Shown: piece after piece, positions 1 to 64,000 of the stretch
Numbering within the stretch: position 1 is the first letter of the stretch
Layout of the letters: every line of letters starts with the position of its first letter
From: Alphaproteobacteria bacterium
Lineage (GTDB): Bacteria > Pseudomonadota > Alphaproteobacteria > Rs-D84
Length of the DNA stretch: 64,000 nt
Direction of reading: 5' to 3'
Assembly (NCBI GenBank): GCA_033345195.1
Contig: JAWPOE010000001.1
Location: 8,192-72,191, forward strand
The notes under the pieces: generated by a model
The model's input: the letters and a program-made list of their open reading frames with translations, nothing else
The model's database searches: none
Told to the model about the DNA's origin: nothing
Made by a program: the position numbers and the translations under genes

Positions 1-2
1 CA

Positions 3-2384
3 ATCGTATTACCATCGACCCCATCAAACACATTTGGCACAGAATACAATTCATGTCGTGATGCCTATTTCACATGTATGGATCAATTTTGCGCAACTGC
101 AAATGACAGCTATCGCAGATGCATATGTTCTTCAAAACTGGCTGAAATACAATCACGGGAACGCGCACTGTCGCAAACATCTGACCAACTGCAAGACTTT
201 AAAGAACTGAACATCAGTGTTATTAATAAAACAGCCCAGGAAGTCGATGCAATGCTATCCGCGACCAACGGCGAATTGGCACAAGAAAATACCACAGACA
301 CATCTGACAGCGCAAAACATCTATCCGGGATAAGTGCCGTTTTATCCAAGGCCAAGAAAAATTCATTATCAACCCAAGGCACACTGGATATCGCGGGCGA
401 TATAAATACGATATGGTCAACAACTACGCTAACCGGTGGCAACACCATTGCCAATCTGACCGGCGAATCGCTGTATAATGCTGTACACGCCCAATGTTCT
501 GAAATGGTTTCTGAACGTTGTGGTGGTAAATCAACAGTTGATATGGTCGTATCCGCATATGGTATGTACATCGAAAATGACTGTTCTGCGATAATAAATT
601 CACTGGACAAAAAACTAATCGCCGCCAACAGTACAATTCGCGAAACAGAACGCCAAATGAATGAAGCACGCCTGGAAAACTATAACACACATAATTCGAA
701 ATCCATTAACGACTGCATCGCCCAGGTACGAATTGACATAACCAACGACAATGCATGTGGCACAAATTACGTACACTGTCTGGATGTAACTGGTCGATAT
801 TTAAACTATAATACCGGCGAACCAATCTATACGCCTGATTTTTATAAACTTTCTTCTCAGATATCTTTATCTGGGGACGTATTAACGAATGAAACCAACC
901 GTTTAATTGTCGCCAACCTAAATAATAAACGCAATTACGCAAAACGCGGTCTTGACACATGCCGCGATTTAGCAAATGAAGTATGGGACGAATTTATGCG
1001 CCAGGCAATTACAGAAATATACCAGGGACAACAAGAACGTATTAGGAAAGTTAAAAACGAGTGTTTAGAAGTTGTAAACGCATGTTACGACGAACAAAAT
1101 CAATCCTTAAAAGATTTCAGCAATGTTGATGAACAACTGTTACTGGGCACACGCTTGGAATTATCCGAACAAATGTGCAAAGAAAAATTAGACACATGCA
1201 GCAACCTATACGGCAATGGTTCGAATGGAATGCAAGAATTATTAATCGCAATGCACAATATTACAGACGCAAAAATCGCAAAACAGTGCGTTGCAACATT
1301 GCAACAGTACGCACGCGATTTATGTGCAGTACCCAGCAAAGATACTATACACGCATACCCATACGGATGCCGAACATATGCCCCCAGCGAACACCGATTT
1401 GCCGCACTTGAAATGTGTAATATAAATGCGTATTCACCCACCCCCACTGTTTCACAACAACAAACACTGACAGGAACAAACTATACAAAAACAGCCACTA
1501 ATGGTTATGATGAAGATATAGATTCTAAAACCAAACTGGATGGTGGCTGGTCAACAAACAACACATTCTATCAATGCGTAATAACATATGTCTATTGCAA
1601 GCAAGGCTATTACCTAGAGAACGGCCAATGTCTGACATGTCCAACCGGCTGTACATGCCCAGGTGGCACAGAAAAAACTTGCACAACTACGCAAGACAAA
1701 GAAGATTCTTGTGGCGATTATGAAGGCAGTTTATATCAAAAAATGGTACGCTATGCATCCCAGGCATGCGTCCGCCCCAGCGCGCCAACAAACCCACTGC
1801 CCGACACAATCTTACAAGACATCAACACAGTGATGACACAATTACACACCGACATGGCAACACAATTGGTCGCCGAATGTGAACGTTGGGACGGTGAATG
1901 GGTCAGCACAGTCTGGAAAGATGATGAGACTGACGGCAAACACGACACAACCGGCCATACACTTAATCCACGTTTCTATCGCGAAACAAACGCCAGTACC
2001 AAATGGGGATTCTGCGCAGAAAAAACAGCGTCCCAACAGACACCGTCAGACGATACAGAAGATACAGACGATACAGAAGATACAAACGATACAGAAGATA
2101 CAACAAAATATACAATAACATTCGAAAATAAAACTGACGTTTGCAAAACCCCCTTTCCAGAACGCATTACTCAAAAGGTGGCATTTGGCGCAGACATGCC
2201 AACAATAGGTCTACCACAATGTGCTGATGTAACCGCAACATACAAATTTAACGGGTATTATTATGAAGGGGAAAAATACTATGATGAAAAAGGTTCGCCA
2301 ACAAACAAGCATGCGATTTGGAACAAAGAATCAGATGCAACATTGACAGCCAATTGGACTAAAGCCACACCAGTAAACTACTAA
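3..2384 (+). CDS. Secreted Cys-rich repeat protein, 5' partial (large Cys-rich family)
   Basis: The frame is open from the window edge, with no stop upstream of the M at 78. The motif FTCMDQFC..RRCICS is shared with the 11499 and 8107 proteins. It has a CxxC-rich module (GYYLENGQCLTCPTGCTCPGG) and an acidic DTEDT repeat. The C-terminus YTITF..GYYYEG..ATLTANW resembles a Listeria-Bacteroides (Flg_new) repeat. Confidence 0.6.
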   Translation: MVLPSTPSNTFGTEYNSCRDAYFTCMDQFCATANDSYRRCICSSKLAEIQSRERALSQTSDQLQDFKELNISVINKTAQEVDAMLSATNGELAQENTTDTSDSAKHLSGISAVLSKAKKNSLSTQGTLDIAGDINTIWSTTTLTGGNTIANLTGESLYNAVHAQCSEMVSERCGGKSTVDMVVSAYGMYIENDCSAIINSLDKKLIAANSTIRETERQMNEARLENYNTHNSKSINDCIAQVRIDITNDNACGTNYVHCLDVTGRYLNYNTGEPIYTPDFYKLSSQISLSGDVLTNETNRLIVANLNNKRNYAKRGLDTCRDLANEVWDEFMRQAITEIYQGQQERIRKVKNECLEVVNACYDEQNQSLKDFSNVDEQLLLGTRLELSEQMCKEKLDTCSNLYGNGSNGMQELLIAMHNITDAKIAKQCVATLQQYARDLCAVPSKDTIHAYPYGCRTYAPSEHRFAALEMCNINAYSPTPTVSQQQTLTGTNYTKTATNGYDEDIDSKTKLDGGWSTNNTFYQCVITYVYCKQGYYLENGQCLTCPTGCTCPGGTEKTCTTTQDKEDSCGDYEGSLYQKMVRYASQACVRPSAPTNPLPDTILQDINTVMTQLHTDMATQLVAECERWDGEWVSTVWKDDETDGKHDTTGHTLNPRFYRETNASTKWGFCAEKTASQQTPSDDTEDTDDTEDTNDTEDTTKYTITFENKTDVCKTPFPERITQKVAFGADMPTIGLPQCADVTATYKFNGYYYEGEKYYDEKGSPTNKHAIWNKESDATLTANWTKATPVNY
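2049..2105 (+). repeat. In-frame tandem repeat gatacagaagatacaRac x3 (DDTEDTDDTEDTNDTEDTT)
   Basis: Read directly in the sequence; 18-nt unit inside the CDS. Confidence 0.85.
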
Positions 2385-2438
2385 CACTTGCGCAAAAGAT
2401 AAAAAATTGATAAAGTTTATAATAAAAGAGAGAAACAT

Positions 2439-3137
2439 ATGAACAAAATATTAATCGCATCATTCCTATCTGTTATTGGAATCAATTTTGCATTTGGTGC
2501 AACACCATGGTGGGAACAACCAACAGTATGCAAGTTAAATCCATCAGATTGTTATTCGGGTATGGGTGCCGGGTTTGATTCTGAAATGTGGGATGCAACC
2601 GCCGGATGTTGGGGCATGAAGTATATTTGCCCGGACGCAACAACAACGAACACACGCGAACCAATCTTGATGGGACGTGAAGAAATCAAACGTGGCACCG
2701 GTATAAATGTTGATTTTGATACAGATTTATTATCAGCCGACGACGAATGTTTTGGTCGCCGCAAAACAGCCGATGGTGGCACAATGGCATCTGTTAACGG
2801 AAAATTTGTTAATGTATGGTGTAACGGCATATTAGATAACGCAGACGAAACGTTGGGAAATGGTGAAATAACATACGGGACACAACCAACCTGCTCTACC
2901 CTGGCAAAAGATGGCTATGTTGGTGTTGAAAATGGTCGTTGTTATGGAAAATATTTTGACACAAACAAATATATCATCGAATGCGGTTCTGCATTACTGC
3001 CAACGCGCTTGATTGTATTAAATGGCGCAGACTATAACACACCAACAAATATAAAATCAGAATCTGATGCCGAACGCATGTTTAACACCATGTATTCAAA
3101 TTCAAAAACACAAAAAGCAAAATACTTTAAGAAATAA
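2439..3137 (+). CDS. Secreted Cys-rich hypothetical protein
   Basis: ATG preceded by aaagagagaaaca. Signal peptide MNKILIASFLSVIGINFAFG. Many Cys residues. Followed by a terminator. Confidence 0.6.
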   Translation: MNKILIASFLSVIGINFAFGATPWWEQPTVCKLNPSDCYSGMGAGFDSEMWDATAGCWGMKYICPDATTTNTREPILMGREEIKRGTGINVDFDTDLLSADDECFGRRKTADGGTMASVNGKFVNVWCNGILDNADETLGNGEITYGTQPTCSTLAKDGYVGVENGRCYGKYFDTNKYIIECGSALLPTRLIVLNGADYNTPTNIKSESDAERMFNTMYSNSKTQKAKYFKK

Positions 3138-3161
3138 AAAATCCCGTTTTGGGATTTTTTA
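3136..3161. terminator. Bidirectional intrinsic terminator
   Basis: aaaaa-atccc-gtttt-gggat-tttttt lies between convergent genes. Confidence 0.6.
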
Positions 3162-3590
3162 TTTCGTCTTTTGCTTCATACCTGCACAAATTTCTGCAAT
3201 ACGCTTTTCAGCAACACCGTCATCCAGCTTAATTGGGTTATGTTGCATAACATTTTCTATGAAACGCAATGCATTTGGATTCTTGCGCAGATACGAACTG
3301 CGTACACGTAAAACAATCGAACCATCACGATAATAATTACTTCTATGCTCTGAAAACTTTATACCATTGCTGCGCAAAATCTGTTTTGCAATATTGCGTT
3401 CTTGTGCATTATAAATAAAACAATACCAGTACGAAATCCTGTTACTGGCAGTTGTAAAAAACATCCCCCCTTGCGCCAAATGCGATAATGCCATTGCATC
3501 CGCACACGGATTATCACTAACCGCCACAGGCGCACGCCCCGGAAATAAATTTTTTACATATTCAACAACTGTATTAAAATTCATGTTCAT
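3159..3590 (-). CDS. Hypothetical cytoplasmic protein
   Basis: 143-aa ORF with an ATG start. No recognisable family and no signal peptide. Confidence 0.45.
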   Translation of the reverse strand: MNMNFNTVVEYVKNLFPGRAPVAVSDNPCADAMALSHLAQGGMFFTTASNRISYWYCFIYNAQERNIAKQILRSNGIKFSEHRSNYYRDGSIVLRVRSSYLRKNPNALRFIENVMQHNPIKLDDGVAEKRIAEICAGMKQKTK

Positions 3591-3655
3591 AATATTTATA
3601 CCTTTATATTTTTATTGAATAACTATAATATTATACAAAAACTAAAATTCAAGTA

Positions 3656-3680
3656 TATAAAAACCGGGCAAATTGCCCGG
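3656..3680 (-). terminator. Intrinsic terminator of the 3684..7328 gene
   Basis: On the minus strand, ccgggcaatttgcccgg is followed by ttttta. Confidence 0.5.
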
Positions 3681-3683
3681 TAC

Positions 3684-6600
3684 CTATATCCCCAAACGAT
3701 GTGACATCTTTAACATAAATATAGATTCGTTCCCAAAGTCATCTGTATGATTTGGATTTACGCGATAAATAAACCCAAATGCCCCGTCTGTAAACTCACC
3801 AAACTTATGACGATAGGCGCCACTAAAACGCAATTCGCGCTGTTCTGGTTCCAGGTATAAATCTTCGATATGCGTATTAACAACGTTTAATTCATATCTG
3901 TTATCTGCCATTTCAACAACATCATAATCTGCATATGCATACCGCAATGCGCCATCTGTTATCGCCAATGGCTGCGATACCGCAAATTCAAAATTCCCAA
4001 TATTTGCACCAATTGCAAATGCATTTGAATCGACATCTGTCATTCCTAAGATAAACTGCCCAGATGCATCCGACATCGTTCGTGCAAACGTTGCACGGGC
4101 GGTAAAATCGACCAAATCAGACACACGATATTTTGCAACCGCATCAACATAGGTCGTATTCCCTGCCCCCAAATTCAATAAACCACCTGTCTGTGCCCCC
4201 AAGATTGTGTCAGATTCGTGCGCAAAACCAATCGACGTTGTAAAGGCAAATTTATCATTTGACCATGTCACATCAGACTGCGCCCCCTGAATCAGCCCCA
4301 ACGTCGCCGGCATATATTGTGCCGAAATTGTTGGATCATTTTCCAATAACCCCTCATCCGTAATTGCCCCAGAAAACGCACGCGCACCAAATGTCCAATT
4401 ACCGTTTTCATATGCAACATCAGATACAATCGCATTTGATGCCAATCCCAATATAGGATTAGCCAAACCATCAAAGCGCGACACTCCATCTGTCAAGTAA
4501 TGCTGATATGATGCACCGAATGTCCAATTCCCAGATTTATAATCCAACGACAAATTATCCAACCCATTCATATTATCATTATATGCACGTTCGGAAAAAG
4601 CCATCGATAAACCAATATTGCCGATTTGACTGCGTTGAACATTATCGCGACGCGTCTTGAAATCGCCCAAAACATCCCCCATATACAAACCACGTTCACC
4701 AGATGTCCCCAGCGCAAATTCATTTTCCCAAACGCGTGGCAAACTCATTTTCCCATCAACACTTTCCAACACATCATAGAACGGCGCACGAATTGTTGCC
4801 CCACGCAAACTTAATACAGACGACGGCCTAAACATCGTATTAGACGCCACGCGCCAATATGCATTTCCATTTGCCGACACTATATTATTTCCGTCATAAA
4901 AATAAACAGACGTGCCCGGCTTTGTTGCACGTTCCAAATTTATTAATCCATAGCCAAAGACCTGGGCAAATGTATCAAGATAATCTGCACCATTATCAAC
5001 ACCGTCTTGAAATTCGCCCGGTAAATCATACATATTCTTTAAATACGCCGTCAGTGTATCTTCTGTAAACGCGGTCCCGGTAACCGTCGTTCCCAACAGG
5101 GGACCATCCGCCGTCAAGGCCAACAACGCAAACACCTGTTTATTATTCAAATAATCAAATGCAGATTTTACTGCACCAACCGCACCAGCCACACTGGACA
5201 CCGCATGTTCATCCGATTGACCTGCACCGGCAAAGCACCATGGATCAACAGAACCACGTCCCGTCCCTGCAATACCACATGCGCGCGCCTTGTAATACGT
5301 ATCATCAGAATCATCATCTGGCGTACCATTATCATTTGTCCATTTGGCCAATTGTATCTTTCCCGTCGGCGAATAACCAGACACACTGGTTGTTCCTGCT
5401 GTTCCAGAACCGCCCAACTCAACCGCCACCGCAGACATAAAATACCCCTCTGCATTTTCATATATCAGCGGCACAACATTCTCAAACGTCGCAAACAATG
5501 TTTTCCCCGTGGCCAAACTATCTGTTTCAAAACCACCGGTTGAAAAAACCATTATCGGCTGAAAACTGGCGCCCAATTGCCCAAACAAACTTGTTGCATA
5601 CGTTCCCTGAAAATCCGTATCAGCCCCCAAATCATAATACCCATTTACCAATGCCGCCAACCCAGTCTGACGCATATCTGCCGGCAAAGACAAAATATCA
5701 TCAATTGTTTCAACCGTCACCGCACGCAAAGGTGAAATCACGGACGAATTCGCAATAACATCGACACGCGAACGCCCACCACTTAAATCACCATTAACCC
5801 ACAATTGTGCGGCCTTGGCCATCGCCTTGTAATTTAAATAATCCAGCGTCCCCAATTCCTTGACCAATTCTAAATCACCGTCCGTCATTGAATACGCCTG
5901 ATTAATTTTTCCATCCGCGCCACTATCAATATACAAATACCCATTTGCACCAATATAGCCATTATACTTTTTTGATGGATCTGCACTATTCGTTGCAACA
6001 AATGTATTACCAGTCTGCACAACAGTCATTGTTTCACCGAACAGAACAATTTGTGTTAATTTTGAATCTGTTAATTCATACGTCCCCGTACTTTCCGTTG
6101 TGGCATCAACCATACCAATTCCACCACCGGTACGAAAGATTGTCATCTGACCATTTGGCATAAATCCGATATAATCCGCATCTGGGTACCCAGCATCACG
6201 CCCCCCAACAATCTTTGCCAGCAGATTATCATCATTTGTTGCGCTTGTATTATTTACAACAGTCCCCCATCCTGCCAAATCAAAATTTGCCAACCACGCA
6301 GAATCTTCCACAGTCACAGCATTTGCCAATGTTCCTTCGCCCGTTCCAAGAACAACCTTGTTATTATAATATTTGCTGGACACAGTTGTATCATCACCTG
6401 GATTTACAGCTGTACCATTAACACTGGTCCACGGCAACAAAGTATCACCCAACGAAGACACGGCATCAACACCATACGCATAATTATTTGCATTCACACC
6501 ATTTGCCGTCACCAGCGCAACATTTACCGGACGTCCACCCAACACAGGTTCCCCACGCCAATTAACATCATCCAGTTTAAACGGTTCACGCGTTGACATG

Positions 6601-7328
6601 CTGCGCAACGTACGCATTCCCATATACCCACGCGCCAGTGGCGAATACCCATGCATCATCAACAAATAGTTTTGCCCATCAAGATTGGTCATCAAATCAA
6701 AATTTTTTGCGTAAATTAATTCTGCATCGCTGGGACTATAAAGATCCAAATTTTCAACATAATATTGGCTTTCATCCTTGGCTGTTGGCATTGCTGGGCC
6801 ATAAGGCAATGTAAATGCCGCCGTTGCATTACCGCCAGAACCACCACCAGAACCACCACCACTGGGCCTATCCCCACCAGACGAAGACGAATCATTATCA
6901 TTACCCGGGTCAAAGACATCTGTTAACAACAATAATCCGCCAACTACAACGGCGGCACCCGCCGCCGTCAATGCAATGCTTTGGGCAGACGACAGTCCGC
7001 TGAACAATCCGCCCCCACCCCTTGGTTTATTCCGATTATTATATTGCTTTATCTGTCGGTCGCACTTTGACGCATCTGCGCCATACATCTGCAAAATCTG
7101 TGCTGCACGCACATCATTATTCATCAGTGCCGTACAAACAATCGACAACCCCGTTGAATCAACAAAGTTCACATTTGCACCATTATTCACCAATGCCTGC
7201 ACCTGTTGAATATCTGCATTTTTTGCCGCCGCCAACAACTGTGCCGCCATCATAAAATCACTGGTTGCACCGAATGATGCCACAGGCGCCATGAACAACG
7301 AAAACATTAAAACTCTGATAAATTTCAT
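3684..7328 (-). CDS. Ankyrin-repeat plus C-terminal beta-barrel outer-membrane protein (autotransporter-like)
   Basis: 1214 aa. Signal peptide, then ANK-like LVNNGANVNFVDSTGLSIVCTALMNNDVRAAQILQMYGADA, a hydrophobic segment, a G/S linker and a large passenger domain. The last ~300 aa have alternating beta-strand patterns (GNWTFGASYQHY, FAFTTSIGFAHE). Confidence 0.55.
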   Translation of the reverse strand: MKFIRVLMFSLFMAPVASFGATSDFMMAAQLLAAAKNADIQQVQALVNNGANVNFVDSTGLSIVCTALMNNDVRAAQILQMYGADASKCDRQIKQYNNRNKPRGGGGLFSGLSSAQSIALTAAGAAVVVGGLLLLTDVFDPGNDNDSSSSGGDRPSGGGSGGGSGGNATAAFTLPYGPAMPTAKDESQYYVENLDLYSPSDAELIYAKNFDLMTNLDGQNYLLMMHGYSPLARGYMGMRTLRSMSTREPFKLDDVNWRGEPVLGGRPVNVALVTANGVNANNYAYGVDAVSSLGDTLLPWTSVNGTAVNPGDDTTVSSKYYNNKVVLGTGEGTLANAVTVEDSAWLANFDLAGWGTVVNNTSATNDDNLLAKIVGGRDAGYPDADYIGFMPNGQMTIFRTGGGIGMVDATTESTGTYELTDSKLTQIVLFGETMTVVQTGNTFVATNSADPSKKYNGYIGANGYLYIDSGADGKINQAYSMTDGDLELVKELGTLDYLNYKAMAKAAQLWVNGDLSGGRSRVDVIANSSVISPLRAVTVETIDDILSLPADMRQTGLAALVNGYYDLGADTDFQGTYATSLFGQLGASFQPIMVFSTGGFETDSLATGKTLFATFENVVPLIYENAEGYFMSAVAVELGGSGTAGTTSVSGYSPTGKIQLAKWTNDNGTPDDDSDDTYYKARACGIAGTGRGSVDPWCFAGAGQSDEHAVSSVAGAVGAVKSAFDYLNNKQVFALLALTADGPLLGTTVTGTAFTEDTLTAYLKNMYDLPGEFQDGVDNGADYLDTFAQVFGYGLINLERATKPGTSVYFYDGNNIVSANGNAYWRVASNTMFRPSSVLSLRGATIRAPFYDVLESVDGKMSLPRVWENEFALGTSGERGLYMGDVLGDFKTRRDNVQRSQIGNIGLSMAFSERAYNDNMNGLDNLSLDYKSGNWTFGASYQHYLTDGVSRFDGLANPILGLASNAIVSDVAYENGNWTFGARAFSGAITDEGLLENDPTISAQYMPATLGLIQGAQSDVTWSNDKFAFTTSIGFAHESDTILGAQTGGLLNLGAGNTTYVDAVAKYRVSDLVDFTARATFARTMSDASGQFILGMTDVDSNAFAIGANIGNFEFAVSQPLAITDGALRYAYADYDVVEMADNRYELNVVNTHIEDLYLEPEQRELRFSGAYRHKFGEFTDGAFGFIYRVNPNHTDDFGNESIFMLKMSHRLGI

Positions 7329-7390
7329 TTATATTCTCTCTTTATAAATAAATCTTATCACAAGATATTTTTTCCGTCTACATAAAAATG

Positions 7391-7418
7391 CAAAAAAAAG
7401 AACCCGTCTTTCGACGGG
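7391..7418 (-). terminator. Intrinsic terminator
   Basis: On the minus strand, cccgtc-gaaa-gacggg followed by ttctttttttt, just after the stop at 7427. Confidence 0.6.
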
Positions 7419-7426
7419 CAATCATT

Positions 7427-7963
7427 TTAATAACAAACACGCTGTCTCGTTTTTGTTTTAACAGTCACTGTCACCGTGGTTGTTCGCTTAAATTGATTCA
7501 AAGAATCCGCGACCGCCGCTGGTGTTGGGCTTTGCACAACGATATTATTGTTATGCCCAACAACAATTGTCGCACCATCGCCACAGTTATTAATATTTAC
7601 ATTCTGTTCTGGTGCAGATACAGTCACAGGTTTTTCAACAACAACGACAACCGTATCTTTTTGTGGTTGCGGTTTACGTGGCTGTGGTTTACGTGGTTGC
7701 TGACGTGTTTTTTTGCTTTCACGACAATCGTCCAACATTTCCTGGGCATCACGCAAATCTTGCTTTAATTCATTGATTGAATCTGCCAATTCACGAACCC
7801 TGTCATCACTACTAATAACCGCCACAGAATCTTTTTGTTCTGAATCCGTCTGATGTTCTTTTACCATTCTGTTGCATGTTGGCAATCCAATAATCATCAG
7901 TCCTGCGACAACAATACCAACCGCCCCAGTTGCCAACCACCATTTTTTTGAAGACGATGCCAT
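7427..7963 (-). CDS. Membrane-anchored hypothetical protein with RKPQP repeat
   Basis: The track start at 7987 is GTG. The ATG at 7963 has AAAGGA 8 nt upstream. The N-terminal TM segment is WWLATGAVGIVVAGLMIIGL. Confidence 0.5.
   Translation of the reverse strand: MASSSKKWWLATGAVGIVVAGLMIIGLPTCNRMVKEHQTDSEQKDSVAVISSDDRVRELADSINELKQDLRDAQEMLDDCRESKKTRQQPRKPQPRKPQPQKDTVVVVVEKPVTVSAPEQNVNINNCGDGATIVVGHNNNIVVQSPTPAAVADSLNQFKRTTTVTVTVKTKTRQRVCY
7664..7705 (-). repeat. 15-nt in-frame tandem repeat (PRKPQ x2-3)
   Basis: tggttgcggtttacg / tggctgtggtttacg / tggttgctgacg. Confidence 0.6.
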
Positions 7964-8080
7964 ATCAAAATCCTTTTGTTTAATCACGCGTCATATTTTA
8001 GACAAATATTTATACTTTGTCAAACACAAATAAAAAATATACAAACCTTGACATTTCCCTTTGCGCGCGAATCAGTTTTT

Positions 8081-8089
8081 TGATATAAT
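8081..8089 (+). promoter_or_regulatory. Extended -10 promoter element TGATATAAT
   Basis: Matches TGnTATAAT 18 nt upstream of the ATG at 8107. RBS agagagaaa. Confidence 0.4.
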
Positions 8090-8106
8090 GGAACGCAAGA
8101 GAGAAA

Positions 8107-8970
8107 ATGAAAATACACATATTATTTTTAACGACCACGGTTTTATTGACGTCTAACGCCTATGCGGTGGCAAAGTGTTCCAAGGCAAATCTGACCCGAT
8201 GCCTTGATTCTGCATGCGCGATAAATTTATCAACAAATCCTGCAGCACGTTGTCAGTATTGTGGCACGTCCAGTGCCGGCGAACCACCCAAAAGCAAAAT
8301 GCGCAGCGTATCTGCCGGCGCATCCGCAAAATACAACATTTCTGAAAAAGATTTAAAAAAAGCACCAACCGATCCTGGGCAACGCTATGCCTGGGCAACG
8401 GCCCAGTGCATTAAAAAGGTTGCCGGATGTACCGCCGACGATGTGTCTGACACATACGACAGCCTGATTGAACAATCGTGTACGGCCGCCGGCGTATCAT
8501 CAAAAATGGCTGCATCCCAGGAAAAGGCCAACAAAAAGAAAACCCAGTCATCTTGTAAATCAGACATTCGTGCATGCATCGTCGCGCAAAATCGTTGCAC
8601 ATCTGATTTCCGTGCCTGCGAAGATGATGCCGACTTTGATAAATTCTTTTCTGCATGTGGGGTCGAATCTGCTGGCTGTGACGATTATATATCTGCTATT
8701 CGTTCTGAATTGATTGCCGACCGAAATAACGCGATAAAGAACGCTGATGTCGTTCTGGCACAAATCGCAGAATCATATGCCAAGGCACGTGAACAGAAAT
8801 TAACAAATGCAAAAAATTCATGTAAAGATAATTCTGCACGCGACGCGTGTGTTGAAACGGTCTGCGCCAACAACATGCCTAACAAATGTGGTGACGGTTT
8901 CCAGGGTGAAAAAGCAATGGCGATTCAGTTATGCAAATTCCATGAAATTGCCTGTGCAACAATTGATTAA
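8107..8970 (+). CDS. Secreted Cys-rich protein (large Cys-rich family)
   Basis: Signal peptide ending SNAYA. Contains CLDSAC..ARCQYC and repeated C-x6-8-C modules shared with neighbouring paralogs. Confidence 0.6.
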   Translation: MKIHILFLTTTVLLTSNAYAVAKCSKANLTRCLDSACAINLSTNPAARCQYCGTSSAGEPPKSKMRSVSAGASAKYNISEKDLKKAPTDPGQRYAWATAQCIKKVAGCTADDVSDTYDSLIEQSCTAAGVSSKMAASQEKANKKKTQSSCKSDIRACIVAQNRCTSDFRACEDDADFDKFFSACGVESAGCDDYISAIRSELIADRNNAIKNADVVLAQIAESYAKAREQKLTNAKNSCKDNSARDACVETVCANNMPNKCGDGFQGEKAMAIQLCKFHEIACATID

Positions 8971-8976
8971 AGAAAG

Positions 8977-10521
8977 ATGAAGACGACAAAACAAAATCTT
9001 GTTCAGAAAATATTTAATATGCGACGCGTATGCCATGTTGTATTTTGTTCCATACTGATGGCTGCCTTTATAATCGCAGACGCAAATTCTGCGGTCGTTT
9101 CACGCAACAAACGTCCAACAAATGCCGGTGTACGCATGGCAACCGCCACAGCAACCCAAAACACCGAACCAGAAATAATCGAAGAAAAGATTATTGACGA
9201 AGAAATAATCGAAGAAGAACCTGTCGAAGAAGAAGAAATTATCGAAAACAAATCATCACAGTTTGACGACATTCTGGGCGAAGCGTCCGCGTCTGGCACA
9301 GACAGTTCAAAAACCGCCCTGGCAGAAAAAATTCGCGCCCAGCGTGCCGCACTGGACGCACGTGACGCGGTCGATACTGCAAATGCAAAAATACAAAATT
9401 CAATGGCGAACGGTCAAAACGCCTGTGATTTTGGTTTGCGCGAATGCATGAAGAAAAAATGTGGCAACAATTATTCCAAATGTGCCAAAGATACAGATAC
9501 CCTGTGGGGCGACAAGATGGACGCATGTCGTCGCGACCTGCCCTGCACCGGCGAAGAATATCGTATTTTCACGACCGAAATAAAGGCCGACCGTGACATG
9601 AACACGAAAATCGGTTCGTACACATCAATCATCGACTGTGGCAACAAATACAACGATTGTGTGATTACAGAATGCGGAAAAACATTTTCAAAATGCCTGG
9701 GGAAAAGCGCCGGCGATAAAGCAATTGAAAAATGCAAAAAAATCGCAAACGAATGTAAAGAGCAAGACAGCGGTCTGCCATCCCGCATGATAGAGGTTTT
9801 TGGAACCCTGCGTCAAGATGCCGAAAAACAAATCAAAAAAGATGAAGAAAAACTATACAGCCTGCGCGATAGCATGGCAGACACCTGCAAAATGTTGGGC
9901 GCAATGTTTGACGAACGCACATTGGATTGCGTATACACTGTAAACTTTTTTGCCGGCGATAAAAACACATTATTTGCGTCGAAAAAGGCATATGCCGGCA
10001 GCACGTTTAACTGTGATCAGAATTGGTTTGGTATTGATGTGACAACGTTTAAAGAAAACGCATATCGTCTGACCCGATCTCAGACGGCGGCATCCTCTGC
10101 TATGTTGGGCAGTGGTGTTGGTACAGCGGTTGGTTCTATAACCAGTGGAGCGTTAAATCGAGCCTTAGACCGTCAGAAAGCAGAGAAAGCGTTAAAGAAA
10201 GCGAAAGAAGAAGGGAAAGAACAAAAGACAGAAGACGAAGAAAGCAACGCTTCTAAAGAAAACGAAGAAGGGAAAGAACAAAAGACAGAAGACGAAGAAA
10301 GCAATGCTTCTGAAGAAAACAACTCCCAAGAGGGGGGGGACAATAACGGTTCTGAAGACGCCACAGTTGACCAAGACGATTCTTCTAACAAACAAGAAAA
10401 TAATACCATAAAAACCGAGACAAACAGCCAAGACCATACAAATATGGATACACCAAGTACACAAATAGATACTACAACAGGTGCACCATCGACTGAACAG
10501 GTTCCCAAAATAAGAACATAA
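8977..10521 (+). CDS. Secreted Cys-rich protein with acidic low-complexity tails
   Basis: Starts 6 nt after the preceding stop, so operonic. Hydrophobic leader, ECMKKKCGNNYSKC and CGKTFSKC modules, and E/K-rich repeats. Confidence 0.6.
   Translation: MKTTKQNLVQKIFNMRRVCHVVFCSILMAAFIIADANSAVVSRNKRPTNAGVRMATATATQNTEPEIIEEKIIDEEIIEEEPVEEEEIIENKSSQFDDILGEASASGTDSSKTALAEKIRAQRAALDARDAVDTANAKIQNSMANGQNACDFGLRECMKKKCGNNYSKCAKDTDTLWGDKMDACRRDLPCTGEEYRIFTTEIKADRDMNTKIGSYTSIIDCGNKYNDCVITECGKTFSKCLGKSAGDKAIEKCKKIANECKEQDSGLPSRMIEVFGTLRQDAEKQIKKDEEKLYSLRDSMADTCKMLGAMFDERTLDCVYTVNFFAGDKNTLFASKKAYAGSTFNCDQNWFGIDVTTFKENAYRLTRSQTAASSAMLGSGVGTAVGSITSGALNRALDRQKAEKALKKAKEEGKEQKTEDEESNASKENEEGKEQKTEDEESNASEENNSQEGGDNNGSEDATVDQDDSSNKQENNTIKTETNSQDHTNMDTPSTQIDTTTGAPSTEQVPKIRT
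10207..10320 (+). repeat. 57-nt in-frame tandem duplication (EEGKEQKTEDEESNAS[K/E]EN x2)
   Basis: Two near-identical 57-nt units read directly in the sequence. Confidence 0.85.
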
Positions 10522-10539
10522 CTTATAAATGTATAAAAA

Positions 10540-10562
10540 AACGGGTAAACGCCCGTTTTTTT
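10540..10562 (+). terminator. Intrinsic terminator
   Basis: aacggg-taaacg-cccgtt followed by ttttt. Confidence 0.6.
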
Positions 10563-10593
10563 ATCTCTATCCCCAAACAAAATATGCAATAAT

Positions 10594-10756
10594 TTTTGTC
10601 ATTCCTGCTTCGGGTCCCGCAAAAATTGAAAAATTTTTGTGGGTGATACCAGGCAGGAACAGGGTCTATAAAATTTACATTCACCGCTATTTTATAATTT
10701 TTATGGTTCGCGTTGCTCACACTACTTAGTCCCACTCCTGCCGTCGCAGGAGTGAC
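10594..10756. repeat. Dispersed palindromic MITE/REP-like element (copy of 44954..45114)
   Basis: The first ~90 nt are nearly identical to 44954-45040. Nested hairpins are gtcattcctgc..gcaggaa and cccgcaaaaatt-gaa-aaatttttgtggg. The 3' part ggttcgcgttgc..actcctgcc.gcaggagtgac is also shared. Confidence 0.8.
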
Positions 10757-10763
10757 AGGAGGC

Positions 10764-11385
10764 TTAATTTTTGCAAACCAAAAAAGCCCAATTGCGACTA
10801 TAATCAATACATTCAAAACTTAGTAGTTGTACATTTTGTTTCTGGATCACCCCAGCGACAACTGCACTGGTCGCTATTGATCCCGCATAAGCCATCCCCC
10901 CTTGCAGAACCACCATCCCTAATCCTGCCCCCGCCTCTACCGCGGCACTCATCGCACCAGCAGCCGCACCGGTGGCAATACCCGCGGCACCAAATGTAAA
11001 TATCGACGCAACCACAATTGCCGCAGCAATAATACCACCAATAATAATCTTTCCTATTACACCGCCAGGTGGCGTTGGCGAACGTGGCAATGCCGAAATT
11101 TGTGCCATGCTGACACATGCCTGACGCGCTGCCTCGCGATAGGCGTCTTTCTTGTTTTCGCCACGAATTTCCGCCTGGCGTGCAGCAATCTTTTAAATCA
11201 GTTGTACATGCATTAACACGCATTGACGCCAATGCCGCCAAAACATAATCCCAAATATTAGACTGTTCTGCACTTTCCCTGGATGACGCGTCAATACCAC
11301 ACACATTCAACGGCACCTTACAAACATTTAACATGGTTTTTTGTGTGGGAAACACATAAAAAATCCAGTCAAAAAAAACACGCAA
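10764..11385 (-). pseudogene. Truncated, frameshifted paralog of the 11499..14330 gene
   Basis: MLNVCKVPLNVCGIDASSRESAEQSNIWDYVLAALASMRVNACT aligns with MLNLCKIPLNACGIDASSKQSAEQSDVWDFVVARLASMRVDACT (aa ~465 of the full-length protein). The sensible continuation (IAARQAEIRGENKKDAYREAARQACVSMAQISALP.. then a Gly/Ala-rich TM tail) is in another frame, behind a TAA near 11190. Confidence 0.5.
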
Positions 11386-11498
11386 ACGATAGGTTGCGTG
11401 GCATTAAAAAGACTGGATTTTTTATGAGCAAACATAGATAAAAACACTTTATTTATTTGCAGAAATATGGTATCATTAAATAAATTGGAAGGGAAGTT

Positions 11499-14330
11499 AT
11501 GAGAAGGCTTATTGTTTTTGCGTTGGTTATTAGTGGTGTTCTTTGCGATGCATATGGTGCGGCTGCACGTCGTGCAACGGCTGCAACGCGCGGTGGTGCT
11601 GGGGTACAGTCTGTTGGGGCACGCAGTAATGGCGCAGCAAAGTCAAACGTAGCAAGTCGTGATCGTTCTGCAACGCCTGCCAATGGAACTGTTTCCGCGC
11701 GTGCGGCGGTGCAAAACAAAAGTGTGGGGAGTAAGCCGGTGGTTGCAGCGCGCGCTGGGGTCACACAAAAGGTTATTGGTACGGGTACCAAGGTTGCAGG
11801 CGCAACAAAAAATATAGTCGTAAGCGAAGAATGCCAAAACAAATACGAAGGATGTATGGATTCATTTTGTATGATAGATAATGCCAGTGGTGGTCGCTGT
11901 ATTTGTAGTAACAAGAATTCTGAATTAAACGAAGTTCTGGCAGAAATTGAAAAATTGGACGAACAGTCTTATCAAATGGCAACATTTGGTGTTGAAAAAC
12001 TGGAAATGGGTGCAGATGCAGAAGCTGCAATTGCAAGCGCAAATGCGGTTGCACAATCGGTTGTAAAAAACAGTGATGGGAATGACAAGAAAATCACGCG
12101 ACGCACGCTGGATATGTCTTTGTGGGCGCAAGACACTGATTTATATGAAGAAGAAAATGTCTTTTCAGACGGAATGTCTGTTAGTGTCGAAGGAAAAGAA
12201 GGCGACGCGTTATACCGCGCCGCTTCGGAAATTTGCGTTGCGCAAATTCCCGAATGTGCATCTGATATGCAGATGCTGCAACTGATGTACGGCCAACGGA
12301 TTAAATCTGACTGTGTCGCGTTTGAAAATAGTTTGAAACAAAAGAAAAGTGCAAGTGTGCAAAAACTGGCTGTCGCAGAACAAGCTTTGCGCGAAGCTGC
12401 CTTGGAGCAGCTGCGTACCGCAAATAAATATGACCTTGGTCAATGTACAATCGAATTTAAAAAATGTATGCAAACCACAGGTGGTTGTGGCGATGACTTT
12501 TCGTCTTGTGCAGTAATGAGCGCGCTGGACGCAACAAATACCAGAAAATCAACTTCAAAACAGGCAAAGAATTTTAAGATACAAGGCAGTATAACAAGTA
12601 TAGAGGTTAGTGCTTCTACTTATGATAACTTAATCGCTAAAAAAACGCTGTGCGAAGGCATTACCAAATCTTGCGTCGCCGTCGCTGATAAAGTTTGGGA
12701 TACCTTCTTGAAAGATGTCGCGCCGCAACTTAAAAACGCAGAATTAATCGCAGAAGATAAAGCAAGACAAGATTGCGTCGGTAATATATCAAACTGTTTC
12801 CAAAAGGCGTGTAAAGATAATATGGATCCAAATGACCCAGATGGTTCGTATGATTTGTGCCTAACTCGACCAGAAACTATGTTAAATTTATGTAAGATTC
12901 CTCTTAATGCATGTGGTATTGATGCTTCATCTAAACAATCCGCAGAACAATCAGATGTCTGGGATTTCGTCGTCGCTAGACTCGCTTCTATGAGAGTCGA
13001 TGCTTGTACCGCTGAGGTCAAATCATGCCTGCAAGCCGATGATAGATGCGGTAAAGACTATACTCAATGTATCGGATTGGATATTGATGCATTAAAGGAA
13101 ATGTGCCCACTTGAAAAATTGCTTGCATGTCAAACATCCGATGACAATGGCAATTATAGCGCCAGATGGACGCAATTTGAAAACATTGTTCAAGGTGTAT
13201 GGTTGGGGATTGACAATTCTTTATTGGAACAGTGTAAACAAATTGTCAATGAACGTATGTTAGAATTGTGTGGCGATACAGCAACATGCATGGCCTTTGA
13301 TGACGACAAGGCTATTGGCACCGAATCATTAGTAAGCTATCAAGAAAACAATGGCAATTACGTTATCGAGGGCTTGATTTCATTTGGTAATATCAAGATT
13401 GAAAGGGCAACATCATCCGATGATGATATAAAATTTGGTAAATATGAAATTAATATCAACGACTACAAAAGACATCTGGACAGCACAAACCCAACAACAG
13501 CACGTGTTGTATCTGCTCTGCAATCAACGGCAAGCAAAATCAATCAAAAAATATCTGTTTTGTCCCAAGACCCACAAGTAGACATGTGTATCAATGGTCG
13601 TAACATGCGCAACATAAACGGTCGCGAATCGACAGCCGTTGCCCGTTTTCCATACTTGTTAGACTCATATATCTTGGCTATAATTTCATCAGGATTGGAT
13701 CACGCGCATAAAAACTATACCGAAAAATATAATAAATTGTTGGGAGAGGCACTTGAAGCCAAAGACGATGCAATCAAGGCAACGCTATGCGCCGCAATGG
13801 CATCAAATGAAAAACCACAATGCACCGAATGGATAAGTGTTGATGGCAATGCTTTTTGCACGCAATATACGGCGAATACCTTTGATAATGTTTTCAGTGA
13901 TGAAGGCACCAAGGGCCTAAGTGGCAATGACATTTATTCAACAAAATATACTATAACAGGCGCGAAGCTATCTGACCTGGCCACCCTTCAACAAAAAGGT
14001 CATGCTGAATTTACCCAAACAGATTCCAAAGGGAATATGATTGGTAAAATTGCAACTGCAGCAGTCTATTCCCCTGGCAATAACACGTGTACATTGACCA
14101 CAACAACCACAATGTGTTCAGACATGGAGGCAATAATCACCACAGACACAACCAAAACATGTAAATCTGGTGGCTTCTCATTTCTGGGTGGCAGTGGCTG
14201 CAAAGGCGGCGGTGGCTTTTTGAATATCGGGGGCAGTACCAATACTACAACCGTTGACCAAACATACGAAGGTCTTAATTGTAATGGATTTATGGACCCG
14301 ATTACCACAACCTCAAGTATAAAAATGTAA
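11499..14330 (+). CDS. Large secreted Cys-rich protein (943 aa)
   Basis: RBS ggaagggaag and a signal peptide ending CDAYG. Contains CMDSFCMIDNASGGRCICS and many paired-Cys modules. Confidence 0.7.
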   Translation: MRRLIVFALVISGVLCDAYGAAARRATAATRGGAGVQSVGARSNGAAKSNVASRDRSATPANGTVSARAAVQNKSVGSKPVVAARAGVTQKVIGTGTKVAGATKNIVVSEECQNKYEGCMDSFCMIDNASGGRCICSNKNSELNEVLAEIEKLDEQSYQMATFGVEKLEMGADAEAAIASANAVAQSVVKNSDGNDKKITRRTLDMSLWAQDTDLYEEENVFSDGMSVSVEGKEGDALYRAASEICVAQIPECASDMQMLQLMYGQRIKSDCVAFENSLKQKKSASVQKLAVAEQALREAALEQLRTANKYDLGQCTIEFKKCMQTTGGCGDDFSSCAVMSALDATNTRKSTSKQAKNFKIQGSITSIEVSASTYDNLIAKKTLCEGITKSCVAVADKVWDTFLKDVAPQLKNAELIAEDKARQDCVGNISNCFQKACKDNMDPNDPDGSYDLCLTRPETMLNLCKIPLNACGIDASSKQSAEQSDVWDFVVARLASMRVDACTAEVKSCLQADDRCGKDYTQCIGLDIDALKEMCPLEKLLACQTSDDNGNYSARWTQFENIVQGVWLGIDNSLLEQCKQIVNERMLELCGDTATCMAFDDDKAIGTESLVSYQENNGNYVIEGLISFGNIKIERATSSDDDIKFGKYEININDYKRHLDSTNPTTARVVSALQSTASKINQKISVLSQDPQVDMCINGRNMRNINGRESTAVARFPYLLDSYILAIISSGLDHAHKNYTEKYNKLLGEALEAKDDAIKATLCAAMASNEKPQCTEWISVDGNAFCTQYTANTFDNVFSDEGTKGLSGNDIYSTKYTITGAKLSDLATLQQKGHAEFTQTDSKGNMIGKIATAAVYSPGNNTCTLTTTTTMCSDMEAIITTDTTKTCKSGGFSFLGGSGCKGGGGFLNIGGSTNTTTVDQTYEGLNCNGFMDPITTTSSIKM

Positions 14331-14390
14331 AAAAATGGACAACAAAGGCAACGCACAATGACTATCAATTGAAATCTTGCGTATAAACCT

Positions 14391-14416
14391 AAAAAAAAAA
14401 TCCCCCAAACGGGGGA
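14391..14416 (-). terminator. Intrinsic terminator of rplQ (also serves the convergent + gene)
   Basis: On the minus strand, tccccc-gttt-ggggga followed by T10. Confidence 0.65.
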
Positions 14417-14420
14417 TTAA

Positions 14421-14900
14421 TTATTCTGCATCTTTCTTTGCTTTTTTCGTTGCAGGTTTCTTGGCTGTTTTTTCTTCTGCCACAACTTCTTCTGCAACCT
14501 CTTCAACAACTGGTGCAACCGGTTTCTTTGCATTTACATCACGGTCAACCAATTCAATAATTGCCATAGGCGCCGCGTCACCATAACGGAAACCAGCCTT
14601 CATAACGCGTGTGTAACCACCTGGACGATTTGCATAACGTTTACCCAAAACGTCGAATAACTTTTTAACAGTTGCCGCAGATGAATTACCCAATTCAGAT
14701 GCTGTCAAACGACGATTTGCAACAGTATCAACCTTTGCACGAGTAATCAGTTTTTCAACAACACTGCGCAAATCTTTTGCCTTTGGCAAAGTAGTTTTAA
14801 TCTGTTCTTTTTCAATTAAGTTTTTCGCCAAGCCAATAAACAAAGCCTTGCGTGCATTTGTATCGCGATTAAAGGTGCGACCTGCTTTCATATGTCTCAT
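14421..14900 (-). CDS. rplQ: 50S ribosomal protein L17 (Lys/Ala/Glu-rich C-terminal extension)
   Basis: [13 protein letters not shown].. is an L17 N-terminus. It is the last gene of the alpha operon. Confidence 0.95.
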
Positions 14901-15134
14901 CGATTACTCCTTTTGGTTTCTGCCCTGCCCGTTTTGGGTGGGATTTTTTTTCGAGACGTCCGCGACCTGACACAACTGTCAGAACCACGGGATTAAAATT
15001 CTGTTTTATTTTATATAAATTCCTGACAAATGCAAGAAATTAAATTATGTGAAATGATTGTTGGTGTTTCACAATTTCTCACACTCCTTGCTTAGTAAGA
15101 AATTGATTTTTATGAGACGATTGGAAGTGTTTGA

Positions 15135-15168
15135 CGGTTTAAAGTGTAGTTGACCTACATGAAAACCG
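15135..15168. repeat. Two-tier hairpin element, copy 1 (core gtgtag-N5-ctacatga)
   Basis: Outer stem cggttt/aaaccg, inner stem tgtag/ctaca. Lies in the rpoA-rplQ spacer. Confidence 0.6.
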
Positions 15169-15199
15169 ACAAACACAACAAGCGTCCACAAAAATCAAT

Positions 15200-16228
15200 T
15201 TATTTGTATGGGTCTTCGTACTTCTTGGCCAATTCCGCAATATTTTCTGGTGGCCAACCTGGCACTTCCATACCCAGACCTAAGCCCATTGCTTCTAATT
15301 GAACCTTGATTTCGTTCAAAGACTTGCGACCAAAGTTTGGTGTTTTCAACATATCTGCTTCGGTCTTTTGAACCAATTCGCCCAACCAATTGATTTTGTC
15401 GTTCTTCAAACAGTTGTTTGCACGGACAGACAATTCCAATTCGTCAACATGCTTTAACAATTTTGGATCAAACGGCAATGCATCTTTTGCCTTTTCTTCT
15501 TCGCTTGGTGCATTCAATTGTGCTGGATCTTCAAAGTTAATAAAGACAACCAACTGATCTGTCAGAATACGCGCAGCAAATGCAATTGCATCTTCTGGGG
15601 AAACAGAACCGTTTGTCTTTACTGTCAATTCCAATTTGTCATAGTCTGTTGACTGACCAACACGTGTTGGCAAAACATCACTGGCAACATTCAAAATTGG
15701 TGAAAAGATAGAATCTACTGGAATCACGCCCAATGGCAAGCCATCAGAATGCGCAGATGCAGGAACATAACCACGACCTGTACCCAATGTGATTTCCATG
15801 TCTAAATTCGCACCCTTGTCCAACGTGCAAATTTCTACATCTTTGTTCATAACTTCGACGCCACCTGCTGTTTCAATCATACCGGCCGTAACAACAGCTG
15901 GGCCCTTAACTTTCAAATAAGCCTTGTGCTGACCTTCACTCAACGCCTTAAAATAAACACCTTTTAAGTTCAAGATGATATCAGTCACATCTTCACGCAC
16001 ACCAGAAATGCTAGAGAATTCATGTTGCACACCATCAATCTTGATATAAATTGGTGCACAGCCCTGCAACGAAGACAACAATACACGACGCAATGCGGTA
16101 CCCAGTGTCAAACCAAAGCCCTTTTCCAATGGTTCTGCGATTAACGTTGCAATATTTGGATTATGTTCATCTGTCTTGATTGTCAGCTTTTTTGGCTTAA
16201 TCAAGCTCATCCAGTTTTTTTCAATCAT
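15200..16228 (-). CDS. rpoA: DNA-directed RNA polymerase subunit alpha
   Basis: 342 aa, a conserved RpoA sequence in the expected operon position. Confidence 0.95.
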
Positions 16229-16362
16229 TTAAGTTTCCTTTTAGCTTAGTTTATCATTTTCGCCAAACGGCCGCATACATGTGTGTACGCAGGCGTGATT
16301 TTATATCAGCAATAAAAAAAAGTCAATAAAAAACCGCCCATTTCAGGCGATTTTTTTGATTC

Positions 16363-16746
16363 TTAAACTCTACGTACCTTCTTTGGACGGCATCCATTAT
16401 GTGGGATACGTGTAGTATCAGTAATGGACTGCACAATCAGACCGGCATTTGCCAATCCACGTACAGCAGATTCACGACCTTGACCAATACCACGCATTAA
16501 AACATCAACTGTTTTCATACCCATTTCGGCGACTTTTTTACCAACAGCGTCTGCAACGATTGTTGCCGCATATGGTGTGGACTTTTTTGCGCCCTTAAAA
16601 TTATTTGCCCCAGCGGTTGCCCATGTCAACACGGCACCAGACTGGTCTGTGATTGTAATACGTGTATTGTTATTTGTCGCAACAACATGTGCAATGCCAT
16701 GCGATACTTTTTTTACAACTTTCTTTTTAGCTTTTGATACTGCCAT
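16363..16746 (-). CDS. rpsK: 30S ribosomal protein S11
   Basis: Conserved S11 sequence (..IPHNGCRPKKVRRV). Confidence 0.95.
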   Translation of the reverse strand: MAVSKAKKKVVKKVSHGIAHVVATNNNTRITITDQSGAVLTWATAGANNFKGAKKSTPYAATIVADAVGKKVAEMGMKTVDVLMRGIGQGRESAVRGLANAGLIVQSITDTTRIPHNGCRPKKVRRV

Positions 16747-16838
16747 TTTATTTTAACCTTTTTTTCGATGTCTTCAATTAACTATAGTGTTAATCTCTAC
16801 CTTATTCCTAAATTTAAGATAGCGTTGCAGATATGTGT

Positions 16839-16883
16839 GTTGGGCGACGGGAGTGTACAAACGCTACATGACCAGAGCCCAAC
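16839..16883. repeat. Two-tier hairpin element, copy 2
   Basis: Outer stem gttgggc/gcccaac, core gtgtacaaacgctacatga. Lies between rpsM and rpsK. Confidence 0.6.
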
Positions 16884-16910
16884 GCGCATAGATGCTGCGC
16901 TAGATTAAAT

Positions 16911-17288
16911 TTATTTACCCTTGGTTGAAGAACCTGCAACCACCACGCGCTTACCTTTACGTGTACGGGCATTTGTTTGTGTACGTTGACCACGAACCGG
17001 CAAACGGTTGCGGTGACGAATACCACGATATGCCTTTAAATCTTGCAGACGTTTAATGTTCATTGCAACTTCACGACGAACATCACCTTCTACTTTAAAG
17101 TTTTCTTCGATATAATTAGAAATTTTGATAACATCCGCGTCTGTCAAATCTTTTGCGCGCAAACCGTCTTTTAATTTCAACGCTTCACAAATCTGCGCAG
17201 CCTTGGCTGGGCCGATACCGTGAATATATTGCAACGCAATTTCAATGCGTTTTTCTGTCGGAATGTTAACACCTGCTATACGTGCCAT
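16911..17288 (-). CDS. rpsM: 30S ribosomal protein S13
   Basis: [10 protein letters not shown].. is a conserved S13 start. Confidence 0.95.
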
Positions 17289-17401
17289 TTTTTATTTTCC
17301 TTTTTATTTTACTTTACACGAAACATAGTCCACCCACATTTCGCAACCCAAACCCAAAACACTTTTTCCCATGTCATGGGCTATTCTTATTTTGCCGAAT
17401 A

Positions 17402-17429
17402 ATTTTATACAAAATCCAGCAAAAGTCAA
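17402..17429 (-). promoter_or_regulatory. Candidate sigma70 promoter for rpsM-rpsK-rpoA-rplQ
   Basis: On the minus strand, TTGACT-16 nt-TAAAAT in the secY-rpsM spacer. Confidence 0.35.
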
Positions 17430-17453
17430 ATCTTGTTTATTTCCAAACGGATA

Positions 17454-18770
17454 TTATCCGCGGAAACGACCTTTCTTTTGTGCTTTTTTAATAACGCCAC
17501 TATATTGTTTTGCAACCAAGTATGACTGAACCTGATTCACAGTATCCAAAACCACACCCGCCACAATCAATACACTGGTTCCACCAATCATCAACGGCAT
17601 ACCCAAATGAGTATTCAAGATAATTGGCAATACACAAACAACTATCAAGTACGCAACACCAATCGCCGTGGTACGCGATACAACGTTATCCAGATACTTA
17701 ATTGTCTGTTCACCTGGACGAACACCTGGAACATAGCCCCCTGCATTTTTCAGATTATTACTGGTTTCCTCTGAATTGAATATAACCGCCGTCTGGAAAT
17801 ACGCAAAGAACGCAATCAAAACCGTAAACAGAATGATATACGACCATGTACCATACGTAAAGAATCCCATAATTGTTTGAACGGTTAAATTCTCACTCTG
17901 AACAAAACGCTGAACAAATGCAGGCAACATCATAATAGACGATGCAAACACCGGCCCCATAACCCCAGACATATTAATCTTGATTGGCAAATAAGATGCA
18001 TTTGTATTCATAACACCATTCGCCATCGCCTGACGTGGATATAAAATCTGAATACGACGCTGTGCCTGTTCAAAGAATGCAATCAATGCAATAATTCCAA
18101 CCACAAACGCAACAATCAACGCAATCATCGCTGGTGAAATCTGACCCACAGATCCCAATGACAACAACTGTGCAATGCCACCTGGAACCTCTGCAATGAT
18201 ACCTGCAAAGATTAACAATGATGCGCCCTGCCCGATACCACGTGCGGTAATCTGTTCTGCCAACCACATGACAAACACAGTACCACCAACCAACGCGATA
18301 ATCGCAGACAATTCAAACGCAAAACCTGGATTCACAACCGCTGCAACGCCATTAACCGGCGCCATCATTTCCAGACCACGCACAACAGCCCAGCCCTGAA
18401 CAACAGCCAACAATACCGCCAAATAACGTGTATATTGGTTAATTTTAACGCGCCCAGATTCGCCCTCTTTACGCAATTCACCCAAAGACTTGCTGGTTGC
18501 ACTTAACAACTGCAATACGATCGATGCCGAAATGTACGGGAAAATGTTCAATGCCAAAACAGACATACGTGACAAAGAACCACCACTGAACATATCAAAC
18601 ATGCCCATCATACCATTATCGCCTTGGAACAAATGCAACACAGCCGATGCATTCACACCCGGCAATGGAATAAATGAACCAATACGATAAACAATCAACG
18701 CACCCAATGTAAACAAGATACGTTTTTGCAAATCACTAAGATTACCAAAAAAGTCTTTCAAGAATTTCAT
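17454..18770 (-). CDS. secY: Preprotein translocase subunit SecY
   Basis: 438-aa polytopic membrane protein with a conserved SecY sequence, at the end of the spc operon. Confidence 0.95.
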   Translation of the reverse strand: MKFLKDFFGNLSDLQKRILFTLGALIVYRIGSFIPLPGVNASAVLHLFQGDNGMMGMFDMFSGGSLSRMSVLALNIFPYISASIVLQLLSATSKSLGELRKEGESGRVKINQYTRYLAVLLAVVQGWAVVRGLEMMAPVNGVAAVVNPGFAFELSAIIALVGGTVFVMWLAEQITARGIGQGASLLIFAGIIAEVPGGIAQLLSLGSVGQISPAMIALIVAFVVGIIALIAFFEQAQRRIQILYPRQAMANGVMNTNASYLPIKINMSGVMGPVFASSIMMLPAFVQRFVQSENLTVQTIMGFFTYGTWSYIILFTVLIAFFAYFQTAVIFNSEETSNNLKNAGGYVPGVRPGEQTIKYLDNVVSRTTAIGVAYLIVVCVLPIILNTHLGMPLMIGGTSVLIVAGVVLDTVNQVQSYLVAKQYSGVIKKAQKKGRFRG

Positions 18771-18830
18771 GATACGAACTTTTAACCATTGACAGACATC
18801 TGGTCGCCCAGATGCCTGCTATCAGTTTTT

Positions 18831-19289
18831 TTAGTTGTTTTTAATAGAACCACCGGCTTTAACAATTGCTGCTTCTGCTGCCTTGGACCACTTGTCCGCA
18901 ACAACATTAACTGCCGTCTTAATTTCGCCTTTGGCCAAAACTTTCAAACCGCTCATCTTGCGATTGATAATTTTTGCAGCCAACAAAGAATCAATTGTGA
19001 TAACTTCTTTTGCATCAATTTTACCTGATGCGATGAATTTTTCAATATCACCCAAGTTAATTGTCACATATTCTTTGGCAAATGGATTATTGAAACCAAA
19101 TTTTGGGAAACGACGCAAAATTGGCATCTGTCCACCTTGGAATGTTGCCTGCTTGCGTGAACCGCTGCGCGCCTTTTGACCTTTGTGACCACGACCTGCG
19201 GTTTTACCAGAACCAGAACCAATACCACGACCAACGCGCGTTGCACTTTGACGTGCACCCAAATTATCCATCAATGCATTTAATTTCAT
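18831..19289 (-). CDS. rplO: 50S ribosomal protein L15
   Basis: Conserved L15 sequence (GRGIGSGSGKTAGRGHKGQKARSG). Confidence 0.95.
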   Translation of the reverse strand: MKLNALMDNLGARQSATRVGRGIGSGSGKTAGRGHKGQKARSGSRKQATFQGGQMPILRRFPKFGFNNPFAKEYVTINLGDIEKFIASGKIDAKEVITIDSLLAAKIINRKMSGLKVLAKGEIKTAVNVVADKWSKAAEAAIVKAGGSIKNN

Positions 19290-19376
19290 TTCTTTTTCCT
19301 TTTGTCCTATAACTACAATCTATGTAGTTCTTTGTCGCACGAAAACAAGATGTATTTTCGTACTCGGTTAATATAT

Positions 19377-19553
19377 TTATTTTACAACTTCGACCAAGTG
19401 TGCAACTTTGGCAATCATACCACGAACAGATGGTGTATCTGTCAGTTCTTTTGTCTTACCAATGCGCCCCAAGCCCAACGCCTTCACAATTTTAACTTGT
19501 GATTCTGGACGGCCGATAGTGCTTTTAACTTGTTTTACAATTACTTTTGCCAT
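19377..19553 (-). CDS. rpmD: 50S ribosomal protein L30
   Basis: Hand-translated: MAKVIVKQVKSTIGRPESQVKIVKALGLGRIGKTKELTDTPSVRGMIAKVAHLVEVVK (58 aa). It is below the track cutoff and lies between rpsE and rplO. Confidence 0.9.
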   Translation of the reverse strand: MAKVIVKQVKSTIGRPESQVKIVKALGLGRIGKTKELTDTPSVRGMIAKVAHLVEVVK

Positions 19554-19587
19554 AATTCAAACTCCGTTTATTTTATCTTTGCCCAGA

Positions 19588-20148
19588 TTATTTTGCGTCT
19601 GTTGCAACAGGTGCTTCCAATTTTTTACCATCACGACCTGCGATGATTTCTGCAACTGTTTTGCCACGACGTGCCGCCACTGTTTTTGGAGAGTTCATTT
19701 TATTGAACGCCAAGAACGCTGCACGAATCATGTTGTTTGGATTATTAGAACCCTGTGATTTAACAACAACGTCCTGAACACCCAAGCATTCAAACACTGC
19801 ACGCAACGCACCACCTGCGATGATACCAGTACCTGGAACCGCACTACGCACAACCAGTTTACTTGCACCATACTTCGCAGCACTATCATGATGCAATGTA
19901 CGACCTTCTTTCAAAGGAACGCGCATCATTTTTGCCTTTGCTGCCTTTGTCGCTTTCTGTACAGCAGACTGTACTTCCAACGCTTTACCTTTACCGAAAC
20001 CTACGCGACCTGCTTTGTCACCGACCACAACCAAGGCCGAGAAAGACATATTACGACCGCCCTTTACAGTTTTGGATACACGGTTGATAGAAACCAATTT
20101 ATCTACCAAGTTATCCGTCTGCAATTTTTTATCATCAAAACGTGCCAT
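19588..20148 (-). CDS. rpsE: 30S ribosomal protein S5
   Basis: Conserved S5 sequence in the expected operon position. Confidence 0.95.
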
Positions 20149-20172
20149 TATTATACTCCGTCTTATTTAAAT

Positions 20173-20529
20173 TTAGATTCTAACGCCACCTGCGCGGATT
20201 GCTTCGCACAGTGCCTTTACACGACCGTGATAACGATAACCACCACGATCAAAATAACAATTATCAGCAATTTTTGCTGCAACTACGCGTTCAGCAAATG
20301 CTTTGCCAACCAGTTCGGCACCGGCAACATTCCAACCCTTACCTGCAAACGCTTTTTCTTTCGATGATGCAGCACAGATTGTGTGACCCTTGGTGTCATC
20401 AATCGCCTGAATTTCAATATGGCGACCAGAACGGAACACTGACAAACGAATTTTGCCAGGATTTTTTCTTTTCAACGCACCACGATTTGCCAGTGTGCGT
20501 CTTTCTTCTGTAGATAAATGTTTCAACAT
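20173..20529 (-). CDS. rplR: 50S ribosomal protein L18
   Basis: The track start at 20550 is TTG. The ATG at 20529 (MLKHLSTEERR..) has a GGGAAAAG RBS. Confidence 0.9.
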   Translation of the reverse strand: MLKHLSTEERRTLANRGALKRKNPGKIRLSVFRSGRHIEIQAIDDTKGHTICAASSKEKAFAGKGWNVAGAELVGKAFAERVVAAKIADNCYFDRGGYRYHGRVKALCEAIRAGGVRI

Positions 20530-20581
20530 TTTCTTTTCCCTTTTTTCCAATTCCCGTAACAGCGGGAATCAAAGTTAACTA

Positions 20582-21133
20582 TTATTTCTTCTTACCTTCC
20601 TTGCGGCGGATTTGTTCGCCCTTATAGAAGATACCCTTACCCTTGTATGGATCTGCTTTACGAACCTTGTGAATCTTGTCAGCAAACAAACCAACCAGGC
20701 ATTTATCCATACCTTTTACAGTAAATTCTGTTGGTGCGGCACCCATTTCAACAGTCAAACCTGCTGGGATATCCATGATAACATCATGAGAATAACCTGC
20801 AACCAAAACCAACTGACTGCCTTTTACAGATGCTTTGTAACCAACACCTTTCATATACATTGGTTTTTCAAAGCCTTTTGATACACCTTCGATTGCATTA
20901 CGAACATTGCGTGCCATTGTGCCCCACATTGTTCTTGATGCTTTTTCTTCTGCATCTTTTGGATTGATAACAACCTGACCTTCTTCGATAACGATATCAA
21001 CCAAGCCAGCATTTTTTGTATCCAATGGTAATTTCAATTCACCCTTTGGCCCTTTGACGACTAATGCGTTGTCAGCAATTGCTACACTAACGCCTTCAGC
21101 TAATTTAACTGGATATTTTCCTGCACGAGACAT
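20582..21133 (-). CDS. rplF: 50S ribosomal protein L6
   Basis: MSRAGKYPVKL.. is a conserved L6 start. Confidence 0.95.
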   Translation of the reverse strand: MSRAGKYPVKLAEGVSVAIADNALVVKGPKGELKLPLDTKNAGLVDIVIEEGQVVINPKDAEEKASRTMWGTMARNVRNAIEGVSKGFEKPMYMKGVGYKASVKGSQLVLVAGYSHDVIMDIPAGLTVEMGAAPTEFTVKGMDKCLVGLFADKIHKVRKADPYKGKGIFYKGEQIRRKEGKKK

Positions 21134-21151
21134 AACTTAATCCTCACTTTA

Positions 21152-21550
21152 TTAAATAACCTTGCACAATACTTCGCCACCGACATTCATCAAGCGTGCC
21201 TTGTGATCAGTCATAACGCCATTTGGTGTAGAAACAATTGCGATACCCAAACCATTCAAAACCTTTGGCATTTTTGCACTGCCGGAATAAACACGGCGAC
21301 CTGGCTTAGATACAACTGAAATTTCTTGGATTGCACCGTTTCCGCCTACATACTTTAATTCAATGACCAGATTTGAACGATGTTCATCAATCTGTTCTTT
21401 ACGGAAATCAGTAATAAAACCTTCTTCTTTTAATACAGACAAAACGGCTTGACGCAATTTGCTGTTTGGAACGACGACTGTTTCCTTACCTGCATTTTGA
21501 CCATTGCGAATGCGGGTAATCATATCGCCGATTGGGTGTGATAGTGACAT
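21152..21550 (-). CDS. rpsH: 30S ribosomal protein S8
   Basis: The start was set at MSLSHPIGDMITRIRNG, the canonical S8 N-terminus. Confidence 0.92.
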   Translation of the reverse strand: MSLSHPIGDMITRIRNGQNAGKETVVVPNSKLRQAVLSVLKEEGFITDFRKEQIDEHRSNLVIELKYVGGNGAIQEISVVSKPGRRVYSGSAKMPKVLNGLGIAIVSTPNGVMTDHKARLMNVGGEVLCKVI

Positions 21551-21632
21551 CTTTTTACTCCTTGACATCGCAGGGCAAATGCCCTGCACTGTTTTCTACA
21601 ACTGCATTGTCCACAGTTGGGTTCTTTTTATT

Positions 21633-21935
21633 TTACCAGCTAGATTTACGTACGCCTGGCAATTTACCTTCACTTGCCAATGTACGAACCTGCTGACGAC
21701 ACAGACCGAACAAACGTGAGAAACCACGTGAACGACCTGTTACACTGCAACGATTGCGCAAACGTGTTGGGTTTGCATTACGTGGCAATTTTGCCAACTT
21801 TTTCATTGCATCAATTCTTTCTTCTGGTGTCGCATCAACAGACATTTTTGCCTTGATTGTTTCACGCTTTTTTGCATACTGCGCAACCAGCTTTTCACGT
21901 TTATGTTGTTTATTGATTAACGCTAATTTAGCCAT
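21633..21935 (-). CDS. rpsN: 30S ribosomal protein S14
   Basis: The sequence runs MAKLALINKQHKR.. to ..GVRKSSW, matching S14. Confidence 0.95.
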   Translation of the reverse strand: MAKLALINKQHKREKLVAQYAKKRETIKAKMSVDATPEERIDAMKKLAKLPRNANPTRLRNRCSVTGRSRGFSRLFGLCRQQVRTLASEGKLPGVRKSSW

Positions 21936-21955
21936 TTTCTTTCAACCTTTTTTAA

Positions 21956-22501
21956 TTATTTCAAAACCAATGGCAAGCCGATTTTAGTCAGCAATGCACG
22001 TGCTTCGTCATCTGTTTTTGCTGTTGTTGCAATGACAATATCCATACCACGGATAGCATCAATTTTATCAACAGAAATTTCTGGGAATATCAAATGTTCT
22101 TTGATACCGAACGCATAGTTACCACGACCATCGAACTTTGATTTTGACAGACCACGAAAGTCCTTTACACGTGGCAATGCAACTGTAATCAGTTTATCCA
22201 AGAAATCATACATTCTTTTACCACGCAAGGTCACTTTTGTACCAATTGGCTGACCTTCGCGCAAACGATATGTTGCAATTGATTTTTTTGCACGTGTGAC
22301 GACAGACTTTTGTGCTGCAATCGCTGTCAAATCAGTAACCGCCGCATCCAATTTCTTTTTATCAGAAACAGCTGCACCAACGCCCATATTCAAAACAATC
22401 TTGGTCAGTTTTGGAACTGCCAATGCATTTTTGTAACCGAATTCTTTTACCAATTCTGGCACAATTTCTTTTTCATAAATTTCACGCAATCTGCTTTGCA
22501 T
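21956..22501 (-). CDS. rplE: 50S ribosomal protein L5
   Basis: The start was set at [15 protein letters not shown]. The upstream track extension is implausible. Confidence 0.92.
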
Positions 22502-22556
22502 TTCTTTTTTCCTTTTGTTGTGTCCCCGTAACAGCGGGCAACAATTCACCTAAATC

Positions 22557-22859
22557 TTATATTTCCGCACCAGATTTTTTTGCAACGCGAACTTTTTTAC
22601 CATCTTTCATTTCGTAACCAACGCGTGTTGCTTTTTTGGTTTTTGGATCAACCAATGCAACGTTGGATACATGAACAGGTGCTTCGCGATCAATAATATG
22701 ACCTGGCTGTTCTTGTGTTGGTTTGATGTGCCATTTACGGCGATTAACACCTTCAACCACTACACGGGATTCTGCTGGGCGTGCTTCCAGCACTTTGCCT
22801 TTGACGCCTTTGTATTTTCCCGAAATAACTACGACTTCGTCGCCTTTTTTGATTTTCAT
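22557..22859 (-). CDS. rplX: 50S ribosomal protein L24
   Basis: [18 protein letters not shown].. is a conserved L24 start. Confidence 0.95.
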
Positions 22860-22881
22860 GATATAACCTTCTATGTTATTT

Positions 22882-23256
22882 TTAGATTACTTCCGGTGCC
22901 AAAGACACGATTTTCTGAACATCGTATTTACGACGAACTTCACGGGCAATCGGCCCAAAGATACGTGTTCCAATTGGTTCAAAGTTGTTCTTGTTAATCA
23001 AAACAACCGCATTATCGTCAAAACGGATAATAGAGCCGTCTGGACGTTTTACTGGGAACTTTGTACGAACGATAATTGCACGTTGCACTGTACCTTTTTG
23101 AACTTTACCACGTGGAATGGCTTCTTTAATGGCAACAACAATTTTGTCACCAACTGTTGCATAACGACGATGAGAACCGCCCAAAACCTTGATGCACATC
23201 GCTTTACGCGCACCAGAGTTATCTGCAACTGTCATAACTGTTTCATTTTGAATCAT
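22882..23256 (-). CDS. rplN: 50S ribosomal protein L14
   Basis: [18 protein letters not shown].. is a conserved L14 start. Confidence 0.95.
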
Positions 23257-23362
23257 AACTTTAATCCTTTTCCTGCAAATCGGGCAATCCCCAACTGCTT
23301 TGTTATAGGTTCCGACTGTCGCCTTATTATTCCCGAACCGACCTCAAAGAACCTGTTGATTA

Positions 23363-23632
23363 TTAGTCAACTACTTCTACTGCACCGTCTTTGGAAACAC
23401 CAACGCGCCCCTTTACAACCCAAGACTTTGTCTTAGAGATTGGACGATGTTCTTCAATTGCAACGATTTCACCAACTTTATATTCGTTGTTTTCATCGTG
23501 CGCTTTGTACTTTTTATTCTGCTTCACGAACTTACCATACAGCGGATGACGGAAACGACGTTCCACTTCTACAACGACGGTTTTGTCGTTTGCTGTACTT
23601 GTAACTGTTCCTTGCAGTATACGTCTTGGCAT
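23363..23632 (-). CDS. rpsQ: 30S ribosomal protein S17
   Basis: The start was set at [12 protein letters not shown].., an S17 N-terminus. Confidence 0.9.
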
Positions 23633-23781
23633 AACTTTGTCCCTTATACTGTTGCTTAACCCACGGATTTTACGTATTTTTTCGCGCAAAACCCACGGAT
23701 TAAATCCTTGTTTTTATTTTTCTGACCCTGCCTATGATACCTAAATTTTTAGAAATCTCAACAAAAATCAGCAATTCACCA

Positions 23782-23973
23782 TTATTTTTTTGCCGCGTTC
23801 AGTTTTGTCTTTACACGTGCAATTTCACGACGGGTCTGACGCATAACATGTGTTTTTGGCATCTGACCTGCTGCATGTTGAAAGCGTTGGTTCATTTGTT
23901 CTTTTTTCAAATCAGCCAATTTGCTTTCCAATGCTTCTGTCGTCAATTCGTTTTCAACTTTCTTTTCTGCCAT
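23782..23973 (-). CDS. rpmC: 50S ribosomal protein L29
   Basis: The track start is TTG. The ATG at 23973 gives MAEKKVENELTTEALESKLADLKKEQMNQRFQ, which is L29-like. Confidence 0.85.
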   Translation of the reverse strand: MAEKKVENELTTEALESKLADLKKEQMNQRFQHAAGQMPKTHVMRQTRREIARVKTKLNAAKK

Positions 23974-24026
23974 TTTAGCTACCTTTTTTTGCTTATTCTG
24001 GGCTTTCGCCCAGGATTGCAATTTAA

Positions 24027-24440
24027 TTAGTTAACTTTACGTTCAACAACTTTTGTTTTGACTGGCAGTTTTGCCGCCGCCAATGCGAACGCTTCGTATG
24101 CAACTTCTGGTTTTACACCGTCCAATTCGAACATAATACGTCCTGGTTTAACACGGCAAATCCAGTATTCAACAGCGCCCTTACCTTTACCCATACGAAC
24201 TTCGGCTGGTTTCTTGGTTACAGGAACGTCTGGGAATATACGAATCCACAATTTACCCATACGACGCATATGACGTGTGATTGCACGACGCGCTGCTTCG
24301 ATTTGACGCGCTGTGACACGTTCTGGTGACATAGCCTTCAATCCAAAAGAACCGAATGCTAATTCACTGCCACCTTTCGCAACACCGTGAATACGGCCTT
24401 TGTGCTGTTTGCGAAATTTTGTTTTCTTTGGCATTAACAT
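24027..24440 (-). CDS. rplP: 50S ribosomal protein L16
   Basis: [16 protein letters not shown].. is a conserved L16 start. Confidence 0.95.
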
Positions 24441-24475
24441 AATACAAATCCTTCAATTTAATAATTGTTAAATTA

Positions 24476-25177
24476 TTATTTGTGCTTTCTTTCGCTGCTG
24501 CCGGCATATTCTGTCGGACGCGCCATTTCAGAAGCCAATTTATCTTTATTAACAACATCACCAGTATAAATCCAAACTTTTACACCGATAACACCATATG
24601 TTGTCTTTGCCTGAATTGACGCATAGTCAATATCTGCACGCAATGTATGCAGTGGGATACGACCTTCGCGGATTTGTTCGCTACGTGCGATTTCAGCACC
24701 ATTCAAACGACCAGAGCACATAACTTTGATACCCTGTGCGCCTGCTTTCTGAGCATTCTGCACAGCTTTTTTCATCGCGCGTTTGAAAGAAACACGGCCT
24801 TCGATTTGCTGTGCGATATTCTGCGCAACCAACTGCGCATTCAGGTCAGGACGGCGAACTTCGTAAATATTTACAACAACCTGGTCATTCTTAACCAGTT
24901 TTTTGATATCATTACGCAATGCTTCGATATCTGCACCGTTCTTACCAATAATCATACCAGGTCTGCTAGTATGAATAGTCACGACAACCTTTTTGGCAAA
25001 GCGTTCAATAACAACCTTGGCCAAACCGGCTTTCTTTAATTTCTTTTCAATAAATTTGCGAATTTTAATATCTTCGGCCAATTTTGCACCGTATTCTTTT
25101 TTATTCGCAATCCAACGTGAATCTGTAATCTTGTTGATAAATTCACGCAATGAAATTGGTGATACTTTCTGTCCCAT
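24476..25177 (-). CDS. rpsC: 30S ribosomal protein S3
   Basis: [11 protein letters not shown].. is a conserved S3 start. Confidence 0.95.
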
Positions 25178-25268
25178 TTCTTTTTTCCTTTAACTTAGCA
25201 ATGGGGCGTTCTTGAAGCCTGCGCTTTATTCAGGAATTTTCATTCCATACCGCCCCATCACGACTTTA

Positions 25269-25673
25269 TTATTTTGCTGCTTCTTTCTTTGACTTTTTCT
25301 TAGAAGGTGCAACGCCAGATTCCAAAACGATTGTCAAGTTTGAGAAAGGTTTCAAAATTGGACGTGCACTGCCACGTGGGCCGGCCATAATGCGCTTCAT
25401 AGTCAATGCTTTACCACACCAAATTTCTTTGACGTATAAAGTATCAACTGGCAACTTTTTGTTGTGTTCTGCATTTGCAACCGCAGACAACAAAGTTTTC
25501 AGCACTTCGCCAGCAACACGTTTCTTTGAAAATTTCAAGACATCAACAGCGCGTTCTACTGGTAAACCACGAACCAAGTCGCATACCAGATTCAGCTTCT
25601 GATGGCTAACGCGGATCATTTTGTTAAATGCGCGTGCCTGATTTTCTTTAATTCCATATCTTGTCGTTGTCAT
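25269..25673 (-). CDS. rplV: 50S ribosomal protein L22
   Basis: Conserved L22 sequence in the expected operon position. Confidence 0.93.
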   Translation of the reverse strand: MTTTRYGIKENQARAFNKMIRVSHQKLNLVCDLVRGLPVERAVDVLKFSKKRVAGEVLKTLLSAVANAEHNKKLPVDTLYVKEIWCGKALTMKRIMAGPRGSARPILKPFSNLTIVLESGVAPSKKKSKKEAAK

Positions 25674-25689
25674 AACTACTTACCCTATA

Positions 25690-25977
25690 TTATTTTTTGC
25701 CTGCTGCGGCTTTCTTGTTAGCGGCATGACCCTTAAATGTACGTGTTGGTGCAAATTCACCCAATTTGTGCCCAATCATATCTTCTACGATAGACACAGG
25801 AATGAACTTATTACCATTGTGTACTTCAAATGTCAATCCAACCATCTGTGGTATAATTGTACTACCACGAGACCAAGTTTTAATTGGTTTACGGTCATCT
25901 GTTTCAATTGCCTTGGCTGTTTTCTTCAAAACAGAAGGATGAACATAAGGACCTTTCCATACTGAACGAGACATCAT
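25690..25977 (-). CDS. rpsS: 30S ribosomal protein S19
   Basis: (M)[11 protein letters not shown].. matches S19. The start could be 25974. Confidence 0.93.
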
Positions 25978-25996
25978 TTACTCCGTTTTTTACTTA

Positions 25997-26830
25997 TTAT
26001 TTCTTTTTCGCCAAATGTCTGCTGCGAATAATCATCTTAGCAGTACGTTTATTGCTACGGGTACGATATCCCTTGGCTGGAATACCTGTACGTGATACCG
26101 GTTCGTGGCCCTTAGAGTGACCATTACCACCACCCATTGGGTGATCTACTGGGTTCATAGCCATACCACGTACTGATGGGCGTATACCCAACCAACGTGC
26201 ACGACCTGCCTTACCCAAGTTGACATTGCGCTGATCTGGATTAGATACGCTGCCAACTGTTGCCAAACAATCGGAATGAACTTTACGCAACTCACCGCTG
26301 TTCATTTTAATCTGTGCATAAACGCCGTCTTTACCCATCAATTGAGCATAGCAGCCTGCACTACGTGCCAACTGACCACCTGCACCTGGTTTCAATTCAA
26401 CGTTATGTACTATTGTACCGATTGGCATATTCTTTAATGGCATTGTGTTACCTGGTTTAATATCTGCATGTGCAGCCGAGATAACAACATCACCAGCCTT
26501 TAAATCGCGTGGTGCCAAAATATAAGAACGCATACCGTCTGTATATTCAATCAATGCAATAAATGCAGTACGGTTTGGATCGTATTCCAAACGAACAACT
26601 GTCGCTGGGATATCTGTCTTTTTACGTTTAAAGTCAATCAAACGATATTTACGTTTATGACCACCACCCTGATGTGGTACAGTCACATGACCAAAATTAT
26701 TGCGTCCACCCTTGGACTTCAAACCAACAGTCAGTGCCTTTTCTGGCGCACCACGGTGCAATTCACTGCGGTCAACCTGGGTCAAACCACGTGTACCTGG
26801 TGTTGTTGGCTTATAATGTTTTAATGCCAT
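25997..26830 (-). CDS. rplB: 50S ribosomal protein L2
   Basis: [15 protein letters not shown].. is a conserved L2 start. Confidence 0.95.
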
Positions 26831-26904
26831 TTTTTCTTACCTTTGTTTATGCCTTGACACTAGCATCCATGAATCTGGGTTCTCTGCCAAGGCCGTTCAT
26901 TATA

Positions 26905-27237
26905 CTATATATTTGCGGACAAATCCAGTTTTGCATCTGCCGGCAAAGATACATATGCTTTTTTAACAGTGCGCTGTGTACCTGTGCTGCGACCACGGAA
27001 AGTTTTAACCTTACCTTTTACAACTACGATGTTAACCTTAGATGGTTTTACACCATAGATTGCTTCGACTGCACGTGCAACATCTTCTTTGGTCGCATTT
27101 ACTGCGACTTCGAATGCAACACCATTGCTTTCAGACAGTTTTGCTGCCTTTTCCGAGATAATCGGACGACGCAGTATATCATAAATACCGGCGGTCGCAA
27201 CGACTTTTTTCTCTGTGCTTACTTTTTTTTCTGCCAT
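26905..27237 (-). CDS. rplW: 50S ribosomal protein L23
   Basis: The track start is TTG. The ATG at 27237 gives MAEKKVSTEKK..YDILRRPIISEKA. Confidence 0.88.
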   Translation of the reverse strand: MAEKKVSTEKKVVATAGIYDILRRPIISEKAAKLSESNGVAFEVAVNATKEDVARAVEAIYGVKPSKVNIVVVKGKVKTFRGRSTGTQRTVKKAYVSLPADAKLDLSANI

Positions 27238-27261
27238 TTTGCTTACCTTCAATTCTTATGA

Positions 27262-27882
27262 TTACGCCAATCTTGCTTCAACCGCTTTGACTGCGTCTGC
27301 TGTCAAAACCAATTTTTCATGTTTCAGAATATCCAAAACATTCAAACCCATTGTTGGCAAAACATCAATATTTGCGATATTTGCCGCAGATTTCTTGAAG
27401 TTTTCATCCAATTCTGTTGCACCAACGAACAATGCAGATGCAATTTCCAGTTTCTTTAACTGTTTCGCAAATGCGCCTGTTTTTGCAGATGCCAATTTTT
27501 CAGAATCAATAATAACCAAGCTGCCATCTTTTGCCTTTGAAGACAACGCCATTTTCAAGCCCAAGCTGCGGATTTTCTTTGGCAAGTCAATAGAATGGTC
27601 GCGAACGACTGGTCCATGAACAACGCCACCGCCACGCATGTGAACATTATATCTTTCACCCTGACGTGCATTACCTGTCTTTTTCTGTTTGAATGCTTTC
27701 TTGCCACTGCCTGCAACATCAGATACAGATTTTACTGCATGTGTACCTGCACGTTGCTTTGCACGCTGCCATGTGACAACGCGATGCAAGATGTCTGCAC
27801 GTGGTTCCAAGCCAAAGACGCTATCAGTCAGTTCAACAGAACCAACTTTTTTTCCATCGAAATTAATAATATCTAATTGCAT
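27262..27882 (-). CDS. rplD: 50S ribosomal protein L4
   Basis: Conserved L4 sequence in the expected operon position. Confidence 0.95.
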   Translation of the reverse strand: MQLDIINFDGKKVGSVELTDSVFGLEPRADILHRVVTWQRAKQRAGTHAVKSVSDVAGSGKKAFKQKKTGNARQGERYNVHMRGGGVVHGPVVRDHSIDLPKKIRSLGLKMALSSKAKDGSLVIIDSEKLASAKTGAFAKQLKKLEIASALFVGATELDENFKKSAANIANIDVLPTMGLNVLDILKHEKLVLTADAVKAVEARLA

Positions 27883-27912
27883 TTTATTTACCTCACTCTT
27901 GCTGTTAACTTA

Positions 27913-28638
27913 TTATTCCGCAACAGCTTCTGTTTCGGTTGCTGTTTCAGCTACAACTTCTTCTGCTTTTGCAGCGACTGTTGGAACTGGCAAATCTTTG
28001 TGTTCTTTTTTAATCGCGTCTGTAACCAGAACAAATGTGCCATTTGCACCTGGAACTGCGCCTTCAACGAAGATCAAGTTTTCTGCTTCGTCTGTACCGA
28101 ACACTTTCAAATTCTGAACAGTGACAATTTCATTACCCATCTGTCCAGCCATCTTTTTACCTTTCAAAACACGGCCTGGCCATTCACGCATACCAGTACC
28201 ACCGATGGAACGATGTGCTTTCAGAACACCGTGGGTTGCTTCCTTACCGCCAAAGTTATGACGTTTCATCGCACCCTGGAATCCTTTACCTTTACTTGTT
28301 GCTTGGACATCAACGAATTGACCGGCAACAAAATGAGATGCCAACAACTGTGTCCCTGCTGGGATAACACAATCATCTGACACACGGAATTCTACAACCT
28401 TACGAAAGGGCTTTACGCCTGCTTTTTCGGCTGCAACCAATTGTGGTTTTGCAACATGTTTTGCCTTGGCTTCGCGCAAACCCAAAATGTTTGCAACATA
28501 ACCGTTCTTTTCTTGCGTGCGATTTCCAATAACAGTGCAATCACCAACAGCCAAAACTGTGACTGGATGTGCAACACCGCCATCATCATACAGACGCGTC
28601 ATTCCAATTTTTGTTGTAATTAATCCGCTACGTTTCAT
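27913..28638 (-). CDS. rplC: 50S ribosomal protein L3 (acidic C-terminal extension)
   Basis: MKRSGLITTKIGMTRLYD.. is a conserved L3 start. Confidence 0.95.
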   Translation of the reverse strand: MKRSGLITTKIGMTRLYDDGGVAHPVTVLAVGDCTVIGNRTQEKNGYVANILGLREAKAKHVAKPQLVAAEKAGVKPFRKVVEFRVSDDCVIPAGTQLLASHFVAGQFVDVQATSKGKGFQGAMKRHNFGGKEATHGVLKAHRSIGGTGMREWPGRVLKGKKMAGQMGNEIVTVQNLKVFGTDEAENLIFVEGAVPGANGTFVLVTDAIKKEHKDLPVPTVAAKAEEVVAETATETEAVAE

Positions 28639-28718
28639 TTTTTTATGCCTTTTTTTATGTCAGTTGGTTGGAATGGTTCAGAATAATCCCACGCCAACAC
28701 TAACAGTTAATTTATTTT

Positions 28719-29030
28719 TTACAATTTAATCTTTACATCTACACCTGACGCCAAATCCAACTTCATCAAGGCATCTACTGTCTGAGGGGTTGGATTAACA
28801 ATATCGACAACCGCCTTGTGATTGCGGATTTCGAACTGTTCACGTGACTTTTTATCAACGTGTGGAGAACGGTTAACTGTAAACTTCTGAATCAATGTCG
28901 GCAGGCGAACTGGACCAACGACATCCGCGCCAGTACGCTTTGCTGTTTTAACAATTTCCTCGACAGATTCCATCAAGACGCGATGATCAAACGCTGTCAA
29001 CTTGATGCGAATTTTTGATGCAGGTACCAT
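28719..29030 (-). CDS. rpsJ: 30S ribosomal protein S10
   Basis: Conserved S10 sequence; first gene of the S10 operon. Confidence 0.95.
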
Positions 29031-29107
29031 TATTCATTTTCCTTATATTTGTCTGGGCGGTAATCACTGACGCTTTTAATTCAGTTACACCGCCCACGAC
29101 CGTTTAA

Positions 29108-30295
29108 TTATTTAATGATTTTTGATACAACACCCGCGCCAACTGTGCGACCGCCTTCACGGATAGCAAAGCGACGACCTTCGTCCATAGCAATTGGTGC
29201 AATCAACTGCACTGTGATACGGACATTGTCACCTGGCAGAACCATTTCTTTGTCTGCTGGCAATGTGATTGTACCTGTTACGTCTGTTGTGCTGAAGTAG
29301 AACTGTGGACGATAGTTAGAGAAGAATGCTGTATGACGGCCACCTTCTTCTTTCGTCAAGATATAAACTTCTGCTTCAAATTCTGTGTGTGGTGTGATAG
29401 AACCAGGTTTGCAGATAATCTGACCGCGTTCTACGTCTTCTTTCTTTGTACCACGCAACAACAGACCTACGTTATCACCGGCTTCACCCTGATCCAACAA
29501 TTTGCGGAACATTTCAACGCCTGTAACTGTTGTTTTCTGTGTTGGACGCAAACCAACGATTTCACATTCGTCACCAACTTTGATAACACCTGATTCAACA
29601 CGACCTGTTACCACTGTACCACGACCTGTGATAGAGAACACGTCTTCGATTGGCATCAAGAATGGTTTATCAACTGGACGTTCTGGCATTGGGATGTATT
29701 CGTCACATGCTTTCAACAATGCATCGATTGCTTCCTTGCCCAAACCGTCGTTTTTGTTTTCAACAGCAGAAACTGCGGAACCACGGATGATTGGAGCATT
29801 GTCACCGTCAAAGTCATTTGCAGACAACAATTCACGGATTTCCATTTCAACCAATTCCAACAATTCTGGATCGTTTGCCAAGTCACATTTGTTCAAGAAC
29901 ACAACGATACGTGGAATACCAACCTGACGTGCCAACAAGATGTGTTCGCGTGTCTGTGGCATTGGACCGTCTGTTGCAGCCACTACCAAGATAGCACCGT
30001 CCATCTGTGCAGCACCAGTAATCATGTTTTTAACATAGTCGGCGTGCCCTGGGCAGTCAACGTGTGCATAGTGACGATCTGCTGTTTCATATTCAACGTG
30101 TGCAGTGTTAATTGTAATACCACGCTGTTTTTCTTCTGGTGCGTTGTCGATTTGATCAACACCCTTCTGTGCGTCTGCACCAACACCATAGTAGTGTACA
30201 ATAGCCGCTGTCAATGTTGTTTTACCATGGTCAACGTGGCCAATTGTACCAATGTTAACGTGTGGTTTGGTTCTTACATACTTTTCTTTTGCCAT
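29108..30295 (-). CDS. tuf: Elongation factor Tu
   Basis: [28 protein letters not shown]..; 395 aa. Confidence 0.97.
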
Positions 30296-30342
30296 TAGTT
30301 TTCTCCTTAGGCTTGCTTGTTAGTTTGTAAACTTCTTGTTAA

Positions 30343-32424
30343 TTATTTCGTCAGCTTCTTGATTACTTCGTCAGCGACGTTTGTTGGGACTTCGTCATAG
30401 TGTGACAATTCCATATATGGATTCGCGCGACCCTGTGACAAAGAACGCAATGTTTTCACGTACCCAAACAGATTTGCCAATGGAACATATGCAGAAATCA
30501 ACTGATTACCGAACTGTGTTTCGATACCATTAATCTGCCCACGACGACTGTTCAAGTCCCCAATGATGTCACCGACGTATTCTTCCGGCGTATTAACCGA
30601 AAGTTTCATAATCGGTTCCAGCAATTTTGGCGACGCTTTTTTCATGGCTTCACGGAAGCATGCGCGTGCCGCAATTTCAAAGCACAATACATTAGAGTCA
30701 ACTTCGTGATACTTACCATCTACTAATGTAGCCTTGAAATCTACTGTTGGATAGCCAATCAGAACACCTGTCTGTTGTGCTATCTTCAAACCCTTTTCAA
30801 CACCTGGGATGTATTCTTTTGGAATCGCACCACCAACAATCTTGTTTTCAAATTCGTAACCCTGACCTGGTTCCAAAGGTTCGAATTCAATCTTGACCTG
30901 AGCGTACTGACCAGAACCACCAGACTGTTTCTTGTGTGTGTATTCTTCGGTGATTGGTTTACGGAATGTTTCGCGATATGCAATACGTGGTTCACCAACG
31001 TTTACATCAACCTTAAATTCACGAAGCAGTCGATCAACCAAAATTTCCAAGTGCAATTCACCAACACCAGACAGAATTGTTTGACCAGATTCTTCGTCAA
31101 CAGATACGCGGAAAGAAGGATCTTCTTTTGCCAACGCCTGCAGACCCAAAGACATCTTTTCAATGTCAGCCTTGGTTTTTGGTTCAACTGCGATGCTCAT
31201 AACTGGCTCTGGCACATGAATAGATTCCAACAAGATTGGATTAGATTCATCACACAATGTATCACCAGTAATTGTTTCTTTCATACCAACCAATGTGATA
31301 ATGTCACCAGCCGACGCTTCTTTGATTTCTTCACGGTTATTTGAATGCATCAACAACATACGACCAACACGTTCACGTTTATCACGGTTAGAATTATAGA
31401 TATAAGAACCGGAGACCAATTTACCTGAATAAATACGGATAAACATCAAGTTTCCAACGAATGGGTCATTTGCAACCTTAAATGCCAATGCGCTGAATGG
31501 TTCCTTGGCATCTGGTTTACGTTCATCGGCTGTTTCACCGTCCATCTTGGTACCCTGAATCGCAGGAATATCCAATGGACTTGGCAAATAATCAACAATC
31601 GCATCCAACAACGGCTGAACACCCTTGTTCTTAAATGCAGTACCACACAAAACTGGGTTAAAATTCTGACCGATTGTGCCCTTGCGGATTAATTTTTTAA
31701 TAGTCGCAGTATCTGGAACATTTCCTTCCATATACGCTTCCATAATTTCGTCATCCAAGGTCACTACTTCTTCAATCAATTTTTCATGCAATTCTTGGGC
31801 TTTTGCTTTCAGTTCTTCTGGGATTTCGATAACATGCGGTTCTTTACCCATATCATCTTCCCAGACAATGCCCTTCATTTCAATAACGTCAACAACGCCA
31901 CGGAAATCAGATTCTGCACCAATTGGGAAATTCAAGACCAATGGATTTGCCCCCAAGCGTTCACGAATCATATCAACACAACGGAAGAAATTACCACCAA
32001 TACGGTCCATTTTATTAACAAAACAAATACGTGGAACCGCATAACGGTCTGCCTGACGCCATACTGTTTCTGTCTGTGGTTGCACACCAGATACAGATTC
32101 AAAAACCGCAACTGCACCGTCCAACACGCGCAATGAACGTTCTACTTCCATTGTAAAGTCCACGTGCCCCGGCGTATCAATCAAGTTGATACGATGGTCA
32201 CGCCAGAAGCATGTTGTTGCCGCAGATGTAATTGTAATACCACGTTCTTGTTCCTGTGCCATCCAGTCCATGGTTGCGCCACCATCGTGCACTTCACCAA
32301 TCTTGTATGTCTTACCTGTATAGAACAAGATACGTTCTGATGTTGTTGTCTTACCCGCGTCAATATGGGCCATAATGCCAATATTGCGGTACATATGTAA
32401 AGGTGCGGTTTTTCCGACTGACAT
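30343..32424 (-). CDS. fusA: Elongation factor G
   Basis: [20 protein letters not shown]..; 693 aa. Confidence 0.97.
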
Positions 32425-32454
32425 AGTGTCTTTCCTTTGCTTTTTATATTTATC

Positions 32455-32928
32455 TTACCAACGGAAGTGAGCAAACGCCTTATTTGCTTCTGCCATTCTG
32501 TGTGTATCCAACTTTTTCTTAAATGCGCCACCTTGACCATTCAATGCATCACGCATTTCGCCAAACAATCTATCCATCATTGTACGTTCGCCACGTTTGC
32601 GCGCAAACATAACCAACCAACGAATTGCCATTGTCTGCTGACGCGCAGGACGAACATCACATGGAACCTGATATGTTGCACCACCAACACGACGACCTTT
32701 TACTTCGACAGATGGTTTTAACGCTTCAATCGCTTCTAATGTAGCAGTTAATTCATCACCATCTTTGGCAACCGCTTTCAGCTTGTCCATTGCGCCATAT
32801 ACGATGTTTTCAGCAACTTCCTTTTTGCCGTCCCACATAACATTATTAATCAATTTTGCAACAACCAGATTGTTATACTTTGAATCTGGCAAGATTTCAC
32901 GTTTTGTTGCAGCCTTACGTCTTGACAT
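32455..32928 (-). CDS. rpsG: 30S ribosomal protein S7
   Basis: [18 protein letters not shown].. is a conserved S7 start. Confidence 0.95.
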
Positions 32929-33007
32929 TTATTTTTTCCTTTATTTTCTTCACCTGTTTATAAACAGATTACTCACGCACATTACATGCGTGTATTTACT
33001 TAGTTAA

Positions 33008-33379
33008 TTATTTCTTTGTTTTGGCACCATACAAAGAACGCCCCTGTTTACGTGCATCAACACCCTTGGTATCCAAGACACCACGAATGATATGATATTT
33101 AACACCAGGCAAGTCCTTTACACGACCACCACGAATCATAACAACACTATGTTCCTGCAAGTTGTGACCTTCGCCTGGAATATATGCTGTAACTTCGCGG
33201 CCGTTTGCCAGTTTTACACGGGCAACCTTACGCTGCGCCGAGTTAGGTTTTTTCGGTGTTGTCGTATAAACACGTGTGCAAACACCACGTTTCTGTGGGT
33301 TTTCCATCATGTCAGGCGCAGTACTTTTTACCGCGACTTTCTTACGAGGTTTCCGAATCAGTTGGTTTACTGTTGGCAT
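33008..33379 (-). CDS. rpsL: 30S ribosomal protein S12
   Basis: [25 protein letters not shown].. matches S12. Confidence 0.97.
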
Positions 33380-33531
33380 TCAAAATCTCTTTGTTTTTTT
33401 CTACCTGTTTTACCCTGCACAAAACCCGCCTATCAGACTTATTTCAACGACTTATGCCGGATTATAAATCTGTAAAACGTAAGCGGCTTTTGTATATTTA
33501 TGCTCTCCTTGTTTACACAGAAAGCGAACAT

Positions 33532-33560
33532 ACTATAACCACCGCCCCCGTCATTGTCAA
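33532..33560 (-). promoter_or_regulatory. Candidate sigma70 promoter of the str operon
   Basis: On the minus strand, TTGACA-17 nt-TATAGT about 150 nt upstream of rpsL. Confidence 0.5.
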
Positions 33561-33651
33561 GAAAAATATGGGAAAAAATCATAAGATTTTCGCTTGAAAC
33601 ACGCGAAAAATTAGGAATTTAGAACAATTAAAAAAAATGACAAAAACATAA

Positions 33652-34380
33652 TCAGTCCACCGTATGATAAACCACCCCATCATAATTTACATTAATCGCA
33701 TTGGTCGCCTGCCCCGCCTCTAAATTCGCATAACAAATATTATCATTATATTTCACACACAGCGACGGCTGAGTACTTTTTTCTGCCCACAGCGGTATCG
33801 ACACCCCCGTTCCCGTCCGAAGGGTCGTTATTCCCGCCGCACACGGTGCAATCAACACACCACCAATCAAACAAAAATCACCTGATGTATCTTCATCACA
33901 ATGCGCAACATCCGCAACATCAACAAACCCCTCACCACAGTCTATTTCATACGGCACCGTATAAAACCCATCGGGACATACATCAACAGCCGCAACAGTT
34001 ACATTGGACAAAGAACGAGTAATAGCCCAAGGCAGATATCTACTACAAGCCTCATATAGATTCGATGTCGGCAGCAAGCTATATCCTGCTATAATTGTCA
34101 TCTGAAAAGGACTTGTCATATAACAATAAAGAAACTGTTCATCCCCATTAGTAATTATCTCAGCGGATGTGCCAGAATAATAATGCTTAAATTCACCATC
34201 ATAGGTCGTTTTATATATAAAACTCCACGAATCTTTGGTATAGTCACCAGGAACAGAATCAATATTGCGACCCAAAAACTCTGGCAATCGGGCGCATTTT
34301 GTAACCTGGTCTGCCGACACACATTTGGCAAAACACGAAAATGGAAACAAAACCAATAAAAATACAAAGACTCTCCGCAT
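33652..34380 (-). CDS. Small secreted Cys-rich protein, fused two-module form (242 aa)
   Basis: Has a signal peptide. The N-terminal module (YCYMTSPFQM) resembles the 58588 protein (TCFMLHPFVM). The C-terminal module CPDGF..CAAGITTLRTGTGVSIPLW..NVNYDGVVYHTVD resembles the 58197 protein. Confidence 0.7.
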   Translation of the reverse strand: MRRVFVFLLVLFPFSCFAKCVSADQVTKCARLPEFLGRNIDSVPGDYTKDSWSFIYKTTYDGEFKHYYSGTSAEIITNGDEQFLYCYMTSPFQMTIIAGYSLLPTSNLYEACSRYLPWAITRSLSNVTVAAVDVCPDGFYTVPYEIDCGEGFVDVADVAHCDEDTSGDFCLIGGVLIAPCAAGITTLRTGTGVSIPLWAEKSTQPSLCVKYNDNICYANLEAGQATNAINVNYDGVVYHTVD

Positions 34381-34604
34381 TTCCCGAATTCCAAAACAAA
34401 AACCATCATTGGGAAATGATGGTCGGGGGTTCGAAAAGTCAAGTGTTTAAGACCCCGTTGCCTTCAATATATAACAACGGCACCCCGACACAATGTGGGG
34501 TAAAAATAACGGCGCAAAAGACACCGAATTTATCGGATTACGATGCAATTGCACCGAAACACATGGGCTTTTCGAAGGCCCGAACTCATATCCCTATGAA
34601 TTCA
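34381..34604 (-). promoter_or_regulatory. Candidate cis-regulatory structured 5' leader RNA, copy A
   Basis: 34421-34615 is about 85% identical by eye to 59035-59232. It runs from the predicted TSS to the RBS and contains conserved helices plus a terminal attenuator hairpin. Confidence 0.6.
34391..34422 (-). terminator. Leader (attenuator) intrinsic terminator, copy A
   Basis: On the minus strand, CCAUCAUU-UCCC-AAUGAUGG followed by UUUUUGUUUUGG, ending 10 nt before the ATG. Confidence 0.6.
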
Positions 34605-34610
34605 AAATGA

Positions 34611-34639
34611 ACTATACACCACCACACAAATAAATTCAA
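34611..34639 (-). promoter_or_regulatory. Candidate sigma70 promoter of leader A
   Basis: On the minus strand, TTGAAT-17 nt-TATAGT. Conservation with copy B begins just downstream. Confidence 0.5.
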
Positions 34640-34667
34640 TCACTTTTATTTATCTAAACAACACATC

Positions 34668-35417
34668 TTAAAAATCAACCCCGAACACAACCCCCATCTC
34701 GGCCGGCGAGCGCTCGAACCCGTGCACCAAATCTTTTTGCACATACCAACCTATATATTTGGTCGCATCCAAATTATAATTCGCCCCAATTTTTAACCGC
34801 AACTGTTCCCCATCATAGTATTCGTCAAAAAGATCAAAATCAAACATCAATTCACCAACCCAGTTCCAGTTATCGTTCACAATATACTGCCCCTGAATTC
34901 CAACTGTCATCGCCCAGGCGTCCGCATTTTTATAATCAACATCATCATTCAGATAATCCACCTCTACCACGCCAGCGACCGTCCAATCATCTGTCACGCG
35001 CCCAAACTGTGTTCCGACAGTCCAATTATATGCAATTGTTTCCAAATGCTGACGCGTATCATAAACCTGCATCGCGCGTCCATAGATATCCGCCTGATAT
35101 TCGCCATCATTTACAACAGACCAATCCAGCCCCACCTGCAAATGATTCCACGACCACTTTCCAAATTCTGGATTATCTGACGAATCATACGAACCAGCCG
35201 TCTGCAACATAACTGTAAAGTTATCCGTTATACCGTACCCAAATTCATCCGCCATAACAAATCGGTCAAATTCAGAATTCGCCTCTAACGGCGTAAACAC
35301 ATTATAAAAACGCCCCTGGGCTGGACTATATAATGGATTACCATTAATTACATTTGCTGCATTTGCCCCAGTTGCCACAAAAATTAAAGCCCCAGGAATA
35401 ATAAAAATACGTTTCAT
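34668..35417 (-). CDS. Outer-membrane beta-barrel protein
   Basis: Signal peptide ending GANA, alternating aromatic beta-strands, and a C-terminal ..VVFGVDF (terminal Phe). Confidence 0.7.
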   Translation of the reverse strand: MKRIFIIPGALIFVATGANAANVINGNPLYSPAQGRFYNVFTPLEANSEFDRFVMADEFGYGITDNFTVMLQTAGSYDSSDNPEFGKWSWNHLQVGLDWSVVNDGEYQADIYGRAMQVYDTRQHLETIAYNWTVGTQFGRVTDDWTVAGVVEVDYLNDDVDYKNADAWAMTVGIQGQYIVNDNWNWVGELMFDFDLFDEYYDGEQLRLKIGANYNLDATKYIGWYVQKDLVHGFERSPAEMGVVFGVDF

Positions 35418-35526
35418 AAATGCTCTCCTTTCATATCAAGAATTATAAAAAAGAAAAAACGAACTATAAACAGGAACGAATTCAAAAAAATGACACAACT
35501 TGACATTATTTTGTTTTTGTCTTATC

Positions 35527-35856
35527 ATGCCCAGAAATGGAACTATATCACGGAACAACCGTTCAAAATCTGAAACAAATTGCAAAACATTGTGCACAAA
35601 GGATAAAAACATATCGCCAAAGATAGAAACATTGTACGAATATAACCGCACTTGCAATTATTGCGGAAAATTTTGCACCATTGGTGTTACCAACCCCAAA
35701 AACACGGTTATATATTTACCTGTTATAAATAACAAAATCATTTATGACTATGCCACACCAGGTAATTTTATTGATACAATTTGCTTTTCTCCCAGCGTGG
35801 CACTATTTGAAGCATTCAAAATAACTATACTATGCCACAACAATAAAACCCGATAA
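35527..35856 (+). CDS. Doubtful hypothetical ORF (contains CNYCGKFC)
   Basis: The track start is a TTG that coincides with a TTGACA box. The only in-frame ATG overlaps the predicted -10. See the finding for this region. Confidence 0.2.
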   Translation: MPRNGTISRNNRSKSETNCKTLCTKDKNISPKIETLYEYNRTCNYCGKFCTIGVTNPKNTVIYLPVINNKIIYDYATPGNFIDTICFSPSVALFEAFKITILCHNNKTR

Positions 35857-35881
35857 AAAACACCCCCGATTTTCGGGGGTG
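35854..35881 (-). terminator. Intrinsic terminator of the OMP gene 35905..36495
   Basis: On the minus strand, cacccccg-aaaat-cgggggtg followed by tttttt. Confidence 0.65.
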
Positions 35882-35904
35882 AATATTAACAGTTATACAT
35901 TTGA

Positions 35905-36495
35905 TTAAAAGTTATACAGGAATCCGATTTGGAAATCACCTGTATTTGCAACATCGCCAGAATCAGCAACGGCACCAAAAGACCACCCTTCATCTACGCC
36001 CAACGCATCATTCTTAAAGTTATACCCAGCCGATACACCCAAGAAGTTCAAATTCGCATACAGCGTAAACGATTCTGAAATATCATATGTAATCATTGGA
36101 ATCACAGATGCACTAAGTGTTGTTAATGTTTCACCATCAATATCATCGTTAACATCAGATGTCAATGTTGCAAAATCAACACCCGCAGAACCCTTTAACA
36201 ACAGTTTAACACCACCAAATTCTGCCACTTTGTATCGTGCGAATGCACCAATTCCATATTCATAAGCCTTGTCATCACCGCCCAAGAATTTGTGGTCATA
36301 ACCAAAATTAGCCATAACACCCAAATCCCAATCAGAATTATATTTCCAACCAAATTCTGGCGACACAGCAAACAGCGTCGTATGCTCATTATCTGTTGAC
36401 AACGCTGCTGCACCACCAACAAAATATTTGGTTTCTGCATTCGCAGCCGACATTGCAAACACCGCCAATAAAGAAGTTAATGCTAATTTTTTCAT
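35905..36495 (-). CDS. Small outer-membrane beta-barrel protein (8-strand OmpA/OmpW-like)
   Basis: Signal peptide ending SAANA; C-terminal ..IGFLYNF. Confidence 0.7.
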   Translation of the reverse strand: MKKLALTSLLAVFAMSAANAETKYFVGGAAALSTDNEHTTLFAVSPEFGWKYNSDWDLGVMANFGYDHKFLGGDDKAYEYGIGAFARYKVAEFGGVKLLLKGSAGVDFATLTSDVNDDIDGETLTTLSASVIPMITYDISESFTLYANLNFLGVSAGYNFKNDALGVDEGWSFGAVADSGDVANTGDFQIGFLYNF

Positions 36496-36663
36496 AACGT
36501 CTCCTTTCTTTTTTCGTTATTCATGACTAGATTTATGTCTAGTTAATATAATTTTATCAGGTATAAAATCCCAGTCGCAAGACCAAAGATTTTTGCAGAC
36601 AAAGCCGAATTATGATATAATCATGCGCATGTCGAATCGGATTTTTATCCCAGTATAAATTTG

Positions 36664-36687
36664 AAACGCCCACAGGATTGGGCGTTT
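36664..36687 (-). terminator. Possible terminator downstream of mltG
   Basis: 9-bp stem aaacgccca/tgggcgttt. The U-tract on the minus strand is weak. Confidence 0.35.
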
Positions 36688-36866
36688 ATCTATTTTGTTA
36701 TAATTTGTTATGTTTTTTAATAATTACCAAAAACAACCAAGTGACGATTTTTCATAAAAAAAATAAAAATATTTTTTTACAAACCACGCACCAGACATTT
36801 TTTGATAAAAAAAACAATCCTGGCAACAAAAAAATAAATCAGAATGATCTACACACAGATGAATTA

Positions 36867-37880
36867 TTATAATTTATTTTTTTTAATCTCTCTCCACTGG
36901 GCATGATTTTTTTGATGCGTTTCATAGTCACGCGAAAACCGATGTCCACCCTGACCGTCTGCAACAAAAAACAAGAAACTGGTATCTGCTGGTTTCAAGA
37001 CTGCTGCAATCGCCCCCTGCCCCACATTTGCGATTGGCGCCGGCGGCAATCCCTTGTTTCTATATGTGTTATACGGACTATCTATTTTCAAATGACCGCG
37101 CAATAATGGCTGTCCCTGCATATCGCCCAATTTATCTGTCAGCACATAAACAACCGTCGGATCTGCCTGCAATCGCATTCCCTTGTTCAGTCGATTTAAA
37201 TATACGCTTGCCACGATTGGCATTTCTTTCATCTTGGGTGTTTCCTTTTGAACAATTGATGCCAATGTAATCACATCATTCCAATCTTTTAGCGGTTTTG
37301 GCAAACGACGCACACTACGTTTCAAAGAATCCTCTACTGCGACCATTTTTTTACGCGCCAGTTCCAACACCGCCAATCGTTTCGTCCCCTTTGCCACACG
37401 ATATGTATCAGGGAAAATTTGTCCATCTTTTAAATCACACACAGGCGCGATATTTCCCAATTCACATTCTACTGCGCCCGCCAATTCAGATGACTGTAGC
37501 AACAAATTTTTTATCTGCTTTATCGTCAATCCTTCGGGAATCACAATATTCACAGACGCGACATCACCCGACGACAACATTTTCGCCACACGCCACACAC
37601 TGACCGATTCTGGGATATCATATTGTCCACTTTGAATTTTTCCACCATGCATTCGTACTGCAAATTTAAATAAATATGCCGAATCGATAATATTATCTTT
37701 TTCCAGGCGTGCCGCAACACCGGTCACCGTATCACCACGCGACACGTTAAACACCATAGATTTATGCACAGGTGAATAAACCCCCAACAGATACACCAGC
37801 GCACACATCACAACAATCACCGGCATAGCACATATTTGAAACAATCTATGATTTGAAAAAAATCTTTTACGTCTGACCAT
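36867..37880 (-). CDS. mltG: Endolytic murein transglycosylase MltG (YceG family)
   Basis: N-terminal TM segment and YceG-like motifs (..ASIVQKE..LQADPTV.Y..SPYNTY...GLPPAPIANVG). Located downstream of fabF. Confidence 0.85.
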   Translation of the reverse strand: MVRRKRFFSNHRLFQICAMPVIVVMCALVYLLGVYSPVHKSMVFNVSRGDTVTGVAARLEKDNIIDSAYLFKFAVRMHGGKIQSGQYDIPESVSVWRVAKMLSSGDVASVNIVIPEGLTIKQIKNLLLQSSELAGAVECELGNIAPVCDLKDGQIFPDTYRVAKGTKRLAVLELARKKMVAVEDSLKRSVRRLPKPLKDWNDVITLASIVQKETPKMKEMPIVASVYLNRLNKGMRLQADPTVVYVLTDKLGDMQGQPLLRGHLKIDSPYNTYRNKGLPPAPIANVGQGAIAAVLKPADTSFLFFVADGQGGHRFSRDYETHQKNHAQWREIKKNKL

Positions 37881-37932
37881 AAAATGAATTATTGCAGATA
37901 AAAATCCATTTGCAAATATATCACATAAAAAA

Positions 37933-37974
37933 ATCGGGCATCGTCGTGTAGAAACGCTACATAAATTGCCCGAT
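37933..37974 (-). terminator. Two-tier hairpin element, copy 3; terminator after fabF
   Basis: Outer stem atcgggca/tgcccgat, core gtgtagaaacgctacataa. On the minus strand it is followed by tttttttat. Confidence 0.6.
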
Positions 37975-37994
37975 TTATTTTTAGATGAATTGTT

Positions 37995-39245
37995 TTATTT
38001 AATTTTTTTCAGAACAACCGATGCGTTTGTCCCCCCAAAACCAAACGAATTACTTAATGCAACATTAACATCGCGCTTTTGTGCAACATTTGGTACCAGG
38101 TTGAAATCACCAACCGCATCTTCTGGTTCTTCCAAATTAATTGTTGGTGGAACGATACCATCACGAATTGCACAAATACAGAATATCGCCTCTACCGCGC
38201 CGGCGGCACCCAACAAGTGTCCAGTGACTGATTTTGTTGATGACATACATGCATTGCCGTCTGCAAATAATTCTTTGACCGCCGCCAATTCACCAACGTC
38301 ACCCAAACCAGTTGATGTACCATGCGCATTGATATAATCAACATCTGATGGCGACAGACCTGCATCATTTAACGCAGAAATCATCGCACGTTTTCCACCT
38401 TCACCATTTGGTGCCGGCGCAGTAATGTGATACGCATCACCCGACATACCAAAACCTGCAACCTCTGCATAAATTTTTGCACCACGTGCAACGGCATGTT
38501 CATATTCTTCTAATACCAAGATACCTGCACCTTCGGCCATAATAAATCCATCACGATTTTTATCCCATGGGCGCGATGCGCATTCCGGTTCATCATTACG
38601 CGTACTTAATGCACGCATTGCCGAGAATCCTGCCAAACCAATACGACCAACCGCACCTTCGGCACCACCACAAATCATAATATCTGCATCACCATATTTA
38701 ATCATACGTGCAGCCTCGCCAATCGAATGGGCGCCGGTGGCACATGCCGTCACAGTTGAAATATTTGGTCCTTTTAATCCGTATTTAATTGATACATTAC
38801 CTGCAACCATATTAATAATACCCTTTGGAATAAAGAAAGGGCTAACACGGCGCGGACCACCATCATGCAATTCAATACAATTATCATATATTGTATTTAA
38901 TCCACCAATACCACTGCCAATCGAAACACCAACACGCGTCATATCACCCGCATAATTTTCCAGACCTGCATCTTTCATTGCTTCATCTGTTGCGACCAAG
39001 CCATACAACGTAAATCTGTCCAGTTTACGCTGTTCACGTGGTTCAACAACAGTATCTGGATTATATTGACCAGGTTCTGTACCCTGTTGTGGCAATCCGG
39101 CGATTTGCGACGCCAAATCAGACACATCAAATTCTGTAATTTTACGAACACCAGATTTACCGGCGACAACATTTTTCCATGCATATTCCACACCAGTTCC
39201 CACAGGCGAAACAATACCCATACCGGTAACAACAACTCTTCTCAT
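37995..39245 (-). CDS. fabF: 3-oxoacyl-ACP synthase II
   Basis: 416 aa; MRRVVVTGMGIVSPVG.. and an active-site-like ..TACATG.. motif. Confidence 0.95.
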   Translation of the reverse strand: MRRVVVTGMGIVSPVGTGVEYAWKNVVAGKSGVRKITEFDVSDLASQIAGLPQQGTEPGQYNPDTVVEPREQRKLDRFTLYGLVATDEAMKDAGLENYAGDMTRVGVSIGSGIGGLNTIYDNCIELHDGGPRRVSPFFIPKGIINMVAGNVSIKYGLKGPNISTVTACATGAHSIGEAARMIKYGDADIMICGGAEGAVGRIGLAGFSAMRALSTRNDEPECASRPWDKNRDGFIMAEGAGILVLEEYEHAVARGAKIYAEVAGFGMSGDAYHITAPAPNGEGGKRAMISALNDAGLSPSDVDYINAHGTSTGLGDVGELAAVKELFADGNACMSSTKSVTGHLLGAAGAVEAIFCICAIRDGIVPPTINLEEPEDAVGDFNLVPNVAQKRDVNVALSNSFGFGGTNASVVLKKIK

Positions 39246-39369
39246 ATTTTGTATTCCTTTTTAAGTCCAACTAACATACGTGCATATAATACCTGTTTTA
39301 TTTATTAAAATACAGTAAAAAAATCCGCCGGGAAAAATCCCAGCGGAAAAAATTCATACAAACACCAAA

Positions 39370-39606
39370 TTATTTTTTCTTGTGTTCATCAATATATTTA
39401 ACTGCATCACCAACTTTTTCTAATTTTGCAGCTGCATCATCTGGAATTGTGATGTCGAATTCTTTTTCAACTTCCATAACGAATTCTACAACGTCCAAGC
39501 TGTCTGCGCCCAGGTCGTTAACGAATGCTGCTGATTCTGTGACTTTTTCTTCTGGCACACCCAATTTTTCAGCTACGATTTTTTTTACTTTTTCAAAAGT
39601 TGTCAT
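39370..39606 (-). CDS. acpP: Acyl carrier protein
   Basis: The start was set at [16 protein letters not shown] with RBS AAAGGAAAAG. Contains the DLGADSLD phosphopantetheine site. Confidence 0.95.
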
Positions 39607-39733
39607 TTCTTTTCCTTTGTTTTTGTTAAATTGTTTGGTCCATACCATGACCGTCATTATTCAATAAACTATCATTTTATAACCCCAGTGTCAAGAAATT
39701 ATAACAAACAATAACAAAGTTGACAAAACCGCT

Positions 39734-40741
39734 CTATAAGTCTTCTGCAAAAATTTCATCCAACAAATCGTTTAAATTGTTACGAAAATCTTCTTTATCT
39801 GACGCCCAAACAACCCGACGCATCAAGAATTTATACACATCATCCATTGTTAAATTAGGAATCCCCGCATTCTTTGCAACACGTTTCCATGCAGTTCTTG
39901 GATCAATTAAATGCACACCACCACGCCCTGGGAAAACCCATTGACCATCTTGTGGTAAATCCTGTAATAAAACAATTGCACGATCTGACAATGGACGCGA
40001 CAACCACATATCATGATTAAAATCTAAATCTTCCCACGCCATTGAAAATATTTTTGATCGCGGTGCAAATCCATAAATCAACATAAAGAACGCCGAACGC
40101 AAGACAATATCTTCTTCTGCCTCTATCGCGCGCACCAACCGCAACAAACCCGAACGATTCAGCGGACGCACACGACGCACCTGCTCTATCTTTTTCATAC
40201 CTGCAATTGGATTTGATTTTACATACCCTGTTTCCAGCGCATAGTTAAATATACTCTGCAACAATTCTTGCATACGTGCGGCAATTGCATTCCCAGAAAT
40301 TTTTTCAATCACCGCCAGAACATCATCGAACGATATTTCCGAAATATTTTTATCAAAAATTTCTGACAAATGTCTATTAATCGCGCGCACCAATTTTACA
40401 TGCGAATCTTCACCACGACGAACCTTGTTTTCAAGATATAAATCCAAGAACTTTTTAAACGTAATTTTCTTACGTCTGACCGGCGGTTTACGCATCGCAT
40501 CTTCCAAGATTTCAGGAACCCTGGTACGCGCAAGTTCAATATCCACATCCGGATAGTTTCCAATTAAAATTCTTTTATCTTTGCCATGCACACGCTTGCG
40601 AACAAAAAAAGTTTTCACACCACGACTGGTCACATACATACGCAAACGCGGTTCCGAAATATCCTGCACGACATCAAAACCACGCGCCGGTGCCGGCAAA
40701 TTGTCCAAGATATACGGATTAAAATAAAATTGATGTGCCAT
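39734..40741 (-). CDS. Tyrosine-recombinase-like protein, probably catalytically inactive
   Basis: The N-terminus looks like an integrase arm-binding domain (DUF4102-like: RLRMYVTSRGVKTFFVRKRV), and box I-like APRSKIFSMAWEDLDF is present. Where HxLR is expected the sequence is TMDDVYKFL, and the protein ends before any GH..Y region. Confidence 0.55.
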   Translation of the reverse strand: MAHQFYFNPYILDNLPAPARGFDVVQDISEPRLRMYVTSRGVKTFFVRKRVHGKDKRILIGNYPDVDIELARTRVPEILEDAMRKPPVRRKKITFKKFLDLYLENKVRRGEDSHVKLVRAINRHLSEIFDKNISEISFDDVLAVIEKISGNAIAARMQELLQSIFNYALETGYVKSNPIAGMKKIEQVRRVRPLNRSGLLRLVRAIEAEEDIVLRSAFFMLIYGFAPRSKIFSMAWEDLDFNHDMWLSRPLSDRAIVLLQDLPQDGQWVFPGRGGVHLIDPRTAWKRVAKNAGIPNLTMDDVYKFLMRRVVWASDKEDFRNNLNDLLDEIFAEDL

Positions 40742-40762
40742 GGCAACACCACCTTTGGTTTA

Positions 40763-41128
40763 TTATTTTACATTTTGAAATTTATTGCGCCAGAAATCAG
40801 CCACCGCCTGACTTTTCTTCTTATATTGGGTATAGAAATGCCAATAACTATCATGCTCTTCTTTCAACGGACAAATCGGCGAACATTTTTTTTCAAAAAA
40901 CTTTTTACAATAATGCGTTCTACTATTTTTCTTAAACAGCCACACAATATTATAATCTGTACGTTTACAAAAATCACCCTGACGTGTAACCGTATTGACA
41001 GTTCTATTTTCCCAGTACATCAGCCCGCTTTTATACATATTACGTTGTTTACGCAACATATTATATTCACACCAATCTGTATACATTTGCATCAACGATG
41101 TTTTTTTCACATATTCAACCCAATTCAT
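40763..41128 (-). CDS. Hypothetical W/Y/K-rich protein
   Basis: The track start is TTG; the ATG at 41128 has an AAAGGA RBS. No family recognised. Confidence 0.4.
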   Translation of the reverse strand: MNWVEYVKKTSLMQMYTDWCEYNMLRKQRNMYKSGLMYWENRTVNTVTRQGDFCKRTDYNIVWLFKKNSRTHYCKKFFEKKCSPICPLKEEHDSYWHFYTQYKKKSQAVADFWRNKFQNVK

Positions 41129-41139
41129 TTCCAATCCTT

Positions 41140-42933
41140 TTATGATACTTTTAAGGCATTAATAAACGCAGACTGTGGTATTTCTACATTTCCAAAAGAC
41201 CGCATGCGTTTTTTACCTTCTTTTTGTTTTTCCAACAACTTGCGCTTACGCGTAATATCCCCGCCATAGCATTTTGCCGTCACATCCTTGCGATATGCAG
41301 CGATTGTTTCACGTGCAATAATTTTTCCACCGATTGCCGCCTGCAATGGTATTTTAAATTGATGACGTGGAATCAAGTCTTTTAACTTTTCCACAATCTG
41401 ACGCCCACGCTTTTCTGCAAAAGACCGATGACACATAAATGATAACGGTTCGACATTTTCTTCATTAACCAGAATATTAACCTTTACCAAATCAGACGCT
41501 TGATATCCATAGACCACATAATCAAACGACGCATAACCTGATGATATAGATTTCACCCGATCATAGAAATCGAACACAATTTCTGCCAACGGCAATTGAT
41601 AAACCAAGACCGCACGATTTCCAACATACGAAATATTTTCCTGAACCCCGCGCCGTTCTGCGCACAGCGACATAATTCCACCCATATATTTATCAGGCAT
41701 CATAATTGTTGCACGCACCCACGGTTCTTCGATTGATGCGATTCGCGTTGGCTCTGGCATATCAGCTGGATTTTCCAAATCAATCACCGACCCATCACGC
41801 ATATGAATTTTATACAGCACACTTGGCACCGTATTAATCAGATTCAAATTAAATTCGCGTGCCAAACGTTCACTGATGATTTCCATATGCAGCAAACCCA
41901 AAAATCCACAACGCAAACCAAAACCCAACGCCGAAGATTTTTCCACCGTAAACATAAAAGACGCATCATTTAACGCCAACTTTTCCGCACTTTCACGGAA
42001 CGTCGGATAATCATCTGCCTCTACCGGAAAGAAAGACGAAAACACCACCGGCACAGACGGCTTAAAGCCCGGCAACATTTTTGCATTTTCTGCCCGCGCA
42101 TCAATAATTGTATCACCAACCTTACAGTCATGAATTGTCTTCATACCTGTAATAATAAATCCAATTTCCCCAGTATGCAGTTTATCGACATTAACCATCT
42201 TTGGCGTAAAGTACCCAATTTTATCGACGACATATTCTGCCCCGGTTGCCATAAATTTAATTTTCTGCCCGCGATTCAACGTGCCATCAACAACACGCAC
42301 CAAAATCACAACCCCCAGATACGAATCATACCAAGAATCCACCAACAACGCGCGCGTCGACGCATTTTCATCACCATGTGGCGCGGGCAGCTTATTTACA
42401 ATTTCTTCCAATAATTCCGGCACCCCATCGCCAGTTTTGCCAGATACAGCCAACGCATCATTTGCGTCCAATCCGATAACATCTGCAATTTGTTCACGCG
42501 TCCCATCAACATCACTGGACGGCAGGTCAATTTTATTCAGCACCGGCAGCATTTCCAAATCATTATCCAATGCCAGATATGCATTTGCCAGTGTTTGCGC
42601 TTGAACCCCCTGGGTTGCATCCACCAAGACCAACGCCCCTTCGCACGCGGCCAACGACCGCGACACTTCGTATGAAAAGTCCACATGCCCCGGCGTATCC
42701 ATCAGGTTTAATTGATATACTTCGCCATTTTTTGCCTTGTAATTCAGACGCACAGTCTGCGCCTTAATCGTGATACCGCGTTCACGTTCAATATCCATTG
42801 AATCCAGGACCTGGGCCTTCATCTCACGCGATTGCAGGCCGCCTGTAAATTCAATCAGACGGTCAGACAACGTTGATTTCCCATGATCAATATGTGCAAC
42901 GATTGAAAAATTCCGGATATTAGATTGCTTCAT
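41140..42933 (-). CDS. lepA: Elongation factor 4 (LepA)
   Basis: The start was set at [22 protein letters not shown]. Confidence 0.95.
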
Positions 42934-43003
42934 AAAAATACACCTATACTTATGCGACAAAACATATACTAGTATACTATTGCCGCAATCGCAAGGTGAA
43001 ATT

Positions 43004-43411
43004 TTACAAACTTTTTGTCATTTTATTGCTCATCCCTAAACGGACATAGCCTTGTTTTTCATAGAACCTTATTGCACGGGCCGTATTTCGCGACATCAGT
43101 GAAAAATTCTTTACATCCTGCGCCTTGGCATAATTCTCGTACGTACGCAACAGTGCGGTCCCCACACCCGTTCCCTGTGCCTTGGCATCTATATAAAGAT
43201 TATCGACATGTGCGATATGTCCATCAATATGCCCTGTGACAAATCCATCTATACATCCCGCATTTTCATGAACGAACATGACACTGCGCCCTGAATTTAC
43301 TTTATCTTTAATTGAATAATAAAAGTTATACGCATTACCCATAAAATAGCTGACGATATAATAACAGTCCAACAACATTTTATCTGACAAATTATACACC
43401 TGACGTATCAT
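43004..43411 (-). CDS. GNAT family N-acetyltransferase
   Basis: Acetyl-CoA motif [10 protein letters not shown] and ..RFYEKQGY. Confidence 0.75.
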
Positions 43412-43771
43412 TTATTCACCCAATTCCAGATTATTTAACAATTCATCGATACGTTCTGCCTTGTCCAGCGTATCATCATACGCGAACTTAATATCAGGCA
43501 CATATTTTTGATTCATACGCGCGGCCAACTCAAATCGCACAGAACGCGTAATTTTATCTAACTTTGCCTGAACGGCCGCCACATCTGGATTTCGCGTATA
43601 GTAAAACAAGCGCACAAATTGCAGCCCCCCGTGTGCGATACTGCCGACCAGCGACACCCCCGAAACAATCGGGTCATCACCATAAACATCGCGCAGAATT
43701 TCTGCAACCAAAGTCTGCACCTTGGCGGCGATACGTTCACCACGATTTGAATTAAATTGTCTTTTTGCCAT
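43412..43771 (-). CDS. rbfA: Ribosome-binding factor A
   Basis: RGERIAAKVQTLVAEILR.. is RbfA-like; 119 aa. Confidence 0.85.
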   Translation of the reverse strand: MAKRQFNSNRGERIAAKVQTLVAEILRDVYGDDPIVSGVSLVGSIAHGGLQFVRLFYYTRNPDVAAVQAKLDKITRSVRFELAARMNQKYVPDIKFAYDDTLDKAERIDELLNNLELGE

Positions 43772-43860
43772 TTTTTGCGCCCATATTTGCGATTATACAA
43801 TTGTAAATTAGTAAAAATTTCGCTATAATCAAGAAAAATTTGACAAAAAAGGGCGTGGGA

Positions 43861-44436
43861 ATGAAATTTTCTGAATTTATCTTAAAAAAATCTGAATCAC
43901 CTGCATATTCATGGCTGGTATTTTTCCTGACCATTTGCGAATCGATATTTTTATTCATTCCACCCGAAGTATTCATGACCCCACCAATTATTGCGAACAA
44001 AAAACGCGCCCTGCCGATAACGATTGCTGCGGCACTTGGTTCATTGGTTGGCGGTGCAATTGCATATTTGATTGGCATGTGGTTGTATGATTCTGTTGGT
44101 GTCTGGCTGATAGAGACATTTTCGAACCCTGAATTAATTGAATCGACAATAAAACCGATGTTCGGCAAATACGGCATATTGATTATTGTTCTGACGGCGG
44201 TGACACCGATACCGTATAAGTTACTGGCGATATGGTTGGGCTTTATTGGCTATCCAATGATATTATTTTTGGCTGTATCTGCGATATTCCGCACGGGTCG
44301 CTTTGCGATAATCGCGACACTGCTGTATTTTTTCCAAGAACGCGCGAATGCGATTGTACAGAAATACTTTTGGCCCCTGACGATTGGGGCAATCATCGCC
44401 GCTGTTTTGGGAATTGGATTAATCAGTTTGTTCTAA
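43861..44436 (+). CDS. YqaA/DedA-related inner-membrane protein
   Basis: The track start is TTG. The ATG at 43861 lies downstream of TATAAT (43824-43829). Multi-TM protein with a FIPPEV..LGSLVGGAIAYLIG motif. Confidence 0.65.
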   Translation: MKFSEFILKKSESPAYSWLVFFLTICESIFLFIPPEVFMTPPIIANKKRALPITIAAALGSLVGGAIAYLIGMWLYDSVGVWLIETFSNPELIESTIKPMFGKYGILIIVLTAVTPIPYKLLAIWLGFIGYPMILFLAVSAIFRTGRFAIIATLLYFFQERANAIVQKYFWPLTIGAIIAAVLGIGLISLF

Positions 44437-44700
44437 ACAACTTTTTTGATAAAAAAAGTTGTCACCCCAACGCTTGACCACGGAACCCAGGTCATGCATT
44501 CCTTTCTTTAAACAAAAACCTGAAAGGTTTTGTCATTCCTGCGTAGGCAGGAATAGGGTCTTTTAACCGCGCATAACATGCGCCAAATTAAAACTTAAAA
44601 AATTGTCACCCCAAAGCTTGACCACGGAACCCAGGTGTATATTCCCCTTCGTCTGGCGAAGGGGTGGCATGCGAATGCGTGACGGGGTAGTGGTTTATTT

Positions 44701-44777
44701 GGTTCGCGTTGCTTGCACTGTATGGCCCCACTCCTGCCGCCGCAGGAGTGACTACGCAGTGCCGCAAAGCGACAAGG
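44701..44777. repeat. 77-nt repeat unit, copy 1
   Basis: Essentially identical to 45063-45139; contains the hairpin actcctgcc-gc-cgcaggagt. Confidence 0.9.
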
Positions 44778-44953
44778 TTTTTAAGTTCCCAGGGGTTAAA
44801 AGTTCCCCTCCTGTGGAGGGGTGGTGCATAGCACCGGGGAGGGTTAAAGTCCCTCACCCTTTTTTTTACACACTTGTCATTGCGAGCCAAGCGACCGCGC
44901 AGGCGTGGCAATCCAGTCTGATGTATTCCTTTCTTTAAACAAAACCCAAGAGG

Positions 44954-45139
44954 TTTTGTCATTCCTGCTTCGGGTCCCGCAAAAATTGAAAAATTTTTGT
45001 GGGTGATACCAGGCAGGAATAGGGTCTATAAAATTTACATTTATCGCTACCCTGTATTTTCTGGTTCGCGTTGCTTGCACTGTATGGCCCCACTCCTGCC
45101 GCCGCAGGAGTGACTACGCAGTGCCGCAAAGCGACAAGG
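44954..45139. repeat. Composite repeat (matches 10594..10756 and 44701..44777)
   Basis: Direct comparison of the sequences. Confidence 0.9.
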
Positions 45140-45213
45140 GGATTTTTTAAGTTCCCAGAAAATAATAATTCCCCTCCATTGGAGGGGTGGTGCAAAGCAC
45201 CGGGGGGGGTAAT

Positions 45214-45238
45214 TAAAAATCCCCCAAACGGGGGGGGG
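45214..45238 (-). terminator. Intrinsic terminator closing the fibre-gene array
   Basis: On the minus strand, ccccc(cccc)-gttt-ggggg followed by attttta, immediately after the stop at 45240. Confidence 0.6.
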
Positions 45239-45239
45239 A

Positions 45240-46577
45240 TTATTCAACCCAAATCGTGGCAGTTCCACTCTTATTAGCACCCGATGGAATAACACCTAAC
45301 ACTGAAACCCCCGGAACAGATGCAGTCGCAGGTATCACATCCAAGGTACCATTATTTACAACCATCGTATCACCAACTGAACGCGCACTCACAACACCAT
45401 TGTCATCAGTTGTCACAACCCCATTAGTAACCACGTCTTGAGTCCATCGAACTTTATCTGCAACACCAGCAACCTCTGATTGCAATGACCTAAGCTGAGA
45501 AGTTGTCGGAACATAGTCTCCATCACTGTTGTTATCAACATCATCATGGACATTAAGCATGTCCACATAAGATTCCGTTGATTTCCTAACCCCACCAATG
45601 GCACCATCAGCCGATTCCAAAAGATTCAACTGAATATCAGTACGTCCAGAAGCCTCTAAACCCGGACCGAGCGTCGCCGGCACAACTTTACCATCTACAT
45701 TCACTGCCATAACTTTTTTTATATTATCCGATCCTTGATTTACATTAACCCTGGTATTCAATGCGGCAATCGTCATATCTGCACGCGGCACCATATTTGC
45801 ATAGTCCCCTAAAGCAGGTCCTGTTGGTATATTAGACATATCCCCACCATAAGTATTTACTTTCAATGCACCATCGTCGTCAAAAACCAACGCACCCGCC
45901 GCAGCCGCTGGGGCTACCTTTACATTCAGCTCAGCATTGATACCATCTTCAGCGGGAACAAGCTCTAAACCCTTATTAACATAGTCTTGACGAACCCACG
46001 GCATAGAACTAGTAGTAGTAAGTTCTTGTATCTGTCCAATCGACGCAACCTCTTTATAACGCTGCTGAATACCACCACCATTTGTAAATGCAGTACCTAA
46101 ACTGTCACCCATATGACTTGTATCCGGCAGCATTGATTGCACCTTACCAACAGACGGATATAACTTATCTTTATTTTCATTTGTAATCGTCGTTGTATCA
46201 GTGGTCTTTAACTTGTTTGCAACGTCTTCCTTATCACTCAATGCGTCTTTGGCTTCGTCTGCACTTTTGGCGGCGGCAATTGCATAGGCACCTGCGGCGG
46301 CGGCATGGTTTTCGGCCTGTTGCGCGGCACCACCGGCAACACCAACCATACGGTTCACATATGTCACCCCAGCAATCCCAGAATCCTTGAATTGCGAAAC
46401 AGCAACCGCAATACCATCTGCTGCAGTTATTGGCCCTAAATTACTTGGATAAATATCAGCACTATGCGACGTCGCGACTGTATCATCCTCAGTTCCGGCT
46501 GGCGTGGTCGCCCATGCAGAACCAACCGCAAACATCGCAATTACAGACACCGATAAAAATAACTTTGCCCTTGACAT
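45240..46577 (-). CDS. Secreted fibre protein paralog G (445 aa)
   Basis: Signal peptide ending GSAWA, an Ala-rich coiled-coil segment, and a C-terminal ..GTATIWVE. Confidence 0.7.
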   Translation of the reverse strand: MSRAKLFLSVSVIAMFAVGSAWATTPAGTEDDTVATSHSADIYPSNLGPITAADGIAVAVSQFKDSGIAGVTYVNRMVGVAGGAAQQAENHAAAAGAYAIAAAKSADEAKDALSDKEDVANKLKTTDTTTITNENKDKLYPSVGKVQSMLPDTSHMGDSLGTAFTNGGGIQQRYKEVASIGQIQELTTTSSMPWVRQDYVNKGLELVPAEDGINAELNVKVAPAAAAGALVFDDDGALKVNTYGGDMSNIPTGPALGDYANMVPRADMTIAALNTRVNVNQGSDNIKKVMAVNVDGKVVPATLGPGLEASGRTDIQLNLLESADGAIGGVRKSTESYVDMLNVHDDVDNNSDGDYVPTTSQLRSLQSEVAGVADKVRWTQDVVTNGVVTTDDNGVVSARSVGDTMVVNNGTLDVIPATASVPGVSVLGVIPSGANKSGTATIWVE

Positions 46578-46732
46578 TTGTTCCCCTTCAATATTTTACT
46601 CTCTCTCGCCCCGAACCCTGGCAAGGCATTACCTAAACCACGTCCCCCCCCTGGTTTAGATAATGCATCTCTATTTCCGCTGGGGCGTGGGGCGACATAC
46701 GCCACCCCACCCCAACAATCATACATTGGTGA

Positions 46733-47656
46733 TTATTCTGCGACCTTTTCCCAAGATATTGCACCACCTTTAGAAACCAATGAACATACAGCATTTGCCA
46801 CATTACAGCCAGCCGCTGTATAAGAATTATCTTTCAAAGCATCCCAATTCATTGCATTATCTGCAGTTGTTTTTACAGCACCCAACTGACTAGCAACAGT
46901 GCTATCCTTTGAAAAACCTGAACCAATTGTTTCTGTAATCGCCGTAGCAGCGTTAGTAATTGCCTCCTGTTCTGCTTGTTCTACTGTGTTTATTGGCGCA
47001 TATGTCGTTGGCAGCGCTGCAACTGTTTGTTTTATACTTGTCAAACCGCTATCAAAATCAGAAATCTTGTCATCAATCTGTTTTCCTGTTTCTTCCTTGG
47101 TATATGCATCTGTGATGCCATAGCCAGCCAATGTTGTCGCATCGTCTGCCTTACCTTCCAATGCAGTCACCAAACCATTAATCTTTGCCTGACTGATAGT
47201 GCCATCTTCAATAAAAGCATCTGTGATTTTTGATTCTGCAATCCTTGTAACAACACCACCCGTTGTCGTCACGCCAGTAACCACTTGACCAGCGGCAGCA
47301 GTTTTTGTAGCTGTCAATTCAGCCAACTCAGTATTCGTCACAACATCTGCTGTTTTCGCATAGTCTTTACCGTCTGACAAATCCGAAACTTTGGCAGCTT
47401 CAATCGCGCCACTAATCTGCTCACCTACATTCGTTGTACCAACCTTGTCTGCAACACCTTTAATCACGGCATCCAAACTTTCCGTAGCAGCTTTCAAATT
47501 CTCAGCACCATTAATATAATTCTTTCCGGTATAAGTAATAGCACCATTTGCGTCTGCACCAGTCTGTTTATCAACATAACCTGTTGATGCGATATCTGCG
47601 TTTGCGGCGGACACTGCCATAATTGCTAAAACTGAAACTGTTAATAATTTTTTCAT
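46733..47656 (-). CDS. Secreted coiled-coil fibre protein paralog F (307 aa)
   Basis: Signal peptide ending SAANA followed by DIASTGYVDKQ. Contains the tail-fibre-like TLAGYGITDAYTKEET and the C-terminal C..C..GGAISWEKV. Confidence 0.7.
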   Translation of the reverse strand: MKKLLTVSVLAIMAVSAANADIASTGYVDKQTGADANGAITYTGKNYINGAENLKAATESLDAVIKGVADKVGTTNVGEQISGAIEAAKVSDLSDGKDYAKTADVVTNTELAELTATKTAAAGQVVTGVTTTGGVVTRIAESKITDAFIEDGTISQAKINGLVTALEGKADDATTLAGYGITDAYTKEETGKQIDDKISDFDSGLTSIKQTVAALPTTYAPINTVEQAEQEAITNAATAITETIGSGFSKDSTVASQLGAVKTTADNAMNWDALKDNSYTAAGCNVANAVCSLVSKGGAISWEKVAE

Positions 47657-47733
47657 CTCTCTTTCCTTTCTTTCTTGGTTTTTATTTTACATTGTGGAAT
47701 GGGCCACCCCACCCCACAATACATTATTTGGTA

Positions 47734-48825
47734 TTAATTGCCCGCTGTTGGTTTAATACCTGTTACTGTACGTTCATCCGTCGCCAACTCTTCGCCTGTT
47801 GCGCGTTCGATAACCTCCCATACATAGCCATCTGTACCATATGTCAATGCACAGTATTTATCCATTGCAGAACATTCTGCTGGAACCTTTGAAATCGCCT
47901 TTAATGCCAATTCTGTAATTTGTCTTTCTGTTTCTGTCTTTGCTGCATCAACTGCATCCGATTCCGCTTGATCTGCATAATTTTGCGCCTGTTTCAAGAT
48001 ACCAGTTTGCTCATTATTAATCGCATCAATCGCGGTTTTATTTGACTTTGACAATGTATCAGCCGCTTTTGCAGTGTCCGCAACATCCGACACTTCGGTC
48101 AGAACGTCATTAGTAATCGTATTACCAACATAGTCAACGATGGCCTTACCAGTCACTGGTAAAGTTTCATTAGCACTTGCAATATCACCAAATACAACAC
48201 CCATCGTTCCATCCGCTGCAACACTAACGCTGGTTCCAGACTTTACGACACCAGTCTTGTCCGCTGTTGCAACATCATCAAACTGAACCGCAGAATCTGC
48301 CAAGGCACCCTGGGCCGCCGTTGCATACGCAGCATTAGAACGTTCTATTTCACCTGCAATTGCCGCTGCAATTTGCTTCTTAACAGATCCGTCTGTATTC
48401 GCATCGCCATCCAATCTATTAACAGTATTTTGCAAAGTTGATACAGAACTATCCGTCGCGATACCGGTCAATCCCAATGTGCTGGTTGCTGCATCCCATG
48501 TCAGCACACCACCTGTAACTGTCAGATTATTTTGTTTCTTTGACAATTCTGTTGTCATCGAATCTTTTGTTGCGAATGTCGCATCTGCCGCTTCCAATGC
48601 TGCAACTTTTGCATCATAGTCAGTCTGAGCAACCTTGAGATCAATTTTACCTTCTAATTCTTCTTTTGCGCCTGCCAATGCACTAGCGGCCGCATTTTTT
48701 GCAGCATTTGCTTCGGCAGCAGCCTTGGCATCAACATAACCCTTTGACGCAACAGCGGCATCTGCACTGTTTGCGGATACGATTCCCAACAAAACTGTTA
48801 AGATTCCTGCGGTTAATTTTTTCAT
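47734..48825 (-). CDS. Secreted coiled-coil fibre protein paralog E (363 aa)
   Basis: Signal peptide followed by AVASKGYVD. C-terminal PAECSAMDKYCALTYGTDGYVWEVI. Confidence 0.7.
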   Translation of the reverse strand: MKKLTAGILTVLLGIVSANSADAAVASKGYVDAKAAAEANAAKNAAASALAGAKEELEGKIDLKVAQTDYDAKVAALEAADATFATKDSMTTELSKKQNNLTVTGGVLTWDAATSTLGLTGIATDSSVSTLQNTVNRLDGDANTDGSVKKQIAAAIAGEIERSNAAYATAAQGALADSAVQFDDVATADKTGVVKSGTSVSVAADGTMGVVFGDIASANETLPVTGKAIVDYVGNTITNDVLTEVSDVADTAKAADTLSKSNKTAIDAINNEQTGILKQAQNYADQAESDAVDAAKTETERQITELALKAISKVPAECSAMDKYCALTYGTDGYVWEVIERATGEELATDERTVTGIKPTAGN

Positions 48826-48886
48826 TTTGCTTTCCTTTCTTTCGTTTATTTATTTGTTTTTTGTTATCTTTTTCTTGGCTTGTTTT

Positions 48887-48895
48887 ATTATACCA
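48887..48895 (-). promoter_or_regulatory. Extended -10 element TGGTATAAT upstream of paralog E
   Basis: Read on the minus strand, about 60 nt upstream of the ATG at 48825. Confidence 0.35.
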
Positions 48896-48905
48896 AAAAT
48901 CATGC

Positions 48906-48940
48906 ATTCGGGTAAAGTGAATAATTCACAAAACCCGAAT
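48906..48940 (-). terminator. Hairpin downstream of paralog D
   Basis: Outer stem attcgggt/acccgaat with inner stem gtgaa/ttcac. The T-run is stronger on the plus side. Confidence 0.4.
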
Positions 48941-48951
48941 TTTTTTATTAA

Positions 48952-50004
48952 TTATTGATTTTCTGTAATTGGTGTCCAGCTGTATACAAATCCACCTTCG
49001 GCTTCTGCACTTGGTGTCACAGCCAACACACACATTGTGCCACTTTCATTTGTACATTCGGCTGGGACATTTGCCGTTGCCAATTTACCCAATGCAACCT
49101 GTTGTACTTCTGTGATTTTACCATCAACCATTGTCACACCAGACAATACACTGCCTGCCGCGGCTGTTCCATTGCTGTCCAATGTTGCGATTTGTTGTGT
49201 TGTAAAGTCTTTCGCATTTTGTTCTGCGGTATTAATTGCCGTCTGTTCTGCTTCTTCTACTGTGTTTTTTAGCGCATATTTTGTTGGCAGTTCTGCGATT
49301 GTTGCCTTGGCATCCGTCAAGTCTGTACTCAGACCAGAAATCGAATTAGAAATCTGAGTTTGTGTTTCTTCCTTGGTAAATGCATTTGTGATGCCATAGC
49401 CAGCCAATGTTGTTGCCTTGTCTGCCTTGGTTTCGATATCTTGTGCGTTCTTTGCGATATCTTGTGCGTTCTTTACAATATCTTCTGCGTTCTTTGCAAT
49501 ATTGCTTGTATTTGTTGCAACTGCACCTTCGGCCAATTCTTTTACTTCTGCATCAGTATAATTGTTGGCTTCAGCCAATGCCGCTGCGATATCATATGCA
49601 ACAGAACCTTCCTTAGACGCATCGCCTTCCAAGGTATCCAAACGTGTGACGATTCCTGTAATATTACCGCCAGACGCTTCATCCAACGCTTCAATCTTAC
49701 CTAAATTAGATGCAATATCTTCTGTCTGTTTTTTATCAATCAAGGCTTGCGCTTGTAAATGCGCTTCATACGTTTCTGTTGTAACCCTGGCATCAATTGC
49801 GCTTTGCATTGTTGCGGCATCTTGCTTGGTCTGGTATGTGTTGGCAACGGTGTTAGACAAATCTGTTACGGATTGTGATGTTGCCAATGGCGCAACCTTG
49901 TTATCAACATAGCCTGTTGATGCAACGCTGATTGCAGCATTTGCACTGGTGGCACCCAAAATCGCCGCCATAAAACCAGTAAACATAATATTTTTTACTT
50001 TCAT
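48952..50004 (-). CDS. Secreted coiled-coil fibre protein paralog D (350 aa)
   Basis: Signal peptide MKVKNIMFTGFMAAILGATSANA, identical to paralog C. Contains ASTGYVDNKV, TLAGYGITNAFTKEET and C-terminal PAECTNESGTMCVL..GGFVYSWTPI. Confidence 0.7.
   Translation of the reverse strand: MKVKNIMFTGFMAAILGATSANAAISVASTGYVDNKVAPLATSQSVTDLSNTVANTYQTKQDAATMQSAIDARVTTETYEAHLQAQALIDKKQTEDIASNLGKIEALDEASGGNITGIVTRLDTLEGDASKEGSVAYDIAAALAEANNYTDAEVKELAEGAVATNTSNIAKNAEDIVKNAQDIAKNAQDIETKADKATTLAGYGITNAFTKEETQTQISNSISGLSTDLTDAKATIAELPTKYALKNTVEEAEQTAINTAEQNAKDFTTQQIATLDSNGTAAAGSVLSGVTMVDGKITEVQQVALGKLATANVPAECTNESGTMCVLAVTPSAEAEGGFVYSWTPITENQ
49432..49515 (-). repeat. 21-nt (7-aa) in-frame tandem repeats x4 (NAxDIxK)
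   Basis: The unit gatatcttgtgcgttctttgc repeats, encoding NIAKNAEDIVKNAQDIAKNAQDIETK. Confidence 0.8.
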
Positions 50005-50075
50005 TTTGCTTTCCTTTCTTTTCGTTTTTTATTTTATGTCATGTTCCATGGCGGAAATTTGACATTGGTTAATCT
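49940..50075. repeat. 136-bp near-identical 5' cassette (signal peptide, RBS and upstream region), copy D
   Basis: Matches 51153-51288 with only a few mismatches, while the gene bodies are diverged. Confidence 0.9.
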
Positions 50076-50116
50076 TGCCCCGGGGGCGCTTTTGCCCCCA
50101 CGGACTATTTTTTATA

Positions 50117-51217
50117 TTATTCCAGAACAATTTGAATTTGTGTGTACTCTGGATTACCTTGTTCATCAAATGTGACGATATAGTCGCCCTTGTTATTGCT
50201 CTGCAAAAGTGCATTTGCCTCTATCGTATCAACATCAGATTGTAATGTATCGATTTCACCTTCGGCTGTTTGCAAACGTGTGTTAATGCCGTTAACGGTT
50301 TCTTTTGTTGCGGCGGCATTTGCCACAGTTTCTACAGCAGTCAATGCTTCTGTTGTTGCATATTTTGAATGGTCAATCGCTTCTAAAGTATCCAAACGCC
50401 CATCCAAAGAGGTTTCCAAATCTGTCACAGAAGACTTTGTCGCCAAATTTGCTGTGGCGGCTCCAACCTTGGTATCAATTGTACCACCATCTTCGGTGAT
50501 ATCTGTGATACTTGCTTTGATTGCATTATCAATTACGTCTTGGTCACCAGATGTTCTGTATGCATCTAATGCAGTTTTGTCTGCCTTGTCTGCGACGGTT
50601 GCTGCCAAGTCTGTCACAGACGCCTTTGTTGCCAAATCTTTGGTGGCATTTGTAACTGCTGCGCTAACATCTGCTGCTGTCTGGGCGGCATTTGCCTTGG
50701 CAATTGTATCATTTGTTGCCAATGTTTGATTCAATGTATTAATATCTGTCTGGGCATCTTCACCGGCCTTTAATGCGGCTGCGATTGCGTTTGCGGTTGC
50801 ACCACCCTCTTTTAACGACGTTTCATTCGCTGCGACACGTTCCGTTAATTCTGCCAAATTTTCATTTGTTGCAATACCTGCTGTTTTTTCCTGAACATAG
50901 CCAACGATATCTGTTGCCGTTGCCCCTTGCGGAATTGTACCAACCTTTGTTTCCAACGCATCAACTTCGCCTTGAACGCCAGATACAGCACTGTTTACAT
51001 CTGTTGTTTTTGCATATTCAGACAAATTAACACCGATTCTGCCGTTTGTAATTGTGACATTGTCGCCTGCGTTAGCGTCTTGTGTCAATTTTGCCTGCAA
51101 TTTATTATCTGCATACTGTTTTGAAATCAATTGATGGGCTGCATCAACCGCGTTTGCACTGGTGGCGCCCAAAATTGCCGCCATGAAACCAGTAAACATA
51201 ATATTTTTTACTTTCAT
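50117..51217 (-). CDS. Secreted coiled-coil fibre protein paralog C (366 aa)
   Basis: Same signal peptide as D. C-terminal ..NNKGDYIVTFDEQGNPEYTQIQIVLE. Confidence 0.7.
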   Translation of the reverse strand: MKVKNIMFTGFMAAILGATSANAVDAAHQLISKQYADNKLQAKLTQDANAGDNVTITNGRIGVNLSEYAKTTDVNSAVSGVQGEVDALETKVGTIPQGATATDIVGYVQEKTAGIATNENLAELTERVAANETSLKEGGATANAIAAALKAGEDAQTDINTLNQTLATNDTIAKANAAQTAADVSAAVTNATKDLATKASVTDLAATVADKADKTALDAYRTSGDQDVIDNAIKASITDITEDGGTIDTKVGAATANLATKSSVTDLETSLDGRLDTLEAIDHSKYATTEALTAVETVANAAATKETVNGINTRLQTAEGEIDTLQSDVDTIEANALLQSNNKGDYIVTFDEQGNPEYTQIQIVLE

Positions 51218-51288
51218 TTTGCTTTCCTTTCTTTTCGTTTTTTATTTTATGTCATGTTCCATGGCGGAAATTTGACATTGGTTAATCT
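51153..51288. repeat. 136-bp near-identical 5' cassette, copy C
   Basis: See 49940..50075. It abuts the stop codon of paralog B (51290). Confidence 0.9.
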
Positions 51289-51289
51289 G

Positions 51290-52318
51290 TTATGGTTGTG
51301 ACAAGATTTCAACCGCTTCCCAGCTGACGTTTTCACCCTGAACATTTGCCAACCACATACCATTGCCATCCGGTGCAGGGATATAGCCCGCAGTCTTTAT
51401 TGTGGCAATATCCTGAGTATTTGTTGCGATATTCTGGGTATTAGTTGCGATATTCTGGGCGTTTGCAGAAATTGAACCGCGAACCTCTGTATCATCATAG
51501 TTTTCTAAGTCCGCGACCGTGGTTTCCAGTGTCTGTACACGACCTTCATACTCTTTCGCTGCATAAACATTGGACAATTTACCAATTTCTGTATCGGTAT
51601 AACCCTTTGCCTCTGTCAACGCATCACTGATACGGGTTGCAACGCTACCTTCACCAACCTGGGTTTTCAAGTCATCTACTTCCCCTTCTAATTCTGTAAA
51701 TGTCGCATCTGTTGCAATACCCTTTGTATTCAGAACACCATCTACCAATTCCAAATTCGTACCCAAGGTAAATGCATCTTGTTTCCCTCTCAGAAAACCA
51801 TCTGTTTCGCCTTTGGTGTAAACATCACTTGCATTTGCCTTACTTGCAACTGCTGCGACTGCATTACCTGCTGCTGTCTTTGCTTCATCTGCTGTTGTTT
51901 TTGCGGTATTTGCAGTTTCTGTTGCAGTTTGCGCTGCTGCGGCTGCACCTTCTGCTGTTGCTTTTGCGGTACTTGCAGTGGCTGTTGCAGTTTGTGCTGC
52001 TGCGGCTGCACCTTCTGCTGCTGCTACTGCCTCTGCTGCGTCTGATTTTGCATCTGCTGCGTCTGATGCCGCGCCTGCCAATGCAGTCGATACAGAAACA
52101 TCCACACCATCAATATTGACAGTGGCATTTTCCATATCAGCACTAACAACGTTACCTGTAATATCGATACCAGTACCCGCAGTCAACGTATCTTGTTTAT
52201 TTGCTATGGCCTTGGTTACGTAATCTGGCGATACAATCTGAACCGCCGCATTCGCCGCACCAACGCCCGACAGAATTGCAGCTGCAAATCCTGAAAACGC
52301 TATATTTTTTACTTTCAT
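51290..52318 (-). CDS. Secreted coiled-coil fibre protein paralog B (342 aa) with foldon-like C-terminus
   Basis: The start was set at MKVKNIAFSGFAAAILSGVGAANA. Contains the TAA-stalk-like SANAQNIATNTQNIATNTQDIAT and the C-terminal GYIPAPDGNGMWLANVQGENVSWEAV. Confidence 0.7.
   Translation of the reverse strand: MKVKNIAFSGFAAAILSGVGAANAAVQIVSPDYVTKAIANKQDTLTAGTGIDITGNVVSADMENATVNIDGVDVSVSTALAGAASDAADAKSDAAEAVAAAEGAAAAAQTATATASTAKATAEGAAAAAQTATETANTAKTTADEAKTAAGNAVAAVASKANASDVYTKGETDGFLRGKQDAFTLGTNLELVDGVLNTKGIATDATFTELEGEVDDLKTQVGEGSVATRISDALTEAKGYTDTEIGKLSNVYAAKEYEGRVQTLETTVADLENYDDTEVRGSISANAQNIATNTQNIATNTQDIATIKTAGYIPAPDGNGMWLANVQGENVSWEAVEILSQP
51405..51467 (-). repeat. 21-nt in-frame tandem repeats x3 (NxQNIAT)
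   Basis: tgcgatattctgggtattagt and two variants. Confidence 0.8.
51893..52018 (-). repeat. 63-nt in-frame tandem duplication (AEGAAAAAQTAT.TA.TAK.T x2)
   Basis: Two 63-nt units read directly in the sequence. Confidence 0.85.
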
Positions 52319-52384
52319 TTTTTTCCTTCCTTTTTTTGTTTTGGTGCGGTATAAACGCAACCGTTTTTGTTAAAATTCGTTACC

Positions 52385-53983
52385 TTATTCTGTCACCTGG
52401 GACGGATCATCAACAACCATCACCGTCACCCATTCACCCGTGCCATCGCCATTAGATACCAACATCGCCATTTCACCATCCGTCATGTTGCCCGTATTTA
52501 ATTTCGCCACCGTCACGGATTTATCTGCCAACTTTGCTGTCGTTACAGATCCATCTGGAATCGTATAACTATTCAACGCCGTTTCGACAACGTTAGAAAC
52601 CTGGGTATGTGTCGCATATGTTGCCATATCAGGTGTATCAGACAAATCATCATACGAACCCGTAAATGCAACATCCGCCAAACCTGTTGGGATTTTTAAT
52701 TCAACCTGATCAACACGCGCATTCGTTGCATAATCCGCCACATCCAATGAATTCGCAATCTGGGTCGCAACAGACTCATCACCAACCAAGCCCTGCAACG
52801 CAATAATATCTGTTGCATTTTCATTCGCCATATTACTTGCAGAATCCGCCGTTGTTTTTACCGCCGCAATATCAGACGCATTTTGCGCAACCGACGCAGA
52901 CAAACCAGACAAATCAACACCACCCGTGACCGCCGCAATCTTTTGTTCCAATTCTGCCTTTAATGCCGCCATTTCAGTTTCTGAAACCGTATCCGCAATT
53001 GCATCGTTTAACGCCGCCTCTAAATTTCCCAGCGCCGTCTTTGTCGCATAATCATTTGCCGTCGACTGCAACACAGCCACATCTGCCTGCAAATCAGTTA
53101 TCTGACCTGCGGTCACAATATCAGACGCCAAAACATCCGCCAACTGTGTTTGCAAGTCTTCTAAATCAGACCGCTTCGCATAATCACCAATCGCCTGCTT
53201 GGTTTCAATCAAGGCCTTTAACTCTGCCTTGGCCGCTTCCAAATTCGCCGTTGACACAAAACCCGTTACATCCGGAATATCTGCCGCCGTAATAAAACCA
53301 GTATCATTTTCCAACTCTGACAATTTTGTTGGAATATTTGCAACAACATCATCAATCGCAGACTGCAACGCATCAATTGCAGACTTTGCCGCAAAATCAT
53401 TTGCCAAATCATATTCTGCGGACACACCATCTTGAACAACTGTCAATTTCCCATCCGCATAATCAACCGTTGTATGCACACCTGAAATTGCAGACAAATC
53501 AGCCGCTAACTCTTCAACCTTTAATTCAACACCCTTAAACTGCTCTGGAATCGTCGGACCATTTGGCGTATAGTCCGTAAATTGTTCCAAAACCTCAATC
53601 CTGGTCTGCAAATCACCAGTATCACCAGAACCACTGCCCGGCTTATTATTACCACCAGATTGCGTTATAGATGAACTGCCCAACGCACTTGACCCCGCCA
53701 AATACTTACCAATAGATAAACGAGGCGTTGTCGCAGAACGGGTCGACGAAACACGCGTCCCCGCCGTTTTACCTGTTGAATTCACACGCATCGCACCACC
53801 ACGTACAGCGTTAATCGCACTGCTGCCTGCCGACGATTTTGCAGACGCAGCACTGGACGTGCCATTATACGTCCCAACACCGCCCAACGAGCGCACAGAC
53901 GCCGCACCAAACGCAGGCGCAGCCATAGCCGTACACAACACACAAGCAATGGAAAGCGTTGAAATTTTCAGTTCTTTTTTCAT
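52385..53983 (-). CDS. Secreted fibre protein paralog A (532 aa)
   Basis: Signal peptide ending APAFG. Contains the phage tail-fibre-like motifs LSELENDTGFITAADIP and LADVAFTGSYDDLSDTP, and the C-terminal GEMAMLVSNGDGTGEWVTV. Confidence 0.7.
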   Translation of the reverse strand: MKKELKISTLSIACVLCTAMAAPAFGAASVRSLGGVGTYNGTSSAASAKSSAGSSAINAVRGGAMRVNSTGKTAGTRVSSTRSATTPRLSIGKYLAGSSALGSSSITQSGGNNKPGSGSGDTGDLQTRIEVLEQFTDYTPNGPTIPEQFKGVELKVEELAADLSAISGVHTTVDYADGKLTVVQDGVSAEYDLANDFAAKSAIDALQSAIDDVVANIPTKLSELENDTGFITAADIPDVTGFVSTANLEAAKAELKALIETKQAIGDYAKRSDLEDLQTQLADVLASDIVTAGQITDLQADVAVLQSTANDYATKTALGNLEAALNDAIADTVSETEMAALKAELEQKIAAVTGGVDLSGLSASVAQNASDIAAVKTTADSASNMANENATDIIALQGLVGDESVATQIANSLDVADYATNARVDQVELKIPTGLADVAFTGSYDDLSDTPDMATYATHTQVSNVVETALNSYTIPDGSVTTAKLADKSVTVAKLNTGNMTDGEMAMLVSNGDGTGEWVTVMVVDDPSQVTE

Positions 53984-54064
53984 GTTTTCTCTCTACTGAT
54001 ACTAAGTTTATCACAATCCGCGAATCGGGGTCAATACCTTTTTCTGACTTTTCCTAAAAAAAAA

Positions 54065-54778
54065 TTAAAATTCGTATCTTAATCCGATTGAAATTGAATT
54101 ATCCCAAATCATACCAATGTCGTTTGAAATATCATACGTATTGCCATCTAAATGCTCAAACGCACGTTCATGCTTTGGCCCCCACAGCATCGCCAAACGA
54201 TAACGCAAATCCAACAACAAATTATAATCCAGATGATACGACCAACCACCCATCAACCCGAACATTGGCGAAATATTGCGTTCAGTATTATCACCACCGG
54301 AAAAGAACACTCCTTGTAAACGCGTCTTTGGCATCGCAATACCAAGCCCCGCACCAACATAAAACCCATTTGCAAAATCATAATACCCATTCGCCATTAA
54401 ATAAGGTATTGTTAACTTGAATGTTGTACCGCGTTCCTCCTCTTCAAATTCAGAAATAATGCCTGCTTCGACTTCGGCACGCCAAAAATCTTCAAACGTA
54501 TGCCCAACAAAAATATTTCCGCCAAACAACAATTCTGTAAAAGATTCATCAGGCAACAAACCTGCATCCGGTGCATTCGTGGAATAATCGTTTTCCCAAC
54601 TTAATAAATTCAAATCCAGGCGACCACCCATATACCACCAGCCTGCCTCTGCCCGATCGGTATAATCATATGCAACCTTATAACTGCCGTCCTTGTTCTG
54701 TTGCAAATTACTTGGCGCCGCATCCGCCACCGTTGCAACCAATGTGGCCAAGACCGCAAAAGATACCATTTTTTTCAT
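54065..54778 (-). CDS. Outer-membrane beta-barrel protein heading the fibre array
   Basis: Strong RBS TAGGAGGG, a signal peptide ending VADA, and C-terminal ..SIGLRYEF. Confidence 0.7.
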   Translation of the reverse strand: MKKMVSFAVLATLVATVADAAPSNLQQNKDGSYKVAYDYTDRAEAGWWYMGGRLDLNLLSWENDYSTNAPDAGLLPDESFTELLFGGNIFVGHTFEDFWRAEVEAGIISEFEEEERGTTFKLTIPYLMANGYYDFANGFYVGAGLGIAMPKTRLQGVFFSGGDNTERNISPMFGLMGGWSYHLDYNLLLDLRYRLAMLWGPKHERAFEHLDGNTYDISNDIGMIWDNSISIGLRYEF

Positions 54779-54804
54779 GATAAAACCCTCCTAACTTTTC
54801 CTAT

Positions 54805-54813
54805 ACTATATCA
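54805..54813 (-). promoter_or_regulatory. Extended -10 element TGATATAGT upstream of the OMP gene
   Basis: Read on the minus strand, about 27 nt upstream of the ATG at 54778. Confidence 0.4.
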
Positions 54814-54911
54814 CAAAAAAGCCCATTTCCAAAATACAAAAAAAACAAAGATTGACTTTTTTTTGATTTTTTTGCCATCTTGGATGCACACAAAAAGAAA
54901 GGATTCACATC

Positions 54912-55231
54912 ATGAAAAAACTTTCTTTATTTTTATGGTATTAACTGATGACGCACGCGACGAATTAGAATCCCAGGCACTGTATGTAAAGAAAAACCCA
55001 GACGCAAATATCATTATCGAAGGTCGCTGTGACGAACGCGGTTCAACAGACTATAATTTGGCATTGGGCGCACTGCGCGCCGGGAACGCCGCACATATAA
55101 TAATCCAAGACGGTATTAAATCAGAACGTATCAAGACCGTATCTTATGGCAAAGAAAACCTAATTTATTCAGAAACAGGCGAAAAAGTTTGGGCAAAAAA
55201 TTGCAATGCAACAACACGCATCAGCAAATAA
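54912..55231 (+). pseudogene. pal: pal-like OmpA-domain remnant (frameshifted or truncated, no lipobox)
   Basis: ATG at 54912 with an AAAGGA RBS gives MKKLSLFLWY then a stop. The OmpA/Pal domain (IIIEGRCDERGSTDYNLALGALRAG..VSYGKE) is in the +1 frame from 54935. There is no Cys lipobox in any frame, and the first strand of the domain is missing. Confidence 0.55.
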
Positions 55232-55237
55232 AAAAAG

Positions 55238-55258
55238 TCCCCCAGTTGGGGGATTTTT
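55238..55258 (+). terminator. Intrinsic terminator
   Basis: tccccc-agtt-ggggga followed by ttttt. Confidence 0.6.
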
Positions 55259-55295
55259 ATTTGACGATAAAAAAAATTTTTACTATATTCCATGC

Positions 55296-56087
55296 ATGGA
55301 AGAAAAGACAGCTATATCATTTACAAACGTGTCTGCCAGATATGACGACACGCCCGACATTTTAACCGATGTTTCTTTTAACATCAGCAATGGCGCATTT
55401 TACTTTTTATCTGGTGCATCTGGTGCAGGAAAAACAACCTTGCTTCGCCTGATATACCAATTGCACAAACCGTCAACTGGTCAGATAAAATTATTTGGCC
55501 ACGTAACAAATAATATGACACGTGACGAAATAACCGCACTGCGCCACAAAATGGCAATTGTATTCCAGGAATATTCATTGCTGTCACACTTGTCTGTTTT
55601 TGACAATGTCGCCCTGCCCCTGCGTGTACGCGGCGTACCAGAACATAAAATCAAAAAACTGGTGGCCAAGGTATTGGACTGGGTTGGCCTGGGCAAATAC
55701 GCAGACGCAAATCCAAAATCATTATCTGGCGGACAACAGCAACGCGTATCTGTTGCGCGCGCAATTATTGTTCAGCCAACAATTCTGCTGGCCGACGAAC
55801 CAACAGGAAATCTGGACGACGAAAACGCATCACGCTTAATGGAACTGTTTATTCAGATGAACAAAATGTTTGGCACAACAATTATATTGGCCACACACAG
55901 CAAGAAACTAATGGATACTTACAAGTTTCCTGTAATCCATGTTGAAAATCACCGCGTTGGGTTTACTGGAAAATCTGCCGCCACACCACAACCAGAACCA
56001 GAATCAAAAAAAGTCTGGCGCGGTCCCAAACCACAAAGCTATTTTGCAGAACTATCGAAACAATTTGACGAAATCGGGAACGCATAA
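55296..56087 (+). CDS. ftsE: Cell-division ABC transporter ATP-binding protein FtsE
   Basis: The start was set at MEEKTAISF. Contains Walker A GASGAGKTT, signature LSGGQQQR and Walker B ILLADEP. Confidence 0.9.
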   Translation: MEEKTAISFTNVSARYDDTPDILTDVSFNISNGAFYFLSGASGAGKTTLLRLIYQLHKPSTGQIKLFGHVTNNMTRDEITALRHKMAIVFQEYSLLSHLSVFDNVALPLRVRGVPEHKIKKLVAKVLDWVGLGKYADANPKSLSGGQQQRVSVARAIIVQPTILLADEPTGNLDDENASRLMELFIQMNKMFGTTIILATHSKKLMDTYKFPVIHVENHRVGFTGKSAATPQPEPESKKVWRGPKPQSYFAELSKQFDEIGNA

Positions 56088-56926
56088 TGATTAAAAGACC
56101 TATTGTATTTTCACTGGTTCGTGAACAATCTATATTCATGACCGCAATCATGTCACTGTTGACATTCTTGTCCGTATTGGCACTGGGGGTTGCACTATCA
56201 ATTGGTACCGGGGTCATGCGTTGGAATAATCAGTGGGAATTATTCGCCACGGTTCAGGTTATGGACACGTCCAAAGCAGACATAACACAGAAAATAATAA
56301 AAGACAACACCGATAAAATCGCATCTGTGACGGAAATCACAACCGCCCAAATGCAAGAATTGATGTCCCCATGGATTTCGGGTGGCGGCGTTTTAAAAGA
56401 TTACCTGCCCAAAATGTGGGAATTAAAATTCAAAACAAAGTCGGACATGACATCGGTCGGCGAACAACTATCTAAGAACGCACGCTTTTTAACACATGCC
56501 AGCGCACTTAAAACCGCAACATCCGCAGGTTGGAAAATGATTGTTATGGCCGGATTAATTTTAGCATTAACCCTGGGTGCGATTGCAGTTTGCATTTCAT
56601 ACATCGCCCGCAACACCGCAATGTTGCACAGACGCGAACTGGAAATATTAAATCAAATTGGTGCGTCTGACAACTTTGTCGCGCGCCAAATGCAATCAAT
56701 CGTTGCACGCATATGCCTGACTGCGACAGGCGCCGGTTTTTTGGCCGCCACACCAGTATTATTGTTAATCATATCTTCTGCACACAGTGCGCGTGTCGGC
56801 CTGATGGCAATGATGGGCCTGTCTGGCATGGGTTGGATAATACTGCTATTGATGCCGATTGCGATTTTGGCATTTGCAATTTGGATAACCCGTCGAACCA
56901 CTTTAAAAATATTAAAAGACAGTTAA
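56087..56926 (+). CDS. ftsX: Cell-division permease-like protein FtsX
   Basis: TAATG overlap with ftsE; topology of 4 TM segments. Confidence 0.85.
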   Translation: MIKRPIVFSLVREQSIFMTAIMSLLTFLSVLALGVALSIGTGVMRWNNQWELFATVQVMDTSKADITQKIIKDNTDKIASVTEITTAQMQELMSPWISGGGVLKDYLPKMWELKFKTKSDMTSVGEQLSKNARFLTHASALKTATSAGWKMIVMAGLILALTLGAIAVCISYIARNTAMLHRRELEILNQIGASDNFVARQMQSIVARICLTATGAGFLAATPVLLLIISSAHSARVGLMAMMGLSGMGWIILLLMPIAILAFAIWITRRTTLKILKDS

Positions 56927-56932
56927 TAAATA

Positions 56933-57451
56933 ATGTTGCGACGTATATTAACCCCATCTTTTGTAATATTTGCGCTATTCATACTGGGTGGTATAATATT
57001 TAAATCCAGTGCACCCACACGCTGTGACGCCATTATGCCAAATGACAGTATTTTCGTACTGACCGGTGATGAACGTCGTATACCATTTGCCATGCGCCAA
57101 ATGCGAAAACACCCCAACGCAGACCTGTATATCATCGGTGCCGGTGCCCAAGGAAAAATAGAGGTTGCACGCCCCGCAGTTATAGAGGCAGAATCAAAAT
57201 CCACCTATCAAAACGCCCTGGCAATACGCGACATTGTCGTACGCCGCGACTTAAAACGAATTGTCATCATAACAACCGAAGACCACATTAACCGCGCAAA
57301 ATATTTAATCAAGCACGAATTACCAGAAACAGAAATTGTTACATGTCCCGTAACCTTGGTTGGTATGCCACCTGGAAAAAGACTTGAAAGATGGGTCACA
57401 GAATATGTAAAATACATCGTCACAATGATTGGAATCAAAGAAAGCAAATAA
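56933..57451 (+). CDS. DUF218 (YdcF/ElyC-like) protein
   Basis: N-terminal TM segment, then IFVLTGDERRI.. and ..STYQNA..IITTEDHINRA motifs. Confidence 0.65.
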   Translation: MLRRILTPSFVIFALFILGGIIFKSSAPTRCDAIMPNDSIFVLTGDERRIPFAMRQMRKHPNADLYIIGAGAQGKIEVARPAVIEAESKSTYQNALAIRDIVVRRDLKRIVIITTEDHINRAKYLIKHELPETEIVTCPVTLVGMPPGKRLERWVTEYVKYIVTMIGIKESK

Positions 57452-57465
57452 CAAAGGAAAAAAAT

Positions 57466-58173
57466 ATGTTCAGAACAATTGTTTTCAAAACCGCCTTGGC
57501 AACACACTTTATCTTATGGTCACCAATATTATTAGTTGGCTTAATCAATAAAAAACTGTGTGGCTATTTGGTGTTTAAGTGTGCCGCCGGCGTTCTGGTC
57601 GTTGCCCGCATTTTTGGTGGCATAAAATATCAGGTCAATTATCCCAAAACCGAAGAAAACGGTATTCCCGTTATGCCAAACGGCAACGTACGCCTGGATG
57701 GCAAGGTTATAATCGCCGCCAAACATATGTCTATTTTGGAAATTGCCGTCATTTCAAAGGTCGTAAAAAACACGTTCTTTATTCTGAAACGCGAATTATT
57801 ATGGATTCCGATTTACGGTTGGTCATTTTGGCGCATGGGCATGATTGGCGTTAATCGCGCCAAGGGTCGCACAAACCTGTCAAAACTGTCCAACCAGGTC
57901 GAAGACGAAATTCGCAACGGTCGCATTTTGGTCATATTCCCCGAAGGCACACGCGCAAAACCAGGCCAACACGTGCCATTAAAAGGCGGCCTGTTGTTTC
58001 TGGCACGTCACTTAAAACTGCCTATTTTACCAGTTGGCACAGACGCAGGTTTATATTGGCCAAAGCGCGGTCGCATAACGCCGGGTACCGCAACCGTCAC
58101 ATTCGAACCAATCTTGCCCAGCAAGGCATCACTGGACGAAATTAGCGAGGCAATTAACCGCCACAGCGCATAA
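57466..58173 (+). CDS. plsC: 1-acyl-sn-glycerol-3-phosphate acyltransferase
   Basis: The start was set at MFRTIVF with RBS AAAGGA. Contains KHMSILE (HX4E instead of HX4D) and FPEGTR. Confidence 0.8.
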   Translation: MFRTIVFKTALATHFILWSPILLVGLINKKLCGYLVFKCAAGVLVVARIFGGIKYQVNYPKTEENGIPVMPNGNVRLDGKVIIAAKHMSILEIAVISKVVKNTFFILKRELLWIPIYGWSFWRMGMIGVNRAKGRTNLSKLSNQVEDEIRNGRILVIFPEGTRAKPGQHVPLKGGLLFLARHLKLPILPVGTDAGLYWPKRGRITPGTATVTFEPILPSKASLDEISEAINRHSA

Positions 58174-58198
58174 AAATCCCCCGATTGGGGGATTTTTT
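58172..58198. terminator. Bidirectional intrinsic terminator
   Basis: aaaaa-tccccc-gatt-ggggga-tttttt lies between convergent genes. Confidence 0.65.
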
Positions 58199-58595
58199 AT
58201 TGCACAGCATGATATACGACACCATTATATTTGACATTGATTGCGCCAGTGGCACTGCCAGATTCTAAATCCACGTAACATACCATATTATTATATTTAA
58301 TATGAATTGATGGACTGGTAGATTTATCAGAATACAGCGGGAACGACAATCCACCAGATGTGTTTAATTTTGTAATACCTGCACCACACAACGCGCGAAC
58401 CAACCAACATGCACCAGTCGCGCCCACCGAACACACTTCTGATACATCATGCGCAACATAACCCGACGAACACGCACCACCCACCGCAGGCACAAATGTA
58501 TCATATTCAACCGCAACAAAACCAGCCGGACATGATTGCGCAAATGCACAAAACGGGTACAACAAAAATAAAATTAATCTATTTCTACTACGCAT
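58197..58595 (-). CDS. Small secreted Cys-rich protein, C-module form
   Basis: The ATG at 58595 overlaps the upstream TAG by 8 nt (ATGCGTAG). Has a signal peptide. CPAGF..CGAGITKLNTSGGLSFPLY..NVKYNGVVYHAVQ is homologous to the C-terminal half of 33652..34380. Confidence 0.7.
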   Translation of the reverse strand: MRSRNRLILFLLYPFCAFAQSCPAGFVAVEYDTFVPAVGGACSSGYVAHDVSEVCSVGATGACWLVRALCGAGITKLNTSGGLSFPLYSDKSTSPSIHIKYNNMVCYVDLESGSATGAINVKYNGVVYHAVQ

Positions 58596-58998
58596 AAGGA
58601 TTATCACAAACTACTTTTTCGGGACACTTTTCAACCATACACTTTGGAACGATTGCGCCACAAAGGCTAGCATCCGTATACAATCCTGAATCACACCCAA
58701 CCACATATCCATACGGCATAACAAACGGATGTAACATAAAACAAGTATGACGATAACTATAATAACCATACGGATTTGGCAAACTCACTTCATTAAACGC
58801 AATAGAAACACTATTAGACTCAATATCATCCAATGCAATCCCTGACACATCAACCCCACAACAATTTGCACTCCACGCCATTCCCGAATAGCTAAAATTT
58901 GTACATGATGTACATGTACTTAAATCCGGCACACACATTGTGGCGGCATTTGCGCCCCCACACATCAATAGAAATAACAAACAAATACTTCGTCTCAT
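58588..58998 (-). CDS. Small secreted Cys-rich protein, N-module form
   Basis: Strong RBS AAGGGGG and a signal peptide ending GANA. TCFMLHPFVMPYGY is homologous to the N-terminal half of 33652..34380. Confidence 0.7.
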   Translation of the reverse strand: MRRSICLLFLLMCGGANAATMCVPDLSTCTSCTNFSYSGMAWSANCCGVDVSGIALDDIESNSVSIAFNEVSLPNPYGYYSYRHTCFMLHPFVMPYGYVVGCDSGLYTDASLCGAIVPKCMVEKCPEKVVCDNPYA

Positions 58999-59219
58999 TT
59001 TTCCCCCTTACAAAAAAACCGCCACAAGGATTGACGGTCGGGGTGTTAGAAAAGTCAACTATTTAAGACCCCGTTGCTTTCAACATATAACAACGGCACC
59101 CCGACATGATGTGGGGCAAAAATAACGGCGCAAAAACACCGAATTTATCGGATTACGATGCGTTTGCACCGAAATAGTTAGGCTTTTCTAAGGCCCGAAC
59201 CCAAATCCCTCTGGATTCA
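58999..59219 (-). promoter_or_regulatory. Candidate cis-regulatory structured 5' leader RNA, copy B
   Basis: 59035-59232 aligns with 34421-34615. It has the same architecture: promoter, conserved core, terminator, RBS. Confidence 0.6.
59011..59038 (-). terminator. Leader (attenuator) intrinsic terminator, copy B
   Basis: On the minus strand, ACCGUCA-AUCCUUG-UGGCGGU followed by UUUUUUUG, then AAGGGGG and the ATG. The stem sequence is unrelated to copy A but forms the same structure. Confidence 0.6.
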
Positions 59220-59225
59220 GAACGT

Positions 59226-59254
59226 ATTATACATCAAAACAACAAAAAAGACAA
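59226..59254 (-). promoter_or_regulatory. Candidate sigma70 promoter of leader B
   Basis: On the minus strand, TTGTCT-17 nt-TATAAT. Confidence 0.5.
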
Positions 59255-59281
59255 ATACAATAATAAATAAAAATTTAAAGG

Positions 59282-59692
59282 CTATTTACACCACGACTTT
59301 CTTTTTCCACCACTGTACCGTCGTGCCAATTTTTCACGAACCAACACATCACCAACATCACGTCCATCTGGCAAAATAACATTGGCATCAATGCGCCCCA
59401 AATACTTATCATCTTTGATATTCTGTAAATCGACAATCGTTTCAATTGGCAATAAATCCTCTAAGCGTTCTTTGGCACGATGCGCGGCGGCAATTTCCGC
59501 ATCACAATCACCATTTAATTCGGGCGTATCAACATTAATCAAACGAACACGCACAGTGATTTTTGTATCATCGGCCAACGCCACACGCGCCGCAAATGTA
59601 TCACCGTCTAAAACATAGTCCACAATTGCCGGCACCGCATGGGCCGATCCAGATACAAATATACACACAATAAAAAACAATAAGTTTTTCAT
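59282..59692 (-). CDS. Secreted thermonuclease (SNase-like)
   Basis: Starts at MKNLLFFIVCIFVSGSAHA. Contains the motifs DGDTF..VRLINVDTPE and ..DKYLGRIDANV. Confidence 0.8.
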   Translation of the reverse strand: MKNLLFFIVCIFVSGSAHAVPAIVDYVLDGDTFAARVALADDTKITVRVRLINVDTPELNGDCDAEIAAAHRAKERLEDLLPIETIVDLQNIKDDKYLGRIDANVILPDGRDVGDVLVREKLARRYSGGKRKSWCK

Positions 59693-59722
59693 GTTTTTTA
59701 TCCCACGTCTCATATTCCACCA

Positions 59723-59747
59723 TAAAAACCGCCAATTGGGCGGTTTT
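59723..59747 (-). terminator. Intrinsic terminator after tolB
   Basis: accgcc-caatt-ggcggt followed by ttttta on the minus strand. Confidence 0.5.
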
Positions 59748-59753
59748 CATTTA

Positions 59754-61073
59754 TTAGGGCAACTTTGGCGACCATGTTGGTTCCAATCCATTTACCCCAT
59801 CTGGCAATTCAATATCATATACGTTTTGTCCTGTGATATCGACACTGCGAATATGGCTGATACGTTCAATGCCATCAACATGCTTTTCCGTTTCATAGTA
59901 CACAATACGACGGGAACCTGGGGCCCATGACGGCGCCTCCATAAACCAGCCACCTGCCAAGATTTTCTCGTTACGGCCACGCGGATCCATTATACCGACA
60001 TAGAATGTATCATCTGCAATTTTGGTAAATGCAATAAACTGACCATCTGGTGACCATGCCGGCGTCGCATAACGTCCAGAACCATATGTAATACGTTCAA
60101 CCTCGCCCGATTCCAGATCTAAAACATGAATTTGCTGACGTCCAGAACGATCCGAATTAAACGCAATCTTTTTTCCGTCCGGCGAATAAGACGGACTGGT
60201 ATTAATCGAATTACCAAACGTCAATTGACGCAATTCTTTGGTTTCTGTATTAAATTCATACAAATGCGTAATCCCATTTTTTACCAGCGACAATGCAACA
60301 CGCGTACCATCTGGCGAAAAACGTGGCGCAAAATTCATACCCCCAAAATGCCCCAAACGACGCTGTTCGCCTGTATCTAAATCCAAACTCCATACCATTG
60401 GATCATCATTATAATAAGACAAGAAAACAATCGACTGCATATTTGGTGAAAAATGTGGCGACATAACAAACGTGTCTTCATCCGACAAATAACGCATACC
60501 AAAACCATCCTGGTCCATAATTGCCAAACGTTTTATTCTTTTATGCACAGGCCCCGTTTCCGCAATAAACACAATTTGGGTATCAAAGTAACCAATTTCA
60601 CCGGTTAATCTTTCATAAATCGCATCCGCCATGATATGCGCCAAACGACGCGCAGACCTGCGCGATGCGACCAACGACTGCGCCTCTATCTGTTCCTGAC
60701 CTGCGACATCCCAAACAAAAAATTCTAACTTATATCGATTATCTGATTCTGCGGTTAATTTTGCCTGAACCAAAACCTGGGTCTTTATCGCCTGCCAAGA
60801 TTTAAAGTTCGGCATCGCATGCATTTTAACATACTCTGGAAACGCATCATGATTAACGATACGAAATAGACCCGTACGTTTTAAATCAGCCTCAACCACT
60901 TCACGCATCATTTTGGCATCTTTTTCACGCACACCATCACCCGTTTCAAATTTTTGCACAGCGATTGAAATCGGATCCGCACCACCTGCAACGATATCAA
61001 CCTTTAATTCTGCACGCGCTGGCAAAATCAACAACGCACACAAAACAAAAAACGACAATATTTTTTTAATCAT
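59754..61073 (-). CDS. tolB: Tol-Pal system periplasmic protein TolB
   Basis: The start was set at MIKKILSFFVLCALLILPARA. Beta-propeller repeats such as ..SPSYSPDGKKIAF.. and ..PAWSPDGQFIAF... Confidence 0.9.
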   Translation of the reverse strand: MIKKILSFFVLCALLILPARAELKVDIVAGGADPISIAVQKFETGDGVREKDAKMMREVVEADLKRTGLFRIVNHDAFPEYVKMHAMPNFKSWQAIKTQVLVQAKLTAESDNRYKLEFFVWDVAGQEQIEAQSLVASRRSARRLAHIMADAIYERLTGEIGYFDTQIVFIAETGPVHKRIKRLAIMDQDGFGMRYLSDEDTFVMSPHFSPNMQSIVFLSYYNDDPMVWSLDLDTGEQRRLGHFGGMNFAPRFSPDGTRVALSLVKNGITHLYEFNTETKELRQLTFGNSINTSPSYSPDGKKIAFNSDRSGRQQIHVLDLESGEVERITYGSGRYATPAWSPDGQFIAFTKIADDTFYVGIMDPRGRNEKILAGGWFMEAPSWAPGSRRIVYYETEKHVDGIERISHIRSVDITGQNVYDIELPDGVNGLEPTWSPKLP

Positions 61074-61214
61074 AATATTTCCCTTTCCAATTAATACAAA
61101 TACATACGTCAATTTTATACATACAAAACACAAAAATCAAACCCAAATACACACAATACAAACAACAACACAAACCACAATACACACGCCATTACACCTG
61201 TAAATATATTTGTA

Positions 61215-61243
61215 TTGACAATTGTATTTACATTGGTATAGTT
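61215..61243 (+). promoter_or_regulatory. Candidate sigma70 promoter embedded in TTGTAT/TACAAT-type repeats
   Basis: TTGACA-17 nt-ATAGTT (or 16 nt-TATAGT) about 45 nt upstream of the ATG at 61288. Confidence 0.4.
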
Positions 61244-61287
61244 CATTGTAATTACCAACGTATTGCACACTGTATAGGAGATTGCAT

Positions 61288-61512
61288 ATGCCAAACGTGA
61301 TGCAGCAATTGTTCATAATGAACATCGAAACATTGCTAAAAGAATACGCCGCATACAAGGCGTTTAACAAATCAGACTGCGTCATCAACATGCGCATTCC
61401 ACGCCCTATTTTGGACAAGATAAAAGAACTGGCCGACCAACAACACGTCCCATATCAATCACTAATATCATCTGTATTATTTTCACTGGCCAATATCGAA
61501 GATAAAAAATAA
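61288..61512 (+). CDS. BrnA/CopG-like ribbon-helix-helix antitoxin-domain protein (orphan)
   Basis: AGGAG lies 7 nt upstream of the ATG. INMRIPRPILDKIKELADQQHVPYQSLISSVL fits the BrnA (COG3514) pattern. No toxin ORF is adjacent. Confidence 0.55.
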   Translation: MPNVMQQLFIMNIETLLKEYAAYKAFNKSDCVINMRIPRPILDKIKELADQQHVPYQSLISSVLFSLANIEDKK

Positions 61513-61513
61513 A

Positions 61514-61545
61514 CCCCACAAAAATGTGGGGATTTTATTTTTACC
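61514..61545. terminator. Bidirectional intrinsic terminator
   Basis: ccccaca-aaaa-tgtgggg flanked by A and T runs, between convergent genes. Confidence 0.6.
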
Positions 61546-61554
61546 GATTGCAAA

Positions 61555-61884
61555 TTATTTTACAAAAACATATTTTTTACAACCGTTTGCGCAACCACAT
61601 GATTTTGTCGCCGCAGGCGCCAAAACCTGACGCGCAGTACGTGATGTCGCACCAGCATTGTCACGAACATACAAATCACGGCACATTGTATTGCGATACA
61701 CAATCTTTTTATCCATATCCAATGAACGAATATCATCAGAATAACGACGGCCACGTTCTGCAGAATAGAATACACAATCATCGCCATCTTGGGTGTAACG
61801 AACACCACCCTTGTAATAATCATAGTATGAAGAGCAACCAGCCAACACAACCAAGCCCATCAATGCAAACAAAGCTTTTTTCAT
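61555..61884 (-). CDS. Lipoprotein, hypothetical
   Basis: Lipobox in MKKALFALMGLVVLAGC. Confidence 0.65.
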   Translation of the reverse strand: MKKALFALMGLVVLAGCSSYYDYYKGGVRYTQDGDDCVFYSAERGRRYSDDIRSLDMDKKIVYRNTMCRDLYVRDNAGATSRTARQVLAPAATKSCGCANGCKKYVFVK

Positions 61885-62045
61885 TTTTTATCCTTTGTAT
61901 AACTGCTTTCTCTATCACACCCCCGATTCGTATTTAATTGTTGCACAAACACATTCGTTGTCAAGCACCAGACTAATTTTTTCTGCTGTCATCCATACAA
62001 AATATGTTATAATTTCACACATAAATAATCACAAAGGAAGACATT

Positions 62046-62993
62046 ATGACAACATATTCAGACATAGGCTTAGTTAACACAAAACAAATGTTTGCCGACG
62101 CAATTACCAGAAACTATGCAATACCTGCATTTAATTTCTATAACATGGAAACACTAACTGCAATTTTGGACGCTGCCCGCATGGCAAACAGCCCCGTAAT
62201 TTTGGCAGTATCAGAATCCGCCCTAAAATACATGGGCGACGACATGTTAATCGGCATGATACGTGGCGCAAATCTAAACACAAAGAATCAAGTCGCACTG
62301 CATCTGGATCATGGTGGCAGTTTTGATGCATGTAAACACGCAATCGAGCTAGGCTTTTCATCTGTCATGATTGACGCCAGCAAACTGCCCTTTGACGAAA
62401 ATATCAAACTTAGCCAACAAGTCGCTGAATTTGCCCACAAACACAATGTATCTGTTGAGGCAGAACTTGGCACCCTGGCCGGCATCGAAGACGAAAACAC
62501 ATTTGGCGAAACATCATCTTACACCAACCCAGGTGACGTAGAAAAATTTGTAAACGCAACCGGCATCGATTCCTTGGCCATCGCCATCGGCACCAGCCAC
62601 GGCGCCTATAAACGCAAATCCGATAACGAAGAATTACGATTTGACATCTTGGCCGACGTTGCGCAACGCCTGCCCGGATTTCCATTGGTATTACACGGCG
62701 CATCGAACATACCACAAAAACTGGTCACAACGATAAACGAATTTGGCGGCAAAATGTCCGGCACACGTGGCATCGACACAATACAACTGCGCCGCGCAAC
62801 AAAAATGAACGTTTGCAAGATTAATGTAGACAGCGACCTGCGCCTGGGCTTTACCGCTGCAGTACGCAAATCACTATCAGAAAATCCATCAAACTTTAAC
62901 CCACGCGAATTTTTATCATCTGCACGCCAGACAATGACACAAATCTGCCTGGACGAAATCAAAGAGATAATGGGCAGCGAAAATAAATTATAA
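62046..62993 (+). CDS. fba: Class II fructose/ketose-bisphosphate aldolase
   Basis: AIPAFNFYNMET.., HLDHG and LVLHGAS motifs; 315 aa. Confidence 0.88.
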   Translation: MTTYSDIGLVNTKQMFADAITRNYAIPAFNFYNMETLTAILDAARMANSPVILAVSESALKYMGDDMLIGMIRGANLNTKNQVALHLDHGGSFDACKHAIELGFSSVMIDASKLPFDENIKLSQQVAEFAHKHNVSVEAELGTLAGIEDENTFGETSSYTNPGDVEKFVNATGIDSLAIAIGTSHGAYKRKSDNEELRFDILADVAQRLPGFPLVLHGASNIPQKLVTTINEFGGKMSGTRGIDTIQLRRATKMNVCKINVDSDLRLGFTAAVRKSLSENPSNFNPREFLSSARQTMTQICLDEIKEIMGSENKL

Positions 62994-63026
62994 AAATAAA
63001 TTAGAATGATTTAGATAAAAACAAAG

Positions 63027-63064
63027 CGGGAATCGTAGTGTACAGACGCTACATGAGATTCCCG
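63027..63064. terminator. Two-tier hairpin element, copy 4; terminator between fba and efp
   Basis: Outer stem cgggaatc/gattcccg, compensatory relative to copy 3. Core gtgtacagacgctacatga. T-runs on both sides. Confidence 0.6.
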
Positions 63065-63098
63065 ATTTGTTTTTAGATGAATTATTATATTTAATTTT

Positions 63099-63668
63099 TT
63101 ATTTTGCGCGTTCGACGTATTCCAAGGTCTCAGTATTCACAACAATCTTTTCACCTTGTTCGATAAATACAGGAACCTGAACACGAACACCATTGTCCAA
63201 GATTGCAGGTTTACCACCACTGCCCGAAACAGTCTGACCTTTTAACGCAGGCTCTGTTTCTTCGACAACGGCAACAACTGTCTTTGGCAATGAAATAGAT
63301 ACAGGCTGACCTTCGACAAAGTTTGCCTTTACCGTCATTTCCGGTGCCAAGAATTTCATTGCTTCGCCCAATGAATCTACTGGCATTGTAAACTGTTCAT
63401 AATCAGATAAATTCATAAAGAATGCATCTGTACCATCTGCATACAGATATTGACAATCAAAATCTTCGACCATCAACTTTTCAACTTTATCTTCTGCGCG
63501 CCAACGGTCACCACCCTTGTTCCCAGAATCAATATCACGCAGGTCCGCCTGAACAAACGCGCCGCCCTTGCCCGGTTTAACCTTGGTAATAGATGTAACA
63601 GAATAACGTTTACCATTATGCGAAATAACCCAACCCACACGCATATCATTTGCAATATAAGATGCCAT
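63099..63668 (-). CDS. efp: Elongation factor P
   Basis: 189 aa with the KPGKGGAF loop. Confidence 0.93.
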   Translation of the reverse strand: MASYIANDMRVGWVISHNGKRYSVTSITKVKPGKGGAFVQADLRDIDSGNKGGDRWRAEDKVEKLMVEDFDCQYLYADGTDAFFMNLSDYEQFTMPVDSLGEAMKFLAPEMTVKANFVEGQPVSISLPKTVVAVVEETEPALKGQTVSGSGGKPAILDNGVRVQVPVFIEQGEKIVVNTETLEYVERAK

Positions 63669-63733
63669 TTATTTACCTCTTTTTTTAAAAAACCGATAAT
63701 GATTATACGGATAAGACCGCACAACGCAAGGAC

Positions 63734-64000
63734 TTATTGCCCTTCTTCACGCTTGTGCGCCCAATATCTATCGATACTGTCCATAATTAATTTATCTGCC
63801 GTCTCTCTATCTGCCCATCCCTTTACACGCGACCAGGCATTTGACTGCAAATCTTTATAGTGCAAGAAAAAGTATTCTATTTTTGAACGCAGAATTTCTG
63901 GCAATTGTTCGACAAATTCTATTTTTTCATAATAGGGGTCAATTTTATCACGCGGAACACAGATAATTTTTTCATCGCCACCTGCCTGATCTTCCATTAA
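63734..64000 (-). CDS. ppa: Inorganic pyrophosphatase, 5' end outside the window
   Basis: The C-terminal part ..GGDEKIICVP..FFLHYKDL.. is PPase-like. The frame is open to the window edge. Confidence 0.8.
   Translation of the reverse strand, partial: LMEDQAGGDEKIICVPRDKIDPYYEKIEFVEQLPEILRSKIEYFFLHYKDLQSNAWSRVKGWADRETADKLIMDSIDRYWAHKREEGQ

Follow-up and report, generated by a model that had tools for sequence, protein, structure and literature searches.

A family of exported, cysteine-rich proteins confined to the bacterial order Rs-D84 and partly encoded beside rplQ-rpoA in Candidatus Enterousia

Results

Organization of the locus

The DNA analysed here (the window, 64,000 nucleotides) comes from the 0.9-Mb genome of an uncultured gut bacterium, a Candidatus Enterousia of the order Rs-D84. 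The original prediction described an island of five intact genes and one relic encoding paralogous, secreted, cysteine-rich proteins. All five open reading frames and the relic were found where it placed them; we designate the genes A through E.

Gene A (1–2384, plus strand; ORF 3–2384) is a family member whose 5′ end is cut by the window edge. Its start codon lies outside the window, 345 nt further upstream (G000 C1:7846), and the full-length protein of 909 amino acids opens with MKRILIIIMAFFVGVAPVDA. The part of A outside the window consists of the signal peptide and most of a basic linker. The part inside comprises an all-α core domain of 391 amino acids with 16 conserved cysteines (36–1208, plus strand), which starts with CRDAYFTCMDQFC...RCIC, and a variable C-terminal part (1209–2384, plus strand) made up of a CxxC/EGF-like cysteine cluster, an acidic DTEDT repeat, and a terminal module of ~90 amino acids. 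Gene B (2439–3137, plus strand), the conserved downstream partner of A, encodes a secreted protein of 232 amino acids with 9 cysteines. A and B are adjacent in about 20 species, no terminator separates them, and a hairpin with a 16-bp stem (3131–3165) follows B.

Three genes on the minus strand come next. Gene Y (3159–3590) encodes a small protein that has no signal peptide and lies beside OM in about 20 loci. OM (3684–7328; terminator at 3681–3663) encodes an exported protein of 1214 amino acids with a large body and is the divergent neighbor of C and D. Its N-terminal Ank_4/Ank_2 matches are weak and fall below the Pfam cut-off. The C-terminal part of OM was read as a β-barrel in the original prediction. 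Gene X (7427–7987) encodes a protein of 186 amino acids that has a membrane anchor at its N-terminus and a coiled-coil region; the gene has a promoter-like site at 8023–7995 and a terminator at 7419–7402. In roughly 70 of the 80 species, OM is found upstream of C at a distance of no more than about 1 kb; the reported adjacency of the cysteine-rich genes to an ankyrin-bearing outer-membrane protein is present, and the linkage is kept across the genus.

Gene C (8107–8970, plus strand) encodes a compact secreted relative of 287 amino acids in which a variant of the family signature, CSKANLTRCLDSACAINLSTNPAARCQYC, stands directly behind the signal peptide. Gene D (8977–10521, plus strand) follows C in 80 of 80 species; the gap is 6 nt, and the two genes are probably co-transcribed. 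The D protein (514 amino acids) is exported or anchored and contains two twin-CX6C modules at positions 150 and 221, a glycine-zipper segment (residues ~378–400), and a low-complexity acidic tail.

The relic of a family gene (10764–11385, minus strand) consists of an E-like fragment followed by a frame break and a glycine-zipper-rich ORF. The fragment (ORF 10813–11385, minus strand) is 69% identical to residues 459–510 of E (blastp 1e-22), and an HMM match covers profile positions 461–513. Gene E (11499–14330, plus strand) encodes a family member of 943 amino acids. E and rplQ are convergent, with a bidirectional terminator-like hairpin (14399–14418) between them, and the gene order rpoA-rplQ-E is conserved. 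The term island is misleading: in many Enterousia species, this block sits beside rplQ-rpoA as part of the conserved core chromosome. We rejected a mobile island because of the flat GC content (about 0.38–0.45) and the synteny kept across species. A multi-copy leader RNA that occurs elsewhere in the window has no copy close to any of the family genes.

Membership and distribution of the family

We defined membership by a Sec signal peptide, the signature C-x6-C-M-D-x-[FYI]-C-x9-C-x-C, and a core of ~390 amino acids recognized by an HMM built from the paralogues. All three are found in A (HMM 1.5e-138) and E (2.2e-109). The two proteins resemble each other in blastp (2e-26) and in hhalign (99.8% over 407 columns), in which the unrelated controls X and Y score 0.2–0.3%.

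The five genes were predicted to be paralogues of one another, which holds clearly for A and E. C aligns with the second half of the core domain (hhalign 82–84%, E about 1e-5, 136–181 columns). Neither C nor D is matched by HMMER when the genome is searched with the paralogue HMM; we nevertheless keep C as a remote, compact member because of its signature and its hhalign alignment. It has 745 homologues and 20 invariant cysteines. D shares with the core only the module (hhalign 62–69% over 40–54 columns); we rejected it as a member because it has no signature and no core domain. B is unrelated: it has neither signature nor domain, and its best hhalign value, 36%, falls on the signal peptide. 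The window therefore holds two true members (A and E), one relic, one compact relative (C), and one looser relative (D).

The predicted N-terminal signature, when loosened to C-x6,7-C-[ML]-D-x2-C-x8,12-C-x1,2-C, matches exactly 12 of the 3,686 six-frame ORFs of the genome, namely 11 family members and C, with no false positives; D and B are without it. The repeated cysteine module is real, and its best form is a twin CX6C-(3-8)-CX6C. Within the genome, this module is confined to family members, C, D, the relic, and one ORF of 136 amino acids that is probably spurious. The claimed richness in cysteine also stands: cysteine makes up 4.2% of A, 3.9% of B, 7.0% of C, 3.3% of D, and 4.1% of E, compared with 1.5% of the proteome (about 807 crude gene calls of the genome). 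Our own heuristic, which scores a positive n-region, a hydrophobic core, and an AxA-type site, detects export signals on all five proteins, as had been predicted.

The family goes beyond the range originally assigned to it: two more members lie close to the window on its upstream side, and the genome has eight others at more distant sites. The paralogue profile recognizes 12 family genes in the genome and the E-orthologue HMM recognizes 10; the 12 genes account for about 3.4% of the DNA. A search of 1.84 billion proteins yielded 949 clusters at E ≤ 1e-3, and the family is restricted to the order Rs-D84, being found mostly in Candidatus Enterousia. The domain starts ~100–290 residues from the N-terminus in most of the 150 matches listed. 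E has 927 homologues at E ≤ 1e-3, with full-length homologues at 47–74% identity. Its orthologue profile finds 5–19 matching stretches per same-genus genome (9–15 in most), and two of these genomes contain tandem copies of E. The family genes are multi-copy in every species, core, and syntenic. Judged by sequence, A, E, and ten further genes form an undescribed family confined to Rs-D84, mainly Candidatus Enterousia.

That the family is an unrecognized one was borne out by searches of Pfam, NCBIfam, PDB sequences, and structures (Foldseek against PDB and BFVD), which returned no match. Nothing reached a curated cut-off when the locus proteins and six further paralogues were searched against Pfam-A and NCBIfam; the sub-threshold noise included a weak Ank match on OM and a weak Bacteriocin_IIc match on the glycine zipper of P2. 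The E-family profile has 0 matches among PDB sequences at E ≤ 10. Foldseek found nothing below E 0.3 for full-length E and the A core against PDB or for the A core against BFVD. Two of 42 long metagenome relatives contain Flg_new surface-protein repeats (best E 6.9e-41), and one has a weak DUF7631 match. Flg_new (PF09479, 27-bit cut-off) was considered for the tip of A as well; Pfam gave no such match for full-length A or, at E ≤ 1, for the tips alone of A and of five orthologues.

Architecture and core fold

Family members share a layout in which a signal peptide is followed by a basic disordered linker, an all-helical core of ~390 residues, and a variable C-terminus. The linker is strongly basic and composed of Arg, Ser, Thr, and Ala; in most members it has a pI of ~12 and a net charge of +11 to +19. 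In E, the linker extends to about residue 105 and the core spans residues ~107–472, after which come a second helical, cysteine-rich region and a β-rich, Thr/Gly/Cys C-terminus (774–942). The AF2 model of the A core, built from an alignment of 101 sequences, has a pLDDT of 87.3 and a pTM of 0.62 and is all-α, with helices up to 55 residues long. The model of full-length E has a pLDDT of 67.

The core contains 16–18 conserved cysteines per member. Across 159 domains, 16 cysteine columns are at least 96% conserved, and the cysteines are spaced i, i+7 on helices, unlike ligand motifs of the CxxC/CxxH type. Optional cysteines come and go in pairs. C323 and C385 of E occur together in 23 domains, are both missing from 136, and never occur singly; a second optional pair gives counts of 36/3/0/120, although this paired gain and loss may stem from just one or two evolutionary events. 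Disulfide bonds between the conserved core cysteines are probable from these patterns. The genome encodes a protein of the DsbA family that is anchored by a TM segment and has a CPYC site. DsbB and VKOR were looked for in the genome and are absent, which weighs against ready re-oxidation of DsbA in this anaerobe.

The envelope is of the diderm type and has export routes, as the genome also encodes one BamA, three TolC-like proteins, and a single secretin, which is solitary in its gene neighborhood. Lipoprotein anchoring was rejected as no lipobox was seen in the N-terminal sequences; a cysteine in the signal peptide of E follows Leu and is not conserved.

Divergence of gene A

Comparison with the nearest genome sets A apart from its surroundings. 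The core of A is 83% identical at the amino acid level and its C-terminal part 53%, and the dS of A is at least 2, whereas the flanking genes have dS values of 0.31–0.50. Relative to that genome, A has been replaced by a deeply diverged allele. Among orthologues, the β-type module of ~90 residues at its end is present, absent, or swapped, and the C-termini differ in modules. Such a hyper-diverged allele suggests that the locus is under frequency-dependent pressure, the source of which would be phage, host immunity, or partner specificity. For E, the nearest genome yielded only a 37%-identical gene of the P1 type and a short fragment of 53% identity.

Discussion

We propose the following model. 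Each family protein would be exported by Sec, after which the membrane-anchored DsbA homologue would oxidize the 16–18 conserved core cysteines in the periplasm. Once oxidized, the very long helices of the ~390-residue core would be stapled together as a rigid rod. Its recurring building block would be a helix-turn-helix hairpin with two cysteines seven residues apart on each helix (the twin CX6C). The basic linker is probably a tether that binds the protein to the anionic envelope, and the variable, swapped C-termini are probably its working ends. C, its operon partner D with a glycine-zipper anchor, and the adjacent OM probably constitute a conserved assembly or anchoring core. Family members would thus act as stalks in the envelope or on the cell surface, stapled by disulfides and offering variable contact modules to the cells of a partner or host; we assign this reading a probability of about 0.5. 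Rs-D84 bacteria lack biosynthesis and respiration and have been proposed to depend on partner cells (PMC12306168); a contact stalk would meet the needs of a bacterium unable to live by itself. The host- or prey-interaction role originally suggested for these proteins is plausible for the variable C-terminal parts because of the allele replacement of A, the swapped C-terminal tips, and the flux in copy number. A structural role in the envelope is almost as likely as this interaction role.

Some observations count against surface stalks. E, P1, P2, and C are strongly conserved and keep a fixed chromosomal position, which is more like housekeeping parts of the envelope than like variable adhesins (the dN/dS of C is 0.036), and no recognized signal or route across the outer membrane was found for the family. 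Both findings would be expected if the proteins were not surface organs and instead formed a periplasmic or inner-face lattice, cross-linked by disulfides, that stabilizes the envelope as in the chlamydial outer-membrane complex. D, P2, and the relic also have glycine-zipper anchors, which point in the same direction, as do the DsbA encoded in the genome and a basic linker that could bind peptidoglycan or anionic lipids. We consider such a lattice somewhat unlikely, though it deserves serious weight. Allele replacement and module swapping in A, copy-number flux, and Flg_new repeats are typical of exposed proteins under diversifying pressure, and twelve large paralogues with differing C-termini exceed what a lattice would appear to need. 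Moreover, the lineage retains rod-shape and peptidoglycan genes (PMC12306168) and so has no obvious need of a substitute wall.

The arsenal of the original prediction can be put more pointedly: the proteins would be secreted toxins or effectors, either elongated helical pore formers of the ClyA or colicin type or β-hairpin pore formers, released against host or prey cells. The best Foldseek neighbors of the A core in PDB include colicin Ia, AhlB, SmhA, and NheA, and Tc pore helices also appear; the first four have E-values of 4.8–8.4, probabilities of at most 0.08, and TM scores below 0.21, and a ClyA- or colicin-type bundle was rejected because none of this similarity is significant. Likewise, the long β-hairpin of the E C-terminus weakly resembles the stems of β-pore formers (LukGH, α-haemolysin, and CytK at E 2.2–3.8, probability at most 0.16, in a region modelled with moderate confidence), and a leukocidin/haemolysin fold was rejected on the same grounds. 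All matches of this kind have probabilities of at most 0.18 and TM scores below 0.2. A secretin is present that could fit a secreted product, but neither an amphipathic pore segment nor an immunity gene was found, nor a toxin domain in Pfam or NCBIfam, and nothing among the locus proteins points to toxins. Pore formers have to refold on a large scale, which is hard to reconcile with long helices heavily stapled by disulfides, and every species carries several copies of these genes as syntenic core genes. We regard the toxin interpretation as improbable. Least probable is that these are exported metal- or cofactor-binding proteins for scavenging, storage, or redox buffering rather than disulfide-stapled structural proteins: the very high density of invariant cysteines and the lack of DsbB and VKOR in an anaerobe, where efficient oxidation is not guaranteed, would fit, but the i, i+7 spacing in place of CxxC/CxxH ligand motifs, the even number of conserved cysteines and paired gain and loss of optional ones, the presence of a DsbA homologue, and a size of 700–1000 amino acids with variable C-terminal modules are unlike a chelator.

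It is possible, if doubtful, that the contact-stalk reading extends to the whole system, with the family, C-D, and OM forming a new surface apparatus of the partner-dependent Rs-D84 in which stapled rods of a new fold, made by DsbA without DsbB or VKOR, carry polycationic tethers and exchangeable tips for attachment. Candidatus Enterousia and other Rs-D84 are common in animal guts, and their genomes, which are smaller than 1 Mb, lack respiration and most biosynthesis (PMC12306168). Twelve large orphan paralogues occupying about 3.4% of the DNA, together with the strict C-D-OM core, point to something central in this lifestyle, most probably the building of the envelope and holding on to other cells. 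The proteins supply specific markers of an uncultured lineage, as well as candidates for its antigens or attachment factors; even if they proved to be ordinary structural parts of the envelope, about 950 dark protein clusters would gain an annotation. The core domain, confidently modelled and with no detectable relative in sequence or structure, would be a natural example of helices stapled by i/i+7 cysteines.

Comparison with known systems

Several known protein families share individual traits with the Enterousia proteins. The chlamydial proteins OmcB and OmcA are cysteine-dense, Sec-exported envelope proteins whose disulfides are thought to give mechanical stability. Chlamydiae are host-dependent diderms with reduced genomes, and OmcA and OmcB are a small and a large protein encoded together; OmcB is predicted to be β-rich and is the product of a single-copy gene. 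The Enterousia proteins are likewise Sec-exported and cysteine-dense and belong to a reduced-genome diderm. However, they are all-α, are built from twin CX6C hairpins, number 12 paralogues, and have basic linkers and variable C-termini. The chlamydial cysteine-rich OMP families gave no Pfam-A match on A–E and six paralogues (E ≤ 0.1–1) and no Foldseek match.

The Hcp proteins of Helicobacter are secreted and consist of Sel1-like α/α repeats of 36 residues with one disulfide per repeat. Like them, the Enterousia proteins form a secreted multigene family in which paired cysteines would bridge the helices of a hairpin, and the family has expanded in one lineage of host-associated bacteria. They differ in having helices up to 55 residues long, proteins 3–4 times larger, and a signature and linker of their own, and Sel1 has no Pfam match in A–E and six paralogues.

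In overall organization, the family resembles the TpsA surface proteins of two-partner secretion, in which a signal peptide and a conserved domain are combined with exchangeable C-termini, the gene lies beside that of a large outer-membrane protein, and alleles are replaced. The conserved module of the Enterousia proteins, in contrast, is a predicted disulfide-stapled helical bundle rather than a β-helix, and no TPS, autotransporter, or stalk/anchor domains accompany it; Pfam shows no TPS or autotransporter domain in A–E or OM. TraN of F-type conjugation is a cysteine-rich outer-membrane protein with many conserved cysteines that functions in cell-cell contact. The Enterousia proteins are also cysteine-rich and exported, but their genes are multi-copy and chromosomal core, with rplQ-rpoA and envelope genes rather than conjugation genes as neighbors, and A–E and six paralogues have no TraN match in Pfam or NCBIfam.

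The CHCH proteins of the mitochondrial intermembrane space are small and contain twin CX9C or CX3C hairpins, with two cysteines on one face of each helix, that are oxidized by Mia40. They have no Pfam match in A–E and six paralogues, and the likeness is one of analogous construction only: a helix-turn-helix with two parallel staples, oxidized outside the cytoplasm. In the Enterousia proteins, the spacing is CX6C, the modules lie inside very large exported bacterial proteins, and the oxidant would be DsbA.

Relationships among the cysteine-rich genes

The original prediction described an island of five paralogous genes for secreted cysteine-rich proteins, designated A–E, together with one remnant (the relic). 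A check of open reading frames located all six where predicted: A at window positions 3–2384, B at 2439–3137, C at 8107–8970, D at 8977–10521, E at 11499–14330, and the relic at 10813–11385 on the minus strand, where a frame break is followed by an ORF at 10764–11108 (-). The 5' end of A is open at the window edge; the window spans C1:8192–72191 of the source genome (898 kb, 8 contigs), and the true start of A lies upstream at C1:7846, yielding a product of 909 residues with the signal peptide MKRILIIIMAFFVGVAPVDA. Cysteine accounts for 3.3–7.0% of residues in the A–E proteins vs 1.5% genome-wide (~807 crude gene calls). The predicted export signals were likewise found in all five proteins, whose N-termini combine a positive n-region, a hydrophobic core, and an AxA-type site as judged by our own hydropathy check rather than SignalP.

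Sequence comparison establishes beyond doubt that A and E are homologous (blastp 2e-26 across 390 residues; hhalign 99.8%, 407 columns). An HMM built from E orthologues detected 10 members of this A/E "CMDxFC" family in the source genome and a paralogue-domain HMM detected two further, weaker members; the 12 genes comprise about 10,250 codons, or ~3.4% of the genome. Two full-length members on the minus strand, P1 (C1:2718–5183; 821 aa) and P2 (C1:5214–7379; 721 aa), lie just upstream of the window and are oriented head-to-head with A. The cluster therefore exceeds the predicted range of 3–14330. Among the paralogues, P1 is closest to E (685 bits); the relic matches E 459–510 at 69% identity.

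C has no HMMER match to the family, even with filters off. Its signal peptide is, however, immediately followed by a variant form of the N-terminal signature, and a loosened signature pattern matches 12 of 3,686 six-frame ORFs, exactly 11 members plus C. In hhalign comparisons, residues 109–301 of C align with the second half of the core domain (probability 82–84%), D aligns through a single module (40–54 columns, 62–69%), and B does not match the family; two unrelated neighbours included as controls, X and Y, scored 0.2–0.3%. The observation is real, but grouping the genes as five paralogues over-unifies them: paralogy stands for A and E and extends to C, as a remote member, through signature and profile alignment, but D shares one module only and B falls outside.

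Distribution of the family

Searches with E recovered 927 homologues at E-value <=1e-3, full-length and 47–74% identical, all from Alphaproteobacteria MAGs and either lacking annotation or labelled 'hypothetical protein'. C has 745 homologues (~60% identity) in which 20 cysteines are invariant; the record titles of 80 C-encoding loci name Candidatus Enterousia or Alphaproteobacteria MAGs, with the guts of ruminants, chickens, and other hosts as sources. A core-domain profile matched 949 clusters among 1.84 billion representatives, 568 of them at E-value <=1e-30; among the 150 matches listed, the domain mostly begins ~100–290 residues from the N-terminus of proteins of ~450–1720 residues. The E-orthologue profile matched all 24 same-genus genomes sampled (5–19 matching stretches each, mostly 9–15) and gave weak, patchy matches in other families of the order. 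Across the class, 4 of 401 genomes matched: the source genome, two congeners, and one further genome from its order. The family is confined to one uncultured order.

The family, proposed as unrecognised, is genuinely undescribed at the level of sequence and fold. Locus proteins and six further paralogues gave no Pfam or NCBIfam match above cut-off, the E profile matched no PDB sequence, and Foldseek searches of two structural models against PDB and BFVD returned nothing better than E-value 0.3 and TM 0.2. Flg_new repeats occur in only 2 of 42 long relatives; a Flg_new identity for the tip of A was not confirmed by Pfam.

Architecture and predicted fold

Family proteins consist of four parts: a Sec signal peptide, a linker, a core domain opened by the signature, and a variable C-terminal region. 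The linker is a low-complexity Thr/Ser/Ala/Arg stretch of 35–197 residues that in most members has a pI of about 12 and a net charge between +11 and +19; one member has an acidic linker. The core of ~390 residues begins with the signature C-x6-C-M-D-x-F-C-x9-C-x-C-S, and across 159 aligned domains 16 of its cysteine columns are at least 96% conserved. A recurrent module, twin CX6C-(3-8)-CX6C, occurs genome-wide only in family members, C, D, the relic, and one probably spurious 136-aa ORF. C-terminal regions differ among paralogues, with EGF-like cysteine clusters, a Thr/Gly-rich beta region (E), or glycine-zipper segments (P2).

The AlphaFold2 model of the A core, based on a diverse 101-sequence alignment, is confident (pLDDT 87.3, pTM 0.62) and all-alpha, with longest helices of 55 residues. 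In this model, cysteine pairs spaced i/i+7 would sit on single helices beside antiparallel partners, a geometry expected of double disulfide staples. The E model, from E orthologues, is of moderate quality (pLDDT 67) and shows long helices up to ~residue 770 followed by four long C-terminal strands.

Hydrophobic segments resembling glycine zippers (GxxxGxxxG/A runs) occur in D (10090–10180, residues ~378–400), the P2 C-terminus, G2, and the relic ORF (10764–11108 (-)), and may be a membrane anchor shared by a subset of these proteins. E (14319–14330), P1, and P2 end in ...(I/V/S)-x-M (IKM, ISM, and VNM), preceded by a short acidic cysteine-containing stretch; this ending could be a C-terminal motif common to their subfamily.

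Genomic context and evolution

The "island" proved not to be a mobile element, since GC is even and gene order is conserved. The order rpoA-rplQ-E is kept in five same-genus genomes, and in two of these, from other Enterousia species, E is tandemly duplicated beside rplQ (G003 C1:251847–256949, L010; G017 C2:19810–24888, L012). D directly follows C in 80 of 80 species; OM, which encodes a 1214-aa outer-membrane protein with weak ankyrin matches, is divergent and upstream of C in ~70, and the block P2(-) A B Y(-) OM(-) [X] C D recurs in ~20. Clear terminator-like hairpins follow B, OM, X, and E and none lies between A and B or C and D, so A-B and C-D are probably operons. The hairpin between the convergent E and rplQ (14399–14418) is perfect and bidirectional, with arms AATCCCCC...GGGGGATT and T-runs on both strands. 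In the window, the 1-kb relic region is all that lies between E and D; a variable stretch of ~6 kb separates the two genes in another Enterousia species (L007). In the nearest genome (L014), a partial copy of D, in inverted orientation, and a gene resembling E/P1 lie downstream of D, after which the contig ends.

Comparison with L014 set A apart from its neighbours (window 1–2384 vs L014:1628–4261). Genes flanking A show dS of 0.31–0.50 and 86–98% amino-acid identity; constraint is strongest on C (dN/dS 0.036, 98% identity). In A, dS is saturated (>=2) and identity is only 66% overall (core 83%, C-terminal part 53%, linker 46%). Saturation within low-dS flanks argues that a deeply diverged allele replaced A, not drift in place, and points to recombination at A alone. 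Orthologues of A differ at their C-terminal ends: some have nothing beyond a conserved '...WG(F/Y)C', some carry an extra ~90-residue beta-type tip as in the window, and some append unrelated cysteine-rich modules.

The genome encodes one BamA, three TolC-like proteins, and a sole secretin (G000 C5:44754–46415), preceded by a gene for a secreted 317-aa protein; no type-II or pilus genes lie beside it. Two further very large cysteine-rich ORFs escape the family HMM, at C4:118597–126021 (-) (2474 aa, 149 Cys) and C4:195084–198587 (-) (1167 aa, 54 Cys). A total of 69 ORFs of at least 150 aa contain at least 3% cysteine; many are small or probably spurious, but many exported proteins are among them, which indicates that the cysteine-rich exoproteome is wider than the family.

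Discussion

The best-supported reading, we infer, is that the family forms helical rods, stapled by disulfides, in the envelope or on the cell surface. These rods would be exported by Sec and oxidised by DsbA into a stapled helical bundle; conserved linker and core would provide a common tether and stalk, variable C-termini the interacting ends, and C, D, and OM a conserved core for assembly or anchoring. The main alternative is that the rods remain on the inner side of the outer membrane, where they would build a structural lattice. The glycine-zipper anchors favour this view, as does the degree to which E, P1, P2, and C are conserved; surface exposure is favoured instead by the replaced A allele, the swapped modules, and the flux in copy number.

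Several features suggest that the cysteines of these rods form disulfides: the proteins are exported, their conserved cysteines are even in number, and the genome encodes a membrane-anchored DsbA-family protein (G000 C6:21250–22074; N-terminal anchor, CPYC active site). Optional cysteines of the core also come and go in pairs: for E C323 and C385, 23 domains have the pair, 136 have neither, and none has just one, and a second pair behaves almost identically (36/3/0/120). As a caveat, searches for DsbB and VKOR, each of which did hit control genomes, gave no match in this 97%-complete genome. The cysteine pairing across 159 domains, which may reflect few independent events, leaves little support for metal binding as the role of the cysteines. 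A toxin function has little support either, given the lack of significant family or fold matches in Pfam, NCBIfam, PDB sequences, and Foldseek.

The lineage has reduced genomes, no respiration, and few transporters; a partner-dependent life has been proposed for it, with 'hypothetical membrane-bound proteins' possibly acting in cell interactions (PMC12306168). Descriptions in that literature do not include the family (PMC12306168). Compared as a type of system, the family resembles established families of cysteine-rich envelope or surface proteins by analogy alone.

Follow-up and report, generated by a model that had tools for sequence, protein, structure and literature searches.

A multi-copy, lineage-specific 5' leader RNA with competing, covarying helices and an intrinsic terminator in Ca. 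Enterousia and other Rs-D84 bacteria

The window analysed here (the whole stretch of 64 000 nt) carries two copies of a lineage-specific, multi-copy, cis-acting 5' leader RNA which, we propose with somewhat more confidence than doubt, controls the downstream gene by conditional intrinsic termination. Every family member opens with a sigma70-type promoter and a hairpin at the transcript 5' end; a long helix then encloses internal hairpins, and an intrinsic terminator and a Shine-Dalgarno sequence follow. In nearly all copies the start codon lies 6-43 nt past the element end. By computation we establish how the element is distributed, its fixed placement ahead of start codons, its promoter and terminator, and a fold in which the two competing helices both covary. 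The family was previously uncatalogued; a leader with competing pairings is, as such, of a known kind.

Within the window, nhmmer and a filter-free covariance-model (CM) scan retrieved exactly two copies, both on the minus strand. The preliminary description of this DNA had put the identity of the two non-coding blocks at about 85%, and had reported them as more conserved than the strongly diverged coding regions downstream, all of which was borne out. Indeed, copies A (34421-34615) and B (59035-59232) are 85.9% identical (171/199 aligned columns), as against 53.5% for the 200 nt upstream of the promoter and 55.4% for the first 300 nt of the downstream CDS, so that the flanks stand at background (shuffled controls: mean 50%, maximum 53.8%), and the first proteins behind A and B have no significant similarity (BLASTP E=0.18). 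The same imbalance is seen between species: for copy A and its orthologous loci L002 and L009, leader identity is 90.0% and 82.2%, versus 70.4% and 63.4% for the cargo gene, and the leaders of copy B and L001 are 95.7% identical, the first cargo genes behind them being different (44.5%). A recent duplication as sole explanation is ruled out, as A and B are each nearer to their positional orthologues in other species (90.0% for A-L002, 95.7% for B-L001) than to each other (85.6%).

To the question, raised in the preliminary description, whether the element is absent outside this genome and lacks covariation, the answer is that it is widespread in Rs-D84 and covaries abundantly. Among the loci fetched, 83 strong copies were found, 76 of them in 52 species-level genomes of Ca. 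Enterousia / order Rs-D84. The initial framing as a pair of copies thus gives way to a dispersed family with up to about six copies per genome, in genomes of less than 1 Mb, although these copy numbers, as well as the apparent invariance in P0/G1/P2, are biased by the exact 20-nt pattern in P0/G1/P2 that was used for the genome scan. Positionally orthologous copies exist across species at the rpsL locus and at the TolB-SNase locus, and the locus of copy A is conserved in L002, L004, L008 and L009. Ca. Enterousia and other Rs-D84 are common uncultured gut bacteria of humans and livestock, with genomes of less than 1 Mb, no TCA cycle or respiration, and many unexplained membrane proteins (PMC12306168).

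Known RNA families provided no identity for the element. A cmscan of the whole window against Rfam 15 at gathering thresholds gave no match, in line with the preliminary description, which had found no fit among the riboswitch consensuses it considered, and no tRNA or tmRNA gene was found in the window. In E-value mode, the best match in 34200-34800 was sRNA-Xcc1, with 21.3 bits versus a gathering threshold of 53 (E=0.41), the others being snoRNA or lncRNA noise. The sRNA-Xcc1 family is integron-associated, and this weak, sub-threshold resemblance, together with the dispersal of several copies per genome, would suit a MITE-like non-autonomous mobile element, or an attC-like recombination site as in integrons, that carries a promoter by chance. 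We consider this origin extremely improbable: neither terminal inverted repeats nor flanking direct repeats were found at either window copy, where the inverted repeats detected are internal RNA helices only, the element keeps one orientation and a set spacing relative to the start codon, its G-U pairs reveal that one RNA strand is under selection, and copies are positionally orthologous across species. A phage origin was likewise ruled out, the viral contigs searched for the element being without match.

The sigma70-like promoter initially described on the minus strand (TTGAAT-17-TATAGT) was confirmed by direct reading: in copy A, the -35 box TTGAAT (34634-34639) is separated by 17 nt from the -10 box TATAGT (34611-34616), and the transcript is predicted to start approximately 7 nt downstream of the -10 box, 1-3 nt ahead of the 5' hairpin. 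In copy B, whose whole unit spans 59012-59255 on the minus strand (199.9 bits), the corresponding boxes are TTTGTC (59250-59255) and TATAAT (59226-59231). When 81 distinct copies were aligned on the 5' hairpin, a TTGaaa-like -35 hexamer was present at a fixed distance (one T reaching 98%), and a TAnAaT- or TAGACT-type hexamer approximately 8 nt ahead of the hairpin was conserved in all copies.

On the 83-sequence CM alignment, which is biased towards its fitted fold and whose model covers 190 positions with the 5' hairpin P0 omitted, 91.8% of cells are paired versus 83.2% in shuffles, and 29 pairs are changed on both sides; none of 500 shuffles reaches any of these measures, and slid controls of the same alignment give 33-52% of paired cells. 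Single sequences also fold well, with z-scores of -5.3 and -4.7, but so does the plus strand (z=-5.0), and folding by itself is thus non-discriminating between strands. The frequent alternation of G-U and G-C pairs in helices P2 and P1, however, designates the minus strand as the transcribed one, and the CM score of the reverse strand is 20.8 bits versus 202.6; on these two grounds a transcript from the opposite strand is ruled out. The claim of a structured RNA transcribed from the minus strand with its own promoter is supported.

The helices are described here for copy A, on the minus strand. P0, at the transcript 5' end (34582-34603), is a hairpin with a GNRA-type loop (GAAUUCAUA-GGGA-UAUGAGUUC) found in MFE folds; two of its pairs display compensatory changes (UA/CG and UA/AU/GU; RNAalifold, seven sequences), and part of the invariance it shows among the genome-scan copies comes from the search pattern itself. 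In copy B, P0 lies at 59197-59218. The P0 loop AUAGGGAUAU resembles the CsrA SELEX consensus. CsrA-type binding to the G2 strand described below was rejected, GGA not being conserved there (GUCGGGGUG, GUCGGGUGU).

The domain is closed by P1, whose 5' strand (CCUUCGAAAAG..CAUGUGUUU) forms a block with G1 at 34557-34581 (G1 being the GGG at 34579-34581), and whose 3' strand (AAACAC..UUGACUUUUCGAA) at 34430-34448 was recovered from folds, covariation and an inverted-repeat search. P1a (columns 12-19:292-299 of the 83-sequence CM alignment) is 98% paired, with four to five pair types at four positions, whereas the compensatory changes of P1b were seen on the seven-sequence alignment and by eye, because the MAFFT alignment misaligns this helix. 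A local alternative hairpin, GGGC/GCCC (G1:C1), also lies within 34557-34581; of the helix GGGCC/GGCCC reported earlier, it is this GGGC/GCCC that exists, as a conserved local alternative. The P2/P3 domain (34510-34556; CGGUGCAA...UUGCGCCG around GCAUCG...CGGUGU) has a 98% paired P2; in a diverged sister subfamily (type 2), this domain varies or is missing. P5 (34455-34480; CCGUUGUU-AUAUAUUGAA-GGCAACGG), which corresponds to the previously noticed helix CCGUUG/CAACGG, shows the highest covariation of any helix, all eight of its pairs changing on both sides and 96% of cells being paired. Another reported helix, CCGA/UCGG, was retained for the short subtype only and is not universal in the family.

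The core of the element is a G-rich strand, G2 (GUCGGGGNG), which pairs with either a local or a distal C-strand, the distal pairing covering the first 3 nt of the terminator stem. In copy A, this switch strand (GUCGGGGUG) occupies 34481-34489; its local partner C2 (34494-34501), the proposed anti-antiterminator strand, is the 5' strand of hairpin P4 (ACCCCACA), and its distal partner C3 (CCCCCGAC; 34422-34429) can pair either with G1, at the base of P1, or with G2, as antiterminator. The GAC of C3 doubles as the base of the terminator stem. In copy B, C2, G2 and C3 are located at 59111-59117, 59097-59105 and 59037-59045 (minus strand), and G2:C3 is a perfect 9-bp match of -18.2 kcal/mol. The preliminary description had proposed that a GUCGGGG segment pairs with either an upstream CCCC or a downstream CCCCGAC, and both pairings turn out to be real in the sense that both covary. 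For C2:G2, pair 157:193 occurs as CG63, GC4, GU4, UA4, UG2 and AU1; G2:C3 reaches 96-98% pairing on an alignment fitted without this helix, each position showing up to six pair types, as in pairs 193:303 (GC62, AU6, GU2, CG1, UA1, UG1) and 194:302 (AU39, UA14, GU10, GC3, CG1). Moreover, the sister subfamily rewrites the triplet of strands in concert (GGUUGGAGG / CUCCAAC / CCUCCAACC; GGUCAGGAGG / CUCCUGUCC / CCUCCUGACC). Over 62 copies, mean duplex energies are -16.9 kcal/mol for G2:C3, -12.9 for C2:G2 (-11.4 in copy A) and -9.8 for G1:C3, and G2:C3 is again the stronger pairing in the sister subfamily.

The intrinsic terminator of copy A (34393-34424, minus strand) consists of (GA)CCAUCAUU-UCCC-AAUGAUGG, with perfect 9-nt arms, followed by UUUUUGUUUU. 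The hairpin and U-run (34393-34422) thus stand as first described, but the distance to the ATG had been given as 10 nt and is 12 nt after the U-run. The terminator of copy B (59012-59039) differs in its stem by compensatory changes, and family-wide the stem is 97% paired, with five pairs changed on both sides. Many copies have an interrupted U-run (GGCGGUC-UAAUUUUUU), which makes termination efficiency uncertain. Nested MFE folds keep the terminator intact, and the terminator fold is better by 5-14 kcal/mol than the fold in which G2:C3 is enforced, these being nested-only energetics in which the pseudoknotted state is outside the model. Mutually exclusive pairings combined with an intrinsic terminator just ahead of the start codon support the attenuator layout put forward at the outset, and the arrangement is, as modelled, that of an anti-antiterminator / antiterminator / terminator switch.

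That termination is conditional, in which direction it is switched and by which effector, we can only infer. Transcription would start 1-3 nt ahead of P0 and then cross the domain of approximately 190 nt closed by P1, which would contain P2/P3, P4 and P5, with the terminator hairpin and U-run at its end, 6-40 nt ahead of the start codon. G2 would first pair with the local C2 to form P4, the anti-antiterminator, before the distal C3 (CNCCCCGAC) emerges just ahead of the terminator. If C3 joined the 5' G-tract G1, P1 would be extended and the GAC left free to nucleate the terminator, leading to termination and to a short RNA of approximately 215 nt. If G2 captured C3 instead, the resulting 9-bp helix would remove the base of the terminator stem and allow read-through and expression; this antiterminator would cross the closing helix and thus be a pseudoknot relative to P1, unlike a simple nested alternative. 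The two states are close in energy (approximately -17 kcal/mol for G2:C3 versus -13 for P4 plus -10 for G1:C3, minus loop costs). As the terminator is favoured both by the order of events during transcription and by the nested MFE, the default state would be OFF, and a signal would tip the RNA to ON. This signal might be chemical (a small molecule or an ion), a protein that binds RNA or promotes antitermination, an RNA acting in trans, temperature or the speed of transcription.

Overlapping pairings of the type 1:2, 2:3 and 3:4, in which 3:4 forms an intrinsic terminator directly ahead of the ORF under control, are shared with riboswitch platforms, T-box leaders and PyrR- or TRAP-type attenuators. 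The Enterousia leader differs from these in having no Rfam match, no T-box sequence or specifier and no leader peptide, and in its pseudoknotted antiterminator. The T-box family is listed in Rfam; a T-box leader was rejected for want of an Rfam match and of any aminoacyl-tRNA synthetase or amino-acid biosynthesis family among the Pfam matches of the cargo. A leader-peptide attenuator was rejected as well: the short ORFs of the leader are not conserved, begin inside covarying stems, 1-2 nt from a Shine-Dalgarno sequence, and compensatory substitutions alter their codons freely. Promoter-proximal structured RNAs are also found before surface-structure genes in phage HK022 put, Bacillus EAR and LoaP- or RfaH-dependent leaders, where a terminator is read through. 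The Enterousia leader resembles them in being a promoter-proximal structured RNA with a terminator that needs read-through, but those elements make RNA polymerase resist downstream terminators, whereas the pairing described here would act on its own terminator, and no family match to elements of this type was obtained.

The genes behind the leader do not point to a common function. Copy A is followed by an SD-like GGGA (34382-34385), an ATG (34378-34380) and a cargo gene, this unit covering 33652-34392 on the minus strand; the gene encodes a 242-aa secreted Cys-rich protein without Pfam match, and rpsL-rpsG-fusA-tuf lie downstream on the same strand. Behind copy B are two overlapping ORFs (58197-58998, minus strand): the first (58588-58998), directly behind the leader, encodes a Cys-rich protein of 136 aa with a signal peptide, and the second (58197-58607), which has its own signal peptide, is homologous to the C-terminal half of protein A (45% identity) and is the only one of the two to match it. 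The preliminary description had linked the leader to a secreted Cys-rich protein gene. This link does not hold, and a leader of the Cys-rich protein family is ruled out, as the same leader precedes about 60 unrelated genes. Among the 48 homologues of the Cys-rich protein found, those in the rpsL and TolB-SNase loci are preceded by the leader, but the homologue L011 (P0033) has no detectable leader and L003 has a diverged leader type only.

More generally, 78 of the 89 full-length copies are followed on the same strand, within approximately 90 nt of the element end, by the ATG of an ORF of at least 60 aa, and the remaining 11 mostly have a TTG start, a short ORF or a contig end. A crude hydropathy rule gives a signal-peptide-like N-terminus in 52 of 68 cargo proteins. 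Pfam matches among 70 cargo proteins comprise GT2 (four), EcoRI-type methylase (two) and, once each, ThyA, C5 methylase, autotransporter, TRL, trypsin, HTH (HTH_3, XRE regulator) and DUF1661; the others have no Pfam match, orphan secreted proteins and lipoproteins form part of this mixed cargo, and no coherent pathway or transport function was found among the 70 by Pfam. With such functionally mixed cargo, no ligand can be guessed, and a global attenuator specific to the lineage becomes more likely than a classical metabolite-pathway riboswitch; the effector of this attenuator could be a small molecule, a protein, an RNA or transcription kinetics. Accordingly, of the initial alternative 'riboswitch or attenuator', the attenuator layout is supported and a metabolite-pathway riboswitch is disfavoured.

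As a special case of conditional termination, the junction enclosed by P1 could be the aptamer of a small-molecule or ion riboswitch for a global signal (second messenger, alarmone or metal ion), the ligand shifting the balance between P4 and G2:C3, a reading that we consider possible but rather unlikely. The element does present generic riboswitch features, namely mutually exclusive terminator/antiterminator pairings, as in an expression platform, and a structured 5' UTR domain with covariation-supported helices (27-29 pairs, 0/500 shuffles), and its multi-helix junction closed by P1 adjoins the terminator/antiterminator platform. Riboswitches for c-di-GMP have a similar distribution, with many copies before diverse envelope, secreted and uncharacterised genes. 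The leader shares with c-di-GMP-I/II and other second-messenger riboswitches this presence of several copies per genome ahead of envelope and secreted genes, but no known class matches it in sequence or structure and no conserved pocket is identifiable. The cargo is, besides, without a common pathway, and it is the switch strands, not an unpaired pocket, that are mainly conserved across subfamilies; the sister subfamily can do without P2/P3 and the P5 loop, which are variable or absent there, and this makes a dedicated ligand pocket doubtful.

The closest system by description, and a precedent for such a layout in another alphaproteobacterium, is that of the Bartonella Brt1-9 RNAs, a multi-copy set of 194-203 nt transcripts, each with a promoter of its own and a terminator-like stem-loop at the 3' end (Tu et al. 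2016, PMC5387305). Riboswitch-like control of read-through was proposed for them by their authors (PMC5387305). Compared by description only, both families are alphaproteobacterial, lineage-restricted and multi-copy, of approximately 200 nt, with high mutual identity and a stable predicted structure, and members of both are transcribed from a promoter of their own, carry a terminator-like stem at the 3' end and lie immediately 5' of a co-oriented gene. However, each Brt precedes an XRE-type HTH regulator (Trp) gene, whereas the Enterousia leader has an HTH protein in one of 70 cargo genes; Brt loci are clustered and Bartonella-restricted, whereas the leader loci are dispersed in Rs-D84 / Ca. 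Enterousia MAGs; and Brt structures come from single-sequence folds, whereas the alternative helices of the leader are supported by covariation.

Brt RNAs are highly expressed with little read-through (PMC5387305), and the Enterousia element could likewise be a stand-alone, abundant trans-acting sRNA (sponge or regulator) with incidental or secondary read-through, as proposed for Brt1. It is a complete transcription unit of approximately 215 nt that keeps its terminator in the nested MFE fold, many near-identical copies of it exist, and at least three of them (L053, L055 and L073) have no obvious ORF behind. We nevertheless judge such a primary role to be distinctly unlikely, since nearly all copies are co-oriented with a start codon within 6-43 nt and selection on an antiterminator helix overlapping the terminator would be senseless for a pure sRNA. 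In addition, the U-run and the Shine-Dalgarno sequence are too close together for another promoter to fit, so that cargo genes depend on read-through.

Finally, the leader may be a constitutive expression cassette, i.e. a strong promoter with an mRNA-stabilising 5' UTR that insulates or enhances translation, in which, instead of forming a regulated terminator, the U-rich tract and the hairpin before it would have a structural role or serve as a ribosome standby site. Some mRNAs are stabilised by 5'-terminal hairpins, the ompA 5' UTR of E. coli being one example, and the leader has its P0 hairpin at the very 5' end of the transcript, as ompA-type 5' UTRs have at the extreme 5' end of an envelope-protein mRNA, although the latter are much shorter, lack a terminator and form no multi-copy family. 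The U-rich tract directly 5' of strong G-rich Shine-Dalgarno sequences, and a heterogeneous, often accessory-looking cargo that is swapped behind a conserved leader, would also suit such a cassette. It would, however, leave unexplained both the three-way covariation of mutually exclusive helices, one of them over the terminator, and the canonical GC-rich stem with its U-run, and we regard it as improbable.

With conditional termination as the preferred reading, the leader adds to RNA biology a well-populated new family of more than 80 sequences, with rich covariation and a three-strand switch whose antiterminator would be pseudoknotted, and for annotation it is a marker of transcription starts and of a surface-protein regulon in Rs-D84 MAGs. 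More tentatively, and with a good deal more doubt than confidence, it might represent a new riboswitch class, or an RNA sensor for a protein or RNA, that reads one global cue and switches on much of the secreted and surface proteome. If so, the cue could be an ion, a second messenger or a molecule supplied by a host or partner, and the leader would be the basis of an RNA-based master regulon in reduced-genome Rs-D84 bacteria that lost most other regulators. A single leader reused before many surface and secreted genes, and more conserved than these genes, points to a simple RNA-based co-regulation of the cell surface in a minimal genome.

The two leader copies, both on the minus strand at 34421-34615 (copy A) and 59035-59232 (copy B), share 85.9% identity (171/199 aligned columns), close to the approximately 85% first estimated. 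Identity drops to 53.5% over the 200 nt located 5' of the two promoters and to 55.4% over the first 300 nt of the coding regions behind the leaders, for a shuffled-sequence control with a mean of 50% and a maximum of 53.8%. Moreover, the first proteins encoded behind the two copies have no significant similarity to each other (E=0.18), the one partial match coming from the second ORF after copy B, with 45% identity to the C-terminal half of protein A, the 242-aa secreted Cys-rich protein encoded behind copy A. Thus, the non-coding block is far better conserved than its cargo (the gene directly behind a leader), as the preliminary description had claimed. The other elements of that description were also retrieved on the minus strand by reading the sequence: for copy A, a sigma70-like promoter (TTGAAT at 34634-34639, 17 nt, TATAGT at 34611-34616) and a terminal hairpin with U-run (CCAUCAUU-UCCC-AAUGAUGG then UUUUUGUUUU, 34393-34422) ahead of the cargo ATG (34378-34380). 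Copy B has a TTTGTC-18-TATAAT promoter. The terminator stems of the two copies differ by compensatory changes. Exactly two copies exist in the 64 kb, according to both nhmmer with a two-copy profile and a filter-free covariance-model scan, and the repeat search of the window picked them up as families D7 and D10.

Other repeats were observed in the window. Besides the leader, a further non-coding block is conserved in two copies (37898-38008 and 62990-63100, 81% identical). Both fold as Y-shaped hairpins (AAAUCGGGCA..GUGUAG-AAAC-GCUACA..UGCCCGAUUU) with a T-run behind them and lie where genes end, in one case between two convergent genes. They resemble a terminator module that is conserved and may work in both directions, and score only 11.8 bits with the leader covariance model (R1). 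Non-coding regions 44450-45240 and 10574-10781 contain a cluster of GC-rich palindromic REP-like repeats (e.g. GTCATTCCTGCGTAGGCAGGAAT, CCCACTCCTGCCGCCGCAGGAGTGAC, CCCCTCCTGTGGAGGGG; families D4, D8, D13, D15 and D19, several with 2-3 copies each). Seven paralogous secreted Ala/Thr-rich proteins, coiled-coil surface-protein-like, are encoded in tandem at 45240-53983 (minus strand), three of them beginning with MKVKNI and with 21-nt internal repeats at 51849-52016; no leader was found before these genes in the covariance-model scan of the window. Finally, a 57-nt AAG/GAA codon-rich unit duplicated in tandem and in perfect register at 10198-10311 (93% identical) probably corresponds to an intragenic Lys/Glu-rich repeat.

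In line with the claimed mismatch to known riboswitch classes, no Rfam 15 family reached its gathering threshold in any part of the window, and the permissive mode returned noise only. A protein search retrieved 48 unnamed homologues of protein A in MAGs and metagenomes, and on the contigs encoding them this non-coding element lies upstream, in one of two conserved contexts: YceG ... X-rpsL-rpsG-fusA (L002 and L004-L010, among the loci fetched from other genomes and metagenomes) and TolB-SNase-X (L001). The search in related genomes that had been called for was carried out with a degenerate pattern (AGGGATNTGNGTTCGGG N15-35 CGGTGC), drawn from the invariant 5' portion, on one genome per GTDB species. 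It returned 95 stretches, nearly all titled Candidatus Enterousia, 'Alphaproteobacteria bacterium' or 'Rickettsiales bacterium', with human, sheep, goat, deer, buffalo, yak, chicken and termite guts as sources; the few matches in other phyla were chance pattern matches, confirmed by neither profile nor covariance model. We identified 89 full-length copies with nhmmer and, with R1 (190 positions), 83 strong copies and some 15 others that are shorter and diverged; 76 of these 83 fall in 52 species-level genomes, with up to six per genome, all counts being lower bounds because only loci matching the exact 20-nt pattern were fetched. The hosts belong to the uncultured order Rs-D84, whose genomes are smaller than 1 Mb and lack the TCA cycle and respiration (PMC12306168). 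No leader copy was detected in the viral contigs searched. Two full-length leaders and a partial one occur on CAZJGX01 contigs of an 'uncultured Muribaculaceae' MAG (L019, L072 and L090), which are probably mis-binned Rs-D84 DNA. Leaders are often clustered (L066, L065, L083, L084 and L012 each have two copies within 8 kb), and at L066:2291-2629 two stand in tandem approximately 300 nt apart, without a long ORF between them.

Among 81 distinct copies aligned on the 5' hairpin (P0), the -35 (TTGaaa) and -10 (TAtAaT/TAGACT) boxes are conserved at a fixed distance; as approximately 8 nt separate the end of the -10 box from the hairpin, the predicted transcript has P0 at its extreme 5' end. P0 is followed, in order, by strand G1 (UCGGGG), the 5' strand of the long closing helix P1, a small C-tract (C1), helices P2/P3, strands C2 and G2, helix P5, the 3' strand of P1, strand C3, the terminator hairpin with its U-run, a G-rich Shine-Dalgarno and the start codon. 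The two window copies fold with unusual stability (-79 kcal/mol; z=-5.3 and -4.7). In the 83-copy covariance-model alignment, which was fitted to the tested fold, 91.8% of positions are paired versus 83.2% in shuffles and 33-52% with slid partners, and 29 pairs changed on both sides, none of 500 shuffles reaching any of these measures. Covariation, for which a test had been suggested, was observed: P1a displays four to five Watson-Crick pair types at four consecutive positions, and P5 and the terminator stem also covary, the invariance of P0, G1 and CGGUGC being partly imposed by the search pattern. Frequent G-U/G-C alternation in P2 and P1 designates the minus strand as the transcribed one, as do the model scores (202.6 bits versus 20.8 for the reverse strand). 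These strand-specific G-U pairs, together with a fixed orientation and positionally orthologous copies, argue against a mobile element or attC-like site, and no terminal or flanking repeats were found around the window copies.

Between orthologous loci, conservation is higher in the leader than in its cargo (90.0% versus 70.4% between copy A and L002; 82.2% versus 63.4% between copy A and L009). At the TolB-SNase locus, copy B and the L001 leader are 95.7% identical for a first cargo gene at 44.5%, which differs between species. The copies are thus old, positionally stable and under purifying selection, and recent duplication is ruled out as their origin. Behind copy B, the cargo (58197-58998, minus strand) consists of two overlapping ORFs, the second, with its own signal peptide, corresponding to the C-terminal half of an A-type protein, while the L001 leader precedes one intact A-type gene (L001:4016-4762), indicating that cargo was remodelled or swapped behind a conserved leader.

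When 62 sequences are considered, RNAalifold drops the local helix P4 (C2:G2) and picks a long-range one between G2 (GUCGGGGNG) and C3 (CNCCCCGAC). This helix ranks second, after P5 only, in an all-against-all scan, and is 96-98% paired in the covariance-model alignment, which was not fitted to it (pair 193:303: GC62, AU6, GU2, CG1, UA1, UG1; pair 194:302: AU39, UA14, GU10, GC3, CG1); in copy B, it is a perfect 9-mer. The local C2:G2 pairing covaries too (pair 157:193: CG63, GC4, GU4, UA4, UG2, AU1), so that both alternative pairings proposed for the GUCGGGG segment, with an upstream C-strand or with the downstream CCCCGAC, are upheld. The last three bases of C3 (GAC) form the base of the terminator stem. 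Two mutually exclusive helices are thus under selection and one overlaps the terminator, the signature of an anti-antiterminator/antiterminator/terminator system, in support of the attenuator reading first proposed. G2:C3 crosses P1, which makes the antiterminated state a pseudoknot. Mean duplex energies over the 62 copies are -16.9 (G2:C3), -12.9 (C2:G2) and -9.8 kcal/mol (G1:C3). Scoring of nested structures, which leaves the pseudoknotted state outside, favours the terminator fold by 5-14 kcal/mol; a simple energy sum opposes approximately -17 for G2:C3 to approximately -13 for P4 plus -10 for G1:C3, minus loop penalties, and suggests that the two states lie near balance.

A diverged sister subfamily (type 2) occurs in the same genomes (L003:3817-3977, L034:201-349, L049:3560-3753, L053:3548-3743, L071:3075-3222, L090:3884-4041, L098:3200-3329, L101:7320-7473 and others), and also before a Cys-rich homologue in L003. 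It is shorter, with a different P0 sequence and variable or missing P2/P3, and its switch strands are rewritten in concert (e.g. GGUUGGAGG / CUCCAAC / CCUCCAACC; GGUCAGGAGG / CUCCUGUCC / CCUCCUGACC; GGCAGGAG / CUCCUGC / CUCCUGCC), G2 being GGUUGGAGG or GGUCAGGAGG and C3 CCUCCAACC or CCUCCUGACC. Here too, G2:C3 is the more stable of the two pairings (-16 to -22 versus -11 to -18 kcal/mol). Because G2 mimics a Shine-Dalgarno (the GGAGG of type 2 reads as a perfect one) and C2/C3 an anti-Shine-Dalgarno (CCUCC), these motifs make it conceivable that ribosomes are involved or that control has a translational layer.

A same-strand ATG-initiated ORF of at least 60 aa starts within approximately 90 nt of the leader end for 78 of the 89 full-length copies, the other 11 mostly preceding TTG starts, short membrane ORFs or contig ends; leaders in L053, L055 and L073 look orphan. 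In nearly all cases the start codon lies 6-43 nt away, with 15-20 nt being typical. An sRNA family acting only in trans would agree with the leader unit being a complete transcription unit and with its layout, similar to that of the Bartonella regulatory transcripts (Brt); however, cargo genes have no space for a promoter of their own, and a selected antiterminator would be pointless in a pure sRNA. By a crude hydropathy rule, 52 of 68 distinct first genes encode a signal-peptide-like N-terminus, with a lipobox in 13 of these. About a dozen of 70 cargo proteins match Pfam: four GT2 glycosyltransferases, two EcoRI-type adenine methylases, and a single match each to thymidylate synthase, C5 DNA methylase, autotransporter, TRL, trypsin-like protease, XRE HTH and DUF1661. 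The tie to a secreted Cys-rich gene is therefore not supported, cargo being heterogeneous. Such accessory-looking cargo, like the 5'-terminal hairpin, would fit a constitutive stabilizing or insulating 5' UTR cassette, but this leaves unexplained why mutually exclusive helices are under selection at a canonical terminator.

The closest described system, by description and not by sequence, is Brt: genus-specific in Bartonella, with nine copies of 194-203 nt, a terminator-like 3' stem, a gene downstream of each copy and a proposed riboswitch-like mechanism (PMC5387305). Unlike the leader, Brt is always found before XRE regulators, its loci are clustered and it has no covariation-supported switch. 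The logic of the leader resembles riboswitches, T-box or PyrR-type attenuators, but membership fails for every catalogued family. A text-level search of part of the literature, short of a sequence-level comparison with the large human-microbiome motif catalogues (e.g. PMC8040213), found no report on RNA motifs of Rs-D84 or Enterousia.

Structure, both competing helices, terminator overlap, promoter and placement with respect to start codons are established computationally; we infer that termination occurs and is conditional, OFF being the presumed default. Once the promoter fires, P0, P2/P3, P4 and P5 would fold during synthesis, and P1 closure would then set G1 beside C3 as it emerges. Should C3 pair with G1, GAC would be left free, the terminator would form and an RNA of approximately 215 nt would be released; if G2 quits C2 and captures C3, the terminator base would be lost and the polymerase would enter the gene. 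A metabolite-pathway riboswitch is argued against by the mixed cargo and by the dispensability of P2/P3 and of the P5 loop in type 2, and the initial expectation of a classical riboswitch is not supported. Candidates that would tip the leader between states are a global small-molecule cue, a trans RNA, temperature, transcription kinetics or a protein, such as a NusG paralogue or N-like factor that would act on P0. The leader constitutes a new family of structured 5' leader RNA that is genuine and well supported, has a predicted built-in terminator switch, is specific to Rs-D84/Ca. Enterousia and recurs ahead of a large part of their genes for secreted and surface proteins.

Follow-up and report, generated by a model that had tools for sequence, protein, structure and literature searches.

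Precedents for Sec-dependent trimeric surface fibres without a barrel are found in Legionella Lcl, which is peripheral on the outer membrane, and in the MAT fibres of Bdellovibrio. In trimeric autotransporters, a heptad with Asn at position d, [ILV]xxN[TA]xx, is reportedly a feature of the stalk. The locus described here comes from Candidatus Enterousia (order Rs-D84), a lineage of uncultured gut Alphaproteobacteria with a genome of less than 1 Mb, for which dependence on partner cells has been proposed (PMC12306168). It encodes fibre proteins that are probably trimeric. With slightly better than even odds (a probability of roughly 0.55), these exported homotrimers and a small outer-membrane protein (OMP) together form the variable outer face of the cell, as a fibrillar coat or an attachment apparatus. 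The genomic survey consulted makes no mention of type IV pili or a secretion system for Rs-D84.

Within the window, that is, the whole stretch of 64,000 nucleotides analysed, the minus strand carries the OMP gene (54065-54778) followed by seven fibre genes, A to G (45240-53983). All eight open reading frames were verified at the coordinates given by the first-pass annotation, and the 66-155-nt spacers and final terminator that it had described were borne out by spacer measurement and a hairpin search. The gaps from the OMP gene through G are, in order, 81, 66, 72, 112, 126, 77 and 155 nt, and a G+C-rich, terminator-like hairpin with a T-run (45218-45241, minus strand) directly after the G stop codon marks the end of the island, with a second hairpin beyond it (45187-45171). 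At the other end, an AT-rich divergent control region (54779-54960) lies between the OMP gene and pal, which is on the plus strand, and forms the right-hand boundary of the hypervariable island. Several spacers have promoter-like sites and hairpins of their own, including TTTACC-18 nt-(TG)TATAAT between D and E, so the fibre genes need not be one operon with the OMP gene.

The small beta-barrel OMP that heads the island (237 aa, minus strand) matches Pfam OMP_b-brl (PF13505; E=8e-9, 36.4 bits against a gathering-score cut-off of 28.7). Its signal peptide ends ..VADA/AP (slash, predicted cleavage) and its C-terminus is ..LRYEF. Its proposed place as array leader holds in every related locus covering that flank, where it is directly upstream of the first fibre gene. 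Judged by this arrangement, it is a candidate anchor or export partner of the fibres, while it could also be merely a neighbouring variable antigen.

Comparison across relatives, which the first-pass annotation had suggested for synteny and copy number, revealed the same site in 56 species-level Rs-D84 genomes: Pal-FtsEX on one side, DedA-RbfA-LepA on the other, and the OMP with three to at least nine fibre genes in between, the housekeeping flanks of all 56 loci having been placed by blastp markers. Complete islands hold three to seven fibre genes, and one partial island at least nine. The subfamily order common to these genomes is OMP, A, long K, H, Kb, Kc, E, F, G, in which long K and H are optional. 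Each subfamily has its own signal peptide, N-module and C-module. The earlier reading of the array as a repertoire calls for revision: the genes are no collection of random duplicates but make up a fixed series of subfamilies, old and distinct from one another, that is kept across an order.

This shared synteny, together with the lack of relatives of the whole fibre proteins among IMG/VR viral contigs, upholds the view that the array is cell-encoded. That it is instead left over from a prophage, a gene transfer agent or a tailocin fibre module is largely refuted and highly improbable. This idea draws on weak PHROG tail-fibre matches (E about 1e-3), on an integrase-like gene 4.5 kb from the array (39734-40741) and on one short module: across 50,697 phage records, only a 32-aa TLAGYGIT segment matches phage proteins (best 72% identity over 29 aa, E=6e-6), some of them annotated as tail protein or appendage. 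The whole D and A proteins are unmatched in the same records, so the resemblance to phage fibres and autotransporter stalks noted earlier comes down to short shared modules. Furthermore, the integrase-like gene is itself kept in place in all four related loci with Pfam calls (L001-L004). Genes for a capsid, terminase, tube or baseplate are absent within 10 kb in relatives' loci with such calls, every Pfam-matched open reading frame in the window flanks is housekeeping, and tRNA genes are missing from the window. Nor do signal peptides and disulfide motifs suit cytoplasmic phage assembly.

The array's first and longest gene, A (52385-53983, minus strand), encodes 532 aa in the order signal peptide (MKKELKISTLSIACVLCTAMAAPAFG, cleaved before A), basic 77-aa N-module, helical rod and C-terminal hairpin module ending ..GEMAMLVSNGDGTGEWVTVMV. 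The N-module (53675-53905, minus strand) aligns as VRSLGGxGTY ... VRGGxMRV ... STR..TPRLSIGKYL, with several invariant Arg and Lys and zero Asp or Glu. It is a candidate anchor segment. In a search of 1.84 billion proteins its profile matched 246 cluster representatives, nearly always at residues ~27-105, right behind the signal peptide. The 357 homologues of A come from Alphaproteobacteria MAGs and are all unnamed or called 'hypothetical protein'.

The next five genes are all on the minus strand. Fibre B (51290-52318) has 342 aa when read from the ATG at 52318, the start taken by the first-pass annotation (MKVKNIAF), while the ORF list gives a TTG at 52360. It is of subfamily Kb, with a MKVKNIAFSGF-type signal peptide and C-terminal GYIPAPDGNGMWLANVQGENVSWEAVEIL, and fibre C (366 aa, 50117-51217) is the second Kb-type member in the window. 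Fibre D (350 aa, 48952-50004) is of Kc type, with the mature N-terminus AISVASTGYVD and a TLAGYGITNAFTKEET module. Fibre E (363 aa, 47734-48825) combines a MKKLTAGIL signal peptide with an AVASKGYVD N-terminus and ends ..ECSAMDKYCALTYGTDGYVWEVIE, and fibre F (307 aa, 46733-47656) has the signal peptide MKKLLTVSVLAIM, the N-terminus DIASTGYVD, a TLAGYGITDAYTKEET module and the end ..GCNVANAVCSLVSKGGAISWEKV. The phage-fibre-like and autotransporter-like motifs quoted earlier were all found in the translations: ELENDTGFIT and LADVAFTGSYDDLSDTP in A, DVYTKGETD and NAQNIATNTQNIATNTQDIAT in B, and TLAGYGIT(N/D)A(F/Y)TKEET in D and F.

The last gene, G (445 aa, 45240-46577, minus strand), is the outlier. 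Its product contains more Val and Gly than the other fibres and lacks sustained heptad periodicity; a conserved N-region (..SGIAGVTYVNRMV..AGGAAQQAENHAAAAG) and a conserved end (..ASVPGVSVLGVIPSGANKSGTATIWVE) enclose a fully variable middle. Only 28 homologues were found, all metagenomic or from MAGs, the sole named one being an Alphaproteobacteria MAG, and an AF2 single-chain model was unusable (pLDDT 46). The seven genes had been called paralogues. In composition-corrected BLAST, pairwise significance is limited to B, C, D, E and F (for example, D-F 3.9e-21, C-D 1.9e-12); A joins them through its C-module, which is homologous to the B/C type (hhalign probability 92%, E=5e-7), and hhalign detected no relationship between the G C-module and the others. 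G is tied to the other fibres only by architecture and context. The N-terminal xASxGYVD motif ascribed to all seven is readily recognised in D, E and F; B and C have degenerate forms, A lacks it, and it is displaced in G, where the counterpart IAGVTYVN is shifted to about residues 68-75.

Two features argue for a trimeric state: A-type orthologues carry collagen repeats, whose triple helix necessarily consists of three chains, and B and D contain runs of Asn-at-d heptads. Pfam Collagen was matched in seven of 75 long family members (best E=1.9e-26), one further A-type protein combines Collagen with Alanine_zipper, and the A-type orthologues of seven deep-branching genomes place 10-44 GXY triplets between unchanged N- and C-modules; this support applies directly to those orthologues, not to the window's own proteins. 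Fibre B contains three consecutive Asn-at-d heptads, ISANAQN IATNTQN IATNTQD (residues 283-303, nt 51410-51472), and fibre D has four (residues 162-189, nt 49438-49521), as in trimeric autotransporter stalks. The long heptad sequence described earlier persists in part, with periodicity significant only locally, in a minority of sequence windows. In D, a Cys-x7-Cys and beta-hairpin lie at the C-terminus (residues 324-346, nt 48967-49035), and a low-confidence AF2 single-chain model (mean pLDDT 60) places helices at residues 60-279 and a hairpin at 324-331/339-346, consistent with the proposed trimeric fibres and suggesting a segmented helical rod that ends in this hairpin. Fibre length varies independently across adjacent genes and across genomes, which fits free-standing homotrimers.

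Export, as first proposed, is indicated by the signal peptides (285 of 294 family members pass a crude test) and by the conserved Cys pair: D, E and F have exactly two Cys each, both inside a C-terminal motif that recurs in 93 distinct sequences. The predicted cleavage sites are not always ANA or AWA, being AFG/A in A and ADA/A in E. No lipobox and no Cys behind any predicted cleavage site was found in A to G, which speaks against the unlikely idea that the fibres stay in the periplasm as struts or tethers between outer membrane and peptidoglycan, playing the part of Lpp/OprI or Thermotoga Omp-alpha in a lineage that lacks Lpp. The island does adjoin pal, near tolB, Sec-exported Ala-rich coiled coils would suit such a role (one family member matches Pfam Alanine_zipper, the OprI-type lipoprotein), and no outer-membrane translocator or route is evident. 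However, lengths that change freely from about 230 to >880 aa among orthologues do not suit a spacer meant to span a fixed periplasmic width, and seven or more different struts are hard to explain.

Within-species hypervariability is confined to the island. In the closest strain (L003/L005), FtsX, FtsE, DedA, RbfA and LepA are 96, 99, 98, 98 and 100% identical, in contrast to 66% for the OMP and 29-84% for the fibres over aligning parts, often only about half of the protein. The DNA that can still be aligned is limited to signal-peptide and N-terminal regions, 3' ends and spacers, and blastn identity rises across the right-hand boundary from 82.6% (52685-54923) to 92.3% (54949-58174). Such replacement of the middles, between strains that share 96-100% identity in housekeeping proteins, is typical of exposed antigens, which again argues against a periplasmic site and suggests that the fibres lie at the surface. 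Conservation in these otherwise fast-changing proteins is highest at the mature N-termini, which points to a fixed docking partner. This and the constant adjacency of the OMP make it unlikely that the fibres are released unanchored, as extracellular matrix, aggregation or biofilm proteins or vesicle cargo beside an unrelated antigen. Such release would agree with signal peptides in the absence of a recognisable anchor, with the separate promoter-like sites and hairpins, and with Legionella Lcl, which also occurs in supernatants and outer-membrane vesicles.

Modules are shuffled between subfamilies. D and F are 62% identical over 71 aa (DNA, 77% over 203 nt), the C 5' end with its upstream spacer (51150-51288) is 97% identical to that of D (49937-50075) over 139 nt, and the D block DKKQTEDIASN..GGNITGIVTRL also occurs in proteins with the other C-terminal type. 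A further reading has the subfamilies joined end to end or co-assembled in one composite appendage, for which the T4 long tail fibres, built from gp34 to gp37, are a model; A would then be the base at or in the OMP, G the tip and the conserved ends the junctions. The fixed gene order, the subfamily-specific end modules around variable middles, the basic N-module found only in A, and the non-helical composition and different C-end found only in G would all fit. Yet B to F have one N-terminal motif and related C-modules, suggesting a common docking site rather than serial joints, optional members (long K, H, and in the window a duplicated Kb) are gained and lost, and E and F exchange C-modules of types c and e, all of which leaves this assembly very doubtful.

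In the preferred reading, of separate homotrimeric surface fibres, each chain would be exported by Sec and its signal peptide cleaved. Three identical chains would be put in register by the small conserved C-terminal beta-hairpin module, clamped by a disulfide in the D, E and F types, and would zip into a rod whose trimer-forming modules are interchangeable: coiled coil rich in Ala and Thr with layers of Asn at d, a collagen triple helix in some orthologues, and short phage-fibre-like modules. The conserved mature N-terminus (the basic module in A, the xASxGYVD segment in B to F) may hold the fibre at the cell surface, either peripherally on the outer membrane like Lcl or docked on the co-encoded OMP. 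The conserved C-terminus would then be the distal tip, an unusual arrangement given that the tip of an adhesin would be expected to vary. With both ends conserved, homologous recombination could swap the exposed middles, yielding strain-specific fibres for adhesion or protection under pressure from hosts, partner cells or phages.

Taken as a whole, the first-pass interpretation is partly supported. No significant Pfam, NCBIfam or PHROG family was found for A to G, and neither PDB sequence search, Foldseek nor the literature gave a match. The conserved ends and the middles swapped between near-identical strains suggest an undescribed surface coat or attachment apparatus. The Pfam search likewise gave no YadA-type anchor, in agreement with the first reading. 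The absence of any recognisable anchor stands, though it is less unprecedented than had been implied, given the precedents of Lcl and the MAT fibres. The closest analogues of the fibres are Legionella Lcl, the MAT fibres of Bdellovibrio, the stalks of trimeric autotransporters and T4 fibritin.

Eight minus-strand genes stand in a row in the ORF list, headed by a gene for a beta-barrel outer-membrane protein (OMP; 54065-54778 (-), 237 aa, Pfam OMP_b-brl) and followed by seven fibre genes: A (52385-53983 (-), 532 aa), B (51290-52318 (-) from its ATG, 342 aa), C (50117-51217 (-), 366 aa), D (48952-50004 (-), 350 aa), E (47734-48825 (-), 363 aa), F (46733-47656 (-), 307 aa) and G (45240-46577 (-), 445 aa). 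From OMP to G the spacers measure 81, 66, 72, 112, 126, 77 and 155 nt, and the stop codon of G is followed by a G+C-rich hairpin and a T-run. The first-pass annotation had described an OMP-led, same-strand array of seven genes closed by a terminator, and all eight ORFs, the spacers and the hairpin bear this out. A AAAGGAAAG-type ribosome-binding site is found in most spacers and a hairpin just 3' of the stop codon in several; several also hold promoter-like sites, and the OMP and the fibres are therefore not necessarily one operon. The fibre proteins contain 13-21% Ala and 8-14% Thr. Together, the OMP and fibre genes form an island that makes up about 1% of the genome. No further family members lie outside the array within the 64-kb window, and the window as a whole has neither tRNA genes nor Rfam matches.

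Directly 3' of G (44453-45210), an element of ~365 nt, rich in G+C and in hairpins, is present as two tandem copies; 44695-44777 and 45057-45139, for example, are 98% identical. Rfam has no match to the element, which might be an unknown RNA or a repeat of the REP/MITE kind. The segment at 10594-10756 aligns (~70%) to 14779-14967 of L003, a locus of the closest strain, at the corresponding place 3' of the island (L003 element 14700-14988). A palindromic hairpin (CCCCCAGTTGGGGG) between pal and ftsE (55238-55253 and 55206-55296) resembles the terminator after G, at the island's opposite end. Both neighbouring ORFs are listed too long: pal, read from a TTG at 54701, has orthologues of ~132-136 aa, and ftsE (293 aa) probably starts ~30 codons early, its orthologues having 259-266 aa.

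A search with the family N-terminal pattern, taking one genome per GTDB species, yielded 56 related loci, and in 56 of 56 of these genomes the island occupies the same site. One flank is in every related locus DUF218-FtsX-FtsE-Pal, transcribed away from the island; the other comprises DedA, RbfA, an optional acetyltransferase and LepA. All family-matched flanking ORFs are housekeeping genes, both in the window and in the four related loci for which gene tables exist. The check for synteny and variable copy number proposed in the first-pass annotation thus came out positive, with three to seven fibre genes per complete island and at least nine in one incomplete island. The island is split over two contigs in three MAGs (L021/L051, L008/L055 and L007/L058), with the break within the fibre array, which suggests one island per genome. 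As short-read assemblies break at the island, fibre gene counts from MAGs are lower bounds.

The constancy of this site bears on whether the array is a prophage remnant. No phage structural genes had been noticed around it in the window, and this extends to the related loci with Pfam gene calls, where none lies within 10 kb; housekeeping flanks surround all 56 loci. No relatives were found in IMG/VR with the family N-terminal pattern, and whole D and A had no tblastn match in 50,697 phage records. Given the conserved housekeeping flanks, the lack of viral-contig relatives and the lack of whole-protein phage matches, the prophage-remnant reading is rejected. Furthermore, unlike phage fibres, which are encoded in phage genomes and assembled in the cytoplasm without a signal peptide, 285 of the 294 family ORFs pass a crude signal-peptide test. 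The phage and TAA (trimeric autotransporter adhesin) motifs quoted in the first-pass annotation are all present in the translations, and the likeness they indicate holds at the level of short modules only. A 32-aa TLAGYGIT segment of D matches 18 phage records, best of all Faecalibacterium phage Roos (72% identity, E=6e-6); crAss-like phages are among the others, as are Pseudomonas phage proteins with the annotation tail protein or appendage. Among the distant matches of D are proteins that carry a YadA anchor domain or a phage tail repeat, collar or head-fibre domain. These matches indicate short fibre modules in common with phage and TAA fibres, in a family that as a whole is neither.

Two other genes near the site deserve mention. 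Adjoining lepA, 4.5 kb from the island, is an integrase-like gene (39734-40741 (-)) with Arm-DNA-bind_3 and Phage_int_M matches and no catalytic-domain match listed. It has the same place in L001-L004, the loci with Pfam gene calls, and is therefore a resident gene rather than the marker of a mobile element. In two of these loci (L001, 17015-17380; L002, 16925-17290) a 121-aa gene of the 23S_rRNA_IVP or bAvd-like four-helix-bundle type takes the place of the acetyltransferase between rbfA and lepA. Proteins of the bAvd-like type accompany diversity-generating retroelements; no reverse transcriptase was seen near the gene in either locus.

Sorting the 294 family ORFs by their ends produced a table in which subfamilies are told apart by these ends and gene order is fixed across loci. 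Position 1 is held by A, with signal peptide MKxELKISTLSIVCVLC, N-module (conserved N-terminal segment) VRSLGGxGTY...PRLSIGKYL and end ..GEMxMLMSNGDGTSxWVxV. Positions 2 and 3 are optional and absent from the window: the long K subfamily has an MKVKNI.F-type signal peptide and no recognised common C-end, and H has the mature N-terminus ..AYSVTVSKTYVD. Position 4 is Kb, represented by B and C (signal peptide MKVKNIxFSGF, end ..AGTYLVNFDxxGNxSYAxIxIL), and position 5 is Kc, represented by D (the same signal peptide, end Cys-x(3-10)-Cys-VLS...W.PLT). E (MKKLTAGIF) and F (MKKILTVSL) follow at positions 6 and 7, both ending with a Cys pair, in ..WEVIER and ..WExV respectively, and G (MIKTKFVFAVS, end ..IPSGxxxSGTAxIWVE) closes the order at position 8. 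In deep-branching genomes the set is minimal and consists of A-like, Kc, E and G-like genes. The 'repertoire' of the first-pass annotation is accordingly a cell-encoded set, made up of ordered, old subfamilies rather than a loose collection. One composite appendage, in which the fibres would be joined end to end, is a distinctly improbable reading.

The seven proteins had been called paralogues, which stands for B-F: these alone are pairwise demonstrably homologous by composition-corrected BLAST, A and G falling outside. At the C-terminal ends, hhalign finds the modules of A and B/C homologous (92% probability, E=5e-7), the Cys-pair module weakly related to both types and the end of G unrelated. 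The conserved N-parts are motifs of 10-15 aa in B-F and a 77-aa low-complexity basic module in A. An (A/I)AS(K/T)GYVD-type motif, attributed earlier to every product, is clear in D, E and F and not elsewhere. The A-type N-module has invariant Arg and Lys and no acidic residue; among 1.84 billion representative proteins its profile has 246 matches (clusters at 50% identity), is confined to this family and falls nearly always right after the signal peptide. Homologues number at least 152 for D and at least 357 for A. Nothing significant was found for A-G in Pfam, NCBIfam or PHROGs, and PDB sequence searches with A, B, the OMP and the C-terminus of B gave nothing below E=0.1. Together with the Foldseek search for D, this answers in the negative the earlier question of a match to a characterised family. 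The exact D sequence is not on record in public assemblies (exact-sequence look-up).

Comparison with the closest strain (L003/L005, a roe-deer colon MAG) reveals where the island varies. Identity is 96% for FtsX, 99% for FtsE, 98% for DedA, 98% for RbfA and 100% for LepA, and the flanking DNA of the closest relatives is 90-95% identical to the window. In the island, identity is 66% for the OMP, 79-84% for A, 29% for B, 52% over 17% of the length for C, 33% for D, 49% over about half the length for E, 43% for F and 80% over about half the length for G, and for most fibres the best array match spans part of the protein only. At the DNA level, the flanks are 92-95% identical to those of this strain, and only the signal-peptide and N-terminus regions, the 3' ends and the spacers of the island still align; the middles have been replaced rather than merely mutated. 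There is also movement of modules among subfamilies and among paralogues. The block DKKQTEDIASN..GGNITGIVTRL of D is present in proteins with the other C-end type, and D and F have a tract of 203 nt in common at 77% identity. Between C and D, the 5' ends with their upstream spacers (51150-51288 and 49937-50075) are 97% identical over 139 nt, and the start of B matches those of C and D over 51 nt at 76% identity, suggesting that neighbouring paralogues have recently undergone gene conversion at their starts. A Big_3 Ig-like domain (E=6e-15) occurs in one family member and weak Phage_XkdX matches in several; domains other than coiled coil can, it appears, be accommodated in the variable middle.

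Two switching mechanisms were considered and rejected. Phase variation through a G8 tract in the F-G spacer is set aside because only 1 of 56 related loci has a comparable tract. A shufflon-like inversion would call for a dedicated recombinase and for inverted repeats flanking the cassettes, and no such repeats were found; the sole inverted pair spanning the island consists of the two similar terminator palindromes, and the island genes are all complete and on the same strand.

Conserved recombination handles around swapped exposed segments are usual at surface-antigen or phage-receptor loci. It is chiefly the combination of such handles with swapped middles, the OMP included, that speaks for a position of the fibres on the cell surface, where on this reasoning they would probably reside. 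That they are instead matrix proteins released from the cell is unlikely. The island is where near-identical strains differ most; this difference and its presence in all 56 genomes make it a prime candidate for the cell's interface with hosts, partner cells, phages or the immune system, and its proteins are concrete targets to express, to image and to raise antibodies against.

Several features of the proteins themselves fit export. The cleavage motifs ANA and AWA proposed in the first-pass annotation do not extend to A (AFG|A) and E (ADA|A). No Cys follows the predicted cleavage site in any of A-G, and these are therefore not lipoproteins. D, E and F have exactly two Cys each, both inside a conserved C-terminal motif that recurs in 93 distinct sequences; such a Cys pair fits an oxidising compartment and not cytoplasmic phage assembly. 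A role as struts within the periplasm seems rather unlikely.

The case for surface fibres made of three chains rests in part on collagen. A GXY triple-helix region of this kind marks the bacterial collagen-like trimeric surface proteins (Lcl, Scl and BclA). Collagen (PF01391) was found by Pfam scan in 7 of 75 long family members, with a best E-value of 1.9e-26. These seven come from deep-branching genomes and are of the A type, their usual N- and C-modules enclosing 10-44 GXY triplets; P0327, another A-type protein, matches both Collagen and Alanine_zipper. The collagen region is thus a property of A-type orthologues in seven related genomes and is absent from the window's own A-G. A collagen helix needs three parallel chains, and its repeats in these orthologues accordingly indicate that A-type fibres are trimers. 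In addition, B has three and D four consecutive [ILV]xxN[TA]xx heptads. The layer motif with Asn at position d is known from trimeric autotransporter stalks, its trimer specificity coming from published TAA structures.

A single-chain AF2 model of D (pLDDT 60) has helices over residues 60-279, then one further short helix, and closes with a beta-hairpin (324-331 and 339-346); its first 59 residues are below pLDDT 50 and without strands, the confident helices beginning at residue 60. Foldseek found no match to the model in the PDB with E<=0.001, and the model of G (pLDDT 46) is unusable. A hydrophobic periodicity near 3.5 residues is significant in some sequence windows only. The lengths of neighbouring genes change independently between genomes, making homotrimers likelier than in-register heterotrimers of neighbouring paralogues, which are considered unlikely on this ground.

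The OMP has a signal peptide, the C-terminal end ..GLRYEF and a PF13505 score of 36.4 bits against a cut-off of 28.7, which places it in OMP_b-brl. Conserved and variable segments alternate along its length. It is like members of the OMP_b-brl clan (Omp25/Omp31, Opa and Rickettsia Adr) in its small size, its terminal Phe and its strong variation between strains; the match to NCBIfam Rick_Adr is weak (E=1.7e-3), and no close relative was found in the PDB. We know of no counterpart to the constant pairing of an OMP with a fibre array. Any role of the OMP in the island is putative, suggested by its constant head position and its co-variation with the island only. Elsewhere in the window, two ORFs at 34668-35417 (-) and 35905-36495 (-) resemble beta-barrel OMPs in having signal peptides and a C-terminal Phe (..VVFGVDF and ..IGFLYNF), with no Pfam match at E<=1e-5; the island OMP may be accompanied by several other small OMPs in this genome.

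Candidatus Enterousia and its order Rs-D84 are uncultured and widespread in human and livestock guts. Named homologues of D, G and A are nearly all a 'hypothetical protein' from Alphaproteobacteria MAGs of animal guts, and almost all homologues are unnamed metagenome proteins. Each of the 56 loci belongs to an uncultured gut MAG; the labels are Candidatus Enterousia, unclassified Alphaproteobacteria, 'uncultured Rickettsiales' and, in a single case, 'bacterium'. Enterousia belongs to Rs-D84 and has genomes of about 0.75-1.0 Mb; members of the order lack most biosynthetic pathways and respiration and have been proposed to be obligate symbionts or parasites of other cells (PMC12306168). Literature searches on Enterousia and Rs-D84 turned up no description of the island locus, in that paper or elsewhere. 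Fructose-bisphosphate aldolase is stated to be absent from Rs-D84 genomes (PMC12306168), and the window holds a clear class II fructose-bisphosphate aldolase family gene at 62046-62993 (+) (PF01116, E=3e-94), which may encode a tagatose- or other ketose-bisphosphate aldolase or may have been missed in that survey. At 78-14330, seven successive ORFs (768, 232, 1214, 186, 287, 514 and 943 aa) have no Pfam match at E<=1e-5; such a run is unusual where the whole genome is below 1 Mb. Signal-peptide-like starts are seen in four or five of them, the 287-aa ORF is Cys-rich, and the Arg/Ala/Gly/Ser-rich start of the 943-aa ORF loosely recalls the A-type N-module; the block may be a second set of unknown envelope or secreted proteins.

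From sequence and predicted structure, a path for each fibre may be proposed. Each chain would be exported by Sec and its signal peptide cleaved; the C-terminal hairpin module would set three chains in register, and the chains would build a rod of interchangeable trimer modules. The conserved mature N-terminus would keep the rod on the outer face of the cell, and the exposed middle would be renewed by recombination between conserved ends. Most likely the fibres would attach the cell to its partners or hosts, or would form a variable coat that protects it; both functions would suit a bacterium that has to take most metabolites from others. We put at roughly 0.2 the probability that the island is a self-contained appendage of a new type, in which trimeric fibres, delivered by Sec and capped by hairpins, are anchored by the OMP, or exported with its help, by way of their conserved N-termini. 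The A-module, basic and devoid of acidic residues, would in such an appendage thread into or bind the barrel or LPS, with the fibres possibly stacked in gene order. If true, it would be a 'split' analogue of type V secretion, and the fibres would be the organ attaching a biosynthesis-poor bacterium with a genome below 1 Mb to its partner cells.

Among known systems, the closest architectural precedent is Lcl of Legionella pneumophila. Its parts are a periplasmic signal sequence, a short conserved N-terminal segment (a 30-aa helix) by which it re-attaches to its own cell surface, a collagen trimer stalk of strain-variable length and a trimeric C-domain, with no beta-barrel or lipid anchor; it is a single gene, uses type II secretion and has a DUF1566 glycosaminoglycan-binding head (PMC11162425). 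Collagen repeats in the stalk are common to Lcl and the A-type orthologues of Enterousia. Unlike the single-gene Lcl, Enterousia has an ordered array of three to at least nine genes and a stalk that is mostly coiled coil, and its fibres end not in a domain like that of Lcl but in a hairpin module of only about 25-35 aa. PDB searches found no sequence similarity of the Enterousia fibres to Lcl.

Closest in biological role are the MAT (mosaic adhesive trimer) fibres of Bdellovibrio bacteriovorus, a cell-encoded, phage-fibre-like multigene family with signal peptides, displayed by a bacterium that lives at the expense of other cells; the conserved N-part of the fibres is thought to bind a surface element (PMC10769870). 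They have a beta-rich N-domain of ~130 aa, beta-prism shafts and variable C-terminal tips, often with an S74 chaperone-protease (PMC10769870). The Enterousia fibres differ in their short N-motif, their helical or collagen shaft, their conserved C-end with a variable middle and the clustering of their genes at one OMP-led locus. Their N-part does not correspond to that of MAT fibres, whose N-domains are absent from the PDB and were compared by description, and their C-termini are the conserved part, in place of variable tips. Neither Peptidase_S74 nor another Pfam domain was found in A-G, and the 75 relatives have no S74. The fibres, whose anchoring was earlier called not obvious, contain no barrel; Lcl and MAT are precedents for barrel-less, Sec-dependent trimeric fibres.

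Trimeric autotransporter adhesins (type Vc; YadA, UspA and BadA) are defined by a C-terminal YadA-like 12-stranded anchor. B and D have in common with them a coiled-coil stalk with Asn-at-d heptads, and the Enterousia fibres in general a mosaic, modular make-up and the character of variable surface fibres, the surface role being probable here. Unlike TAAs, they have a short, soluble-looking hairpin at the C-terminus; as first reported, the YadA anchor is absent, PF03895 being found in none of A-G at E<=1 and in none of 75 relatives at E<=1e-3.

T4 fibritin (wac) is a segmented parallel coiled-coil rod with a small C-terminal beta-hairpin cap, a Gly turn and a conserved Trp. The GYIPAPDGNG..W stretch of B resembles the 23 residues that we take to be the T4 foldon, and the hairpin is like the foldon in pattern. 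Homology is at best marginal by family HMMs against shuffles: the foldon score was equalled or exceeded by 55 (class a) and 20 (class e) of 2000 shuffles and was not significant for the other three C-module classes. The last 42 aa of B match PDB fibritin 1ox3 at E=1.2, and A-G have no Fibritin_C Pfam match. Unlike fibritin, the Enterousia fibres have signal peptides and putative disulfides and no phage context. Braun lipoprotein and OprI tethers have a lipobox Cys at +1 and a C-terminal Lys for peptidoglycan linkage; the fibres have no lipobox Cys, and their C-termini end in E, P, N or Q.

The first-pass reading was thus largely right, and the feature is real, conserved and previously undescribed. 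MAT fibres, TAAs, phage-encoded fibritin and Lpp tethers each differ from them in a defining trait, and the fibres and their island are best described as a new family and locus type among the trimeric surface fibres of diderms. With its conserved ends and swapped middle, the family is a clear natural case of modular fibre engineering, and, large and unannotated, it would join Lcl and MAT as one of the few cases of Sec-dependent trimeric surface fibres without a barrel in diderm bacteria.
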